Assembly (NCBI GenBank): GCA_943350635.1
Contig: CALRAI010000003.1
Span: 1 to 52,840, forward strand
Source of the DNA: Candidatus Uhrbacteria bacterium
GTDB lineage: Bacteria; Patescibacteriota; Patescibacteriia; UBA9934
DNA: 52,840 nt
Direction of reading: 5' to 3'
Of the stretch, positions 1 to 52,840 are shown piece by piece. How positions within the stretch are numbered: the stretch's first letter is position 1; the number at the start of each line of letters is the position of its first letter. Below the pieces are notes generated by a model. The model made no database searches and was not told where the DNA came from. It was given only the letters and a program-made list of their open reading frames with translations. A program made the position numbers and the translations under genes.

Positions 1-1
1 C

Positions 2-514
2 TCGGATCCCGATGCGGACGGTGACGGCTTCGTCGCCAGCGCCGACTGCGACGATGGCGATGCGGCCATCAACCCCGACGCGACGGAAGTCTCGCTGGAC
101 GGCGTGGACAACGATTGTGACGGCGCTGCCAACAGCTCCGACACGGTCGAGGTCTGCGGTGCGCCGAGCACCGAGCTCGCAGGCTTTTCCTGGCAGCTCT
201 GGCTGCGTGACGCGACCGTCTACCCCGACGGAAACGATGACACGGGCTGGGACTTTCCGGGATACGCCCAGGGCGTCGGGACGCTCTGCGCCGACTTCAC
301 CCTCATCGACGGCAACACCATCGCACTGAACGGCCCCTTCGACATCGATGGGGACGGGACGTACGGCGAAGAAGCGGTCGATGGCGACGGCGTTTGGGCC
401 TACATGGACGTGGTGAACCTCTCGGGCGTCACCGGCGATGGCTACACCATCAGCCTCACGAACACCCCGTGGGGCGCCGGTAGCAACGGCGAGTCGGTCA
501 TCGACCTCCTCTAG
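2..514 (+). CDS. 5'-partial secreted protein with Cys/Asp-rich 'putative metal-binding motif' (MopE-like) repeat; paralog of the next gene
   Basis: Frame open from base 2 (SDPDADGDGFVASADCDDGDAAINPDATEV...DNDCDG). C-terminal domain shares QLWL...DDxxWxxPG...TxWGxG with 815-2653. Confidence 0.8.
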   Translation, partial: SDPDADGDGFVASADCDDGDAAINPDATEVSLDGVDNDCDGAANSSDTVEVCGAPSTELAGFSWQLWLRDATVYPDGNDDTGWDFPGYAQGVGTLCADFTLIDGNTIALNGPFDIDGDGTYGEEAVDGDGVWAYMDVVNLSGVTGDGYTISLTNTPWGAGSNGESVIDLL

Positions 515-535
515 GTCACGCAACAGTTCGGGTAC

Positions 536-604
536 GGCCTTCGGGCCACGCACGACACGGAGCTCCTCGATCGCCTCACGGTGGTCGGGGAGCTCTTCGC
601 GTTT
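536..604 (+). terminator. Tandem 3' hairpins: GGCC-TTCG-GGCC, then a long GC stem ending TTCGCGTTT
   Basis: ggccttcgggcc 536-547; ggagctcctcgatcgc/gtggtcggggagctct 559-596. Same layout at 2670-2739. Confidence 0.65.
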
Positions 605-638
605 GGAGTCAATTTAGTCACTTTATTTTAGAAAATCA

Positions 639-814
639 TTGACATTCGTTCCAAACTGTGACAGTATCCGCCCTCATTCTGGGTTGAGTTCTGCGCGAAT
701 CTTCGCGATATTTGCAGAACTCGGCCCGGAAGAGTTTGCTCCATGGGTACCGAACGATGCGTCCGCAAGGAACCATCGTGTTTTCCAACGTGCACATCAT
801 TAGGAGATGCACAC
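639..814 (+). promoter_or_regulatory. Putative sigma70 promoter and structured ~145-nt leader with SD
   Basis: TTGACA 639-644 (weak -10); 18-bp stem 677-694/714-731; AGGAG 802-806 before ATG 815. Confidence 0.5.
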
Positions 815-2653
815 ATGACCCGATACCTCGGAGCACTCATGCTCCTCACCCTGGCCGCTTGCGACCAGGATCCCTCCAACGACATCAACACCTTCGCGAC
901 CCGCGACGAAGCCGAAGCCTCGGCCAAGCGCGTGTCCGGTGCTGCGGATGCCGATGGTCTCCTCGAATGTACCGTGATCTGCTACGACGATGGCGACAGC
1001 GCCACCGACGATTGAGCGCAGGTCTACGGCAAGGACGGTGACGGCGACATGTTCGCCGGAACGCCCGTCAGCTCGAGCAACATCTACGAAGAAGACCCCT
1101 CGACCGGCGCGACCTACGTCTGCTCCTTCACCTGGCCCTCGGGCTTCGTGGAAATCAACGACGTGTCCGACATCGACGCGGACTGCGACGACGATGCTGC
1201 TGCGATCAACCCGGATGCCACCGAAGAGTGCGACGGAGTCGACAACGACTGCGACGGCACGATGGACGACGGTGTGACGCGGACGTGGTATCCCGACGCT
1301 GATGCCGACACCTTCGGTGACGACAGCAGCAGCGGTACGATGTCCTGCGACACCACCATGGATGGCTACGTCGAGAACAATACCGACTGCGACGACTCGG
1401 TCGTCACCATCAACCCCGGCGAGACCGAGGTGTGCAACGAGATCGACGACAACTGCGCCGACGGCATCGACGAAGGTGTGGAACTCACGTTCTACCTGGA
1501 CAGCGACACCGACGGCTACGGCGACGCGGCGATGACGGACATGGCGTGCTCGGCTCCTCCCATGTACGTCGCGAACGACGACGACTGCGATGACAGCGAC
1601 ATCTTCGACAATCCCGGTGGCACGGAAACGTGCAACGGTGACGACGAGGACTGTGATGGCATCGAAGACGACGGCCTTCTGTTCGTGGACTACTACACCG
1701 ATGGTGACCTGGATGGGTACGGCGCGGGTTCGGCTACCAGTGCGTGCAGCATGCCTTCCGGCATGGTTGTCGACAACACGGACTGCAACGACGCGAGCGG
1801 CACGGTTCACCCCGGCGCGACCGAGACGTGCAACTCCACGGACGACGACTGTGACGGTTCCACGGACGAGGGCGTGCAGACGACCTTCTACTTGGATAGC
1901 GACAGCGATGGGTACGGTGTGTCGTCGACGACCTCGATGGCATGCAGCACTCCGATCGGCTACGCTGATGTGAGCACTGACTGCAACGATGCGGCGGGCA
2001 GCATCAATCCGGGTGCTAGCGAGACGTGCAATAGCCTCGATGACGACTGCGACAGCTCCGTGGACGAGGGTCTCGCGACCACCGTCTCGTACCTGGACAG
2101 CGACAGCGACGGCTACGGCGATCTCGCCAACCCGCATAGCGCGTACTGCGCGGTGCCGAGTGGCTACGCAGCCAGCAGCACGGACTGCAACGATGCGGTC
2201 TTCGCGGTCAACCCCGGTGCCACCGATGTCGCCAACAACGGCCTCGATGACAACTGTGACGAAACCGCGTTGGACGAGATCTGCACGATTCCGACGTTCA
2301 GCAGCACGAGCGTGTACTACCAGCTCTGGCTCGACAACCTCGACACCAGCACGGACGACGCCAACTGGGCCTACCCCGGATCGGCGCGCGGTCGTGCAGA
2401 CGAGGAAGTCTGCGCACAGAATGTCACGATCACCGTCGATGAAGAGTGGAAGGTGAACGGCGTGTTCTCGACGTCCGCTACCAGCGGCACGTTCTACAGC
2501 ACGAGCGCGAGCTTTTACGCCTACGGCAACGGCGACACCTACGTGAACTTCGACTACATCACCGTCATGGGTGAGGAAGTCGAGGTCACGAAGACGTCCT
2601 GGGGCGGTGGTGCGGATGCGCTCTTCTATGTGATGGAAGAGCTCCCCAACTAG
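815..2653 (+). pseudogene. Lipoprotein with about 7 MopE-like Cys/Asp repeats, interrupted by one in-frame TGA (1013-1015)
   Basis: SD plus ATG 815, lipobox LAAC. ORFs 743-1015 and 1049-2653 are in the same frame. Repeats of form YxDxDxDGYG...DCxD...INPGAxExCNxxDDDCDG. Confidence 0.75.
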
Positions 2654-2669
2654 GTTCGGTTCGGTCACC

Positions 2670-2739
2670 GGCCTTCGGGCCAACGACTCACGGAGTCCCT
2701 CGGGGCGGCGAAAGCTGCACCGGGGGACTCTTCGCGTTT
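2670..2739 (+). terminator. Tandem 3' hairpins, second copy
   Basis: ggccttcgggcc 2670-2681, then cacggagtccctcgg...ccgggggactc followed by ttcgcgttt. Confidence 0.65.
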
Positions 2740-2791
2740 AGAAGTATTTCTGTTACTGTTTTTTGGCTCTTTTCTTCTTTCAGGAGTGTTC

Positions 2792-3199
2792 ATGGTTTCT
2801 TTCGATCTTGGTTCTGGGTATGGCTTCCAGACACGGATACTTTGGCTTGTCGTCGTCACTGTTCTTATCGCGGGTGTTTTCCTCCATGTTCAGAGTGTGA
2901 ATGACAGCATCGCGTCGCCACATCGGCGTCCGTCGTCTCAGCAAATGAAAACGTTTGCAGATTGTCAGAGTATTTCGTATGTGGATGCTCGAGGTACTGC
3001 GATTCGTGCCAAGCTTTACGGAAAGGATGCGGATGGAGACGGTATGGCGGCAAAACCGTCGGCGACGGGCGGACCGTTGATGGCGGTTGAATATATCTGC
3101 GGCTTTGCTACAGGTATTCCACGGGGATATGCAGAGATTGAGACCGAATTTGATATTGGAGCCGATGACGACGACACCGTGCGTGGTAAAAAGTGGTAA
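2792..3199 (+). CDS. Membrane-anchored hypothetical protein homologous to the N-terminal domain of 815-2653
   Basis: AGGAG before ATG 2792; one TM segment; AKLYGKDADGDG matches AQVYGKDGDGD. Confidence 0.7.
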   Translation: MVSFDLGSGYGFQTRILWLVVVTVLIAGVFLHVQSVNDSIASPHRRPSSQQMKTFADCQSISYVDARGTAIRAKLYGKDADGDGMAAKPSATGGPLMAVEYICGFATGIPRGYAEIETEFDIGADDDDTVRGKKW

Positions 3200-3253
3200 C
3201 GACCGTACGGAGTCCTCTGGTCTGGCTTATGCTGGATTGGGGGACTTTTGAGT

Positions 3254-3305
3254 TTGCCCATCTTTTCATCTTCTGTTACACTCCTCCCATTCCTGAAAGG
3301 AGGAA
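3254..3305 (+). promoter_or_regulatory. rpsU promoter and strong SD
   Basis: TTGCCC-17-TACACT with TG extension; GAAAGGAGG 3295-3303. Confidence 0.6.
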
Positions 3306-3312
3306 CAAAACT

Positions 3313-3564
3313 ATGTCTGATATTGAAGTCAAACGAAAAAAGGGTGAGAGCTTTGAAGCGGTGTTCCGCCGTTTTAGCCGTCGTCAGCAGCAAAGTGGAA
3401 AAGTGCTTGATGTGCGTGCTGGGCGCTATTTCGCTCGTACACCAAAGCCAAACAAGGTGAAGAAGAGTAAACTTCGCAGTTTGGAAAAGGGTGCAAAACG
3501 TGAATATCTTCTGAAAACCGGAAAAGTGAAGGAAGAGGATTTGCGCAAGCCAACCCGTCGATAA
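3313..3564 (+). CDS. rpsU: 30S ribosomal protein bS21
   Basis: IEVKRKKGESFEAVFRRF motif; basic 83-aa protein; near yqeY. Confidence 0.85.
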   Translation: MSDIEVKRKKGESFEAVFRRFSRRQQQSGKVLDVRAGRYFARTPKPNKVKKSKLRSLEKGAKREYLLKTGKVKEEDLRKPTRR

Positions 3565-3568
3565 GAAC

Positions 3569-3602
3569 AGAAGTCCCTTGGGAAGCCAGGGGATTTTTGT
3601 TT
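3569..3602 (+). terminator. Intrinsic terminator after rpsU
   Basis: agaagtcccttgg/ccaggggattttt stem followed by a T-rich tail. Confidence 0.6.
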
Positions 3603-3686
3603 GGAACGTCTTTCATTTTTTCCTATATTGCGAGTACCATGTTGGGGTTCTTGTTGGTTCGGTTCCCTTGTTCCTGGAGTGTGACT

Positions 3687-4253
3687 ATGTCTTTCATTTG
3701 GTCTGTTGTTTTTGGCATCGTCGTTCTGGTTGTGCTCGTTGTGGAGGTGTGGCGTTGGTACGTGCTCAAGGCGGATCGTGCCGACTTGGCGAGGAAGATC
3801 GCCGAGGCTGTGGCTGTGAACGCGCGGCTCGCAACTGTTCTGGCGCAGAACGAGTTGCTGCGTCAACAGGTTGCGCTGCAGAAGGATGAGTTGAGCAACT
3901 CGCACATACGGGAGGCACGGTATCGACTGCTGAGCATCGACCAGCTCAAGGGGCTCATTGCGCTTGCTCGTGTGCTTACGGGCAACATTGTTGCGGAACC
4001 AGTGTGCGACGTGGTGCTTCTTTCGTGTCTCACGATTCTGGAGCAGCACATCGCTTTGCGCCGCGAGTCCCACAACGACGTGCACACTGCGCTGGCGTGC
4101 TTTGAACGTGGGGATCCGGAGCAGCTCCGGAGCATGTTCCTTGGCCTGGCGGCGCGTCGCCCTACAGAGTTTGGCGCCATCACGGATCGGTTCCCGCGAC
4201 GGGTGGAAGACTTCTTCAAGCGCCTTACTGTTCCAGATCACGCAGAGACGTAG
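3687..4253 (+). CDS. Hypothetical protein, N-terminal TM plus coiled coil
   Basis: CCTGGAG SD before ATG 3687; hydrophobic N-terminus; 3' hairpin 4281-4333. Confidence 0.65.
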   Translation: MSFIWSVVFGIVVLVVLVVEVWRWYVLKADRADLARKIAEAVAVNARLATVLAQNELLRQQVALQKDELSNSHIREARYRLLSIDQLKGLIALARVLTGNIVAEPVCDVVLLSCLTILEQHIALRRESHNDVHTALACFERGDPEQLRSMFLGLAARRPTEFGAITDRFPRRVEDFFKRLTVPDHAET

Positions 4254-4377
4254 TCAACAATAACGACTTCCGGTGTTACGCATCACCATCGACGAAACGC
4301 CCCGACGTGGCGCGTTTGCGTCGGTGGTGTTTTGATTTCCTTTCAGTTTTTTCCTTTTTCCCGTATACTTTCTGTAT

Positions 4378-4824
4378 ATGACGCTCTACGAACAAATCCG
4401 GGAAGATATGAAAACGGCAATGAAAGCGAAGGATTCCACTACGCTCGACACAGTGCGTATGCTCATTTCGTCCATTAAGAACAAGGCGATTGATCTTGGG
4501 AAGGAAATGGAGGATGCGGATGTGATTGCTACCATTAAGAGTGATTTGAAGAAGCTGAAGGATGGTTTGGAATCCTTTGCTTCTGCGGCGCGAGATGATT
4601 TGGCAGAAAAGGCAAAGGCTGAGATTGCGATTTTGGAGAAATATTTGCCTGCGCAAATGACGGATGGGGAATTGGAAGGTAAGGTTCGCGCAAAGCTTGC
4701 GGAGCTGGGAATTACGGACATGGCGTCGGTAGGGAAGGCTATGGGGGCGCTTATGGCGGATTTGAAGGAGTTTGCTGATGGTTCACGAATTAAGGCAGCG
4801 GTTGATAGAATTCTGAAGGGATAG
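4378..4824 (+). CDS. yqeY: GatB/YqeY domain protein
   Basis: MTLYEQIREDMKTAMKAKD...EIAILEKYLPAQM...GKAMG. Confidence 0.9.
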   Translation: MTLYEQIREDMKTAMKAKDSTTLDTVRMLISSIKNKAIDLGKEMEDADVIATIKSDLKKLKDGLESFASAARDDLAEKAKAEIAILEKYLPAQMTDGELEGKVRAKLAELGITDMASVGKAMGALMADLKEFADGSRIKAAVDRILKG

Positions 4825-4845
4825 GTCGTTCCGTTGGTACGCTCG

Positions 4846-4980
4846 CTTCGTGGCGACTCGGGTAAAAATTTTTCTGCTGCGTTACACAACGCTACGCCAC
4901 GACGTCTCGCTTTCAGCTCGACTGCAGCTGTGCATTCACGAAGCCTCGCTGAAAAATTTTTACCACTCGTCCCCACTACG
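4846..4980. repeat. Palindromic REP/MITE-like intergenic element
   Basis: Perfect 14-bp inverted repeat ggtaaaaatttttc (4861-4874)/gaaaaatttttacc (4951-4964) plus outer imperfect arms. Confidence 0.55.
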
Positions 4981-4996
4981 TTCTCTCATTATATCC

Positions 4997-6091
4997 ATGG
5001 CTTCTCCCCAAAAAACTATTCTCGCTGATCTTATCCATTTCTCCGCCAGCAAACGCGAGGCGGAGGATAGAATGATGGAATTGGAAGAGCTGGTAAAAAC
5101 CTACGGTGGCGCCGTGGTGGTTCAGAGTATTCAGCGGAAGGAAAAGCCGGACGGACGAACGTTTATTGGGAAAGGGAAGGTGGAAGAGCTTTTGGTGGAG
5201 GCGAAAGCGTTGGGTGCCACGCTTCTCGTTGTGAACCATGTGCTCAAGCCAAGCCAGATTTTTCATTTGGAGGAAGAATTAAAAGAGGCGAAGGTGAAAG
5301 TGTGGGACAGAACCGATCTTATTTTGAATATTTTCGACAAGCACGCCAAAACGACGGAAGCAAAGCTCGAGATCGAGCTTGCAAAGATTCGCCACATGGG
5401 GCCGCGCATTTATAACATGGGGGAGCAGCTTGGACGGCAGCGCGGTGGTACGGGGACTCGTGGAGGAAGCGGGGAAGGCAACACGGAGGCGATGAAACGA
5501 CATTTGAAAGAACAAGAACGGGCGATTTTGAAGAAGTTAGAAACGTATCAAGGCGTTCGCGATAGGCAGCGTGAGCATCGCTCAAAAACCGGCCAGCGAA
5601 CGGTGGCGCTTGTTGGATATACAAATGCGGGAAAAACATCGTTGTTGAATGTGCTTACTAAACGTAAGGAGTATTCTGCGAATGTGTTGTTCGCCACGCT
5701 CGATACGCGTGTTGGCACGATGTATCTGCCAGCCCTTGAAAGTACAGCGTTGCTTTCGGACACTATTGGATTTATTCAGGGCTTACCGCCGGAACTTTTG
5801 GCGGCGTTTCGTTCAACGCTTTCTGAAGCTATTAGTGCCGATGTTATTCTGCACGTGATCGATGCTGCTGACGATAAACGAGATGAAAAGATATCGATTG
5901 TCGAAGATATTCTCAAAAAACTTGGTGTTACTACTACGCCGATCCTTCGTGTGTTCAATAAGGTTGATGCGCTTTCACCGAACGCTTTGCATCTTCCAGT
6001 TGATGCGATTGCGGTTTCTGCACATACGCTTGTAGGACTTGAACACCTTCGTGATGCCGTCGCGCACATCTTTTCCCCAGCAAAAAAATAA
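4997..6091 (+). CDS. hflX: GTPase HflX
   Basis: GYTNAGKT, LFATLD, DTIGFI, NKVD motifs; start placed at ATG 4997. Confidence 0.95.
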   Translation: MASPQKTILADLIHFSASKREAEDRMMELEELVKTYGGAVVVQSIQRKEKPDGRTFIGKGKVEELLVEAKALGATLLVVNHVLKPSQIFHLEEELKEAKVKVWDRTDLILNIFDKHAKTTEAKLEIELAKIRHMGPRIYNMGEQLGRQRGGTGTRGGSGEGNTEAMKRHLKEQERAILKKLETYQGVRDRQREHRSKTGQRTVALVGYTNAGKTSLLNVLTKRKEYSANVLFATLDTRVGTMYLPALESTALLSDTIGFIQGLPPELLAAFRSTLSEAISADVILHVIDAADDKRDEKISIVEDILKKLGVTTTPILRVFNKVDALSPNALHLPVDAIAVSAHTLVGLEHLRDAVAHIFSPAKK

Positions 6092-6123
6092 TGGTGTTCA
6101 TCAGGGTGCGGTATACTAGTGCC

Positions 6124-7923
6124 ATGAATTCTCGTTGGATGCTCACGGTGCTCAAACGCGGCGCAATGTTCGCTGCAGTCGGGCTTCTCATTGGTGCGCC
6201 GTTGTTTGTGTTTGCTGCAGATACCAATCTCGCCACCGTTGGATCGGAGTCTGGGCTGGGTACCGATAGTCTCATGACGATTATTGGCCGTGTTATTAGC
6301 GTGCTCCTGAGCATTCTTGGCGTAGTGTTCCTTATTCTCATGGTGTACGCCGGAACCATTTGGATGACTGCGGGTGGTGACGGGAAGAAGGTGGAGAAAG
6401 CAAAACAGATTCTCATCAACGCGGTTATTGGATTGTTGTTGACGCTTTCTGCGTATGCGATTTCAACGTTTATCATTAATATGCTTACCGATGCTACCGG
6501 CGGATCTGGTGACGGCAGCACTTCGGGTTCTGTATCTCCGGAGCATCTTTCCAATTCGCTTGGTTCGGGAGTGATTCGTGATCATTACCCAGCGCGAAGT
6601 GCGAGCGACGTTCCTCGAAATACCAAGATCTTCGTCACGTTCCGCGACGCAATGGATCCCTCCTCTTTTATTACGGGATACGATGTGAGCGGCACCCCGG
6701 ACGATGTTTCTGACGACGTTGTTGCAACGGCTATCGATAGCGCGAACGTCAAAATTTATGCGCGTGCCGATGGCGATGTTGCTGCGCTGACCGATGTTGC
6801 GGTTTCATTCACTGAGGATTTAACTACATTTGTCTTCGATCCAACGGCGTATCTTGGTTCCTCCACAGAGGACGTAACGTATGCGGTGTATTTGAGCGAC
6901 AAGATTCGGAATACTGATGCAGAGACACCAATTGATTCTGGTGGATATCTTTGGTACTTCACTACGGGCACTACCATCGACATTACGCCGCCAACGGTTT
7001 CTTACGTCATACCAACCGACGGTACGACGAAAGACAGAAATATTGTGGTTCAGGCGGTATTTAGTGAGGCGGTGGATCCTACATCTGCTACGGGAACGCG
7101 TTTGGCGGATAGTGGATTTCAAAATATCCAAATTGTCGGAACGTCCTCCACGGCTCCGGTTGCGGGAACGTATGTGATGAGTAATTCGTACAAAACGATC
7201 ACCTTCACCTCTACTGATGCGTGTGGCACGAATTCGTGTAACGAAACCATCTACTGTTTGCCTGGTGGAGAATTGATCACGTCAACCATTTATTCCGCAA
7301 CACCTACGAGTGCTACGGATCCTGCCGCATCCGTTTTTCCATACGATGGTGTAGTGGATATGTGTGGAAATTCCTTTGATGGTGATGCGGACGATGTTGT
7401 TGTAACGGACGACGATTATGTGTGGAGCTTTACCACAACGAACGACATTAACCTTGATGGTCCGGCAATTGAAAGTATTAGCCCAAATATTGAGGAAGAA
7501 GATGTGGATCTTGATCAGCAGGTTTCCATGACGTTTGATTCTATTTTGGATTCCTCTACTGCGAACTCTACGAATATTCAAACCGTGAATAAGGAAATGA
7601 CGAGTGGTGAGAGTCATGAGCTGTGGTACACGTTTGGTACAACAACACTCACATCGGATGGTGAAGAAGTAACGGTTGCTTCCCAGGTTCCTGCAAAAAC
7701 ACTTGTAACTATTTCTCACGGAACGTTCTTGGCTTCGGATCCAACAATTCCGTTGTCGTATATGTACAGTGTTACCGCAAACCAGGGAGTGAGAAATGAG
7801 TATCAGAACTGTTTTGTGCCGGGAGAGGGTCCAACGGCGACTGGCGGAACGTGTGGTACGTCCACGGCAAGTCCATATTGTTGTAATGGTACCGCGTCCA
7901 CTACGGCGTGTGTGCTCTTCTAA
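6124..7923 (+). CDS. VirB2/TrbC-like pilin domain fused to Ig-like (SbsA/Big_5-type) domains
   Basis: Signal peptide, then YAGTIWMTAGGDGKKVEKAKQILINAVIGL pilin motif and repeated P....V..N..I.V.F.E.D Ig-like units. Confidence 0.8.
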   Translation: MNSRWMLTVLKRGAMFAAVGLLIGAPLFVFAADTNLATVGSESGLGTDSLMTIIGRVISVLLSILGVVFLILMVYAGTIWMTAGGDGKKVEKAKQILINAVIGLLLTLSAYAISTFIINMLTDATGGSGDGSTSGSVSPEHLSNSLGSGVIRDHYPARSASDVPRNTKIFVTFRDAMDPSSFITGYDVSGTPDDVSDDVVATAIDSANVKIYARADGDVAALTDVAVSFTEDLTTFVFDPTAYLGSSTEDVTYAVYLSDKIRNTDAETPIDSGGYLWYFTTGTTIDITPPTVSYVIPTDGTTKDRNIVVQAVFSEAVDPTSATGTRLADSGFQNIQIVGTSSTAPVAGTYVMSNSYKTITFTSTDACGTNSCNETIYCLPGGELITSTIYSATPTSATDPAASVFPYDGVVDMCGNSFDGDADDVVVTDDDYVWSFTTTNDINLDGPAIESISPNIEEEDVDLDQQVSMTFDSILDSSTANSTNIQTVNKEMTSGESHELWYTFGTTTLTSDGEEVTVASQVPAKTLVTISHGTFLASDPTIPLSYMYSVTANQGVRNEYQNCFVPGEGPTATGGTCGTSTASPYCCNGTASTTACVLF

Positions 7924-7932
7924 TATTTCTTT

Positions 7933-10900
7933 GTGAAACGCTCCATTGCAAAACTTCTCACTAGTGTAGGCATCGGACTTTTCTTGGGTCTTGGTGCTTT
8001 AGGTGTTTCTTCTTCGATCGTACACGCTGCTGACGCAACGACTGATGGACTTGAAGCGGTTGGTGGGGAGACTGGCTTGAGCACAACGGATCCGAAAATT
8101 ATCATTGGAAACATTATCCGTACGGGTCTTGGTGTCCTTGGTATTATTTTAGTGTGTTTCATGGTGTATGGTGGTTTTGTGTGGATGACGGCTGCCGGAA
8201 ATCCAGAACGAGTCGATAAGGCGAAGAAGATTTTGGTGAATGCAGTGATTGGGTTGATTATTATTTTGCTCTCTTGGAGTATTACGTCGTTTGTGATCAA
8301 TTCGTTGCTCGACGCGACGGGAAGTTCCGGTGGATCGAGTAGTAGTGGTGGGGGTAGCGGGGGAGGGTATGGTCTCGGTGGTGGAAGTTCATCGTCGTTC
8401 ACTGTAACGGGATACTCGCCAGAAGGAGCGGTGACCATTCGAAACATTGTTCCGCGCATTACCTTCAGCAAAACCGTGGATAAAGATACTGTTGATGCAA
8501 ATGTGGTTATTGCGGATGCATCGGGAACTGCGGTTGCTGGAACGTTTATGGTTACGGGGAATGTCGTGAAGTTTACGCCAACCGCAGTGTGTCCGGATCC
8601 GAATACGGATCGATTCTGTTTTGATGAAAATGCGGTGTTTACTGTAACCGTCGGTGCTGGAGTATTGAGTTCTGGTGGTTCTGCAGTTGAATGTGATTCT
8701 GTTTCGAGTCCTTGTACGAGCACATTCACGTCTGGATCCCTGGTGGATACCGATAATCCTGATGCATCGATTACTGTTCCAACGACGAGTGTTGCATCTA
8801 ACTCAACGGCGGATTTTCAAGTTGCTGCAACGGACGATGCTGGTGTTGCTGGGGCAGATTTCTTGGTGGATGATGAATGGCAAGATAGTGTTTCTGCTGA
8901 TGGAACAGTGAGTACCACTATTTCCACAGTGCTTGATACATCAAGCTTGGTTGATGGTACGAAGTACACCTTCATGGCAACGGTTATCGACTTTGCAGGG
9001 AACGAGGATTCGGACACGGTTTCAGTGCGCGCTCGGCCAGCAACATGTTTTAATGAAACGCTCGACGCATCTGCCGGTGAAACGGGCATTGATTGTGGCG
9101 GTGATTCGTCCTCGACGAGCTATTGTGGCGCATGTTCTGGAGATTCGTGTACCACGAGTGCTGATTGTTCAAGCGGTATGTGTACCGATGGTGTGTGTGT
9201 TGCAAATCCTTTAATTTCTGGAGTGTCGCCACAGGACGGTGCGGTGGGAACATATGTAACGATTTCGGGATCCGATTTTGGTGCAAATACTGGAACAATT
9301 CTTTTTACCGATACTGCTGGCACGGGAACTATTGAGGCTGAGGTGCTCACATCTTGTGGCGGAGGATGGGGTGGAAGTCAGGTAGTGGTGGTTGTTCCGG
9401 AAGGTGCGGGCGATGGACCGATTTCGATTACAACTGCAAATGGTGATAGCGATGCAACGGACGATGATTCTGGTGCACTTGTTCCAAATTTTGATGTGAA
9501 TGCCACTGTTCATCCAGGACTTTGTGCGCTTTCCAAGTCGTCGGGAACGTCCTCCTCCGCACTTACGTTGACCGGTGTAAATTTTGGTGAAGCGCAAGGA
9601 ACATCTACGGTGGCATTTGCGGCAACTGCGGCGGGATCCTACACATCGTGGGCAGATGAGACGGTGAAGGTTACTGTGCCTGAGGCGAATGCGGGGGATT
9701 ACGATGTTGGTGTTACGGTTGGTGGGGTTGCTTCTAACGTTATTTCTTTCACGGTTGCTGAGGCGTCGGTTGATGCGTCGTCTATTACGGATATTTCTCC
9801 TGCTTCTGGCGGTATTGGTCAGTACGTTACGTTGAGCGGAACGAACTTTGGGACATCGGTTGGTACGGTAACGTTTACGAGCACAACTGGTGAAACTGCT
9901 ACGGGAAGCATCGATTTCCCCTCTGCATGTAGTTCTGATTTCTGGGAGCCGGAACAGGTGATTTTCATTGTTCCGGAAACGTTCGACGACGCTGCGGCAA
10001 CTGCGCTCACTTCCGGTGTGTACTCCGTAACTATCACGAATCAAAGCGGCGTAACGTCTTCCGCTGCGTCCTTCACGGTTACTGATACCGAGCCTACGCC
10101 GGGTATTTGTGGAATTACGGCTACTGCAGATGTTGGGGACACTATTACCATTAGTGGTGATCAATTTGGTCTCGCAACTGATACGCTTACGTTTTACAGC
10201 GGCGTTACTAGTTTGACTGCGACGTCGTGGAATAATAGTACAATTACTGCTTTGGTTCCTTCTGGCGCTGTGACTGGTCCAGTTACTGTTACAGTAGCCG
10301 GTTCAAAGAGTAACTCTGCGAACCTTACGGTTGGTGAGGTTGCGGAAGATGAGCCGGACGCCGTGTACGCTGCATATGCATGGGATTTCTCTACAGGACA
10401 GATTATGCGCGTTCCTACAGTAGTGAGTGAATGTTCCGATACCACGATTTCTTCTGTGCCGAACGATATTTATTCCGAAGAAGGAGAGATTTGTGTGAAT
10501 GCGGTGGTGTACGCAGAATTTTCTACGTTGATGAACGAAGGAAGTGTTACGGATGCGATATCTGTAGTGGAATGTACTGCTGCTGTTGCGAGCGCTACAG
10601 ATGATCCTTGTGCCACAACTGAGGAAGTGGCGGGATCCGCTACGGCAGCGTCTTCTACAACGGCAACACGAGTAACGTGGATTCCTACTCAAGAATTTAC
10701 TACAAATTCCGTGTATCGCGTTACGCTTTCTACTACGGCGAAATCTACAGATAGCATTGCAATGGCGCGTGATGTGACTTGGGATTTTACCACGTCAACG
10801 TCCGCTGAGCATTGTGTGGTGGATCGCGTGACGGTTACACCGGCGGAAGACACGATTGCAGCCGCTGGAGACGCTGCTTCCTTTGCCGCGAATGCGGGTA

Positions 10901-13900
10901 CAGGCTGTGTTCTGGTAGATAGTTCCGCGTATTCATGGGACTGGTCTGTAGATAGTTATTCCTATGTTGACTTTGATGAAGTTTCATTCTCCGATTGTGA
11001 GGGGGATCCCACGGCTTGTGGCGCATTTTATGCAATCGCGGAAGGAACAACGGTAGTAACCGCAACAGCTTTGAATGCGAGTGGTGCTGGAGATGTTTCG
11101 GATGACGCGTCACTCGTGGTGAATTTTACAGATCCATATATTTCAGATTACGCGCCAGATTGTGAAGAAGCATGTACGAATGCATTGATTAGCGCGTCGT
11201 TTAGTACTGCGGTTGTGAAGGCTGATGTTACCACCGGGGACCATGTGCTCTTGTATTCGTGTACCAATGAATTGTGTACGAATCTTACGTTGGTGGATTC
11301 CAATCCCGAATGTGTATACGAGTCTACGGATACAGACGAGGAGCATTGCATGGGCTTTCAGTTCCCATTAGAGCCTTTGGTTGCGAGCGGATACTATCGT
11401 GTGATTGTTTCTGGAGAAATTACTAGCGAGAGTGGTGTTGCGCTTATTCGTACAAATTACGGAACGGATTATTCGTGGACGTTCCGTGTGCGTGAGGATG
11501 GTACGGCATGTGCGGTGGATCGTATTTCTATTACGCCATCGGCTTCTGTTGTGGCTTCTGTGGGCGCGCGTACAAGTTTTACTGCTGATGCGTATGGCGC
11601 AGCAGATTCGTGCTCTACGTCTGGTCAGCAACTTGTGGGAACAAGTTATAACTGGGGCTGGACGGATCCAATTGAGAATGATGCACAAAATAACGATGAT
11701 GCTCCTGTAGGAACATATACTGCGGCGTGGCAAACGGTTGATGATGTGTTGCTTGATGGTGGCCCTTCCGCAATTCCTGAAGGATGCTCTTCCTTGTGTA
11801 CGCCAATTGGAAGTTCGCCAGACCAAGCGGTGTGTGGCGATGGTGTAATTGACGAGAATGCGGATGGTGGTGGTGAGGAGTGTGACGACAGCAATACCAC
11901 GGATCACGACGGATGTTCCTCAACATGTTTGCTGGAAGGTTCTTCTGTGTGTGCGTTTACGTGTACATCTACTGGTGTATCCTGCACTGCAGACAGTCAG
12001 TGTGCCGAAGTTTGTGACACGGAAACACTTACGTGCTCTGGTCATGCAACGCAGGCATGTGCCGTGGATAGTGATTGTCCAGATGTTGCGGCCACGTGTG
12101 AAACGGTAGGAGCCAACTGCTGTGGAAATGCTGCAATAGATGTTGCGTATGATAGTGACATTGCAGAAAGTTGCGACGATGGAAATATTGTTGATGGCGA
12201 CGGCTGCGCGGCGTCTTGTGTTGCGGAGGGTTCTGCGTCGGTTGGTTCGACGTGTGGAAATAGTGATATCGCTTTCGATGCTACAACGCATGCTGGAGAA
12301 CTTTGTGACGACGGAAATAATGCGAGTGGTGACGGATGTTCACGATTGTGTTTGCCGGAGGGTTCGCAGAGCTTAGCGTTGCTTGGAAATGCGCTGTGTG
12401 GTGATAGCGAAATTACGTCTCCATATGAGACGTGTGATGACGGAAATACCACGGATAACGATGGATGTTCTTCTACCTGTGTTCGTGAAGGATTATTGAA
12501 ATGTACCGCTACGCTTACTACGCAATGCTGTGGAAACGCTATTCTTGAACAAAATTCTGTTACGAGCGCTGGTGAGGATTGTGATCCGGCATCGGGCGTT
12601 GAAGGTTGTACGAGCTCCTGTATGTATGAGGGATCTTCTGTGGATTATGCAGCGCCTTCTGTTTGTGGCGATGGTGTTGAAGGTATTGGTGAATTCCCAT
12701 CCTGTGAACCAGCAACATCAAGTGGAGATGGGTATCCTGATCCTACTCAAGTTGCGTACATGACCGACGACGCGGTGTTTCATGTGAGTACGGAGACAGA
12801 TCAGGCTATTGGAACCGTTAAAGTTTCTGAGCCAACATCTGGCCTGTATATTACGTCGGATTTTGCGCTCACGTGTGCTGCGTCGTCTGATTTAGATTGT
12901 TTGGATCCAGATACTGGCGTTGGTCTCTCGAACTGCTGCGTGCCTCGTCCAACACTCACGTCGTCTGCACCAGCCGGAGCAGAGGTATGCCGTAACGCTG
13001 CAATTTACGGTGTGTTCTCTGAGGAAATGAATACCGGTTCCTTTACGTATAGCGAATCTGTCGCCGGCACTACCACCACAACTCCGTACATGTATCTGAA
13101 GCTCACGCTTGCTTCCGGTCAAACGTGTCCAGACGGATACACCACACTCGCGGTAACCAAAATGAATTTCTTTGCAAAGGTCATGAGCACTGTTCGTACG
13201 TTCTTCCTTGGGGAAACCGCGGAGGCTGCGGTGGCTGCGGGCGCAGCAGATACTGGTGATTGTATTATGCCGATTGACTCCTATTCGCAGTCGGATGTGA
13301 GTACTGCTACTGCGACGGCATTTAAGGTTGCGATGGGGTACCGAACGGCGCTTGAAGCAAATTCTACCTACACATTGGTGTTTGTTGGTGACGACACTAT
13401 TACGGACGCTGTTACCGATGGTATTACGTCTAAGCTTGGCGCAGGAATGGACGGCACGCAGTCCGTGACGTTTGTAACTGGACCTGACATTTGTACGTTG
13501 GATATGGTGGATGTTGAGGACACGAGTACGGAGAGTCCGAACACCTTTACGACCACAGGAGAATCGCATACGTTCACCGCAACGGCGATTTCTTATGCAA
13601 ACAACACGAGCCAAGAAATTGCCGAACTTCCTGGCGTATACGACTGGACATGGTCTGCATGGGAGAGCAGCGATGCGACGTTGTTTACCGCTACGCAAGG
13701 TGGTGCGTCCGTATTAGATACCGCCACTGTTGTTTCGGTAGGGGACAACGGTGAGGCTACAGTGATTGCGTCGGCAACAGTGTCTGATTATACGTCGGGA
13801 GTATTGGAAACGAGTACGGTACAGGGAACGTCTGACGTTACCGCATTGTTGTGTGAAAATCCTTGGCCAGCAGTGGCGTCGTATCCGTGGACGGATGACG

Positions 13901-16900
13901 GTACAGATTCAGGTTCTGCAGTGGGGAACAACGGATACATGAATTTCTCCTTGGGGTACTGTCAGGATTACGAAGAAGACGGTGTGCTTACGGACGATTT
14001 GCCGGATGTTTCCGTGGTGCTTGCACCGATGTCGCCGTCGACCGCGGTGTTGAAGGAGTATCTCTTTGAAATTGATACAACGTCGTCGACTGCTGCAACA
14101 GACGATGCTGGCGATGTGATTGGTGTTCGTATCATGAGTAACCCAGAACACTTGAATCCGTTAGCTTGGTACAAGGCACAAGGATTTACCGGCAGCCCTG
14201 CAGAAACGACGATTGATGGATTCCAGGCGCTTACTGATAGTCGATCAACATATGTTGCAATGGCGAATTCGACGACATCTGGTTTGTACACCAACATTTT
14301 GGTTATTTCCTACAACGAAGGCGCGTCTGTTGTAACGCAAGCGGTATACGAAGAAATGGTGGCAAACCTCAGTTTCTTAACGAACGTAGCAAGCACTGCG
14401 GTGTGTAGTTCTACGGCAAGTACATCATGCACCGCGGACGCGGAGTGTCCTTCTGGTGAAACATGTTTGGACGATAAATCGAAAATTACACGTGACACAA
14501 AGCGCATGGGAGATTTGAAGGACATCGCCACGAGTGTTGAGGAGTATAGCGACGAGAATCAAACATGTAGCGCTACCACAGCACAGTCCTGTAGCGATGA
14601 TAGCGACTGTCCGGATGGTGAAACGTGTGAGGCAACCATTCCAACATTGTCGTCTGGCACAGCGGTACGATCGTTGGTGTCGAGTGCATGGGGGTCGTGG
14701 GTAGAGTCTTTTGGTGGTGCACTTGATGGCTCTGATGTTCCTACGGATCCATTGAATAGTTATGCTGCGTGTACCGGATACGATTCCGCAACGTGTGTGA
14801 ATCAAACTAGTGGATCGTACTCATGTCCGGATGGTTCGTATGTGTATCATTATCGTGCGGTCGGTGCTCGTGAATATGAATTGGCGATGGATTTGGAATA
14901 TACGGCAACAAGCTGGGTGAGCGCGCTGGATTCGGATTCTACGGACAATGTGACGTATTACACCTCTTCTTATTGTGATGGTGATGTGTACGGTACATCG
15001 AGCGCCTGTGGCGACGGTATTATTGGACTAAACGCATCGGGCGTTACGGAAATATGTGAAACGGGAGACGTACAATCGGCTGCATGTATTTACGACGCTG
15101 GCACCGACGCAACCTCTACTTCCGACGACACCATGGGCACAGCGAACGCTGAATGTAATAGCACCTGTTTGGGATACGATGCTGTTGCTGCGGACGCAAC
15201 GTGTTCTGCAGATTCTTGTGGGGACGGAGTGGTGAACGGTACTGAAACGTGTGACGATGGTGTGATGAATGGGGAGTATGGATATTGTGGAGACTTATGT
15301 TCGTACACCGGAGCGACCTATTGCGGTGATGGTGTTATTTCTGGAGGTGAGGTGTGTGATTGTGGAGATAGTACGATGACGAACGCAGCAATTCTTGGAG
15401 CAGCAAAGCCATACGGAGGAAGCTCAGGAAGTTGTACTGGCTCGCATACTGCAGGGTCGAATGGAACATATGCAGCGAATCTCAACACTACGTGTGCCTG
15501 GGACTGTGGTGGTCCGGCAAGTTATTGTGGGGACGTGGTGGTTGATGCTGGGGAAAGCTGTGATGGCGACACGGATTCTTGGGAGGGTGCGTTGTGTGGG
15601 GATCACGAAACTGAATGTACATCGGATGCGGATTGTGTGAATGATGGAACGACTGATCATCAATGTGGCGCGGTATATGGATCGTGTCCTACCGCAAGAG
15701 TTTGTCGTGGAGGATCGATGGATGGGTATCCTTGTTCTATTGAGTCGTGGCCTGCGGCGACAATAACAGAATTTGGTCAGTCGTATTTAGATGGCGTCGA
15801 GCTGGCGCTGTGGGTTGCTTGTTTATCTGGCGCAACAACAGATTCCTCGGACGATGGATTGTGTGATGCGTCGGATCAGGTTTATCAAACGGCATATACT
15901 CGCTCGTGCGATGACGATACCGCTTCTACATCAACATGCGGATGGAATACTTGGAATTATTGTAACTATAACGGTCAGTCGTGTGGAAATGGTGTCATTG
16001 ATGGTAGTGAAGAATGTGACGACGGTAACGACGTTGCTACCGATGCATGTACGACGATTTGTACAACAAACGTTTGTGGTGATGCGTATATTTATGATGG
16101 TCTTGAAGAATGTGACGAAGGTACGGAAAATGGCGCGGGATGTGATTCGGCATATGAGTCTACGTGCACTGCCTGTTCCACAAGTTGTTATTACACCACG
16201 CAGTCCGGAGAATTCTGTGGTGATGGCGTGATTAATGGGGATGAGTTATGTGATGGCGCTGATGTTCCGTACTACTGGTATGATGATTCGTACGAAATTG
16301 AGGGTGATGAATATATTGTTGGAAACTGTACTGCCGTGCAAAATGGAAAGTCGTACTACAGCGAAACCGGTGATTACTATCGATTCACGAATGATTCTGG
16401 CGCTGATTTTTCAACGACAGTCATGTGCTACCAGGTTGGTCTGTGTAGTGGTGGTGATAATAATGGCGAATACTGTGGTGTAGGAAATACGTACGAAGAA
16501 TGTACTGGCGGAACCTGCGTAGCCCCGGTTTGTGACGCTTCCTGTGGGGTTATGTGCCCTACGTCTCAAGAGACGGGAACATTGTTGCTCACGTCCAATC
16601 TTGCTGGTGCTTCGGAAGAGAGTGATGTTGATCTGTACTCGTATAATTCGGAAAGCACAGCCAATCTTCCAAACGCTGCAACAATCACCGTTCCTGCGTG
16701 TACAACGGCAGGGAATCTTATTGCCGACGTGGACTTTGCCGGTGTTGAGGCACCGGATGTGTACGTGGTGTTTGTAACGGATGTTTCAGGATCGATGGCA
16801 ACAACGGATATGACATCGGCTAAGTCACGAATCTCGGTAGCGCAAGAGAGTATTAATACTGCGATTGGTGAGCTGTATGATGAGCTAGGTGACAAAGTAC

Positions 16901-17703
16901 ATATTGGACTGGTGAGCTATTCAAGTACATCAACCGTTGGCACCAAAGATGCTGATGGTGGGCTTATCTTTATCGATCAAGATTATTCGGATCCTGATAC
17001 GGGTGCAGATGCGGAAACAACACTTACATCAAAAATTGATGCATATGTTGCGAGTGGTGGAACGGAAACTGACGATGGGCTTGATGATGCGCAGACGCTT
17101 CTTGCAACGATTACCGATACTTCAAATATTGCAAAAATCATTATTCTTTTGAGTGATGGTGCTCCAAATTCTGAATCTGCCGTTGACACCGAAGCGCTCG
17201 CCCTATTGAAGACTTCCGGAATTGAAACCTATACTCTCGCCCTAACCACAACGGATACATTGGAAACTGATATGGATCGTTGGTCGTCAAATTCTATTTG
17301 TGAGTCAACTGACACTTCACTAACGTCATCTTGTGATATCGATGAATACGTTACTGACACTGCTGCAAGTACCTACGATCCCGATTCGAGCGAAGATTTT
17401 AATGATTCAAATCTTATCGATTATTCCTATTCTGGCTCTTCAACGTCTGAGGTTGAGTCTGCGTACTCAACGATTATTGACTCTATCACCAGCGGACAGG
17501 TCGTATTATTCTCTTCGGCTGATGGCGTTGTTGAGACGACAGATCCTGGTTCGGTTGATGATTCGCATAATATTTCACTTCCATGGCCAGAAAACTTTGT
17601 TTGTGATGGTGTTACTGAGACGGAATTGCCGGTGCAGGTTACGTTCCGCGGCGAAGGGATTATCAATATCAGTAATGTTCGTATCGACTACTGCGCTCCA
17701 TAG
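7933..17703 (+). CDS. Giant 3256-aa surface protein: pilin-like anchor, Ig-like and IPT/TIG domains, Cys-rich CGDG/ECDDGN repeats, internal pilin-like helix, C-terminal VWA
   Basis: WMTAAGNPERVDKAKKILVNAVIGL; VTISGSDFG-type IPT motifs; ECDDGN..DGCS..C repeats; MIDAS DVSGSM...LSDG. Confidence 0.85.
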   Translation: MKRSIAKLLTSVGIGLFLGLGALGVSSSIVHAADATTDGLEAVGGETGLSTTDPKIIIGNIIRTGLGVLGIILVCFMVYGGFVWMTAAGNPERVDKAKKILVNAVIGLIIILLSWSITSFVINSLLDATGSSGGSSSSGGGSGGGYGLGGGSSSSFTVTGYSPEGAVTIRNIVPRITFSKTVDKDTVDANVVIADASGTAVAGTFMVTGNVVKFTPTAVCPDPNTDRFCFDENAVFTVTVGAGVLSSGGSAVECDSVSSPCTSTFTSGSLVDTDNPDASITVPTTSVASNSTADFQVAATDDAGVAGADFLVDDEWQDSVSADGTVSTTISTVLDTSSLVDGTKYTFMATVIDFAGNEDSDTVSVRARPATCFNETLDASAGETGIDCGGDSSSTSYCGACSGDSCTTSADCSSGMCTDGVCVANPLISGVSPQDGAVGTYVTISGSDFGANTGTILFTDTAGTGTIEAEVLTSCGGGWGGSQVVVVVPEGAGDGPISITTANGDSDATDDDSGALVPNFDVNATVHPGLCALSKSSGTSSSALTLTGVNFGEAQGTSTVAFAATAAGSYTSWADETVKVTVPEANAGDYDVGVTVGGVASNVISFTVAEASVDASSITDISPASGGIGQYVTLSGTNFGTSVGTVTFTSTTGETATGSIDFPSACSSDFWEPEQVIFIVPETFDDAAATALTSGVYSVTITNQSGVTSSAASFTVTDTEPTPGICGITATADVGDTITISGDQFGLATDTLTFYSGVTSLTATSWNNSTITALVPSGAVTGPVTVTVAGSKSNSANLTVGEVAEDEPDAVYAAYAWDFSTGQIMRVPTVVSECSDTTISSVPNDIYSEEGEICVNAVVYAEFSTLMNEGSVTDAISVVECTAAVASATDDPCATTEEVAGSATAASSTTATRVTWIPTQEFTTNSVYRVTLSTTAKSTDSIAMARDVTWDFTTSTSAEHCVVDRVTVTPAEDTIAAAGDAASFAANAGTGCVLVDSSAYSWDWSVDSYSYVDFDEVSFSDCEGDPTACGAFYAIAEGTTVVTATALNASGAGDVSDDASLVVNFTDPYISDYAPDCEEACTNALISASFSTAVVKADVTTGDHVLLYSCTNELCTNLTLVDSNPECVYESTDTDEEHCMGFQFPLEPLVASGYYRVIVSGEITSESGVALIRTNYGTDYSWTFRVREDGTACAVDRISITPSASVVASVGARTSFTADAYGAADSCSTSGQQLVGTSYNWGWTDPIENDAQNNDDAPVGTYTAAWQTVDDVLLDGGPSAIPEGCSSLCTPIGSSPDQAVCGDGVIDENADGGGEECDDSNTTDHDGCSSTCLLEGSSVCAFTCTSTGVSCTADSQCAEVCDTETLTCSGHATQACAVDSDCPDVAATCETVGANCCGNAAIDVAYDSDIAESCDDGNIVDGDGCAASCVAEGSASVGSTCGNSDIAFDATTHAGELCDDGNNASGDGCSRLCLPEGSQSLALLGNALCGDSEITSPYETCDDGNTTDNDGCSSTCVREGLLKCTATLTTQCCGNAILEQNSVTSAGEDCDPASGVEGCTSSCMYEGSSVDYAAPSVCGDGVEGIGEFPSCEPATSSGDGYPDPTQVAYMTDDAVFHVSTETDQAIGTVKVSEPTSGLYITSDFALTCAASSDLDCLDPDTGVGLSNCCVPRPTLTSSAPAGAEVCRNAAIYGVFSEEMNTGSFTYSESVAGTTTTTPYMYLKLTLASGQTCPDGYTTLAVTKMNFFAKVMSTVRTFFLGETAEAAVAAGAADTGDCIMPIDSYSQSDVSTATATAFKVAMGYRTALEANSTYTLVFVGDDTITDAVTDGITSKLGAGMDGTQSVTFVTGPDICTLDMVDVEDTSTESPNTFTTTGESHTFTATAISYANNTSQEIAELPGVYDWTWSAWESSDATLFTATQGGASVLDTATVVSVGDNGEATVIASATVSDYTSGVLETSTVQGTSDVTALLCENPWPAVASYPWTDDGTDSGSAVGNNGYMNFSLGYCQDYEEDGVLTDDLPDVSVVLAPMSPSTAVLKEYLFEIDTTSSTAATDDAGDVIGVRIMSNPEHLNPLAWYKAQGFTGSPAETTIDGFQALTDSRSTYVAMANSTTSGLYTNILVISYNEGASVVTQAVYEEMVANLSFLTNVASTAVCSSTASTSCTADAECPSGETCLDDKSKITRDTKRMGDLKDIATSVEEYSDENQTCSATTAQSCSDDSDCPDGETCEATIPTLSSGTAVRSLVSSAWGSWVESFGGALDGSDVPTDPLNSYAACTGYDSATCVNQTSGSYSCPDGSYVYHYRAVGAREYELAMDLEYTATSWVSALDSDSTDNVTYYTSSYCDGDVYGTSSACGDGIIGLNASGVTEICETGDVQSAACIYDAGTDATSTSDDTMGTANAECNSTCLGYDAVAADATCSADSCGDGVVNGTETCDDGVMNGEYGYCGDLCSYTGATYCGDGVISGGEVCDCGDSTMTNAAILGAAKPYGGSSGSCTGSHTAGSNGTYAANLNTTCAWDCGGPASYCGDVVVDAGESCDGDTDSWEGALCGDHETECTSDADCVNDGTTDHQCGAVYGSCPTARVCRGGSMDGYPCSIESWPAATITEFGQSYLDGVELALWVACLSGATTDSSDDGLCDASDQVYQTAYTRSCDDDTASTSTCGWNTWNYCNYNGQSCGNGVIDGSEECDDGNDVATDACTTICTTNVCGDAYIYDGLEECDEGTENGAGCDSAYESTCTACSTSCYYTTQSGEFCGDGVINGDELCDGADVPYYWYDDSYEIEGDEYIVGNCTAVQNGKSYYSETGDYYRFTNDSGADFSTTVMCYQVGLCSGGDNNGEYCGVGNTYEECTGGTCVAPVCDASCGVMCPTSQETGTLLLTSNLAGASEESDVDLYSYNSESTANLPNAATITVPACTTAGNLIADVDFAGVEAPDVYVVFVTDVSGSMATTDMTSAKSRISVAQESINTAIGELYDELGDKVHIGLVSYSSTSTVGTKDADGGLIFIDQDYSDPDTGADAETTLTSKIDAYVASGGTETDDGLDDAQTLLATITDTSNIAKIIILLSDGAPNSESAVDTEALALLKTSGIETYTLALTTTDTLETDMDRWSSNSICESTDTSLTSSCDIDEYVTDTAASTYDPDSSEDFNDSNLIDYSYSGSSTSEVESAYSTIIDSITSGQVVLFSSADGVVETTDPGSVDDSHNISLPWPENFVCDGVTETELPVQVTFRGEGIINISNVRIDYCAP

Positions 17704-17708
17704 TCCCT

Positions 17709-18533
17709 ATGCCTCTCGATCCCAATAATCAAAACTATTTCGCCCTAGGGGAGCAGCCAACGGTGGTGCTCCCATGGTGGAAGGTACGAAAAAATCACAT
17801 CCGCGTTGTGGCGGTGTTTGGGGTTGCGGTTGGACTTGGATTGGTGGGGTATTACGGGTATCAAACATACACGTTAACGCATGTTGATGTTGCGAAGGTT
17901 GAGCAGGCACAGAATATTATTGCGAATGCAGTGGTTTCGTGCGCAGCAGAGGAGGATCCGGAAGCATGTGAGGCAAAGGCAACCGCTGGTGCGGCGCGAA
18001 CTACGGGCCAGCCTACAGTGTGTAAGAATCTTTCGGATAAGGCGCTTATGAATTGTGTAACGTTAATTGCAATGGACAATGCTGATCCATCAGTATGCGC
18101 TATGCTTTCTGATGATGATGAAATTACGTGTACTGATGCATCGACGTTGCGAGCTGCGAATAAGCGAAACGATTATGGATTGTGTGCAGACATTGTAAAC
18201 TCAGAAAAGAGAGCGGCATGTCAGGCGCAGCTTGTTGATGTGGTTATTGCGGCGAATGAATGTGCGAAATATGAAATTGACGAGGTGACGTGCGGGTACC
18301 CAGCAAAGCTTGATGCAGTTGTTGCGAGCGGAAGCCCAGCAGGTTGTGCGCAGTTTAGCGATTCACAGAAAAGTGGGTGTGAAGATATGTTTACGTCGTT
18401 GGACCAGGATAATGACGGTTTGTCGTTACTTGCTGAATATAAGTTAGGCACATCGGACACGAATGCGGATACGGATGGGGACGGGTATACTGATAGTCAG
18501 GAAGTTGCTTCTGGTCACGATCCTCTCAAATAA
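17709..18533 (+). CDS. Membrane-anchored Cys-rich protein with C-terminal TSP3-like Ca-binding repeats
   Basis: One TM; repeated C-x8-9-C units; DQDNDGL...DTDGDGYTD..E...G.DP. Confidence 0.75.
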   Translation: MPLDPNNQNYFALGEQPTVVLPWWKVRKNHIRVVAVFGVAVGLGLVGYYGYQTYTLTHVDVAKVEQAQNIIANAVVSCAAEEDPEACEAKATAGAARTTGQPTVCKNLSDKALMNCVTLIAMDNADPSVCAMLSDDDEITCTDASTLRAANKRNDYGLCADIVNSEKRAACQAQLVDVVIAANECAKYEIDEVTCGYPAKLDAVVASGSPAGCAQFSDSQKSGCEDMFTSLDQDNDGLSLLAEYKLGTSDTNADTDGDGYTDSQEVASGHDPLK

Positions 18534-18538
18534 ATTGT

Positions 18539-19222
18539 ATGTTTGACGAACCAAAAGATATTTTCGATAGCGTTGATAAGTCGGCGCCAGCGCCAGCGGC
18601 TCCGGTGGCTGCAGCCGATGGTTCTGGTCAACCGGCTATGATCGCGCCACCGCCAACGCGACTTCCATCAACGTATGGCCAAGCACCTATGGCTGCGCCA
18701 ATGGAGCCGCATCGCGGAGGAGGCGTAAAAATTGCGCTGATTATTCTTGGCATTGTCGTCATTTTTGGTACGTCGGGATTCTTTGCATACCGTATTATGG
18801 TGCAGCCGGCTGCGGAGAATAGCGTTGTTGATGCTGTGCCAGACACTGGGGTAACGGACAATAGCGCGGATGCTGATGAACCAACTATTCCATCGTCAAA
18901 CACCGCAACGATGCCGTCCTCGGACGATGCGGATTCGGATGCGGTGGCGCCAACACCAAGCATTACACAAAATCCTGCATCGTTGCTTGATAGCGATGGT
19001 GACGGTCTTACCAATGCGCGCGAGCTCGAAGCTGGAACGTCGGTGACGAAGGCTGATACGGATGGCGACGGACTTGGGGACAGAGAAGAGGTTGAAGTGT
19101 ATGGTACGGATCCACGTAAGCCGGATACGGATGGGGATGGCTATATGGATGGTCAGGAAGTTTCTGGTGGCTACAATCCGAATGGGGAAGGAAAGTTGTT
19201 TACTGTTCCTCAGGCGAAATAA
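18539..19222 (+). CDS. Membrane-anchored protein with TSP3-like Ca-binding repeats
   Basis: Pro-rich N-terminus, TM, three DxDGDG repeats. Confidence 0.75.
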   Translation: MFDEPKDIFDSVDKSAPAPAAPVAAADGSGQPAMIAPPPTRLPSTYGQAPMAAPMEPHRGGGVKIALIILGIVVIFGTSGFFAYRIMVQPAAENSVVDAVPDTGVTDNSADADEPTIPSSNTATMPSSDDADSDAVAPTPSITQNPASLLDSDGDGLTNARELEAGTSVTKADTDGDGLGDREEVEVYGTDPRKPDTDGDGYMDGQEVSGGYNPNGEGKLFTVPQAK

Positions 19223-19227
19223 TTCCT

Positions 19228-20196
19228 ATGGGATTTTTTGGAGGAAAGAAACCGGTTTCACCAGTTGCTGAAACTCCTGCACCAAAGCCGGAGGAATTGG
19301 GTGTGATTATTCGTGTGATGCCGAAGGATTTTCTTGGAAAAGAAGCGTCGTTACGTGTTGAAGTTGCTCCGGTAGTCGCGCCTGTTGTTGCGGTAGTAGC
19401 TCCGTTGCCTGTAGTTCCTGTTGCACCGCTTCCTCCTAAACGCCGTGTTCCGCTTGCGCTTTGGATTATTCTTGGCATCGTGTTGCTGCTTGCGATTGGC
19501 GCTGTTGCGTATGTCATTCTTACGAAAGCTGAACCGCAGCCGGTGGTTGCTCCGGTGGTGGTTGCAACGCCGCTGCCAAAGACTGAGCCTGCAAAGGTTG
19601 TTCCCGTGGTGGTTGCTACGCCGAAGCCGGTTGTACCGGTGCAGTCTACGGATTCGGATAGCGACGGCTTAACGGATATTGAAGAGCGAATGTACGGCAC
19701 AGATTATCGAAATCCAGATTCGGATAGCGATACATTCCTTGATGGAAACGAAGTCTATCATCGGTACGATCCAAAGGGATTATCGCCGTCCACGTTGTTG
19801 GATACTGGCGCGGTGAAAGTGTATTCCGATGTAACCTTGCCATTCACGGTGTACTACCCAATTAGTTGGAAGGTTACTGCGGATCTTGCGAAGAGTCTTG
19901 TAACATTTAAGACACCAGCATTGGCATCGGTAACAGTAGAATGGGCGGTGAAAGACAAGTTGCTTACCGTTGAAGATTGGGTGCTGAAGAATGTGAAAGG
20001 TGCAGATATCACCACGTTAAAGTCGTCGTATACGAAAGAAGGATATTACACGTTGCGCAGTAAAGATGATTTGGTGGCGTATCTCGACCTTGGCACATCC
20101 GTGTACACCATGACGTATGCGTTAAGCACGTCTACGGAAATTTCCTACATCCAAACCTTCGCGATGATGATTAATAGCTTTCATCTTGTCCCATGA
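19228..20196 (+). CDS. Membrane-anchored protein with TSP3-like repeats and PsbP-like C-terminal domain
   Basis: TM; DSDSDGLTD..E; F.V.YP..W motif. Confidence 0.7.
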   Translation: MGFFGGKKPVSPVAETPAPKPEELGVIIRVMPKDFLGKEASLRVEVAPVVAPVVAVVAPLPVVPVAPLPPKRRVPLALWIILGIVLLLAIGAVAYVILTKAEPQPVVAPVVVATPLPKTEPAKVVPVVVATPKPVVPVQSTDSDSDGLTDIEERMYGTDYRNPDSDSDTFLDGNEVYHRYDPKGLSPSTLLDTGAVKVYSDVTLPFTVYYPISWKVTADLAKSLVTFKTPALASVTVEWAVKDKLLTVEDWVLKNVKGADITTLKSSYTKEGYYTLRSKDDLVAYLDLGTSVYTMTYALSTSTEISYIQTFAMMINSFHLVP

Positions 20197-20621
20197 TTAC
20201 CCTTGATGTTGTAGACGACATGGTTCCGATTGGTGCTCGATTTTCCGATGAACACTATCAGCGGATTACTGCGGCGTTTGCGGATCGTTTTTCAGATACT
20301 GAAGGTACGATTGGGCTTTCGTATGTGGACGATACGGAAATTCGTCGACTGAATCGGCTGTATCGTCAAAAGGACGCGGTTACGGATGTGCTTTCGTTTG
20401 CGTCGGCTTCCGATGTTGGTGTGCAAACAGGAATGCTTGGTGATGTAGTGATTTCTTTTGATCAAGCAGTAAGACAAGCTGAAGAAGGGGACATTGAGCT
20501 CGAAATCGCCGATCTTATTATTCACGGTATGCTGCACGTGCTCGGGTACGATCATGAAGTTGCGGAGGACGCCGCAATAATGTTCCCGATCCAAGATTCT
20601 CTTGTAGCGAAAATACTATGA
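20193..20621 (+). CDS. ybeY: rRNA maturation endoribonuclease YbeY
   Basis: TDVLSF and HGMLHVLGYDH motifs. Confidence 0.95.
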   Translation: MITLDVVDDMVPIGARFSDEHYQRITAAFADRFSDTEGTIGLSYVDDTEIRRLNRLYRQKDAVTDVLSFASASDVGVQTGMLGDVVISFDQAVRQAEEGDIELEIADLIIHGMLHVLGYDHEVAEDAAIMFPIQDSLVAKIL

Positions 20622-21013
20622 TCTCCATGAAGCGATTTTGGAAAAGTTTTCAACATGCGGTGCGGGGCATTGTGAGTATCGCGGAGGAAGAACAGAGTTT
20701 TCGCTTACAAATGCTTGCTGCGGGGGTTGTGTTTGGCTTAATGATCGTAATGCCAACGTTACAGATTTGGGAGCGAGTTGCGCTCACACTTATGGTGGTA
20801 GCGGTGTTGGTTTTAGAAATTGTGAATAGTATTTTTGAGCGTTTGGCAGATGCTGTGGAGCCACGAGTAAGCCCAATGGTGAAGGAAATTAAGGATATGA
20901 TGGCCGGAGCAGTGTTGTTAACGGCAATTGCGTCTGTTCTTGTTGGCTATTTGATTTTTTGGCCACACATGGCGCCAACGCTCACGGCGCTCTGGAAAGC
21001 GATTGTGTTATAA
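20618..21013 (+). CDS. dgkA: Diacylglycerol/undecaprenol kinase
   Basis: SFQHAVRG, EIVNSIFERLAD, KDMMAGAVL; overlaps ybeY. Confidence 0.9.
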   Translation: MISMKRFWKSFQHAVRGIVSIAEEEQSFRLQMLAAGVVFGLMIVMPTLQIWERVALTLMVVAVLVLEIVNSIFERLADAVEPRVSPMVKEIKDMMAGAVLLTAIASVLVGYLIFWPHMAPTLTALWKAIVL

Positions 21014-21025
21014 TTCGGCAGAGTT

Positions 21026-22285
21026 ATGGCTGACGAAATCCTGACCGGTCTTGATATCGGGTCTTCAACTATTCGAGTTGCAGTCCTGCAGATGATGCCT
21101 GGCGAAGACGGAAAGCCCCGTCTTCATGTGATTGGCGCGGTTTCGTCGCCAAGTTTTGGCGTGCATCGTGGCGCAATTTCCAGTTTGGAAGACGCGGTTT
21201 CTTCTGTGTCCAAGGCATTGGAAAAAGCGGAACGCATGACGGGTGTTGCTATTAACAGTGCATGGGTTGGTATTGCTGGGCAGAGTATTTTGGTGCAGGA
21301 GAGTCGTGGTGTTATTGGTGTTTCGCGAACGGATGCAGAAATGCGAGAGGAAGATGTTGAACGCGCCATGGAAGCTGCACGAAGTGTTGCTACGCCAACC
21401 AACTACGACATTCTGCATGTTATCCCAAAAAGTTTTACGGTGGATGGTCAACGTGGTGTGAAGGATCCTGTGGGAATGAACGGCATTCGTCTTGAAGTTG
21501 ATGCGCTTATTATCGAAGCGCTTGCGTCACATATTAAAAATCTTACCAAGAGCGTGTATCGCACGGGTTTGGATATCGACGATTTGGTATATACGCCACT
21601 TGCGACTGCTGAGGCGGTGCTTACCCAGCGGCAGAAAGAACTTGGCGTGTGTGTGCTCAACGTGGGTGCGTCGTCGACGACGTTGGCGGTGTTTGAAGAA
21701 GGGGATTTGCTTCATACCGCGGTGTTGCCGTTTGGTGGGGATCATATTACGAACGATATTGCGATTGGCTTGCGTACATCTATCGACGTTGCAGAGCAGA
21801 TTAAGCTTCAGCACGGACAAGCTTTGCCAGATAAAGTGGATAGGAAGGCACAGTTTGCGTTGGCGGACTTTGGGATTGAGGGCGACGAAATGGTGAAATC
21901 ACGGTTTATTGCGGAGATTATCGAAGCACGGTTAGAAGAGATTTTTGAGGCGGCCGATAATGAGCTGCGCAAGATTGACCGTTCCGGTATGCTTCCGGTT
22001 GGTGCGGTGCTTACGGGGGGATCTGTAAAGCTTGAAGGAGTTGTCGATGTAGCGAAACGCATTCTTCGGCTGCCGTGTTCGCTTGGTATTCCTACGAGTG
22101 TTTCTAGTGTTATCGACGAAGTGCATGATCCGGCGTTTGCAACGGCGATTGGTTTGGCAGTGTGGGGGAATGCTATTCGCGGTGTGGGGAAGCGAAAGTT
22201 CTCACTTGGATCCCTTTTGAAATTTAAGTCGGTGGATAAGGTTGCGGATCAGTTGCGGAAGTGGATGAAGTCGTTGGTGCCGTAA
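21026..22285 (+). CDS. ftsA: Cell division protein FtsA
   Basis: GLDIGSSTI, GGDHITNDIA, VLTGG motifs. Confidence 0.97.
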   Translation: MADEILTGLDIGSSTIRVAVLQMMPGEDGKPRLHVIGAVSSPSFGVHRGAISSLEDAVSSVSKALEKAERMTGVAINSAWVGIAGQSILVQESRGVIGVSRTDAEMREEDVERAMEAARSVATPTNYDILHVIPKSFTVDGQRGVKDPVGMNGIRLEVDALIIEALASHIKNLTKSVYRTGLDIDDLVYTPLATAEAVLTQRQKELGVCVLNVGASSTTLAVFEEGDLLHTAVLPFGGDHITNDIAIGLRTSIDVAEQIKLQHGQALPDKVDRKAQFALADFGIEGDEMVKSRFIAEIIEARLEEIFEAADNELRKIDRSGMLPVGAVLTGGSVKLEGVVDVAKRILRLPCSLGIPTSVSSVIDEVHDPAFATAIGLAVWGNAIRGVGKRKFSLGSLLKFKSVDKVADQLRKWMKSLVP

Positions 22286-22301
22286 AAAACTTGGCTAACC
22301 A

Positions 22302-22330
22302 TTGACATTTTTCAATTTTTGGGGTGCAAT
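22302..22330 (+). promoter_or_regulatory. Putative sigma70 promoter
   Basis: TTGACA-17-TGCAAT. Confidence 0.55.
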
Positions 22331-22376
22331 GTGCTAGCCATTTTGGCTGTTTGTCACCCGCACCTGGAGAGCTTTA

Positions 22377-23276
22377 ATGCTCAGCTTTCTCCGTTCTCTC
22401 TACCGCACCAGCGTCGTTGTCGGAGCTGCCGTCGTTGGCGGACTTCTGACCCACTCCAACCCCACTGTTGGCTCCAAGATCGCCGCGATCTACGCCCTGT
22501 GGACCCCGGAAGCAGCGCCGTTTGTTGTTGCAGGTATCGGTGCCTTGATCGGTGGTATCACCGTCTCTTGGTTCCTCCGCGACCTCTCAGCTTGGCACAA
22601 GCTCGGAGAGCCGGCTCGTGAGAAGATCCGCGCCGACCGCGAGATCCTCAACGCGCAGATCGCCGCCGCGGACAAGAAGCGCGACGATGCCGACAAGGCT
22701 GCCGAGTTCGAGCGCTGGACCATCGAGCGCCTCGCGCCTTGGAAGTCCCTTCTCGACACCATCGAGGAGCCCGCGCTCTACGCTGAGGTGGAGGCGCGGT
22801 TCCGTAAGTGCTATGGCGTCAGCCGTAAGGAGGAGCAGAGCCTTCAGGACGGTTGGATGGCGGTATGGCTTGTGAGCAAGGCGGTTGACTCCCACAAGGC
22901 GGGCGCCGCAGTCGATGAACCCCGTGTCTTCGCCAAGCTCGATCGTGCCTTCTGCCTTGCTGGCGGGATTGGTGCCTGGCGCCAGATCCGCGTCGTCACG
23001 GACGCTGGGACGGTTCTCGTGCCTTTCTTCAAGGGCCAGGCTTCGCAGCTGATCGCCCTTTGGGGTGGAGTGCACGACAGGAATGGTGAGTTCGGCAAGT
23101 TTACGGCGTGGATTCTGAGCGGCGCGCCGCAGCAGAGTGCGATGACGACTTCCGCTACCCGCCGCGCCACGCCTCCCACCCCGGTTCTCGTTTCAATGAG
23201 TCCGGATCCGACCGATCCCGCCGCGCCGCCGCCTGTTCTCGGTGAGATCTCGGCTACGGTGGTTCCCAAGCCCTAG
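22377..23276 (+). CDS. GC-rich hypothetical membrane protein inserted between ftsA and ftsZ
   Basis: CCTGGAG SD; two N-terminal TM segments, coiled coil, Pro-rich tail; C-ending codons. Confidence 0.75.
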   Translation: MLSFLRSLYRTSVVVGAAVVGGLLTHSNPTVGSKIAAIYALWTPEAAPFVVAGIGALIGGITVSWFLRDLSAWHKLGEPAREKIRADREILNAQIAAADKKRDDADKAAEFERWTIERLAPWKSLLDTIEEPALYAEVEARFRKCYGVSRKEEQSLQDGWMAVWLVSKAVDSHKAGAAVDEPRVFAKLDRAFCLAGGIGAWRQIRVVTDAGTVLVPFFKGQASQLIALWGGVHDRNGEFGKFTAWILSGAPQQSAMTTSATRRATPPTPVLVSMSPDPTDPAAPPPVLGEISATVVPKP

Positions 23277-23296
23277 GTCGTTTACGTCAGGTTCCC

Positions 23297-23348
23297 TACG
23301 CAACGCCGCCCCGACCATTCGAAAGAGTGGCCGGGGCGTGTGCATTTC
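23297..23348 (+). terminator. 3' hairpin of the singleton family
   Basis: acgcaacgc-cgccccgaccattc-gaaa-gagtggccggggcg-tgtgcattt. Confidence 0.6.
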
Positions 23349-23505
23349 CGGCATGTTTTCCCCATTTCATCCCCAGGATTCATTGATCATCCTTCCCTGA
23401 TACGATACGGTGAGCACATTGAGTGTTCGGGGTTGATGAAGCTGGTATAATTCTCGTATTCACCTTGTTCACTTCTTGGTTTTCTGAATCTCTTGGCTGT
23501 GTATT

Positions 23506-24864
23506 ATGGCAGAAATTAAACCCGATATCGAAACCTGTGCCAAAATTAAGGTTATCGGTGTTGGTGGCGGCGGTGGCGCGGCAATTACCAGAATGATCTT
23601 GGCGAATTTGCGCGGGGTTGATTTTATTGCCGTTAATACCGATGCTCAGGCGTTGCATGCCAATTTGGCAGTAACAAAAATTCCTATTGGAAAAACGGTT
23701 ACGCGTGGGCTTGGTGCCGGAATGAACCCAGAAATGGGTCGTCGATCGGCGGAGGAAAATGCGAACGATTTGCGGAACGTTATTGCTGGTGCGGACATGA
23801 TTTTCTTAACGTGTGGCTTGGGTGGCGGTACGGGAAGTGGTGCTATTCCAGAAATTGCGAAGATTGCGCGCGAAGTTGGCGCGCTTACGATTGCTGTTGT
23901 TACAAAGCCGTTTGGATTTGAGGGCGCACAGCGCAAACGGATTGCGGAAGATGCGTATCAGGAGCTTTTGCAGCACGTGGATACGATTATTGCGATTCCA
24001 AATGATCGCGTGCTCCAGATTATCGATAAGAAAACATCGTTGCTTGATGCGTTTAAGATTGTTGACGATGTGCTTCGTCAAGGCGTGCAGGGAATTGCGG
24101 AGATTATTACGTTACCTGGACTTATCAACGTTGACTTTGCCGACGTGAAAGCGATTATGGCAAATGCGGGATCGGCCTTAATGGGTATTGGAAAAGCGTC
24201 TGGTGAGAATCGAGCCGTCGATGCTGCAAAGCAAGCTATCGCAAGTCCGTTGTTGGAAATTTCGATTGATGGAGCAAAGGGGATTTTGTTTACGGTTACT
24301 GGTGGTCCGGATCTGGCCATGTACGAAGTGGCGGAAGCCGCGAAGGTGATTACGGGTTCTGCGGACGACGATGCTCGTGTGATTTTTGGTGCGAATATCG
24401 ACGAGACGTTGGGTGATGAAGTCCGAATTACGGTGGTTGCAACGGGTTTTGATAACCGTGAAATGCGCAGAGCGCCAAGTTTGGCGGGAGATATCGAAGT
24501 TGCACCGCGATCCACGTGGTCCCCAACGCCTGTGGCTCGTCGCGACGATTTCCGGGGTACATCGAGAATGGCATCGCCATACGAGGCGCCGTTTGAAAAG
24601 CGAAACGTTCCTTCGGCACAGCCGCCAGTGGAACGAGATGCGTATCAGCAGCAAGAAGCACCGCAGCCATCGCGTTCTGCCATGGCGAATGTGATTCCGT
24701 CCGAGCCGCAATTTACTCGCAGAACACCACAGCCTGCATACGATGAATACCAGCAACCAGCGCAGCCGCAGCAGCAGGCTCCTGCACCTGTACAGCAACC
24801 ACCGCAAAAGAAAGATGATGATGATATGGGTATCCCTGCGTTTATTAGGCGCAAAATGATGTGA
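23506..24864 (+). CDS. ftsZ: Cell division protein FtsZ
   Basis: GGGTGSG tubulin signature, NVDFAD, C-terminal IPAFIRRK. Confidence 0.98.
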   Translation: MAEIKPDIETCAKIKVIGVGGGGGAAITRMILANLRGVDFIAVNTDAQALHANLAVTKIPIGKTVTRGLGAGMNPEMGRRSAEENANDLRNVIAGADMIFLTCGLGGGTGSGAIPEIAKIAREVGALTIAVVTKPFGFEGAQRKRIAEDAYQELLQHVDTIIAIPNDRVLQIIDKKTSLLDAFKIVDDVLRQGVQGIAEIITLPGLINVDFADVKAIMANAGSALMGIGKASGENRAVDAAKQAIASPLLEISIDGAKGILFTVTGGPDLAMYEVAEAAKVITGSADDDARVIFGANIDETLGDEVRITVVATGFDNREMRRAPSLAGDIEVAPRSTWSPTPVARRDDFRGTSRMASPYEAPFEKRNVPSAQPPVERDAYQQQEAPQPSRSAMANVIPSEPQFTRRTPQPAYDEYQQPAQPQQQAPAPVQQPPQKKDDDDMGIPAFIRRKMM

Positions 24865-25319
24865 GATGTCCCGTTTGCGACTATAAATCCACGAAAGTTA
24901 TTGACTCTCGCTTGTCGCAGGACGGAATGGCGGTGCGCAGAAGGAGAGAGTGTGAAAAGGTGCGATGCGCGTTTCGATTTAGCACGCAGGAGGAAATTGA
25001 GCTGATGGACTGTGCGGTGGTGAAGCGTAATGGAAGACGGGAGCCGTACTTGCGAGAGAAGCTGGAATCGGGATTAAAAAAGTCGCTTGAAAAACGGCCC
25101 TATACGCAAAATCAATTTCATACACTTGTTCACACTATTGAACGTGATATTCAGAAGATTCGTGGGGGAGAAATTACGTCGGCACAGATGGGAGAGATTG
25201 TGATGCAGCATTTAAAGACATTCGACAAAGTTGCGTATATTCGATTTGCTTCCGTGTACCGATCGTTTGAGGGGCTGGAAATGTTTGCAAAAGAATTGAA
25301 AGAATTATCTGGGAAATAA
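24861..25319 (+). CDS. nrdR: Transcriptional repressor NrdR
   Basis: CPVC...VIDSR...RRRREC, ATP cone, VAYIRFASVY. Confidence 0.95.
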   Translation: MRCPVCDYKSTKVIDSRLSQDGMAVRRRRECEKVRCAFRFSTQEEIELMDCAVVKRNGRREPYLREKLESGLKKSLEKRPYTQNQFHTLVHTIERDIQKIRGGEITSAQMGEIVMQHLKTFDKVAYIRFASVYRSFEGLEMFAKELKELSGK

Positions 25320-25340
25320 CGATGCTATACTTTGCGGTAT

Positions 25341-26744
25341 ATGCATCGAAGAACACGGATTGTGTGCACTATTGGGCCAGCGTCGTCTGCGCCGTCGGTT
25401 ATGGTTCGGATGATGCGTTCCGGTATGGACGTTGCGCGGCTGAATTTTTCTCATGGCACGCATCCTGAGCATGAAATCTTGTTGCGAAATATTCGATCGT
25501 GCGCAAAAAAAGCGCAGAAACACATTACGATTCTGCAGGATTTACAGGGTCCGAAGATTCGCGTTGGGACGTTGCCGGACGCGGGTGTTGAACTGCATCA
25601 GCACGAAACGATCAGTTTTTCTACAGCTATTGATATGTACGTGGTCGGCGGTGCATTGCCGGTAACGTACAAAAATTTGCATAAGGATGTTCATGCTGGC
25701 GATAGAATTTTGCTGGACGACGGCTTCATGGATGTGACTATTACCAGCGTGAAAGGAAAAGTGATTCATGCAAAAGTTATTCATGGCGGATTGTTGAAGT
25801 CCCACAAAGGAATGAATTTGCCAGATTCGGTGATGACGATTGATCCCTTTACGGAAAAGGATCATGCAGATTTACTTTTTGGTGTGGCGCATGGGGTGGA
25901 TTGGTTGGTGCTATCGTTTATTTCAAAGCCGGAAGTGGTGCAGCGTGTGCGAAAGATTGCGAATGCTACAGCGCGTGCGAACAAGGTTCCACGACCATGG
26001 TTGATGGCAAAAATTGAGACGGCAAAGGCGATTGAGCGATTTGATGAGATTCTTGATGTTGTGGACGGTATTATGCTTGGCCGTGGGGATCTTGGTTTAG
26101 AAATTCCCATGGAAGATGTTCCGGAAGTACAAAAAGATATTATCGAAAAGTGTAGACGTGCCGGAAAGCCGATTATTGTGGCAACACAGATGCTCGACTC
26201 AATGACGCGGAATCCACGAGCCACGCGTGCCGAGGTTTCGGACGTCGCCAATGCAGTGTTCGACCATACGGATGCGGTAATGCTTTCTGCAGAATCCGCT
26301 TCTGGCAGGTATCCATCGGCCACGGTGCAGGCAATGGCGGCAGTGATTGATGAAGCAGAGAAGTCGCGTTTTGATTTGGTGGAGGCGCCGGTTGCGGACG
26401 TGGATAATCCTGTTCATGCGTTTGCGCACAGCGTTGCTGTTATGGCGACGAGGGGAATTATCGATGCTGTTGTTACTACCGCAGCCTTGCCTGACGTCGC
26501 CCTTGCGTTGCCACGGTATCGTCCGCATGTACCTATTTTGGTGGGATGTGAAACGGATGCGGATGCGCGTCGAGTTGTGCTGTATGCCGGTGTTACGCCT
26601 TTTGTACTGCCAACGGACTCAGGAACGTTTGTTCCGCGATCCCATGTATTCCTGGTTCGTAAAGGCTATATAAAATCTCGGGACCGTGTGGCGTATGTGG
26701 TAGGTGGGGGAGGGTCACTATCGTTGACGATGTACGGGGGATAG
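25341..26744 (+). CDS. pyk: Pyruvate kinase
   Basis: TRIVCTIGPAS, RLNFSHG, AKIE, RGDLG, ATQMLDSM. Confidence 0.96.
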   Translation: MHRRTRIVCTIGPASSAPSVMVRMMRSGMDVARLNFSHGTHPEHEILLRNIRSCAKKAQKHITILQDLQGPKIRVGTLPDAGVELHQHETISFSTAIDMYVVGGALPVTYKNLHKDVHAGDRILLDDGFMDVTITSVKGKVIHAKVIHGGLLKSHKGMNLPDSVMTIDPFTEKDHADLLFGVAHGVDWLVLSFISKPEVVQRVRKIANATARANKVPRPWLMAKIETAKAIERFDEILDVVDGIMLGRGDLGLEIPMEDVPEVQKDIIEKCRRAGKPIIVATQMLDSMTRNPRATRAEVSDVANAVFDHTDAVMLSAESASGRYPSATVQAMAAVIDEAEKSRFDLVEAPVADVDNPVHAFAHSVAVMATRGIIDAVVTTAALPDVALALPRYRPHVPILVGCETDADARRVVLYAGVTPFVLPTDSGTFVPRSHVFLVRKGYIKSRDRVAYVVGGGGSLSLTMYGG

Positions 26745-27113
26745 CTCCAAAAGATCTGATCCTTTGAGTGGGTTGGGCGCTGCGAAACTCGATGAGTTCA
26801 GCCTATCGCATTTTGAAACCGACATGGTGTTTTTTGGGGGTTTTAAAACAGGGCAATGTAACAGCGTACGATCATGAAAAGCAGCCAAACACAATCGCGC
26901 AATCATTCTGGTCGATTCACGATCGTGAATAGCCTCATCGGCGTTGGGTATAGACGCCACAGTGAGACCATAGATTTCTTAATGCGAATCGTTCGCATTA
27001 GCAAACACCCCCATTTGAAAACGTACTACCTTACTCGCCAATATAACCAAATCGCTGACATCTCGTTCCAACCCCTCTAAAGAATCCCATCAGTACTGTC
27101 TCATCCCAAACAC

Positions 27114-27143
27114 AAAAGCGTAGCCATCTCTGGCTACGCTTTT
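27114..27143. terminator. Bidirectional intrinsic terminator
   Basis: aaaagcgtagcca-tctc-tggctacgctttt, perfect 13-bp stem. Confidence 0.75.
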
Positions 27144-27156
27144 CGAAATGCCGATC

Positions 27157-27378
27157 TTACATCTTGCATTGCTTGCACTTGCCACAAAACAACATCGCAA
27201 TCGCGGAAAGCCCAACGAGCATGTACACAATATTCTCTAAGGTTCCGTTGGAAACGTTTCCAAGAAGGGAGTGCACAAGGTTCCATTGGAAGAATCCAAC
27301 CAGTCCCCAGTTGATTGCACCCACCCACACCAAAACACCAGCTACCTTGTGTACCGAGCATTCGCCTTTAGCCATCAT
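27157..27378 (-). CDS. DUF378 family small membrane protein
   Basis: LVWVGAINWGLVGFFQWNLV...IVYMLVGLSA. Confidence 0.85.
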   Translation of the reverse strand: MMAKGECSVHKVAGVLVWVGAINWGLVGFFQWNLVHSLLGNVSNGTLENIVYMLVGLSAIAMLFCGKCKQCKM

Positions 27379-27456
27379 AGAAACTCGTTTAAGAATAATA
27401 TCTTCAAATACATAATACATGAAATTCATGACGTTTTTCATGCACTGTGGAAAACG

Positions 27457-27485
27457 TTGACACTATGGGTGTTGATTGATGTAGT
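27457..27485 (+). promoter_or_regulatory. Putative sigma70 promoter
   Basis: TTGACA-17-TGTAGT; GGAGG before ATG 27507. Confidence 0.5.
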
Positions 27486-27506
27486 ACTCCTGCCATTGGA
27501 GGGTAT

Positions 27507-28373
27507 ATGGCCACTTTTCGTCTGTTTCGCGGTTCTGCCGCGTTCGTCTTCGGCATCACTGTGGTTGCGGGATCGGCGATCGCTATGATCGTTCTTGCGC
27601 TTCTCGAGCGTATCATCCCGTTCGTCTACCAGGCTCCGAGCCGTTTGCGCAGGGCGCCGGCTGCAGCAGGGTGGCTGTTCTGGAATATTGTAGGTCGATT
27701 CGCGCTCGGCGCTCGTGGTGAATGCTCTGGGAACATCCCGTCGGCTGAGGAAGGAGAGGTGCGCATTCTCATCGCGAACCACCCGTCCATGATTGGTGCG
27801 ATGTTCTTTCTCGCCTTCGTGAGCAAGTTCGTCAGTACGCAGTTGGTCTGGATTGGAAAATCTGAGCATCTGTGGAATCCGTTTATCGGCTGGCCCTTGT
27901 GGCTGATCGACGGCGCTATCTTCATCTACCGTGCTGCCCGCGAGCAGGCACTTGCCGCCATCGGGCTCAAAGTTCCTTTTGCAGCAGCACAAGGTGCGGT
28001 GATCGGCATCTTCCCGGACAGTTCTCGTCCCACAAGTAGTGCAATCGCAAAAAACCACGCACGCCACGCTGCTCGCGGTGTGGACGTTTCGCAGTTTCCT
28101 CACACTCTCGTGCCAAGCTCCGGCGGCGTAGCCGAGATTCTGGACGGGGTTCGCGGCAGGAAAGTCATCATCATCAACGTCACAGCCGGATTCAACCGGC
28201 CAGACACGCGGTACGGCGACATCTTCGGCCTGGTTGGTTCCACGTACTTCTTTCACGTGGAAGTGCTCGAGAACTTTCCCGCCGGTCTCGACGAGCGGCG
28301 CGCTGCGCTCATCGCGCTGTGGGTAGAGAAGAATCAGCGACTTTGTCACTGGAAGCAGTCAGGATTTTTGTGA
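27507..28373 (+). CDS. Divergent PlsC-like lysophospholipid acyltransferase
   Basis: ILIANHPS, WIGKSEH...PFIGW, IFIYR, IFPDSSR, HTLVP resemble acyltransferase blocks I-IV. Confidence 0.7.
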   Translation: MATFRLFRGSAAFVFGITVVAGSAIAMIVLALLERIIPFVYQAPSRLRRAPAAAGWLFWNIVGRFALGARGECSGNIPSAEEGEVRILIANHPSMIGAMFFLAFVSKFVSTQLVWIGKSEHLWNPFIGWPLWLIDGAIFIYRAAREQALAAIGLKVPFAAAQGAVIGIFPDSSRPTSSAIAKNHARHAARGVDVSQFPHTLVPSSGGVAEILDGVRGRKVIIINVTAGFNRPDTRYGDIFGLVGSTYFFHVEVLENFPAGLDERRAALIALWVEKNQRLCHWKQSGFL

Positions 28374-28516
28374 GAAACTTCCGTAACCGCATTCGTGGTG
28401 CGGGCTCAACGAGAGCCTCGCCCTCGGGTGCGGTTTTTGCATTGAAATTGCGCGGATGGCTTGGCTTGTCAAAACCCGCGAGCGTGGTACTATATCGCAG
28501 CCTAAATGATTCATTT

Positions 28517-28593
28517 GGGTCGGTAGCTCAACTGGTTAGAGCGCTGCCCTGTCACGGCAGAGGTTGCGGGTTCGAGTCCCGTCCGTCCCGCCA
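28517..28593 (+). tRNA. tRNA-Asp(GUC)
   Basis: Cloverleaf; anticodon GTC 28551-28553; TTCGA loop; encoded CCA; upstream TTGTCA-16-TACTAT. Confidence 0.96.
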
Positions 28594-30108
28594 CAAAGGA
28601 CGATCTGTAGAAATACCGATCGTCTTTTGTATTGAGACTGTCATGTTTAATACTAAATCAAAGGGCTTTTTGAGTTCAAAGGTCAGTTCTCTGTCATCTA
28701 CTTTCGGGTTCTGAATAAGGAAATTCAAGAATGCCCGCTTTTCATGGGTTTCAGAACCATCAAAGATTTCTCGTGCTCGTCGAGCTAAAGAAAGTACCGT
28801 AACGACAGTGGTTTGATAGTCGTAGTTCCCCTTTGAGTGTTCTTCCATTTCGATACCAAGCGTTTGAATACTATCCGTAAGTTCCTGCATCTTTTTGTCG
28901 TAGTCTGCCTTAGTAATACTCTCATCGATAAAGAGGTTGATTAGGCGATCTTTCTGTTTTGTGAGCCGATCGTGTTCGGCTCGGATACGACAAACCTGCG
29001 CCTGATGGAAGGCTATTTCTGCCTCTGTGGTCTTTCTAAGCTCTGCCACGAGGTCTTCCTGTACCTTTTGCTCAATGCTCGCCAAACGGTCAAAAACGGC
29101 GTACACGGGCGTTAAAAGCTTTTTCTCATTGATATACGTCCGTTTACAGGTCTTCTTGGAATTGGTGCAGCTGTAAAGGTTGTATTCCCGTCCACTCTTC
29201 TTCTTTTTGTATTCCGGCGTAATCGAGCAACCACAACGAGCACAATGGAGCAAACCCTGAAAAATATAGTTCCTCGTTGATTTGCTTGGTTCTTTCATTC
29301 TGTTTTCCCGCACCCTTTTGCAACGATCAAACAGTTCTTTGGAAATGAGCTTTTCGTATCTATGGGGGTAGGCTTGATCGTACTTTTTTGAATATGCCAT
29401 TCCGTAGTAGAAGGTATTTTTCAAAACATTTTCAATTGCACTCTTTGAGAGCATATTGCCCTCTCGGCTTTTGAGCCCCGCCTTTGTTATTTCATCTAAT
29501 GTTGTCTGCATTGAGTGATTGCCCGTCGCGTACATTTCAAAAATCTTCACGATCAAGTGAGCTCTCTGAGGATCGGGTACTACGTCTTTATTTCCAATGA
29601 GATCATCCTGATTGATGTATCCGATTATCGCTTGACCCGTAATCTCCCCCTTACGCCTCTTTTGTTCAAACGCGCGTCCGACGTTGTCGCTGATCGCGTC
29701 CGAGTAATACTTCGCCAAACCCAAAGTCATGCTGAACTGAAACTTTTCAGAAGCTGATATTTCGCTATTGATGATTTGACCGTCCGAAATGAAATGAAGT
29801 TCAATTTGACCATTAACAGCCTTGTCGTACAAAGCCGAAACGCGTATATCAAAAACGTTACGCGAAAGTCGATCAACCTTATCAAAACAGACAGCGATCT
29901 TTTCTTTCGTCTGTTCTATGAATTCCAAGATTTTATCGAACTCATCCCGCTTTGTCTTATACGCACTTTCGTCGAATTGAAACGTTTCAACGATCTCAAA
30001 TGCCTTCCTCTTACAATACGCCTGCATACGCTCAATCTGCGCCGGAAGCGAATTCCCAGCCTCGCGTTGCTCTTCGGTTGAAACACGGGCAAGGATTACG
30101 GCTTTCAT
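28552..30108 (-). CDS. Large serine recombinase (integrase)
   Basis: ARVSTEEQ catalytic Ser, DRLSRN, Zn ribbon CARCG...C...C, coiled coil. Last 13 aa (WRDGRDSNPQPLP) are antisense tRNA. Confidence 0.93.
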   Translation of the reverse strand: MKAVILARVSTEEQREAGNSLPAQIERMQAYCKRKAFEIVETFQFDESAYKTKRDEFDKILEFIEQTKEKIAVCFDKVDRLSRNVFDIRVSALYDKAVNGQIELHFISDGQIINSEISASEKFQFSMTLGLAKYYSDAISDNVGRAFEQKRRKGEITGQAIIGYINQDDLIGNKDVVPDPQRAHLIVKIFEMYATGNHSMQTTLDEITKAGLKSREGNMLSKSAIENVLKNTFYYGMAYSKKYDQAYPHRYEKLISKELFDRCKRVRENRMKEPSKSTRNYIFQGLLHCARCGCSITPEYKKKKSGREYNLYSCTNSKKTCKRTYINEKKLLTPVYAVFDRLASIEQKVQEDLVAELRKTTEAEIAFHQAQVCRIRAEHDRLTKQKDRLINLFIDESITKADYDKKMQELTDSIQTLGIEMEEHSKGNYDYQTTVVTVLSLARRAREIFDGSETHEKRAFLNFLIQNPKVDDRELTFELKKPFDLVLNMTVSIQKTIGISTDRPLWRDGRDSNPQPLP

Positions 30109-32411
30109 AGCTGATCAAATCGCTTCCAGCCTGCATTGGTTTTATCGTCTGTATATTTCATTCCGGTAAAAACAAATGTTCCAGTGCGATCGGTGGTAAC
30201 GAGTCCACCAAAAAGGCTCTGTTCGGAATGATCTTTTATATATGCCTGTAGCGCATTCGATTTTACAGTCGCATCTTTCCCGGAAGCGGTGAAGCCGGAT
30301 TTTGTATCAAATACTCCGATAGATCCCCTATCAAAACGCACGATGTAATCGGGATAAAATGCTCGCTCAAAACCCGTGGATTCATCGATGTAAGGAATTG
30401 CAAAATACGAGTCTTTTGATTCTCCATTTTTATACCACCATTCAATAGTTTTTGACGCTTCGAGGATATCCTCAAAAGTCTTTTCTTGAATGGAGCGTTC
30501 CTGATCGAGTAATGCCTTTGTTGGGTGTTGTGCTGATACAACAATGGACTGCTCGCCATTTGCCAGCTCAAATCGCTCGTTAAAATAATCTACTTCCGGA
30601 ACATTCCAATTGTATTTTCGCTTTTTCTGTTTTGCCTGTTTCTCGACTTTATCAATCTCTTTAAACTTGCCCTTTGCACTCTCAATAATTTCGCGAAATA
30701 TCTTCTGGTTAATTTCCGAACAAACCACGATACGTTGGACTTCTAACCTGCTGATCGTTTCGTATCCAAGCTGTTTATCGAACCAGTCATAAATTGCTTG
30801 CTGAATCTTCGTATGGGAACGTACTGGCGCAAACGGTAGTGAGCATACCTTCGCGAATACTTCATACGCGCGCTTAATTTCATCCGGCGATACTGCGAAT
30901 TCCGCGCAACCTGTACCAAGGATTTCTTTTCGCATTTGTTCGTCAATATTCTGGATTATCGCGTCGGAAATAATTACCTTCGTCAATTCTTGCGGCAATA
31001 GATCAAGCTTAATATCAGCTTTGTCTTTCGCTACTCGTTGGTTATCTTCTTCGAGAATACCAAAATACTTATTTGCCTCTTGTTTAAAGAGTCTGCGAAA
31101 TGAAAGGGTAAGATCGCCGTAATCAATTCTGCTTAAATAGATAGAAGCAAGATCAATGGGCTTATAGCTATCTCTACGAACGACACGATGAACTTTGAAA
31201 TATCCTTCGCTTGTACCATCTTGTGCAACGTTTATACGGTCAAGGTTTGTAAATACATATGCTTGGTTCAGGGAATCGTTCTCATAATGTTTTGCTTCTG
31301 GCATTCGCATGATGCGTCCAATGGTTTGAATTTCGAATTGATCGACCTTAATATCACGGAACATTACAAGGATTTGAGCACGAGGGCAGTCCCATCCAAG
31401 TGCGATGGCTTGTTTGAAAATAAGAACATCAACAGGAGAATCATTTTCTGTTATTTCCTCGGTATTATCCTTGCGGTCTGAAAGCCAAACAGCGAGTCTA
31501 CCGTTTTCAACCGTAATTCCATGCTTAGTTTTCAGAATATTTTCTACTTCTTCAAGCTTTGATTGATCGAGCGCGCTTGTAGCTTGAGTATCGCTTGGGA
31601 GCTGAATCAATAGGAGTGGGCGAACATTAGAGCCCTCCGCAATAAAACCAGAACCAAGAGCCTCACGCTTTGCGAGCGAAGCTTCAATAACGACCTCGTC
31701 TGCTGTTTTTCTAAAGTCGCCTAGGCTTCCAAACGCTTCATTAACGATGGTTGCAGATTTAATCATTCCTTCTGAAACAACATCATCGAAACGAATCGAT
31801 ATGAACCCAGCTTCTTCTTGCTCGATCTCTTCGGGGGAAGGAATGACTGATGGAGTAGCAGATACTTCGATGATCAGCTTCGGTGCGATGATACCCTGAA
31901 CAAGCTCCTGTGAACGTTCTGACCAATAATGATAATGACTCTCGTCAACTATTAAGATTATTTCCAAACCAGCCTCTTTGCTATTCGCTACATAGCTTTG
32001 CAGGTTGCGGTTTCCCTCTCCCTCCTTCATGAAAAGATTCTTGAATTCACCTGTTTGTTTATCTTGTTTTGTGAGACTTTCCCAATTGACGAACACGATT
32101 TGATTTTCCTGAAATTGATCATCTGTTATTTCATCAAGCAATGAAAGAACATAACGAGAATCGGCGAGATAGCCCGCAACCTTTTCTTTGCTTTGCAAGT
32201 GAAGATCATTACTTGAAATCCACAGAAAAGCATAGTGATGAGGAAGCTTTGCCAACGTGAGTTGCTTCAAAAATTCAGCGATGACAATTGTCTTACCTGA
32301 CCCCGTCGGTGCTTTAAGCACACAGACACGGCTCCCTTCCTTTTGAAGAAGCGTAGTAGATCGTGCAATTAATTTTGTGACAGCATTTTGCTGATAGCGT
32401 TTGAGAATCAT
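30105..32411 (-). CDS. res: Type III restriction endonuclease Res subunit
   Basis: APTGSGKT, DESH, GWDCPRA, QTIGRIMR; C-terminal YPDYIV...DTK nuclease motif. Confidence 0.9.
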   Translation of the reverse strand: MILKRYQQNAVTKLIARSTTLLQKEGSRVCVLKAPTGSGKTIVIAEFLKQLTLAKLPHHYAFLWISSNDLHLQSKEKVAGYLADSRYVLSLLDEITDDQFQENQIVFVNWESLTKQDKQTGEFKNLFMKEGEGNRNLQSYVANSKEAGLEIILIVDESHYHYWSERSQELVQGIIAPKLIIEVSATPSVIPSPEEIEQEEAGFISIRFDDVVSEGMIKSATIVNEAFGSLGDFRKTADEVVIEASLAKREALGSGFIAEGSNVRPLLLIQLPSDTQATSALDQSKLEEVENILKTKHGITVENGRLAVWLSDRKDNTEEITENDSPVDVLIFKQAIALGWDCPRAQILVMFRDIKVDQFEIQTIGRIMRMPEAKHYENDSLNQAYVFTNLDRINVAQDGTSEGYFKVHRVVRRDSYKPIDLASIYLSRIDYGDLTLSFRRLFKQEANKYFGILEEDNQRVAKDKADIKLDLLPQELTKVIISDAIIQNIDEQMRKEILGTGCAEFAVSPDEIKRAYEVFAKVCSLPFAPVRSHTKIQQAIYDWFDKQLGYETISRLEVQRIVVCSEINQKIFREIIESAKGKFKEIDKVEKQAKQKKRKYNWNVPEVDYFNERFELANGEQSIVVSAQHPTKALLDQERSIQEKTFEDILEASKTIEWWYKNGESKDSYFAIPYIDESTGFERAFYPDYIVRFDRGSIGVFDTKSGFTASGKDATVKSNALQAYIKDHSEQSLFGGLVTTDRTGTFVFTGMKYTDDKTNAGWKRFDQL

Positions 32412-32412
32412 A

Positions 32413-34086
32413 TTAATCGCAGATTTTTCGATAAACCTCTAAGATTGCCTCCGGAATTGGACACAGCGTATGTTTCACGGAGAGATCTTCAAAATCTTCG
32501 CTAAATACATCGTCGGTCAGCGTGAATATATACAAGTGCGCCGGAAGCTTTAATGCATCAATTCTTTGTTTGAATACATCTACTTCGTCAAGATCAAATA
32601 GGATTCCAGTTGCAACCTTTCCATTCGTAAAGATTTTGTACTCCTGATTGTCTGCCTTCTTTGTAAACGCATTTTCTCTAACACAAATCATTTCCGTTGA
32701 CCGTCTTACAAGCGTCTTTCTCGTATCATCAGATGCTTCTGATTTGGGAATAAAAACTGTTTTGAAGTAACGAAGATTACTTGGAATGCCTTTTTCGTCG
32801 GAGTAACCCTCTATAGATTTTTTAATTCGAGGGTATGTTACTTCTTCGGCAATCCCGTTTTCATTGTTTGTTACAAGAATAAATTGGCGAGATCCCTCAT
32901 CCTCTTCGTTTAATTTCATTACCGCATGTCCAGTCGTTCCAGATCCGGCAAAATAATCCAATACAATTGCATTTCTATTGTTAGCTATTACAGCGTGTAG
33001 GCATTCTCTGACGAGGTGAAGGGATTTTGGAAATGAAAAATCACAATTTGGAAGAATCTCTCGCAAAAGCTTTGTTCCATGTAATGAGCCATTATATTCC
33101 GGTTCAGTCCAAACGGTTTTATATTTCTCGTACTCTTTGTAGATTTCAATCTCAAAACCTTCATCAATCTTTTTTGGTTTCAAAATATCTAAAATGTCTT
33201 CTACGCTCTGTCTAGCGTATCTCCATTTTCTTTCTAGTCCTTTTACATCAATTGGCCACACTTCATAAATATCATCGTCGCGCTTGACGGTTTGAGCTTT
33301 TGGATGGAAATCATTGTTTGGCACTTCGCCTAATCCGATAATTTGACCATCTTTAATCAAAAAAGGATAAAAACAATTCTTTGCATCTGTCCTCATCGAC
33401 TCTCCGCCCTTATCGCGAAGATTAAGGTTTGCCTTTGAGTAAGTTTTACGTTTCTTTTCTTGAATTATATTTTTCCCCGTAGGAATGACGTAATAGGCAT
33501 ACTCATGTGTGTATGAAAAGTTTTTACCCTGTACACCTCGCGGGTTATGTATAACGGTTATTGAGTGAAGTTCTTTATTGGGGAACATTTCTTCAAGCAT
33601 TACTCCGAGGTGAGCGTGTTCATTTTCATCAATCGCGCAAATAAGCACGCCATCACTTTTAAGGAGTTTCTTCGCGAGTAAGAGACGGTTGTGCATCATC
33701 GATAACCACTTGCTGTGCCGGAATGTGTCGTTGATATCAACGTAATCATTGTTGTACTTCCAGTCTCTCGCGCCAGTGTTATATGGCGGATCGATATAGA
33801 TCACATCTACTTTCCCCGCATGAGTAAAACTCAATACCGAAAGCGCGTGATAATTATCACCCTCAATAATAAGATTTGTTGGTTGGTCTGGAGCTTCTTC
33901 AATTGCACGTTCTTTCACTTCTTCCAATACAGGCAATTCCGATTTACAAAGCGAAATAACGTTTTCTGGTTTACTTTCCCAAACCAGCCCGTATTTTTTT
34001 CGTTTTTTTAGCGTCTTCACAAGATCAACGAGCTCTTCGCGTGAAAGATCCTCGATCTGCTTCTTTTTTATGGCATTTACTTTCAT
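32413..34086 (-). CDS. mod: Type III N6-adenine DNA methyltransferase Mod subunit
   Basis: IEGDN, IDPPYNTG, then LDYFAGSGTTG (beta-class order). Confidence 0.92.
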   Translation of the reverse strand: MKVNAIKKKQIEDLSREELVDLVKTLKKRKKYGLVWESKPENVISLCKSELPVLEEVKERAIEEAPDQPTNLIIEGDNYHALSVLSFTHAGKVDVIYIDPPYNTGARDWKYNNDYVDINDTFRHSKWLSMMHNRLLLAKKLLKSDGVLICAIDENEHAHLGVMLEEMFPNKELHSITVIHNPRGVQGKNFSYTHEYAYYVIPTGKNIIQEKKRKTYSKANLNLRDKGGESMRTDAKNCFYPFLIKDGQIIGLGEVPNNDFHPKAQTVKRDDDIYEVWPIDVKGLERKWRYARQSVEDILDILKPKKIDEGFEIEIYKEYEKYKTVWTEPEYNGSLHGTKLLREILPNCDFSFPKSLHLVRECLHAVIANNRNAIVLDYFAGSGTTGHAVMKLNEEDEGSRQFILVTNNENGIAEEVTYPRIKKSIEGYSDEKGIPSNLRYFKTVFIPKSEASDDTRKTLVRRSTEMICVRENAFTKKADNQEYKIFTNGKVATGILFDLDEVDVFKQRIDALKLPAHLYIFTLTDDVFSEDFEDLSVKHTLCPIPEAILEVYRKICD

Positions 34087-34265
34087 AGCTTGGTATTTGT
34101 TTCTCTTAGAAGTCGCTCAAATTCGCCTTTAGGAATTCGAAATTCTTTGCCGATTTTATGAGCCTGTAATTTTCCTGATTTGATGTACCGATAAATCGTC
34201 ATGATGTTTACCTCCAACACCTTCGATAGATCTTCTGCTGTGTAGAACTCTTTTTCTGCGTTCAT
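34083..34265 (-). CDS. Excisionase-like HTH DNA-binding protein
   Basis: YTAEDLSKVLEVNIMTIYRYIKSGKLQAHKIGKEFRI. Confidence 0.85.
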   Translation of the reverse strand: MNAEKEFYTAEDLSKVLEVNIMTIYRYIKSGKLQAHKIGKEFRIPKGEFERLLRETNTKL

Positions 34266-34448
34266 ATTGTTTATGATGAGATTATTATACTTTACTTTTC
34301 TTTACACTACTACTTTGCGGAGTGGACAGATTTTGCTTACGAGAAGCTAACGCACGTTTAACGTTTTCTGATATCGCATCCGAGTAGGCTTGTGCGTATG
34401 CTTTTGTGACTGCGATGTGAAACTTTTCCACTGGGGTCAATTCGGTTT

Positions 34449-35573
34449 TCATAATGAAATTTTATAGGGTTTGTATTCTTTGAGTACCATATCGATCTGT
34501 TCGACCCAGTCACGAATCCGATCTTGGGGGATGGTCTTTGCAAAAGCGCGATGTTCCTCCATGATCCTCCCCCATGTACGATCTTTTGCCGTCTTCGAAA
34601 CAATACTTCGAAGTTCTCCGAGTCCGTTTCCTTCCGTTGCCAAGGCAGAAAGGCCAATGAGAAATATCGCTTGCTTTGGCTTTATTCGGGGCTGAGATCT
34701 GTAGATTTCTCGAAGTAGATCCTTGTTGCTTCTTGAAAGCGTGAACAGTCCGTTATTTCTTGCATTGATGATCTTTTTCCAATAGTACAAGACGACTTTT
34801 CGGCTTACGTCGTTTTTGAACATTTGCTTGAACGTAAAATCGTTTTCTTGCACCAATGTTTTGAAGAGACTCTTCATCTTTACTCTTTTGCACAAGCGAA
34901 TCTCGAATCGCAAGATCTCGATAAGCTCCTTTCGCTCTTTAAATTCTTTGAAAAGGTCGATCTGACGTGGCGTTTGATCCCTATCTATTGCACGTTTCTT
35001 TCCTTTATTCAGATCCGCGACCTTGTCGTAAATAACCAATTCGTGAGCGTCGGTGTGAGCACATAGGCTTTGTCCGTCATTGATGAATCGGGCACGTGAA
35101 AAGTCGAAGCTCTTTCGGAGATCGATCTTTCCAATCTCAGATATTAGGTGGATCGCGGTATGCCCGTTGGTGAGTAGGATATTTTTTGAGTAATGGATCG
35201 CGGATACTTTGGCGTTTTCAATAGAATGCTGAAATATTCTTACGCCTACATGTTTCAACCGTTCTGCAAGCGTTTCCACGATACGACCAAAATCTCCGTC
35301 GATAAGCTCTTCGAGGTTGTTACCGTATATAAGTTTTGGAGCTGAGAATTCAATTTTTACATTCTGTAAAATGTCACCCTTTAGTTTTCGTTTGTATAGC
35401 GTCACTCGCGGAAAGTACATACCACTGGTCTTGTCTGCTTTCGTCGGATTACGAACAAACCTTTGGTAGTCTTTCGTTCTGGCCTGTAAATCCCAATCGG
35501 GGATCTCGGTATTGTTCTTGTCGAGAAAAGTACACTCATTCAATGGAACCAGTAAGCAGACGGTGTCGATCAT
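34449..35573 (-). CDS. Putative phage/plasmid replication initiator (gene II/X-like, rolling-circle)
   Basis: MIDTV start, IEFSAPKLIYGNN, VIYDKVAD, ILRFEIRL motifs; located in a mobile element. Confidence 0.6.
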   Translation of the reverse strand: MIDTVCLLVPLNECTFLDKNNTEIPDWDLQARTKDYQRFVRNPTKADKTSGMYFPRVTLYKRKLKGDILQNVKIEFSAPKLIYGNNLEELIDGDFGRIVETLAERLKHVGVRIFQHSIENAKVSAIHYSKNILLTNGHTAIHLISEIGKIDLRKSFDFSRARFINDGQSLCAHTDAHELVIYDKVADLNKGKKRAIDRDQTPRQIDLFKEFKERKELIEILRFEIRLCKRVKMKSLFKTLVQENDFTFKQMFKNDVSRKVVLYYWKKIINARNNGLFTLSRSNKDLLREIYRSQPRIKPKQAIFLIGLSALATEGNGLGELRSIVSKTAKDRTWGRIMEEHRAFAKTIPQDRIRDWVEQIDMVLKEYKPYKISL

Positions 35574-35710
35574 AAATTTGCTTTAGCTTTTAATCGCGTG
35601 TCTACCTCCAAAAGCAACGCAAAGAGTCCAACCAGATTTTCTTTCTCTGGAAGTTTATCGAGCCCATTGGGGGAACTCATGATTGATTCTTTATTGTCAC
35701 CTTTAAACAT
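35570..35710 (-). CDS. 46-aa small protein coupled to rep (absent from the ORF track)
   Basis: MFKGDNKESIMSSPNGLDKLPEKENLVGLFALLLEVDTRLKAKANL; its TGA overlaps the rep ATG (ATGA). Confidence 0.55.
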   Translation of the reverse strand: MFKGDNKESIMSSPNGLDKLPEKENLVGLFALLLEVDTRLKAKANL

Positions 35711-35763
35711 ACGCTGGTAGCTTGATGCGGCCAGCGTAGTAATTCTTTACTTGCGTGTATAAG

Positions 35764-35804
35764 AAAAAAGTGAGGTACAGAATTAATCTGTACCTCACTT
35801 TTTT
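35764..35804. repeat. Perfect 18-bp inverted repeat (terminator, operator or origin)
   Basis: aaaaaagtgaggtacaga-attaa-tctgtacctcactttttt. Confidence 0.7.
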
Positions 35805-36658
35805 TCACGTTTTTTCTTTTCGAGCGAAATGATCTTTCCTATACCTCCGATATCGACATCTGGATAGTTTTTACCTTGGAGAAGTTTACTTATTTCTCGC
35901 CCTGATTTCTCGCGATTTTGGTAAATAATCTCATTCCGTTCAAGGATCTTCTGGTTTGTCTTTGTTTTAGCGAAGGTTAAGCTAGATTTACCGTGATATC
36001 GATTTTGTAGAGCTTTTATGTGTTTCCAATTTTTTTGGATGTAATCGATCACGTCACGTTGGCTGGCGGATTCGCTTATGTTAAGCGATATTGGATATTT
36101 CTTTACAGAATCCTTCATCCAGTGAATATGCATATTAGATAGGATTTCAACCATATGTTGATCAAGGACAAAATCTGCGTCCAGCCTCCCTTCTTTATTT
36201 AAAAATTTACTTATCTGTTTTTGAAAAGAAAAGTCCGGAAAAGCATCCTCAAAATCCTTACGCGCATCAGAGATGTTACAAAGATTTTCTAGTCTAAATA
36301 ATTTTGAATATTGTGAGATTTCGTCAAAAAGAAAAAGGTTGTAGTAAATATAACAGCGAACAACTTGTTCGATATAGCTAGTACAGAAAGGCAACTTAAT
36401 TGTGATTCGTTTAATGGCATCATCCATTTCCTTAAAATAGGCTGGGATATCTTCGGGATATTTCCCTCGAAGGGAAGTCGGCGTATAAATCGAAAAATAA
36501 AAACGTGATCGATCTTCCTCTGACATTACAAGACCATTTTCAGGAATTCCGATAGCTTTTCTAATTCCAAATACTTCTGATGTGAATTCATGAGTCACGA
36601 TCAGCTTTTTAAATTCTGTGAGAATCTTCTTTTCTCCTTGTGTTTGTTTAGATTCCAT
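35795..36658 (-). CDS. Hypothetical protein with possible C-terminal HTH
   Basis: 287-aa AT-rich ORF; basic tail KSGREISKLL...IGKIISLEKKKR. Confidence 0.7.
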   Translation of the reverse strand: MESKQTQGEKKILTEFKKLIVTHEFTSEVFGIRKAIGIPENGLVMSEEDRSRFYFSIYTPTSLRGKYPEDIPAYFKEMDDAIKRITIKLPFCTSYIEQVVRCYIYYNLFLFDEISQYSKLFRLENLCNISDARKDFEDAFPDFSFQKQISKFLNKEGRLDADFVLDQHMVEILSNMHIHWMKDSVKKYPISLNISESASQRDVIDYIQKNWKHIKALQNRYHGKSSLTFAKTKTNQKILERNEIIYQNREKSGREISKLLQGKNYPDVDIGGIGKIISLEKKKREKK

Positions 36659-36702
36659 TTTTATACTTTACGTTACTCGGTAATGAATAGTAAAGTATGT
36701 GC

Positions 36703-38187
36703 ATGTTAATCACAAAAACCGATTACCTCGAATACACCTTTTGCCGAAAGAATCTTTGGCTTAGGAAACACAAACCCGAATTATTCGAGAATGTTGAGTT
36801 TAGCGATTTCGAGAAGAAGATCATTGAAGATGGAAACCTTGCCGAATCGGCGTGCCGGAAGCTATTCCCCGAAGGCATACTGATTGAATCTTCCGGCAAA
36901 CAGGCTATCGCGGAAACAAAAATGGAGATTGATTCGGACAAACAAACGCTCTTTCAAGCCACATTTCAGGATGATGTGTTCTTTATTCGCGCCGATATTC
37001 TCCGATACTCCCCCGAACTTCATGGCTGGGAGCTTTTTGAGGTAAAGGCAACGAATGAGGTGAAGCGTAAGGTGCCGCACCATCACGTCAACGACTTGGC
37101 ATTTCAAAAAATCATCATAGAACGGTGTGGATTGAAGATCGTCAAAGCATCTGTAATCCATCTGAACCGCGAATACGTGAAGCATGGAGCCGTGAATTTC
37201 CATGAGCTTTTCGTCTACGCTGATCTCACGGGGGAGGTCATCGAGGCAGAAATACAAGTGAAGCAGGAAATGGAAGATGCAAAGGCATACCTAAACTCCC
37301 CCGAAGAGAAAGGCTGTTTGTGTATTTACGAAGGGCGATCAAATCATTGCTCAACCTTTCCGTATTCCAACCCCGAAGTACCCGAATATTCAGTTCATGA
37401 TTTCAACCGTATCGGCATGAGTAAAAAAAAGCTTATTGACTGGATAGACAAGGGGGAGCTGTCTTTTGCCGACATTCAGAACCCAGAAGCTCTCAATGAT
37501 GCTCAACGACGGCAATACGACGCGCATACACTAAGCCGATCTATCGTCGATAAAGACGCGATTCACGACGTGCTGAATGATTTAGTCTTTCCGTTGCAAT
37601 TCTTCGATTATGAAGGCTATTCCAGCGCAATGCCTCTGTTCGACGGTTTTGGCGCATACGAACAAGTGCCGTTTCAGTATTCGCTTCACATTCTGCATGA
37701 AGATGGCACAATCGATCACAAAGAATTCCTTATCACAGAACCGTCGAGCGACTTGACGCTTCCGCTTATCGAGCGCATGAAAACGGATATTGATCCCAAG
37801 GGAACCGTCATTTCTTGGTACAAATCCTATGAATCTCAGCGGAACGACAAGCTCGCGGAGCTTCATCCGGAATACGCGCCATTTCTCAAAGAACTGAATG
37901 ACAAGATGTTCGACTTGATGACGATCTTTTCCGACGGTTATTACGTCGATCGGGCGTTCAAAGGGAGTGCGAGTATCAAGAAGGTATTACCTGTGGTCGT
38001 TCCGTCGCTATCGTATAAAACAATGAACATTCACGAAGGGAGCCAAGCGAGCGAACGTTGGGAAAAACTGATTTCAGCGAAAACATCCCAAGCCGAAAAA
38101 GACAAAATCGCCAAAGACTTACTCGAATACTGCAAGCTGGATACATGGGCGATGGTGGAAATCTATCGATTCCTCAAAACACTCTAA
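36703..38187 (+). CDS. DUF2779-type protein: PD-(D/E)xK nuclease plus RNase H-like exonuclease domain
   Basis: ADILR...LFEVKAT; FFDYEG...QVPFQYSLH...SIKKVLP...YCKLDTWAM. Confidence 0.8.
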   Translation: MLITKTDYLEYTFCRKNLWLRKHKPELFENVEFSDFEKKIIEDGNLAESACRKLFPEGILIESSGKQAIAETKMEIDSDKQTLFQATFQDDVFFIRADILRYSPELHGWELFEVKATNEVKRKVPHHHVNDLAFQKIIIERCGLKIVKASVIHLNREYVKHGAVNFHELFVYADLTGEVIEAEIQVKQEMEDAKAYLNSPEEKGCLCIYEGRSNHCSTFPYSNPEVPEYSVHDFNRIGMSKKKLIDWIDKGELSFADIQNPEALNDAQRRQYDAHTLSRSIVDKDAIHDVLNDLVFPLQFFDYEGYSSAMPLFDGFGAYEQVPFQYSLHILHEDGTIDHKEFLITEPSSDLTLPLIERMKTDIDPKGTVISWYKSYESQRNDKLAELHPEYAPFLKELNDKMFDLMTIFSDGYYVDRAFKGSASIKKVLPVVVPSLSYKTMNIHEGSQASERWEKLISAKTSQAEKDKIAKDLLEYCKLDTWAMVEIYRFLKTL

Positions 38188-38189
38188 AT

Positions 38190-38873
38190 ATGATTCTTCC
38201 ATTTCTTCGCAAAGTGCTCGATGAGAATGGATTGTTTCATGGCAAGTTGCCCGAAGAATACGATCGAGAAGTTGTTGTCAGACTCATCGACTGGGTCAAA
38301 CAGGATTCGCCCGATACGGAAGAGATGAAAGAGCGAATCTCCGAAGAACAGCTTTCTATTCCGGAGGAATATCAACCCTATTTTCAAAACTACGATTCGT
38401 GTTATGCGTTTCTCCAACTTGCACGTTTAGAGTCCGAATCGTCGAGTTATTATTTTCCTTGGAGGAAACATTGCACGCCCGAACAGAAAGAGTGGGTGGA
38501 AAGTTGGTTTGTATTCAACGACGATGGACAATTGAATCTCGTCGAATCAGCGAAGAAACTTCGGGCTGATGAGGATCGGGGTCATCAAGCTGAAAAAGGT
38601 GAAGACATCCGAAAAGAGGTTCAATCCATGTTTGATTACTTTGGTTATTCAACAATTGAAATGGAGATATATGCTGCCGCCTATTCCATTCTCGGAGGAA
38701 CAGCGGAAGAAATCGTGCAAAAGGTCGGGGAAGATTCCCCGAGAGTGTACTTTTATCTGACAAAGCTCATACGCGATGGGTTTCTTATTGAGGCGTACAG
38801 GGATAAGACGCGAATCTATATTCCGATTACGATTCGTAAACTTTCTGTAAGGATGGGTGGTCTGGTGATTTAA
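38190..38873 (+). CDS. Hypothetical protein with C-terminal TrmB-like winged helix
   Basis: FGYSTIEMEIY...TAEEIVQKVG..SPRVYFYLTKLIRDGFL; starts 2 bp after the DUF2779 gene. Confidence 0.65.
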   Translation: MILPFLRKVLDENGLFHGKLPEEYDREVVVRLIDWVKQDSPDTEEMKERISEEQLSIPEEYQPYFQNYDSCYAFLQLARLESESSSYYFPWRKHCTPEQKEWVESWFVFNDDGQLNLVESAKKLRADEDRGHQAEKGEDIRKEVQSMFDYFGYSTIEMEIYAAAYSILGGTAEEIVQKVGEDSPRVYFYLTKLIRDGFLIEAYRDKTRIYIPITIRKLSVRMGGLVI

Positions 38874-38985
38874 CAATTTTTCGGTAATACATTGATAGAA
38901 TCTATCATTCTTTGCTTTGTTGGAAGGACCTGATAAAGTCTCCATTCATAACGGTAAAAATTGGATCTGGTATTATTAAGGCAAT

Positions 38986-39471
38986 ATGACTAAAGAAATC
39001 CAATTAACAGCTCAAAAAGTTGCCGAGTATTTTCTTTGGCTTGCGAAAGAGGAGGGAAAATCGATGACTAATAAGAAGCTCCAAAAGATGATTTACTACG
39101 CCCAAGCGTGGTTTCTTGCCATTCATGGTAATAAAATCTTTAACGATAAAATTGAAGCGTGGGTACATGGGCCTGCTGTTCGTGCTGTTTACATCAAGTA
39201 CAAAAAGTTTGGATTTGGGCCAATTGATTTACTGCCCTCAAAAGAGGAAATTTTGGAAATTCCGGAAGACAAGAAGAATTTCTTAAAAGAAGTTTGGAAG
39301 ATTTATGGCAAATACGACGCCGCATATTTAGAACGGCTGAGTCATTCCGAGATTCCGTGGCAAAAGGCTAGAGAAAATCTTGAACCCAATATGGGATCTG
39401 AAAACGAAATATCACCATCAGAAATGAGTACTTTTTACGGAGCAAAACTAAAAGCCAGACAAGCTGTTTAA
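38986..39471 (+). CDS. Panacea (DUF4065/GepA/SocA-like) antitoxin
   Basis: TNKKLQKMIYYAQ, IEAWVHGP, LSHSEIPW. Confidence 0.88.
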   Translation: MTKEIQLTAQKVAEYFLWLAKEEGKSMTNKKLQKMIYYAQAWFLAIHGNKIFNDKIEAWVHGPAVRAVYIKYKKFGFGPIDLLPSKEEILEIPEDKKNFLKEVWKIYGKYDAAYLERLSHSEIPWQKARENLEPNMGSENEISPSEMSTFYGAKLKARQAV

Positions 39472-39474
39472 GTT

Positions 39475-39912
39475 ATGGGAATTCCAAAACTTGATGAACC
39501 GATTCAATCTGGAGAAATACCTCTCGATAGTGCGGAGTTACCACAGGATGACGTTGAACCAGAATTGATTCCGTATCTCATTTCGTTTCAAAGGTATAAC
39601 AGAAAGGAGTGTAAAATCGAAGAAATGGAAGCGAAATCTGCAAGAAAAGCATTCAAAGTCGTGAGAGATATAGGAATGAAGGTTAGAACCGAAGCTGATT
39701 TTAAAGTACATTTTCCAAAACTTGTTATAGCTCCTGTTGAGGACATTGGAGCGTACCGAGATCTTTTCAGGGGATTACGAGATTCACTAGATATAGAAAT
39801 GAAAGAGCTAAAATTCGAAACGGATAAAGGCAGATTGTTCTTTTTTGTGATCGATAAAATTTTTCATGTGGTTGCCGTGAGAGATAGCCATTACGAAGTA
39901 GACAAAAGATAG
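39475..39912 (+). CDS. Putative cognate toxin, possibly RelE/ParE-like fold
   Basis: 3 bp after the Panacea gene; C-terminal ELKF..KGRLFFFV...FHVVAV...H. Confidence 0.55.
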   Translation: MGIPKLDEPIQSGEIPLDSAELPQDDVEPELIPYLISFQRYNRKECKIEEMEAKSARKAFKVVRDIGMKVRTEADFKVHFPKLVIAPVEDIGAYRDLFRGLRDSLDIEMKELKFETDKGRLFFFVIDKIFHVVAVRDSHYEVDKR

Positions 39913-39936
39913 ATGAGAATTGCATTTAGTACATCC

Positions 39937-40012
39937 GCCCTCGTAGCTCAACGGATAGAGTAAGGCGGTTCTAACGCCAAGGTTGAAGGTTCGACTCCTT
40001 CCGAGGGCACCA
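39937..40012 (+). tRNA. tRNA-Arg(UCU)
   Basis: GCCCTCG/CGAGGGC acceptor stem, GGATA D-loop (A20), loop GT-TCT-AA, encoded CCA. Confidence 0.88.
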
Positions 40013-40321
40013 AGTTTTACAAAATAAAGGAAATAGCACAAGATATAAATGACTCCTACTAAATCAAACCATTGGAAGGGGATGAAATCGCCAATGACCC
40101 GCTCAGCAATGGGCGGGCTTAGTCGTTATTGAGGAAACTTTCAAAAGAGGTTATCCTTTGGGAGATTCCACAAAAGGACAATCGGCTGTAGGAACCGTAA
40201 GTAGTCAGTCGCGGCAGAAATGCCGCCTTTTGTTTTATACGGTACAAAGCTCCATCACCCCGCTAAACCGCAATTCCTGCTCAAACGCACCCCAATTCAT
40301 GGTTCTGAACGCGTCCACTAT

Positions 40322-40411
40322 GTCCCGCCAGGATAATTTCTTATCGGATAGACCCGTAGGCCTCATGCCGCGCGGGGCGACCCATAGGGATTTGTCTCCA
40401 AAACACAACCG
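40322..40411 (+). repeat. 90-bp direct repeat copy 1 (att core plus structured arm)
   Basis: Matches 41141-41229 except two substitutions and one indel; runs into terminator acaaccgtcc-gaaa-gggcggttttgt. Confidence 0.9.
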
Positions 40412-40504
40412 TCCGAAAGGGCGGTTTTGTTGTTTTGCCTTCAGTCCTTCTACAGGTTACCGGGTTTTGTTGGTATGCTTCTTTTACTTAATATCCGTCA
40501 GCTT

Positions 40505-41053
40505 ATGAATTCTGCACGAAGACTTTTTCTTGCTTTTGGCCTTATCGGAGCGCTATTTGGATGGCTCGGCAGTACCACGCCCGCCTTCGCGTGTTCGTGC
40601 GCCATGGCCACACCGAGCGAACAGTTTGAGAACGCTAAAGCAGTTTTTGTAGGGACGGTGAAAGATATCTCTGCAGATGGTTACGATAATATTGTGGATT
40701 TTGACGTAAGTGAATCACGGAAGGGTTTGAATACAAAAAGCGTTAGCGTTACGACAAGTCAACAAGGGGCTTCGTGTGGTTTCTCTTTCGAAAAAGGCCG
40801 AGAGTACACCGTGTATGCATACGATGATAACGGAGACCTTGGTACAGGAATTTGTAGCGGAACATCTCTGCTTATTGCTGACGCTCAGGATGGCGACAGT
40901 GAAATCGATATCACGAGCAATCCCACGGATCCAGCAATAAAAACAACAAAGAGTAAGAATTCTATCGCTCCCATCGTAATCGCGGTCATCATTTCATTTA
41001 TCGCTGGTGCATTGGCAACGCACGCGGTGGAGCATCGAAAGAAAACCAAATAA
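40505..41053 (+). CDS. Secreted TIMP/NTR-like protein with C-terminal membrane anchor
   Basis: Signal peptide ending AFA followed by CSC; VFVGTV, SCGFSF..G.EYTVYA, TGIC; C-terminal TM. Confidence 0.7.
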   Translation: MNSARRLFLAFGLIGALFGWLGSTTPAFACSCAMATPSEQFENAKAVFVGTVKDISADGYDNIVDFDVSESRKGLNTKSVSVTTSQQGASCGFSFEKGREYTVYAYDDNGDLGTGICSGTSLLIADAQDGDSEIDITSNPTDPAIKTTKSKNSIAPIVIAVIISFIAGALATHAVEHRKKTK

Positions 41054-41140
41054 GCCTAACCCACTCGCCTTAAATCGCTCCAAAAATAGCCGTCGAAATA
41101 CCCTTGTATAACCCTCATTATCTTGGTACTGAACTCACAC

Positions 41141-41229
41141 GTCCCACCAGGATAATTTCTTATCGGATAGACCCGTAGGCCTCATACCGCGCGGGGCGCC
41201 CATAGGGATTTGTCTCCAAAACACAACCG
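41141..41229 (+). repeat. Direct repeat copy 2 with degenerate att core GTCCCACCA
   Basis: See copy 1 at 40322-40411. Confidence 0.9.
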
Positions 41230-41286
41230 CCTGAAAATGGGGTTTTTGTTGTACAATCAAATCACCTCTACATAAGTTTCTCGCGT

Positions 41287-41424
41287 ATGCTAAAGAAAAG
41301 CGAAACGCCGATCAATATTACAATCATGTCCGTAGGAGGGCGTGGCGCAAACGTTATGGAACGCTTATACTCTCACTATAGCTTAGGCCTTCGTGGCGAT
41401 AACTATCGCGAACGTGATTCATAG
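41287..41424 (+). pseudogene. Possible truncated FtsZ/tubulin-like N-terminal fragment
   Basis: INITIMSVGGRGANVMERL resembles the FtsZ KIKVIGVGGGG.NA..RM motif. Confidence 0.35.
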
Positions 41425-41434
41425 CGAAATAATT

Positions 41435-41902
41435 ATGAATATAGCAAGCGCACTCGACGTGTTAGGACTTTTTCTTTTCATCGCCGGCTTCGTAATCGGA
41501 CTCGGCGCGGTAACTGTTATTGACATTCATGGTTACTTAGGGCGAAGATCTTCATACTGGACCAAGGCCACCACTCAGACACATAAAGTCACTAAACCAA
41601 TGATTTGGGCGGGAATCGCACTCGCAATCATCGGCGGTCTGATTTTCTATCGTTCCGAGCGGATTCTTGGCATCCCGCTTGTGCACGCCGTCATCGCCCT
41701 TGTTCTTATTGCAAATGGGTATTTTCTTTCTTTCAAAGTAAGTCCCTTCTTGCTTACTCGTGAAAAGTCAGGTCATTCTGGTGACCTACTGCCTGTAACA
41801 TGGCAAAGGAAAATTATGGTGAGTTTGATTATTTCAGATCTCGGATGGTGGGGCGGGCTACTTTTGCTCTCCATACATATCGTAAACCGACAAACTCTAT
41901 GA
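41435..41902 (+). CDS. Four-TM hypothetical membrane protein
   Basis: Four hydrophobic segments; ATGA overlap with the next gene. Confidence 0.75.
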   Translation: MNIASALDVLGLFLFIAGFVIGLGAVTVIDIHGYLGRRSSYWTKATTQTHKVTKPMIWAGIALAIIGGLIFYRSERILGIPLVHAVIALVLIANGYFLSFKVSPFLLTREKSGHSGDLLPVTWQRKIMVSLIISDLGWWGGLLLLSIHIVNRQTL

Positions 41903-42417
41903 AAAATATTCTCTTTTTACTGGGCACTGCGCGTGAAGGACGTATGAGTGAAAGGGTAGCTCGTTTCGTGGTACGTTGCGCAAAGGAGCGAGGAGATATA
42001 GATGTGGCATTCGTTGACGTTGCAGATTTCTCTCAGTCGAAGACGAAGGGCAATAGTGTCGCGGAGGAGGCGTGGGATGCGTTTTTACAAAAAGCTGATG
42101 GACTCGTGATTATTTCTCCGGAGTACAACCATGGCTATCCGGGAGAACTCAAGCTCTTCTTGGATAACGCGTACGAGGCGTATGCGGGTAAACCGGTCGC
42201 AATCTGCGGAGTGTCTAATGGGTCCGTAGGCGGGGCCAGGATGGCTGAACAATTAAAGCTGGTGTTATCCGCCTTTCAGATGATCGTTATTAATGCCGCT
42301 GTCTATTTTGTAAATGTGGATGAGCATTTTGACGACTCAGGAAATACAAATGCTATGGATCTTTGGAAGAAAAAGGTGAATGGCATGCTCGACCAGGTTA
42401 TCAAATATTCCAAATAA
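41899..42417 (+). CDS. NADPH-dependent FMN reductase family protein
   Basis: GTAREGRMS, SPEYNHGYPGELKLFLD, GGAR. Confidence 0.9.
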   Translation: MKNILFLLGTAREGRMSERVARFVVRCAKERGDIDVAFVDVADFSQSKTKGNSVAEEAWDAFLQKADGLVIISPEYNHGYPGELKLFLDNAYEAYAGKPVAICGVSNGSVGGARMAEQLKLVLSAFQMIVINAAVYFVNVDEHFDDSGNTNAMDLWKKKVNGMLDQVIKYSK

Positions 42418-42491
42418 GACGCTCAGCCATTTATGAATTTGTCAGCGAGCATATGCCGGAAGAACCACGGACTGGTAAAATTGCGGTAATT

Positions 42492-43550
42492 ATGGATATG
42501 ACCCTGTTTCAAAATGAATTTTCTCCCTTTCTCAAGGCAACGGTTCATGACCACATTCAAGTATTTACCAAAACAACTCAAGATGCATTTCTCGGAGAGG
42601 CTGTTGAGCATATCAGTATGCTTGTTGGCGGAGGTAAACGCCTCAGGCCGTACCTCTCATCCATCGGATACGTGGCAGGAGGAGGACGGGATCGTGCCTT
42701 AATGATGCGGTTCGGTGTTGCGCTAGAGCTCTTTCATGTTTTTTGCCTCATACACGATGACATTATCGACAAAGCAGCAACACGCCGTAACGTGGCCACT
42801 GTTGAAGCATTTGTCCAGGACCACCTTCGCGCACAGGCTCGGAGAGGCGATCTGAGTCACCTCGCAAAAAGCCATGCGATTCTTCTTGGTGATCTCGTTT
42901 TTTCTTGGGCGTCTCGACACATGTGTGCGACGGCCCTTCTCTCGCCCCTTCCTCAAACTGTACTTGATGAGTATTACGGGATGGTTGATGAGGTAGTCGC
43001 AGGACAAATGATCGATGTCGACACCATGACTCGTGACGAACATGACGAAGGGTTACTCGAGCGAAAAATGTATCTCAAGACTGCGGGCTATTCCTTTGTG
43101 CGGCCCTTACGTCTCGGCCTTCGTCTGTCGGGTAATGCGACGGAAAAATCGCTTGCTGAGATGACTGCCATCGGAACACCCATGGGATTAGCATTCCAAT
43201 TGCAGGATGATGTATTTGATATCACGAGCAGCGTGGATGTGTTAGGCAAGCCGATTTTGTCCGATATTCGCGACGGACAACAAACGTTTCTCACAGCTTT
43301 TGTTGCACAACACGGCACTCCACAAGAAAAACTCTTGCTTGAGCGCGTGATGCATGGATCTGGCAGTGATGAGGATATGCATGCCTTGCGTGAGATACTT
43401 GTAACGAATGGTGCCGTTGCACGGGCTCAGTTTCGCATGAACGAATTGTGGAAAAGTACCAGGCATGCGATTGATCACGCGACGTTTCCTCATGAAATAC
43501 AAGAAGCACTCCATGCGCTCGTTGTTGCACTGCAGTCCCGCGTTCGCTAG
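42492..43550 (+). CDS. crtE: Polyprenyl (GGPP) synthase
   Basis: GGKRLRP, DDIID...RR, KTAGY, FQLQDD; adjacent to crtB and crtI. Confidence 0.85.
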   Translation: MDMTLFQNEFSPFLKATVHDHIQVFTKTTQDAFLGEAVEHISMLVGGGKRLRPYLSSIGYVAGGGRDRALMMRFGVALELFHVFCLIHDDIIDKAATRRNVATVEAFVQDHLRAQARRGDLSHLAKSHAILLGDLVFSWASRHMCATALLSPLPQTVLDEYYGMVDEVVAGQMIDVDTMTRDEHDEGLLERKMYLKTAGYSFVRPLRLGLRLSGNATEKSLAEMTAIGTPMGLAFQLQDDVFDITSSVDVLGKPILSDIRDGQQTFLTAFVAQHGTPQEKLLLERVMHGSGSDEDMHALREILVTNGAVARAQFRMNELWKSTRHAIDHATFPHEIQEALHALVVALQSRVR

Positions 43551-43553
43551 AGT

Positions 43554-44417
43554 ATGTTTCGCCCCGACGATGTGCGATTTTGTCAGAAACTCATGCGAAA
43601 GCATGGAGTAAGCTATACATTTGCAACGCGCTGGTTCCCTCGTCATATGCGGGAAGCGACAGCGGTACTCTATGCGTTCTTTCGCGTACCCGACGACCTT
43701 GTTGATGAAGCCCACGCCTCAGAAGATGAACGTCGGAAAGCACTACTCGCATGGCGACAGCAGTGGAGGGCCGCACAAGAAGGTGGGGACAGTGGACATC
43801 CTGTGCTTCGGGCCGCGGTTGAGATTTTTCGGGTATATAAAATCCCGTACCGTCTCGGCGATGATTTTCTCGATGCAATGGCGAAAGATATATCGACAGC
43901 AAGATATAGAGCGTATGCGGACTTGGAGGAATATATGTACGGATCAGCGGCTGTTGTCGGTATCATGATGAGTTACGTCATTGGCTATAAAAACGAAACA
44001 ACTCTCGTGAAAGCAAAAGCGTTGGGCGAAGCAATGCAGCTCACAAACTTTCTCCGGGACATCAGAGAGGATTATGACGGGCGCGCGCGCGTCTATATTC
44101 CCCAAGAGGATATGCTACAGTTTAGTGTAACCGATGAGGACATACGCGAACACGCCATGACTCCGGGTTTGATTGCCTTGCTTCGTTTTGAAATCGATAG
44201 AGCGCGTACACTTTATACAAAGGCTGAATCAGGAATAGATGAACTCGCGCCAGAGGGAAGATTTGCGGTACGACTGGCGTCCCGTCTCTATGCGGCGATT
44301 CTCACGAAAATAGAACAAGCAAATTACGACGTATTTCACGGTAGGGCAAAGACATCGTTGTTTGAAAAGATAGCTATAGCCTATTCAGTATGGAGAATAA
44401 CAAAAAACACGCAGTAA
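43554..44417 (+). CDS. crtB: Phytoene synthase
   Basis: YAFFRVPDDLVD, LGEAMQLTNFLRDIRED, RVYIP. Confidence 0.9.
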   Translation: MFRPDDVRFCQKLMRKHGVSYTFATRWFPRHMREATAVLYAFFRVPDDLVDEAHASEDERRKALLAWRQQWRAAQEGGDSGHPVLRAAVEIFRVYKIPYRLGDDFLDAMAKDISTARYRAYADLEEYMYGSAAVVGIMMSYVIGYKNETTLVKAKALGEAMQLTNFLRDIREDYDGRARVYIPQEDMLQFSVTDEDIREHAMTPGLIALLRFEIDRARTLYTKAESGIDELAPEGRFAVRLASRLYAAILTKIEQANYDVFHGRAKTSLFEKIAIAYSVWRITKNTQ

Positions 44418-45901
44418 TTATCGGCTCAGGCTTTGGCGGAGTCGGGCTCGCTGCGATGCTTGCAAAAGCGGGATATTCTGTCGACGTGTACGAGAAGAAT
44501 GAAAGCCTCGGTGGGCGCGCAAGCGTATTTGATGCCGAAGGGTTCCATTTTGATATGGGTCCTAGCTGGTATTTGATGCCGGATGTATTCGAGCGATTTT
44601 TCTCTCTGCTCGGTGAAAAGGTTGAGGATCATTTGGATTTAGTGAAACTCTCGCCATCATATCGAGTTTTTTTCAAAGATAAGCAGCGAGTTGTTGATCT
44701 GTATTCAGACATCACTCGCGATGCTGCAACGTTTGAATCAATGGAGCCAGGGGCGGGAAAAGCATTGGAAGAATATTTACGTCAGGCGAAGAAAAAATAT
44801 GAGATCGGCGTCGGAAGATTTGTCTATAAAAACTACGATCATTTTAGGGATTTTTTGACGCGAGAATTTCTTTTCGAGGGAAGAAGGCTCTCTGTCTTCA
44901 CATCAATGCATCGCTATGTCGGGAAATTCTTCAAAAATCCAGACGTCCAAAAGATGCTCCAGCATACGTTACTTTTCTTAGGCAATTCTCCCTATAACGC
45001 ACCGGCGCTCTATTCGATGCTTAGTCACGTCGACTTAGGCCAGGGGGTGTTTTATCCATTGGGAGGCATCGGCAAGGTCATTGAGGCGATTGTTCATATT
45101 GGAAAGAAACACGGCGCACGCTTTCATTGCTCTGCAGCCGTGGAGAAGATTGAAACAAAAAATGGGAAAGTATGCGGCATTCGTCTCGCCTCAGGCGAGT
45201 TCGTTGGCGCTGATATTGTCATTTCAAATGCCGATCTCTTTCATACGAACATGCATCTTCTCTCAAAAGGAGACCGAGAACACGATGATACGTACTGGGA
45301 AAAGAAAGTCATGGCTCCGTCAGCATTTTTACTGTATCTCGGAACGAACAAGAAGTTTCCAAGTGTCACCCACCATAATCTTGTCTTCTCCAAGGATTGG
45401 AAAGAGAACTTCAAGGACATCTTTGACGTTCCCGTTTTGCCCCGGGACCCGTCGTTTTATGTCTGTGCTCCCAGCGTGACCGATTCTCGCGTGGCACCAG
45501 AAGGAAAAGAGAACCTTTTTGTACTTGTACCGATTGCATCAGGCTTAACCTTAAGTAAGGAGGAACTTGATGCATACGAGCAAAAAATATTGTCGACAAT
45601 GGAAACGGAAATGGGCATGGAGGGACTTTGTTCTTCAATCACCTATCGACGAAGATTTGCGGTTGATGATTTTGCGGAACGTTACCATAGCTATCGAGGA
45701 AGCGGCCTGGGGCTGTCGCATACCATTATGCAGACAGCGATTTTTCGCCCCAATACATACAGTAAGCGCGTAAAAGATCTGTATTTTGTCGGTGGCGATA
45801 CGAATCCAGGGATTGGTATGCCGATGTGCCTCGTGAGTGCACAGTTAGTATATAAACGCTTGATCGGAGACAAAACCGACCATCCGCTCACCTCTTTATA
45901 A
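44390..45901 (+). CDS. crtI: Phytoene desaturase
   Basis: IGSGFGG, FDMGPSWYLMPD, LYFVGGDTNPGIGMP. Confidence 0.9.
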   Translation: MENNKKHAVIIGSGFGGVGLAAMLAKAGYSVDVYEKNESLGGRASVFDAEGFHFDMGPSWYLMPDVFERFFSLLGEKVEDHLDLVKLSPSYRVFFKDKQRVVDLYSDITRDAATFESMEPGAGKALEEYLRQAKKKYEIGVGRFVYKNYDHFRDFLTREFLFEGRRLSVFTSMHRYVGKFFKNPDVQKMLQHTLLFLGNSPYNAPALYSMLSHVDLGQGVFYPLGGIGKVIEAIVHIGKKHGARFHCSAAVEKIETKNGKVCGIRLASGEFVGADIVISNADLFHTNMHLLSKGDREHDDTYWEKKVMAPSAFLLYLGTNKKFPSVTHHNLVFSKDWKENFKDIFDVPVLPRDPSFYVCAPSVTDSRVAPEGKENLFVLVPIASGLTLSKEELDAYEQKILSTMETEMGMEGLCSSITYRRRFAVDDFAERYHSYRGSGLGLSHTIMQTAIFRPNTYSKRVKDLYFVGGDTNPGIGMPMCLVSAQLVYKRLIGDKTDHPLTSL

Positions 45902-46720
45902 AATGATGGAAAAGAAAAGGAGCGCACCCATAATTGCGTTAATCGTCGGGAAACGTTTATATGTCGTCATTAATGCCTGATGTGTAGATGAGCGCAATGA
46001 AAACAGCATGAGCATGGCATATACACCAAGCCCAACCCAACCGATGGTGCCGACGGTAAGTCCGGCTATCACACCAGCTGCAATGTAAAAGAGCAGGCAC
46101 AAAATTAACGTATTCTTGGCGCCAAGCGTTGTTGCAACCGTAGGAATTCCCGCCACTTTATCTGCATCAATGTCTGGAACTGCAGAATATGCGTGCATAG
46201 CTGCTGACCAGAATATACCGGCAGCTACGAGAGAAAGATTAAGACTTGTTCCTCCGAATGCAAAATATGCGGCAATGCCTGGCATAACATACAGCGCATT
46301 GAACGCGGAATCGAGAAATGGCCGTGCCTTCGCACGGATTGGTGGAACAGAGTAGAAATACCCAAGGAAGAGAAAGCTAGCACACACAAGAATAGTCCTG
46401 AGATCGAGAATAAAAAGGAGAGGAATAAAAATGATGTTCGAGAGAGCAATGACGCGCCATAGTGAACGGTGTTGGGTACGTAGTACGAGCGGTTCGTACC
46501 CTTTCTTTTTCTCGTTTATCACGTCGGTATCATAATCAAAAATATCATTGACGCCATAAATGAGGAGATTCGCCGGTAGGGTGAAGTACAGTCCAAGGAA
46601 AAGTGCTGCCGCTGAAAATGTACCCGTCCCTGTCTGAAAAGCGGCAGCTGCACCAAGCAAAAATGGCCCTAAAAGATAAATCCAAAAACGAGGACGAGAC
46701 ACGCGAAGGAAGATAAGCAT
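45896..46720 (-). CDS. Lycopene elongase-like UbiA prenyltransferase (CrtEb/LyeJ family)
   Basis: SRPRFWIY, YGVNDIFDYDTD, YSVPPIRAKARPFLDS, HAYSAVPDIDAD; convergent with crtI. Confidence 0.8.
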   Translation of the reverse strand: MLIFLRVSRPRFWIYLLGPFLLGAAAAFQTGTGTFSAAALFLGLYFTLPANLLIYGVNDIFDYDTDVINEKKKGYEPLVLRTQHRSLWRVIALSNIIFIPLLFILDLRTILVCASFLFLGYFYSVPPIRAKARPFLDSAFNALYVMPGIAAYFAFGGTSLNLSLVAAGIFWSAAMHAYSAVPDIDADKVAGIPTVATTLGAKNTLILCLLFYIAAGVIAGLTVGTIGWVGLGVYAMLMLFSLRSSTHQALMTTYKRFPTINAIMGALLFFSIIL

Positions 46721-46779
46721 ATATACTGCATAGTATAAGCTTCCCGCGGTACGATAACAATAAACACCATTTGCAATAT

Positions 46780-47298
46780 ATGAAGAAAACACCTCGGAGA
46801 ATTATCGTGAATGATAAAATGCAGAAAAATTATACGTATACGCTTACCGAGCCAATTGGCCGAAATTTTCATCTTGATTTTACGCCGGAACTCACGCCAA
46901 AAGAGATGCTTGCGTTGGGAGTATTTGGGGGCAAATATATGACCGACTGCAAACAAGAGTTTCCTAAAAGCTGGTTTACGCGTGCGAAGTTTTCACCAGA
47001 ACATCACGATGACACGCTCAACTTCTTTCGCGAACACGCCAGCCAACCGCTAAAAGTTTGGCAGGAAAAGGGATGGATAAATGAAGAACATGATCCTCGC
47101 GGCTGGTTTCAGTGGTACTGCCGCTACTATATGGGTAGACGACTCGACGCCGAGGATGGGCGACAAATCAAGCGCTGGAGAGCTATTGTTCGCCACATCG
47201 CCCAACTCAAGAAACATTGTCGTACCGGAGATATTTCGTGCCGACCAATCCAGCGTCAGGCCATCCTTCATTGGGCCTACGATTCGCGCAACATGTAA
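46780..47298 (+). CDS. Conserved hypothetical protein
   Basis: LTPKEMLALGVFGGKY, DPRGWFQWYCRYYMGRR, RQAILHWAYD; function unknown. Confidence 0.8.
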   Translation: MKKTPRRIIVNDKMQKNYTYTLTEPIGRNFHLDFTPELTPKEMLALGVFGGKYMTDCKQEFPKSWFTRAKFSPEHHDDTLNFFREHASQPLKVWQEKGWINEEHDPRGWFQWYCRYYMGRRLDAEDGRQIKRWRAIVRHIAQLKKHCRTGDISCRPIQRQAILHWAYDSRNM

Positions 47299-47492
47299 AA
47301 CGGCAAAAAAAGAAAAAAAGATATCAAAGCAGTATTGACGGCGATTGCGATGGGTCCGCTATTTGCCGCTATCGGTGACAGTGCATATCGTGGTTTCGCT
47401 GCAAAGCAAATATGTAAACTCTGTTACCAGCGCCTAACCTTCGTGCAAAAGCTTCTCTCAATGTTTCCGATTTTGTTGTAAGAAAGTTTTTT

Positions 47493-47544
47493 GAAACGAA
47501 CAACGCCCGCCTTCTCTTTCGATAGGGCGAGCGTTGCGTGCGTA
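47493..47544 (-). terminator. 3' hairpin of the singleton family
   Basis: Minus strand acgcaacgctcgccctatc-gaaa-gagaaggcgggcgttg-ttcgttt, similar to 23297-23348. Confidence 0.6.
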
Positions 47545-47588
47545 CTGACGTGGTGACGAACAGTGCGCACAGTTCCTGCCGACGGGGT

Positions 47589-48092
47589 CTAGCTCCCTGC
47601 GGCCACCTTGGCGTCGGTCGCGGTCGGCGCGGCGGCGGGATCGCTGGTGCCGAGGTCGGCGGGCGGCTTCGGCGGCACGGGGGCCGCGTCGCAGGCACCG
47701 GACCAGAAGTCCAGGCACTGCGCGATGAGGTCGAGGTCGGTGAGCTTGGTCGCCGACTTGTTGGTGGTGACCAACCGCCCCTCCGTCACGATGTGGCGCG
47801 AGCCATCCACCATGAAGCCCGCCTGGTTGTCGGCGGCGTCCCCGATCTTGAGACCTTGCACCCGGACCGCGCGGGCCTGGGAGCCGTCGCAGACGAAGAG
47901 CGTCGAGCTCCCATCGGCGCCGATCAGGTCGGATGACGACTGGAGCCGACCTTCGTTGTCGAAGCTGGTGAGCGTGACACCCTTCGGCGCGCTGCACGGG
48001 CGACCGCCGGTGTTCTTGGTCGCGGTGGACGAGTTGTTGGCGCAGCCCACCGTGAGGGCGAGGAGGATGAGGAGGGAAAAACGAGCGATCAT
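47589..48092 (-). CDS. GC-rich hypothetical lipoprotein
   Basis: CCTGGAG SD; lipobox TVGC; C-ending codons. Confidence 0.75.
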   Translation of the reverse strand: MIARFSLLILLALTVGCANNSSTATKNTGGRPCSAPKGVTLTSFDNEGRLQSSSDLIGADGSSTLFVCDGSQARAVRVQGLKIGDAADNQAGFMVDGSRHIVTEGRLVTTNKSATKLTDLDLIAQCLDFWSGACDAAPVPPKPPADLGTSDPAAAPTATDAKVAAGS

Positions 48093-48225
48093 GTGAGTCT
48101 CCAGGAGGTGTGTCGGTCAGCCGGATGGCTGATGGCGACGATGATCCGGCAATCCGGGGGTTTGACAGACGAAGAGGGCTTCGTCGTTCAAATCCCTGGA
48201 CTTTGGAGATTTCACATGACAAGGA

Positions 48226-48254
48226 ATAATACCAGAAAATGAGGAAAAGGTCAA
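48226..48254 (-). promoter_or_regulatory. Sigma70 promoter for the lipoprotein gene
   Basis: TTGACC-17-TATTAT on the minus strand. Confidence 0.65.
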
Positions 48255-48266
48255 TATTTAGCCAAC

Positions 48267-48301
48267 AAAAAATCACTTCCGATTGCTCGGAAGTGATTTT
48301 T
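48267..48301 (-). terminator. Intrinsic terminator after rplT
   Basis: aaaaatcacttccga/tcggaagtgattttt inverted repeat. Confidence 0.8.
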
Positions 48302-48304
48302 CCC

Positions 48305-48652
48305 TTATTTCTGGGCTGCGGCAACGATTTTTCCGAACACTGCTGGGTGCTTTTCGGCAATCTGCGCAAGGACTTTACGGTCGATGGCGATGTTTGAAAG
48401 CTTGAGCATGTTGATGAAACGGGAGTAGGAAAGGCCGAGTTCGTGAACTGCGGCGTTAATCTTTACCGTCCAAAGGGCTCGGAATGTGCGCTTCTTGGCG
48501 CGGCGGTCGCGGAATGCGTACACACCAGCCTTGAGCATAGCAGGGCGAGCAAGACGAATCTTGCTCTTACGGCCCCACTTGAAGCCCTTTACGCGAGCGA
48601 GCAGGTTCTTTCGGCGCTTAACATGTTGTGTACCTCGTTTTACGCGTGGCAT
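48305..48652 (-). CDS. rplT: 50S ribosomal protein bL20
   Basis: MPRVKRG...KKRTFRALW..INAA...IDRKVLA. Confidence 0.97.
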   Translation of the reverse strand: MPRVKRGTQHVKRRKNLLARVKGFKWGRKSKIRLARPAMLKAGVYAFRDRRAKKRTFRALWTVKINAAVHELGLSYSRFINMLKLSNIAIDRKVLAQIAEKHPAVFGKIVAAAQK

Positions 48653-48661
48653 AATGGAAAA

Positions 48662-48862
48662 TTAGGTGAGATCGTACGGCATCATCGCTTTAAGTGCGCG
48701 ACGGATGGTAACACCGAAGGTAACGTCGGTTCGCTTATTTCGGGTAGTGTTACCAGATTCACGGGAATTGAAGTGGCCTTGGCCAGCTTTTCGCTTGATA
48801 ACAGCTCCGCTTCGTGTGATACGAACGCGTTTTGCCATCGCTTTGTGAGTCTTCATTGCCAT
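48662..48862 (-). CDS. rpmI: 50S ribosomal protein bL35
   Basis: MKTHKAMAKRVRITRSG; between infC and rplT. Confidence 0.93.
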   Translation of the reverse strand: MAMKTHKAMAKRVRITRSGAVIKRKAGQGHFNSRESGNTTRNKRTDVTFGVTIRRALKAMMPYDLT

Positions 48863-48932
48863 ATGTGGGTTTCTAAGATGTGCGAAGGTTAGTGGAAAAT
48901 GCGGTTTCGGTCAAGCGAAACTGGGGAAAGCT

Positions 48933-49490
48933 TTACGTTTGGCGAGCCAAAATCATGTTCATTCTTCCGTCCATCGCCTTTAAGGCGCTTTCTACGCGAA
49001 TAGGGTAGTGCGTTCCAAGTTGCTTCACAAAGTCGTCAAATACGGCTCGGGCAACGTCTCCGTGGGCGCGTTCACGACCGCGAAGGATCATTTCCACCTT
49101 TACTTTATCTCCTTGTTCGAAGAACTTTGCGGCTTGTTCTACGCGAATCTGTAAGTCCCCAGAGCCAATACGCATGGAAAGACGAATACCCTTGATTTCC
49201 ACTTCTTTGCTTTGTGCGCGCTGTTTGCGCATTTCCTTTTCCTTTTGGTATTTGAAGTGGCTATAATCGGCAAATTTACACACTGGCGGCTCTGCCAACG
49301 GCGAAACTTCAATAAGATCCATGCCTTTTTCTGTGGCGAGTGCGATGGCCTTTGCAGTAGGCATTACACCTAGTGGTTTGCCTTCATCGTCAATAACTCG
49401 CACTTCTGGCGCGATAATGTGATGATTCGCCTTAAATTCCTGAATTTCGAACTTTGGTTTCTGAAACCGTCGATGACGATGAATGCGCAT
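48933..49490 (-). CDS. infC: Translation initiation factor IF-3
   Basis: EVRVID..G..LG, PPVCK, GDKVKV...RGRE. Confidence 0.96.
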   Translation of the reverse strand: MRIHRHRRFQKPKFEIQEFKANHHIIAPEVRVIDDEGKPLGVMPTAKAIALATEKGMDLIEVSPLAEPPVCKFADYSHFKYQKEKEMRKQRAQSKEVEIKGIRLSMRIGSGDLQIRVEQAAKFFEQGDKVKVEMILRGRERAHGDVARAVFDDFVKQLGTHYPIRVESALKAMDGRMNMILARQT

Positions 49491-49683
49491 GGCCTTGGGA
49501 TTAAATGTTAGCGGAATGATAGACCAAAACGTGAAAATATGCTACTATTTTGTTAATGGCGTTGTAATTTTAGGCCAGTTTCGATGCGGATCGAGCGAAG
49601 CTTTTGAGGCGTACTTCTTGGTACGTTGAAAAAGTTCGTGAAGAGCCAAGTCGAAAATGGTCAAAATTACAGCGCCATTTCAT

Positions 49684-50079
49684 GGGCTTGACGGGTTTCG
49701 ATACGTTTCGGATCCTCACAAATCACGCCGGAAGTGTGCCATATTCCGTAATCCCATGGCGCAACGAGATATTTGCAAACGCATTCTCAAAGGTGAAGGC
49801 AGCTATTGCTTCGGCATTTAGTGTTCCTTCATTCTCATTGGTTACCGCCTAAGGGCCGCAACCCATCCCACTCGGAATGTCTTATACCGAACCGGGGTGC
49901 AATATTATAAGGCTTGGTCTCCATCTGTTCGCTCGGTGGAGTTGACCCGTTGCAGCGAAATCGTGACGATGATTCTTGTTCCGTCTGATCATCGGACCGT
50001 AATTGACGGAACTGCGCGTGGAACAAATTTGAGAGGTGAAGGGATGTAGACGAGGGTTCAACTCCCTCCAGGTCCACCA
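49684..50079 (+). ncRNA. ssrA: tmRNA
   Basis: GGGCTTG/CAGGTCC-A-CCA acceptor with G3.U, GGTTTCGA near the 5' end, T-arm GAGGG-TTCAACT-CCCTC; tag ORF 49775-49852. Confidence 0.93.
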
Positions 50080-50203
50080 CAAAACCCCGTAATTTCGTCC
50101 AGGACGTTGTCAGAAAACTCCGCGTCGCCTCAACGTACCAAGAAGTACGCCTCGGCGCCTGCTCGTTTTCTTCCTAGTCCTGAACAAAATTACGGGGTTT
50201 TGT
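50079..50203. repeat. Palindromic REP/MITE-like element abutting the tmRNA 3' end
   Basis: 27-bp terminal inverted repeat, 25/27 match (50079-50105 vs 50177-50203); inner cgtac-caagaa-gtacg hairpin. Confidence 0.65.
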
Positions 50204-50218
50204 ATTACAGTATTGGTC

Positions 50219-51256
50219 ATGTCGCTATCAATCGTCGAAAAGAAGATTCTCGATTCTATTCATGTCGCGTCGGAGAACGATCCAATGCGGCTGGAGTTTC
50301 CTGCGGATTGTCCGAAGTTTCCCGCCACGCCAACGATGCGGATTTCTGTGCCAGGCTTTTCGAATGTGTGGCTAAAAGATGAGAGCAAGAATCCCACGGG
50401 AACGCATAAGGACAGGATGGCGTGGGAAATTGTGGTGACGTATCGTGAATTTTTGCTTGCAAAAGAACGGGGTCAGAACAATACGCCTTTGCCGGCTATG
50501 TCGATTATTTCTTCCGGTTCAGCCGCCTTTGCTATTCAAACACAATTGAGAAAATACGGATTGCCGAATCTTAAAGTGCTCATCGATCGATCGTTGAATG
50601 AAGGCATTCGAAATGAGTTGGAGAAGATTAACTGTGAAATGTATGAAACGGATTTAGCAAAAGCACCGTTACAGTTTCGATAAATATTGGCGTTGACGAA
50701 TAACCCCGATGGATTTGATATCACGTCGAACGAAGCGTTTGATCCAACCACTCGTTTTTACGATTGGCTCAGCTACGAAATCATCAACAGCTCACCAGAA
50801 TATTGTTTCATCCCATTTGGTACAAGGAATCTTTATGAGAATATTTTGAACGTCAATAAAAGGGAAGTATCGACGACGCAGCACGACCCTCGATTTTCTG
50901 GTGACATTGATGTGTTACGGCGTTGTCATTTTATTGGAGCAACAACGAACGATTCCCAGTCTCGCGCAGAGAAGTTATATTCTCCACATCTTCCTTTTGT
51001 GCATTTTGACGAGCAATGGATTCAGTTTTACCGATCAGCTGGCTTTTGCGGAGAGCGTTCTTCTGTTCAGCTTTTAGAGGAAAAGTATCTTGAACAAGCT
51101 TTTCAATGCGCCGTTTCTCAAAATATTGATTGTGAATACTCGGGAATTGCTGGGCTTGGCATGTTGTTGCAAATGCGGGAATCCATTCCCAACAACGCGA
51201 AAATTTGTATTGTAAACACAGGAAAAAGTGCGATAAAGGCCGCGAATCTCTTGTAA
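50219..51256 (+). pseudogene. PLP-dependent fold-type II enzyme (threonine synthase/TrpB superfamily) interrupted by in-frame TAA (50681-50683)
   Basis: LKDESKNPTGTHKDR, SSGSAA, IPFGT, IVNTG; both ORF halves are in the same frame. Confidence 0.75.
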
Positions 51257-51347
51257 TATTAGCCAAAATCTGCTATCATCATGGCGCGTGAAAGTGTGGC
51301 CGTCTGCCCGCTGCGCAGCTGAGCTGGTTTTTTTTACAGGAGCTGAA

Positions 51348-51980
51348 ATGCTGGAAAAGGTTACGTGGAAGTTTCTCGTCGAATCTGGTGTGTTCGTGGG
51401 TGCGGAGCTGGAGTTCCGCGACGGGTTCGAGACGGTTCGTGGCCCGCTTTCGGCGATTGAGTTCGTCGGCGACCGGGTGAGCTTTCGTTGGGAGTGGTGT
51501 GCAACCTCGACTCTCGAGACCTACCTGTGGGAGATGACGGAGCCCGAGCACGATCGGCTTGCTGCATGCGAGGCGCTTCTCACCGATGTTCCCGTGGCTA
51601 CGCCTGGCGGTTGTGTGGCTATTCCGTTGAAGACGTCTCACCGGCAACGCGCCACCATCATCCTCACGTCGCGAAACGCTGGTCGTAAGTTCCTCACTCG
51701 GGCAGACGTTGCCAAGCCGTGGGAGCTGCTCATCGCACGCAACCCGCAGGCGCAGTACCGTGAGCGTGTGTTCGAGAGCGTGATGACCGGCAAGATGATG
51801 GTCGGTCTCCATGGGCCAGAAGTTGCGAACGGATTCCAGATTGGTCTTCCGTTCGTCTCGAACCCACGCACGTTGCACCAGGCGCTCGGTGGTCTGAAGT
51901 ACGACAGCGACAAGCTCGTCTTCGTGCAGCACTACATCGAGGCCACGAAGGACAGGCCGGTGGAGCTGAAGCCGTACTGA
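51348..51980 (+). CDS. GC-rich hypothetical protein
   Basis: AGGAG SD before ATG 51348; C/G-ending codons; 3' hairpin 52009-52053. Confidence 0.65.
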   Translation: MLEKVTWKFLVESGVFVGAELEFRDGFETVRGPLSAIEFVGDRVSFRWEWCATSTLETYLWEMTEPEHDRLAACEALLTDVPVATPGGCVAIPLKTSHRQRATIILTSRNAGRKFLTRADVAKPWELLIARNPQAQYRERVFESVMTGKMMVGLHGPEVANGFQIGLPFVSNPRTLHQALGGLKYDSDKLVFVQHYIEATKDRPVELKPY

Positions 51981-52051
51981 CGGTGTGTGATGGTGACGTT
52001 ACAGAACGACGCAAGCCCCGCATGGATTTTATCCGTGCGGGGCGTTGTGCT

Positions 52052-52840
52052 TTATTCTGGAGTTGCGAGAAGTTCTTCAAAAAGTTTCTGTCGTTTCCCT
52101 TTTGAGATCGTGGATATTCCTTCGACGTTTGGAAGAATGCCGATATGTGCTCCAACCCAATCTTCTGCCATCCATTCACGAATTGCTGCCATGAATTTTG
52201 GATTCGTACGATCGAATGCAGGAAAAAGATCGTCGACATATGCGCTTGCGTAAATTGATGGGGGAGTCTGTTCCTCTGCGCATGCCGCAATGTACTCCTC
52301 CCGCCAATCAAAGAACGTTCGACCGGTGGCAGAATTCAATATCCACGCTCTTGCTTCGTTGTCGTCTTTCATTACGTTTTCAATGCTATGAAAAAGTTCA
52401 TGGAGAAAGACGTGAATCTGATACTGGCGAATGTTTTCAGGATTTTTCGTAACGCTTTCTGGAATTGCGGATGGGAGAATAACAGAAAAGAATGCATCAT
52501 CATTGGTGTCTTTTAGATGTTCAAGGCCTTTCATTGCCGAATAGCGTCCGGTAAAGGTATTTCCTGCAAGAGCACGCTCAGGATGATGATTGGATGCAAG
52601 AAATTCTTGTGTGGTGAGATTGAGGACGTTTGAAAGATCCACGTCGCCGGTGCTGGTAAAGGTTGGAACGAAAACAATATTTTGTTTTGAGAAATTGACG
52701 TCGGTGAGCGTTGATTTTGCAAGGAGATGCGGTGGAATGCGGAGAAGAATATTGCGGATATCGTCTGGAGTAATTTGCGCGTGCTGTTCATTGTACCCAG
52801 GGAACTGTATTTCATCTACCTTGGATTGATTCTCTGCAAA
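52052..52840 (-). CDS. 5'-partial putative zincin metallopeptidase
   Basis: Frame open to the window edge; HELFH plus downstream SIYA...EWMAE. Confidence 0.65.
   Translation of the reverse strand, partial: FAENQSKVDEIQFPGYNEQHAQITPDDIRNILLRIPPHLLAKSTLTDVNFSKQNIVFVPTFTSTGDVDLSNVLNLTTQEFLASNHHPERALAGNTFTGRYSAMKGLEHLKDTNDDAFFSVILPSAIPESVTKNPENIRQYQIHVFLHELFHSIENVMKDDNEARAWILNSATGRTFFDWREEYIAACAEEQTPPSIYASAYVDDLFPAFDRTNPKFMAAIREWMAEDWVGAHIGILPNVEGISTISKGKRQKLFEELLATPE

Follow-up and report, generated by a model that had tools for sequence, protein, structure and literature searches.

The 819 bp between two short core repeats in the DNA analysed here (a stretch of 52,840 nucleotides from a Candidatus Uhrbacteria bacterium, hereafter the window) form a discrete, horizontally spread mobile unit, which belongs to a family of small elements accumulating at tRNA 3' ends in Patescibacteria. 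We regard positions 40331-41149 as probably a miniature integrative element that lacks a recombinase gene and has kept both ends and one cargo gene from autonomous relatives of 2.6-3.8 kb.

Layout of the unit and its repeats

The unit is framed by a direct repeat of 107 nt (40322-40428 and 41141-41246; 93% identity, one 1-nt indel, E 4e-39 by repeat and genome search), the copies of which start 819 nt apart. As a preliminary description of this DNA had noted, the two copies show three differences over their first ~90 nt (two substitutions and one indel); their terminator portions are more diverged (90% over 48 nt). Each copy is built of a 9-nt core, a 67-nt hairpin and a terminator, the last two of which are referred to below as the arm. 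The core GTCCCGCCA constitutes the final 9 nt of tRNA-Asp (28585-28593) and recurs letter for letter at 40322, while the copy at 41141 reads GTCCCACCA; the window contains three core matches where chance alone would give 0.65. Searching the genome from which the window comes showed the repeat to be present only twice in 949,427 bases, which rules out a genome-wide repeat. The tRNA gene nearest to the repeat is tRNA-Arg(tct) (39937-40012), inside an 11.7-kb island, and tRNA-Asp lies 11.7 kb upstream, directly adjoining the repeat only in the island-free variants described below.

Table 1 Features of the tRNA-Asp locus in the window
Feature	Position	Strand	Description
tRNA-Asp(gtc)	28517..28593	+	ARAGORN, Rfam; last 9 nt are the core; forms attL of the 11.7-kb island
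Int518	28552..30108	-	518-aa large serine recombinase; Pfam Resolvase, Recombinase and Zn_ribbon_recom
Int518 island, 11.7 kb	28594..40321		GC 0.413 vs 0.49 for the genome
P1 arm, right end of island	40232..40321	-	recombinase frame continued after WRD with IVDAFRTMNWGAFEQELRFSGVMELCTV and a stop
Core 1 (GTCCCGCCA)	40322..40330	+	junction of island and mini-element
Mini-element, 819 bp	40331..41149	+	arm1, one gene, P2 module, core 2
Arm1, left end of mini-element	40331..40437	+	hairpin 40331-40397, intrinsic terminator 40399-40437
Cargo gene c208	40505..41053	+	sole substantial ORF between the cores
P2 module, right end of mini-element	41062..41140	+	homologous to the right end of Int455-bearing elements
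Core 2 (GTCCCACCA)	41141..41149	+	G>A relative to tRNA-Asp, G010 and L100
Arm2	41150..41253	+	hairpin intact, terminator degenerate

The second arm is either a former tRNA-Asp trailer that has been displaced or belongs to an older element, as its left end. Among the full-length arm matches it is closest (84%) to an arm that adjoins tRNA-Asp in the congeneric genome G002, and the terminator scan gave no call within it. A further unit from 41230 onward, which the preliminary description suggested, is at most a candidate: that region varies among congeners, but no further GTCCCRCCA or P2-type junction occurs within the window, and homology with a second congener, G010, resumes only near 47968-48218.

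The same unit in another family

A match to the whole unit lies at positions 792-1616 of a locus from another family, L100 (90.4% identity over 825 nt), where the order is tRNA-Ser(cga), CCGCCA, arm, c208, P2 and GTCCCGCCA. Homology begins at CCGCCA and ends after the second core, and the two loci are unrelated on both outer sides; indeed, the flanks of L100 gave no blastn or tblastx match to the window's genome, and their GC contents (0.576 and 0.616) differ from that of the unit (0.487). The cargo proteins are 87% identical, compared with 49% for the pyruvate kinases of the two genomes (the congeners G010 and G002 reach 83% and 73% against the window's enzyme). The proposal that these repeats bound a non-autonomous unit is thus borne out by its occurrence after another tRNA in another family. 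No recombinase was found in the 4.8 kb fetched around the L100 unit, and its genome gave no Int455-like match at E<=1e-8 (Int455 being the recombinase of the autonomous relatives, see below).

Of the 162 genomes in the order, three, from two families, carry the c208 unit. In both the window and G010 it sits directly behind an Int518-type island, and the island-free variants, seen in contigs of the runs X3 and X4, retain it. The G010 copy comprises c208 and P2, with ~150 nt of unrelated sequence where the arm would be, and the arm is therefore dispensable or has been lost there.

The cargo gene

The unit contains a single ORF longer than 60 aa, without a recombinase domain, and integration or transfer genes are absent from it. 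The bracketing of exactly one gene, as first described, was therefore confirmed: the reading frame is open from a TTG at 40427, and the ATG at 40505 is the likely start. The product has a signal peptide, a mature end beginning CSC, four conserved cysteines and a C-terminal membrane helix. Matches to TIMP are weak (E 0.12 in Pfam; E 0.07-0.2 for PDB profiles of TIMP-2 and TIMP-3, beginning at the first cysteine), so that by sequence the protein may be TIMP/NTR-like. Paralogues of c208 lie just downstream of tRNA-Ser(gct) in the window's genome (contig C37) and in G028. A protein-based scan found no c208 relatives in JGI metagenome contigs, and an exact 30-nt stretch had 0 matches there.

Shared ends and recombinase-bearing relatives

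The right end of the unit, P2, is a conserved non-coding module of ~90 nt that could be aligned across 31 junctions; the window's copy gives blastn matches to L121, L084 and L139. The peptides WWDV (followed by a stop) and EFSTKIMR can indeed be read on the minus strand in this region, as can WRDIVDAFRT to the left of the first core, but their interpretation as a decayed integrase tail fails, P2 being non-coding and the recombinase gene running the opposite way in full-length elements.

A census of arm-to-P2 units based on an exact 5' arm pattern, and hence biased towards conserved arms, returned 10 mini units of 409-1340 nt without a recombinase gene, in nine genomes, and eight full-length units of 2638-3816 nt, a bimodal length distribution. 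Both ends of the 819-bp unit thus also occur on recombinase-bearing elements, in agreement with the shared arm proposed earlier. Full-length elements consist of an arm, one or two cargo genes, a large serine recombinase of ~455 aa on the reverse strand (Int455) and P2 ending in CCGCCA, and have ~1.7 kb in common at 83-85% nucleotide identity, with differing cargo. All eight carry a reverse-strand ORF of 453-502 aa, identified as Int455 by Pfam in three, by 93-100% identity to Int457 in six and, in L102, by nucleotide identity of the right module only. The cargo of the mini units includes a Peptidase_M23 and, twice, a NUDIX protein, and five units had no Pfam match; no recombinase-gene remnants were noticed in their ORF lists or Pfam scans. 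The two NUDIX units, with 79.6% identity, stand in different contexts, the one in L083/L084 behind a P1-type junction. Stacking at a tRNA 3' end with variable single-gene cargo is therefore seen here and in other genomes, as had been suggested.

Genes for Int455 are associated with the arms, though not always close at hand. Where tRNA-adjacent arms had 3.5 kb or more of sequence to inspect, such a gene was found within 4 kb on the downstream side, in opposite orientation, at nine of 31, but on the upstream side at only one of 32. The other 22 of the 31 have no recombinase within 4 kb, so that a part of the arms may be tRNA trailers resident at the locus rather than element ends. A genome search showed the family to be absent from the window's genome. 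Among 10 genomes checked that hold a mini unit or the armless c208 copy, only G068 and G069 have a full Int455-family gene (E<=1e-40); G065 gave a partial match, and none was found in G000, G010, G061, G062, G063, G064, G066 or G067, several of which are draft MAGs of unestablished completeness. In the elements of G017, G037 and G040, the conserved sequence upstream of the recombinase ends after the first part of P2, and the DNA fetched held no CCGCCA junction at their right end.

Structure and distribution of the arm

The description of a hairpin leading into a terminator holds: arm1 folds as a 67-nt hairpin followed by a stem and T-run (-44.6 kcal/mol, z -2.7), and the terminator scan places its terminator at 40407-40426. 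Conservation and base-pair counts were taken over 64 arms. RNAalifold on a MAFFT alignment recovered two basal helices only, because the apical stem was misaligned, and the apical segments were folded one by one. No Rfam family matched at its gathering score (the best match at E<=10 was STnc50, with 22 bits where its gathering score is 55). An identity as SRP RNA, 6S RNA or riboswitch was dropped by eye, given the terminator at the end of the arm, the variable genes downstream and the lack of an apparent conserved SRP motif.

Searches of the genome and its relatives, as the preliminary description had advised, revealed that the arm is not limited to this genome, that the cargo next to it varies, and that 47 of 70 arms adjoin a tRNA 3' end. 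The L100 arm resembles tRNA-Asp-type arms, although it is placed after tRNA-Ser. A purely native tRNA-Asp trailer is a weakened candidate, since three families have arms (~90%) and recombinase genes (~85% at the nucleotide level) in common but carry different cargo between the two. At least 15 loci have a P2 core followed by non-arm sequence. In IMG/VR the arm pattern occurred in five stretches, of which two are real arms (L179 and L180) and three apparent chance matches. As judged by eye alone, the TTGGCAC of P2 and the GTGCAA of the Ser-type arms lie roughly symmetrically around CCGCCA.

A later island between tRNA-Asp and the unit

Int518 shows matches to Resolvase (E 7e-21), Recombinase (2e-15) and zinc-ribbon (2e-8) domains, and its ORF crosses the core into the antisense strand of tRNA-Asp, so that the translation ends in PLWRDGRDSNPQPLP and a stop. 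At the other end of the island, the frame and stop of P1 are kept in G010, the changes in the alignment being synonymous and conservative. Public contigs of the runs X3 and X4, from two other samples and two studies, link 28584 to 40322 and skip 11737 nt; nine letters at this joint fit either side, and the depth of the island there is ~0. With its recombinase domains, precise attL and attR, 9-nt core and empty site, the island is a large-serine-recombinase integrative element. Because the contigs of X3 and X4 fuse tRNA-Asp directly to arm1, it arrived after the mini-element. A Pfam scan of 19 ORFs from the region 25.3-46.8 kb found no tyrosine-integrase domain.

The preliminary description had the neighbouring serine recombinase do the stacking, which is not supported: Int518 uses a different left arm, P1, and is 28% identical to the ~455-aa family linked to P2, itself absent from this genome. 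P1 and P2 do have GGTWCTGAAC...CCGCCA in common, with spacings to the core that differ, by sequence, by ~4 nt.

Proposed mechanism and alternatives

We propose that a serine recombinase supplied in trans would recombine the attP of the element (P2, CCGCCA and arm) with the 3'-terminal CCGCCA of a tRNA gene. As to the order of events at this locus, the mini-element inserted between tRNA-Asp and its previous trailer, arm2; the tRNA/arm junction was re-created, because the element carries its own arm, and the Int518 island later inserted at this re-created junction. An Int455-type enzyme may be what catalyses the movement in trans, and the arm would act both as the P' half-site and as the replacement tRNA trailer; the route of the unit between cells we likewise infer. 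In the window's genome the mini-element is probably stranded. Neither a circle junction nor a unit-free joint of 40322 to 41141 was present in Logan assembled contigs, which cannot reveal rare forms.

A broader reading is possible, and we put it forward tentatively, as one that may well prove wrong. Patescibacteria would possess a serine-recombinase cassette system, in which a portable two-part att site (the ~90-nt P2 and a hairpin/terminator arm doubling as tRNA trailer) could make any single gene a sub-kilobase element shuttled between tRNA CCA ends across families. Every insertion would re-create the target, and arrays would therefore extend outward from the tRNA; the hairpin, transcribed from the promoter of the host tRNA, would be a functional RNA that takes part in tRNA 3' processing, insulation or recombination control.

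The most serious alternative to a unit that moves in its present size, though in our judgement an unlikely one, is an immobile scar: a deletion remnant of a full recombinase-bearing element that was never mobile when small, arrays being the outcome of serial full integrations and decay. Such a history matches exactly the three-step route to CIMEs as outlined in PMC5704250, the cognate recombinase is missing from most genomes with mini units, the G010 copy has lost its arm, and decay is visible in the G>A change of core 2 and the degenerate terminator of arm2, which also speak against our own reading. Against a scar, the 819-bp unit has identical internal junctions after different tRNAs in two families, where it is 90% alike against ~49% for housekeeping proteins; it therefore moved after becoming small. 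The second mini unit found in two contexts (NUDIX), the bimodal lengths and the clean ORF lists and Pfam scans of the mini units argue in the same direction.

The solitary position of the L100 unit after tRNA-Ser, with no recombinase in the DNA fetched and no Int455-like gene matched in the genome, further tells against mobilisation in cis, in which the unit would move solely by being carried along with an adjoining autonomous element, such as the Int518 island, that excises via the outermost sites, as in the accretion and cis-mobilisation known from CIME-ICE tandems. We hold this improbable, even though the unit immediately follows an Int518-type island in the window and G010, the NUDIX unit of L083/L084 follows a P1-type junction and P1 and P2 have a motif in common, since the unit is kept in island-free variants and the core spacings of P1 and P2 are ~4 nt apart. 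Least credible by far is that the tRNA-Asp trailer was duplicated in tandem on the spot, or that a dispersed intergenic repeat happens to surround a native gene. The 93% identity of arms just 819 nt apart and the cargo paralogues downstream of tRNA-Ser(gct) in C37 and G028 would suit this reading; it is contradicted by the island-free contigs and by the genome from another family, where the unit boundaries coincide exactly with the cores. On their left, the two copies have P1 and P2 junctions rather than duplicated sequence. The genome also contains only two copies, and tRNA 3' ends adjoin 47 of the 70 arms.

Relation to known systems

The closest known concepts to the mini-elements are CIME accretion and ψSCC composite islands. 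In integrons (IntI/attC), the cassettes are single-gene units with an imperfect hairpin site, the newest lying nearest the insertion point, and the units described here similarly accumulate at one site. The integron-like system, without IntI or attC, envisaged in the preliminary description is nevertheless not supported: no IntI-type enzyme with an attI site was found, the 19 ORFs scanned having no tyrosine-integrase domain, the recombinases found are of the serine type, and homology breaks off within CCGCCA, on the 5' side of the hairpin base rather than inside the hairpin. Moreover, the arm has a conserved sequence with a terminator at its end, the two ends of the unit are unlike, and the cargo of the 819-bp unit appears to carry its own promoter.

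MITEs are short derivatives that keep the ends of an autonomous transposon and depend on its enzyme in trans. The mini-elements also keep the ends of an autonomous element and would need its enzyme in trans, but they are site-specific (the tRNA CCA end), carry genes and lack terminal inverted repeats and target duplication; the arm and P2 ends are dissimilar, and the flanking repeat is the att core.

SCC elements and ccr-less ψSCC form composite islands at rlmH/orfX, with Ccr recombinases integrating at the rlmH 3' end. Large serine recombinases, a single site at a gene 3' end, recombinase-less cassettes between att repeats and tandem arrays are common to both systems. The target here is the 3' end of a tRNA (tRNA-Asp, tRNA-Ser) rather than rlmH, which places the elements outside SCC, and they are 10-100 times smaller. 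We know of no SCC counterpart to the hairpin/terminator arm.

The definition of CIMEs and a three-step model of their formation are given in PMC5704250, which cites Pavlovic 2004 and Bellanger 2011. In site-specific accretion of CIMEs with ICEs or IMEs, for example at the ICESt1/ICESt3 locus of Streptococcus thermophilus, as here, the integration gene is missing, both att-type ends are kept, the element stands in tandem with an autonomous one at the 3' end of the target gene, and the newest arrival adjoins the target. The integrases of those systems are tyrosine enzymes, in contrast to the large serine recombinases here. The 819-bp unit has no integration or transfer gene, and its ends are homologous to those of autonomous elements; an ICE or IME origin and conjugative movement do not apply to it. 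No conjugation genes appear anywhere among the elements of the Int455 family, the mini units are far smaller (0.4-1.3 kb, usually one gene), one mini unit has spread between bacterial families, and the left end is a structured hairpin with a terminator that replaces the tRNA trailer. Pfam detected no conjugation or relaxase family in the ORFs scanned from these elements, and the family is therefore CIME-like in logic and not an ICE derivative.

Tycheposons of Prochlorococcus resemble the present arrays in that cargo elements sit at tRNA genes, with successive integrations pushing older ones inward and leaving partial tRNAs and remnants, and in that a minority has large serine recombinases (bioRxiv 10.1101/2020.12.28.424599). 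The figures quoted in that preprint are 910/937 tycheposons and cryptic elements with tyrosine recombinases, many with replication genes. Its repeats are partial tRNAs, in place of the 6-9-nt core and non-tRNA hairpin arm found here, and in the passages on which we draw, sub-kilobase units that lack a recombinase but keep both conserved ends are not described as a class.

Implications

Among the matches listed, the full-text literature did not describe islands with serine recombinases at the tRNA ends of CPR/Patescibacteria; what was found on the Candidate Phyla Radiation and serine recombinases concerned inoviruses. These bacteria have ultra-small genomes and are thought to have few ways of exchanging genes; their mobile elements have been only poorly characterised. 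If our reading is true, very small site-specific integrative elements (2.6-3.8 kb) and their recombinase-less 0.4-1.3-kb derivatives would ferry single accessory genes across families. They would offer compact natural attP/attB pairs for serine integrases, include a structured element, as yet uncatalogued, that is fused to tRNA 3' ends, and provide a concrete mechanism for the flux of accessory genes at the tRNA loci of Patescibacteria.

Two repeats with a tRNA-Asp core bracket a single gene

A repeat search of the window returned a direct repeat at 40322-40428 and 41141-41246 (spacing 819), whose copies share 95% identity over the initial 61 nt and, after a 1-nt indel, 90% over 48 nt. The first 9 nt, GTCCCGCCA, correspond to the 3' end of tRNA-Asp and constitute the core; the remainder, hereafter the arm, consists of a 67-nt hairpin and then a stem/T-run terminator, as shown by folding and a terminator scan. 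One gene, c208, lies between the copies, so the repeat search and the ORFs agree with the preliminary description, which had att-core repeats 819 bp apart bracketing exactly one gene, and its minus-strand readings were reproduced by translation. The second core carries a G>A change and the second arm (arm2) has a degenerate terminator. Both copies found in the whole genome (949,427 bases, 54 contigs, 97.7% complete) are in the window, and the arm is therefore not a genome-wide repeat. tRNA-Asp(gtc) is encoded three times in the 0.95-Mb genome (the other two genes at C20:9183-9258 and C41:530-602), and contig C23 encodes a second large serine recombinase (L178:1399-3066; 555 aa). A tmRNA is also present in the window.

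The c208 family is characterized by a signal peptide, a mature N-terminus reading CSC, four invariant cysteines and a C-terminal membrane helix, with weak matches to the TIMP N-domain from the first cysteine (Pfam E 0.12, PDB profile E 0.07-0.2). Paralogues lie directly 3' of tRNA-Ser(gct) in the window's genome and in genome G028.

Features of the window and cargo of related mini units
Feature	Location	Strand	Remarks
tRNA-Asp(gtc)	28517-28593		
Int518	28552-30108	minus	518-aa large serine recombinase (ORF and Pfam)
Island cargo	30105-39912		ResIII helicase (768 aa), N6/N4 DNA methylase (557 aa), DUF2779, SocA/Panacea proteins
tRNA-Arg(tct)	39937-40012		cargo near right end of 11.7-kb island
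c208 cargo	40505-41053		paralogue L031:1507-2007 (contig C37, window's genome)
Carotenoid-type cluster	41393-46792		membrane protein, FMN reductase, polyprenyl synthetase, phytoene/squalene synthase, CrtI-like oxidase, UbiA prenyltransferase
Mini cargo	L082		Peptidase_M23
Mini cargo	L083/L084 and L150		NUDIX
Mini cargo	window and L100		membrane protein

The 819-bp unit is a discrete module

The conserved 5' part of the arm was used as a pattern over 185,579 species genomes, and 101 stretches matched. In one of these, locus L100 of a Patescibacteria MAG, tRNA-Ser(cga) is followed by 825 nt that are 90.4% identical to window positions 40325-41149, with cargo proteins 87% identical. The homology begins at CCGCCA and ends directly past the second core, where L100 continues into an unrelated small terminator hairpin. 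The L100 flanks gave no blastn or tblastx match to the window's genome, GC is 0.487 in the unit against 0.576 and 0.616 in the flanks, and the pyruvate kinases of the two genomes share 49% identity (83% and 73% for the congeners G010 and G002 against the window's), indicating that the L100 genome is only distantly related. The 819-bp unit is a discrete module that has moved horizontally, between families.

Its interior was found in three of 162 sampled genomes of the order, namely the window's own, G010 and G130, which belongs to another family and is probably the same genome as the L100 source (G061) because the contig number agrees and the coordinates nearly agree. G010 retains the cargo gene and P2, the right-end module, without the arm, in the order P1 (the right end of the Int518 island), core, ~150 nt of unrelated DNA, gene, P2, core and an unrelated terminator. 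G002 is without the cargo gene and shows a P2-core-arm junction at a contig start and a tRNA-Asp-arm junction at a contig end.

Arms and right-end modules are shared across genomes

A hairpin test (first base paired with last, energy <= -15 kcal/mol) was applied to 100 distinct matches to the pattern, each 110 nt or longer and the window's two among them, and 70 passed; the 30 rejects include some true arms that fail the strict test as well as matches arising by chance in coding DNA from other phyla. When sorted by a regular expression on the 28 nt upstream, 47 of the 70 arms directly follow a tRNA 3' end (where checked, mostly tRNA-Ser and some tRNA-Asp), ten follow the P2 sequence (TTTGGYACTGAAC, N7, CCGCCA), four a P1 sequence of the kind at the end of the window's island, and nine other sequence; the arm is thus found beyond the window's genome, largely at tRNA ends. 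Alignment of 31 P2 junctions defines a conserved module of ~90 nt, whose member at 41062-41149 starts 9 nt past the cargo stop codon. At least 15 loci have a plain terminator in place of the arm after the P2 core. The arm is thus part of the incoming element, and a P2-core-arm junction marks stacked elements.

The two basal helices of the arm are paired in 99% of cells across 64 aligned arms, against 44-60% with partners slid by 1-3 columns (the search pattern fixed their 5' strand and left the 3' strand free). The first pair changes from G-C to C-G in 21 sequences and is G-U in five, and three pairs alternate between U-G and U-A. Because the numerous U-G pairs would become C-A mismatches on the opposite strand, the alignment favours folding on the tRNA-sense strand. 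Among 61 distinct apical segments, single-sequence folds give a stem in all but a few, kept, as judged by eye, by many different sequences; the mean z of -1.3 against mononucleotide shuffles is modest (36 of 61 below -1). An Rfam search of the arm matched no family.

Mini and recombinase-bearing units form arrays

Elements stacked at a tRNA 3' end, as proposed in the preliminary description, recur elsewhere. Locus L084 has the window's architecture with different cargo: tRNA-Ser(cga), peptidase S51, P1-type junction, arm, NUDIX gene, P2 junction and arm, at a spacing of 768 nt. L105 reads tRNA-Ser(tga), arm, two ORFs, Int457, P2 junction and arm; L121-L123 contain three arms and two recombinases; and L144 reads arm, Fic gene, degenerate tRNA end, arm, further genes and Int502. 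The succession of Fic/DOC-family gene, degenerate tRNA 3' end and arm is seen in two genomes (L121:2805-4022 and L144:504-1712) and seems to be another right-hand junction type. On L179, a 56-kb IMG/VR contig, a P1-type junction, an arm (at 3001) and the 3' end of an Int455-family gene follow one another; as the contig is classed as viral, some P1-type elements may be prophages.

Measured from arm to next P2 core within the fetched DNA, ten units are short (409-1340 nt, the window's and L100's among them) and eight long (2638-3816 nt). Each long unit has a reverse-strand ORF of 453-502 aa, with its 5' end ~170-330 nt away from the core; all three scanned by Pfam are large serine recombinases, and six match the 457-aa L105 protein at 93-100% identity (L102 was assigned by nucleotide identity of its right module alone). 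Among three genomes, members of this Int455 family share 92-94% identity; they are 72% identical to the type in G037, 28% to Int518 and, over the catalytic domain only, 39% to the C23 recombinase. Over their right ~1.7 kb the long elements are 83-85% identical in nucleotide sequence; their cargo differs. In G017, G037 and G040, which represent three families, the 3 kb enclosed by the conserved arm (~90%) and recombinase gene (~85%) differ. Where 3.5 kb or more of DNA lies downstream of a tRNA-adjacent arm, an Int455 gene is present within 4 kb downstream on the opposite strand in nine of 31 cases; upstream, only one arm of 32 has such a gene.

Cargo between arm copies is variable, as anticipated for a cassette-like system: besides the cargo listed in the table, five units are without a Pfam match. 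The two NUDIX units are 79.6% alike over 778 nt in different contexts. The shortest unit (L139:823-1237; 409 nt between an arm that follows P2 and the next P2 core) may be a nearly empty shell of two ends, as its sole ORF encodes 82 aa without a Pfam match.

A larger island entered at the same tRNA junction

Reading over the core, the Int518 frame enters the antisense strand of tRNA-Asp, where it closes with WRD-GRDSNPQPLP and a stop. The island (28594-40321) has a GC of 0.413 against 0.491 for the genome, and its cargo looks defence-like, with several further ORFs giving no Pfam match. On the minus strand, the sequence to the left of the 40322 core (region 40229-40330) translates as WRD followed by IVDAFRTMNWGAFEQELRFSGVMELCTV and a stop. 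G010, whose recombinase is 81% identical to Int518 and lies at its own tRNA-Asp, retains the IVDAFRTMNWGAFEQELRFSGVMELCTV frame and stop with conservative or synonymous changes (alignment read by eye), which places attP inside the 3' end of the Int518 gene and bounds the island by cores at 28585 and 40322. The Int518 gene thus spans its own attP: the excised tail would be WRD-IVDAFRTMNWGAFEQELRFSGVMELCTV and the integrated one WRD-GRDSNPQPLP. Since G010 keeps the longer tail and the two differ, integration may switch the C-terminus of the enzyme.

Public sequencing runs confirm these bounds. X3 and X4 come from two studies, and in both of them 28584 is joined directly to 40322 on a contig, nine letters fitting both sides; island depth there is 0 in most bins and at most 3 everywhere, and both flanks are covered. 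In X1 and X2 the island is present. Island-free relatives therefore read tRNA-Asp, arm1, gene, core 2, arm2, and the island is the later arrival. Right of arm2, the carotenoid-type cluster may be another acquired block because G010 and G002 carry other genes in its place; its right-hand junction was not found.

Relation to known systems and proposed mechanism

The mini element follows the same logic as CIMEs and their accretion (PMC5704250), as psi-SCC, the ccr-less elements of composite islands, and as tycheposons, which stack at tRNA genes as the mini-element arrays do. It differs from all three in enzyme class or target, in having no transfer genes at all, in its very small size and in its structured arm. 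An integron is ruled out by the lack of a tyrosine recombinase among the 19 ORFs scanned between 25.3 and 46.8 kb, by junctions that fall outside the hairpin and by the terminator at each arm's end. The observation underlying the preliminary description is confirmed and its interpretation holds in part, but its integron likeness does not, given serine recombinases and these junctions.

Tyrosine-integrase islands restore the tRNA 3' end on integration. By analogy, the arm would be both the P' half-site and a new tRNA trailer and terminator. An Int455-type enzyme would carry out recombination between P2-CCGCCA-arm and the CCGCCA at the end of a tRNA gene, and mini units would move while such an enzyme is present. 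The re-created tRNA junction could then admit further elements, including ones whose recombinase belongs to another family, Int518 for example.

Of ten genomes checked that have an arm-and-P2 mini unit or an armless c208 copy, only two contain a full Int455 gene and one more gives a partial match; the window's genome has none, its recombinases including Int518 and the C23 enzyme. Among assembled public contigs, which do not capture rare forms, neither a circle nor a unit-free joint was seen. Together with the changed second core and the decayed arm2 terminator, these findings count against current activity. Lacking a recombinase gene of its own, the 819-bp unit is a mini integrative element from a serine-recombinase family and, in this genome, is probably stranded.
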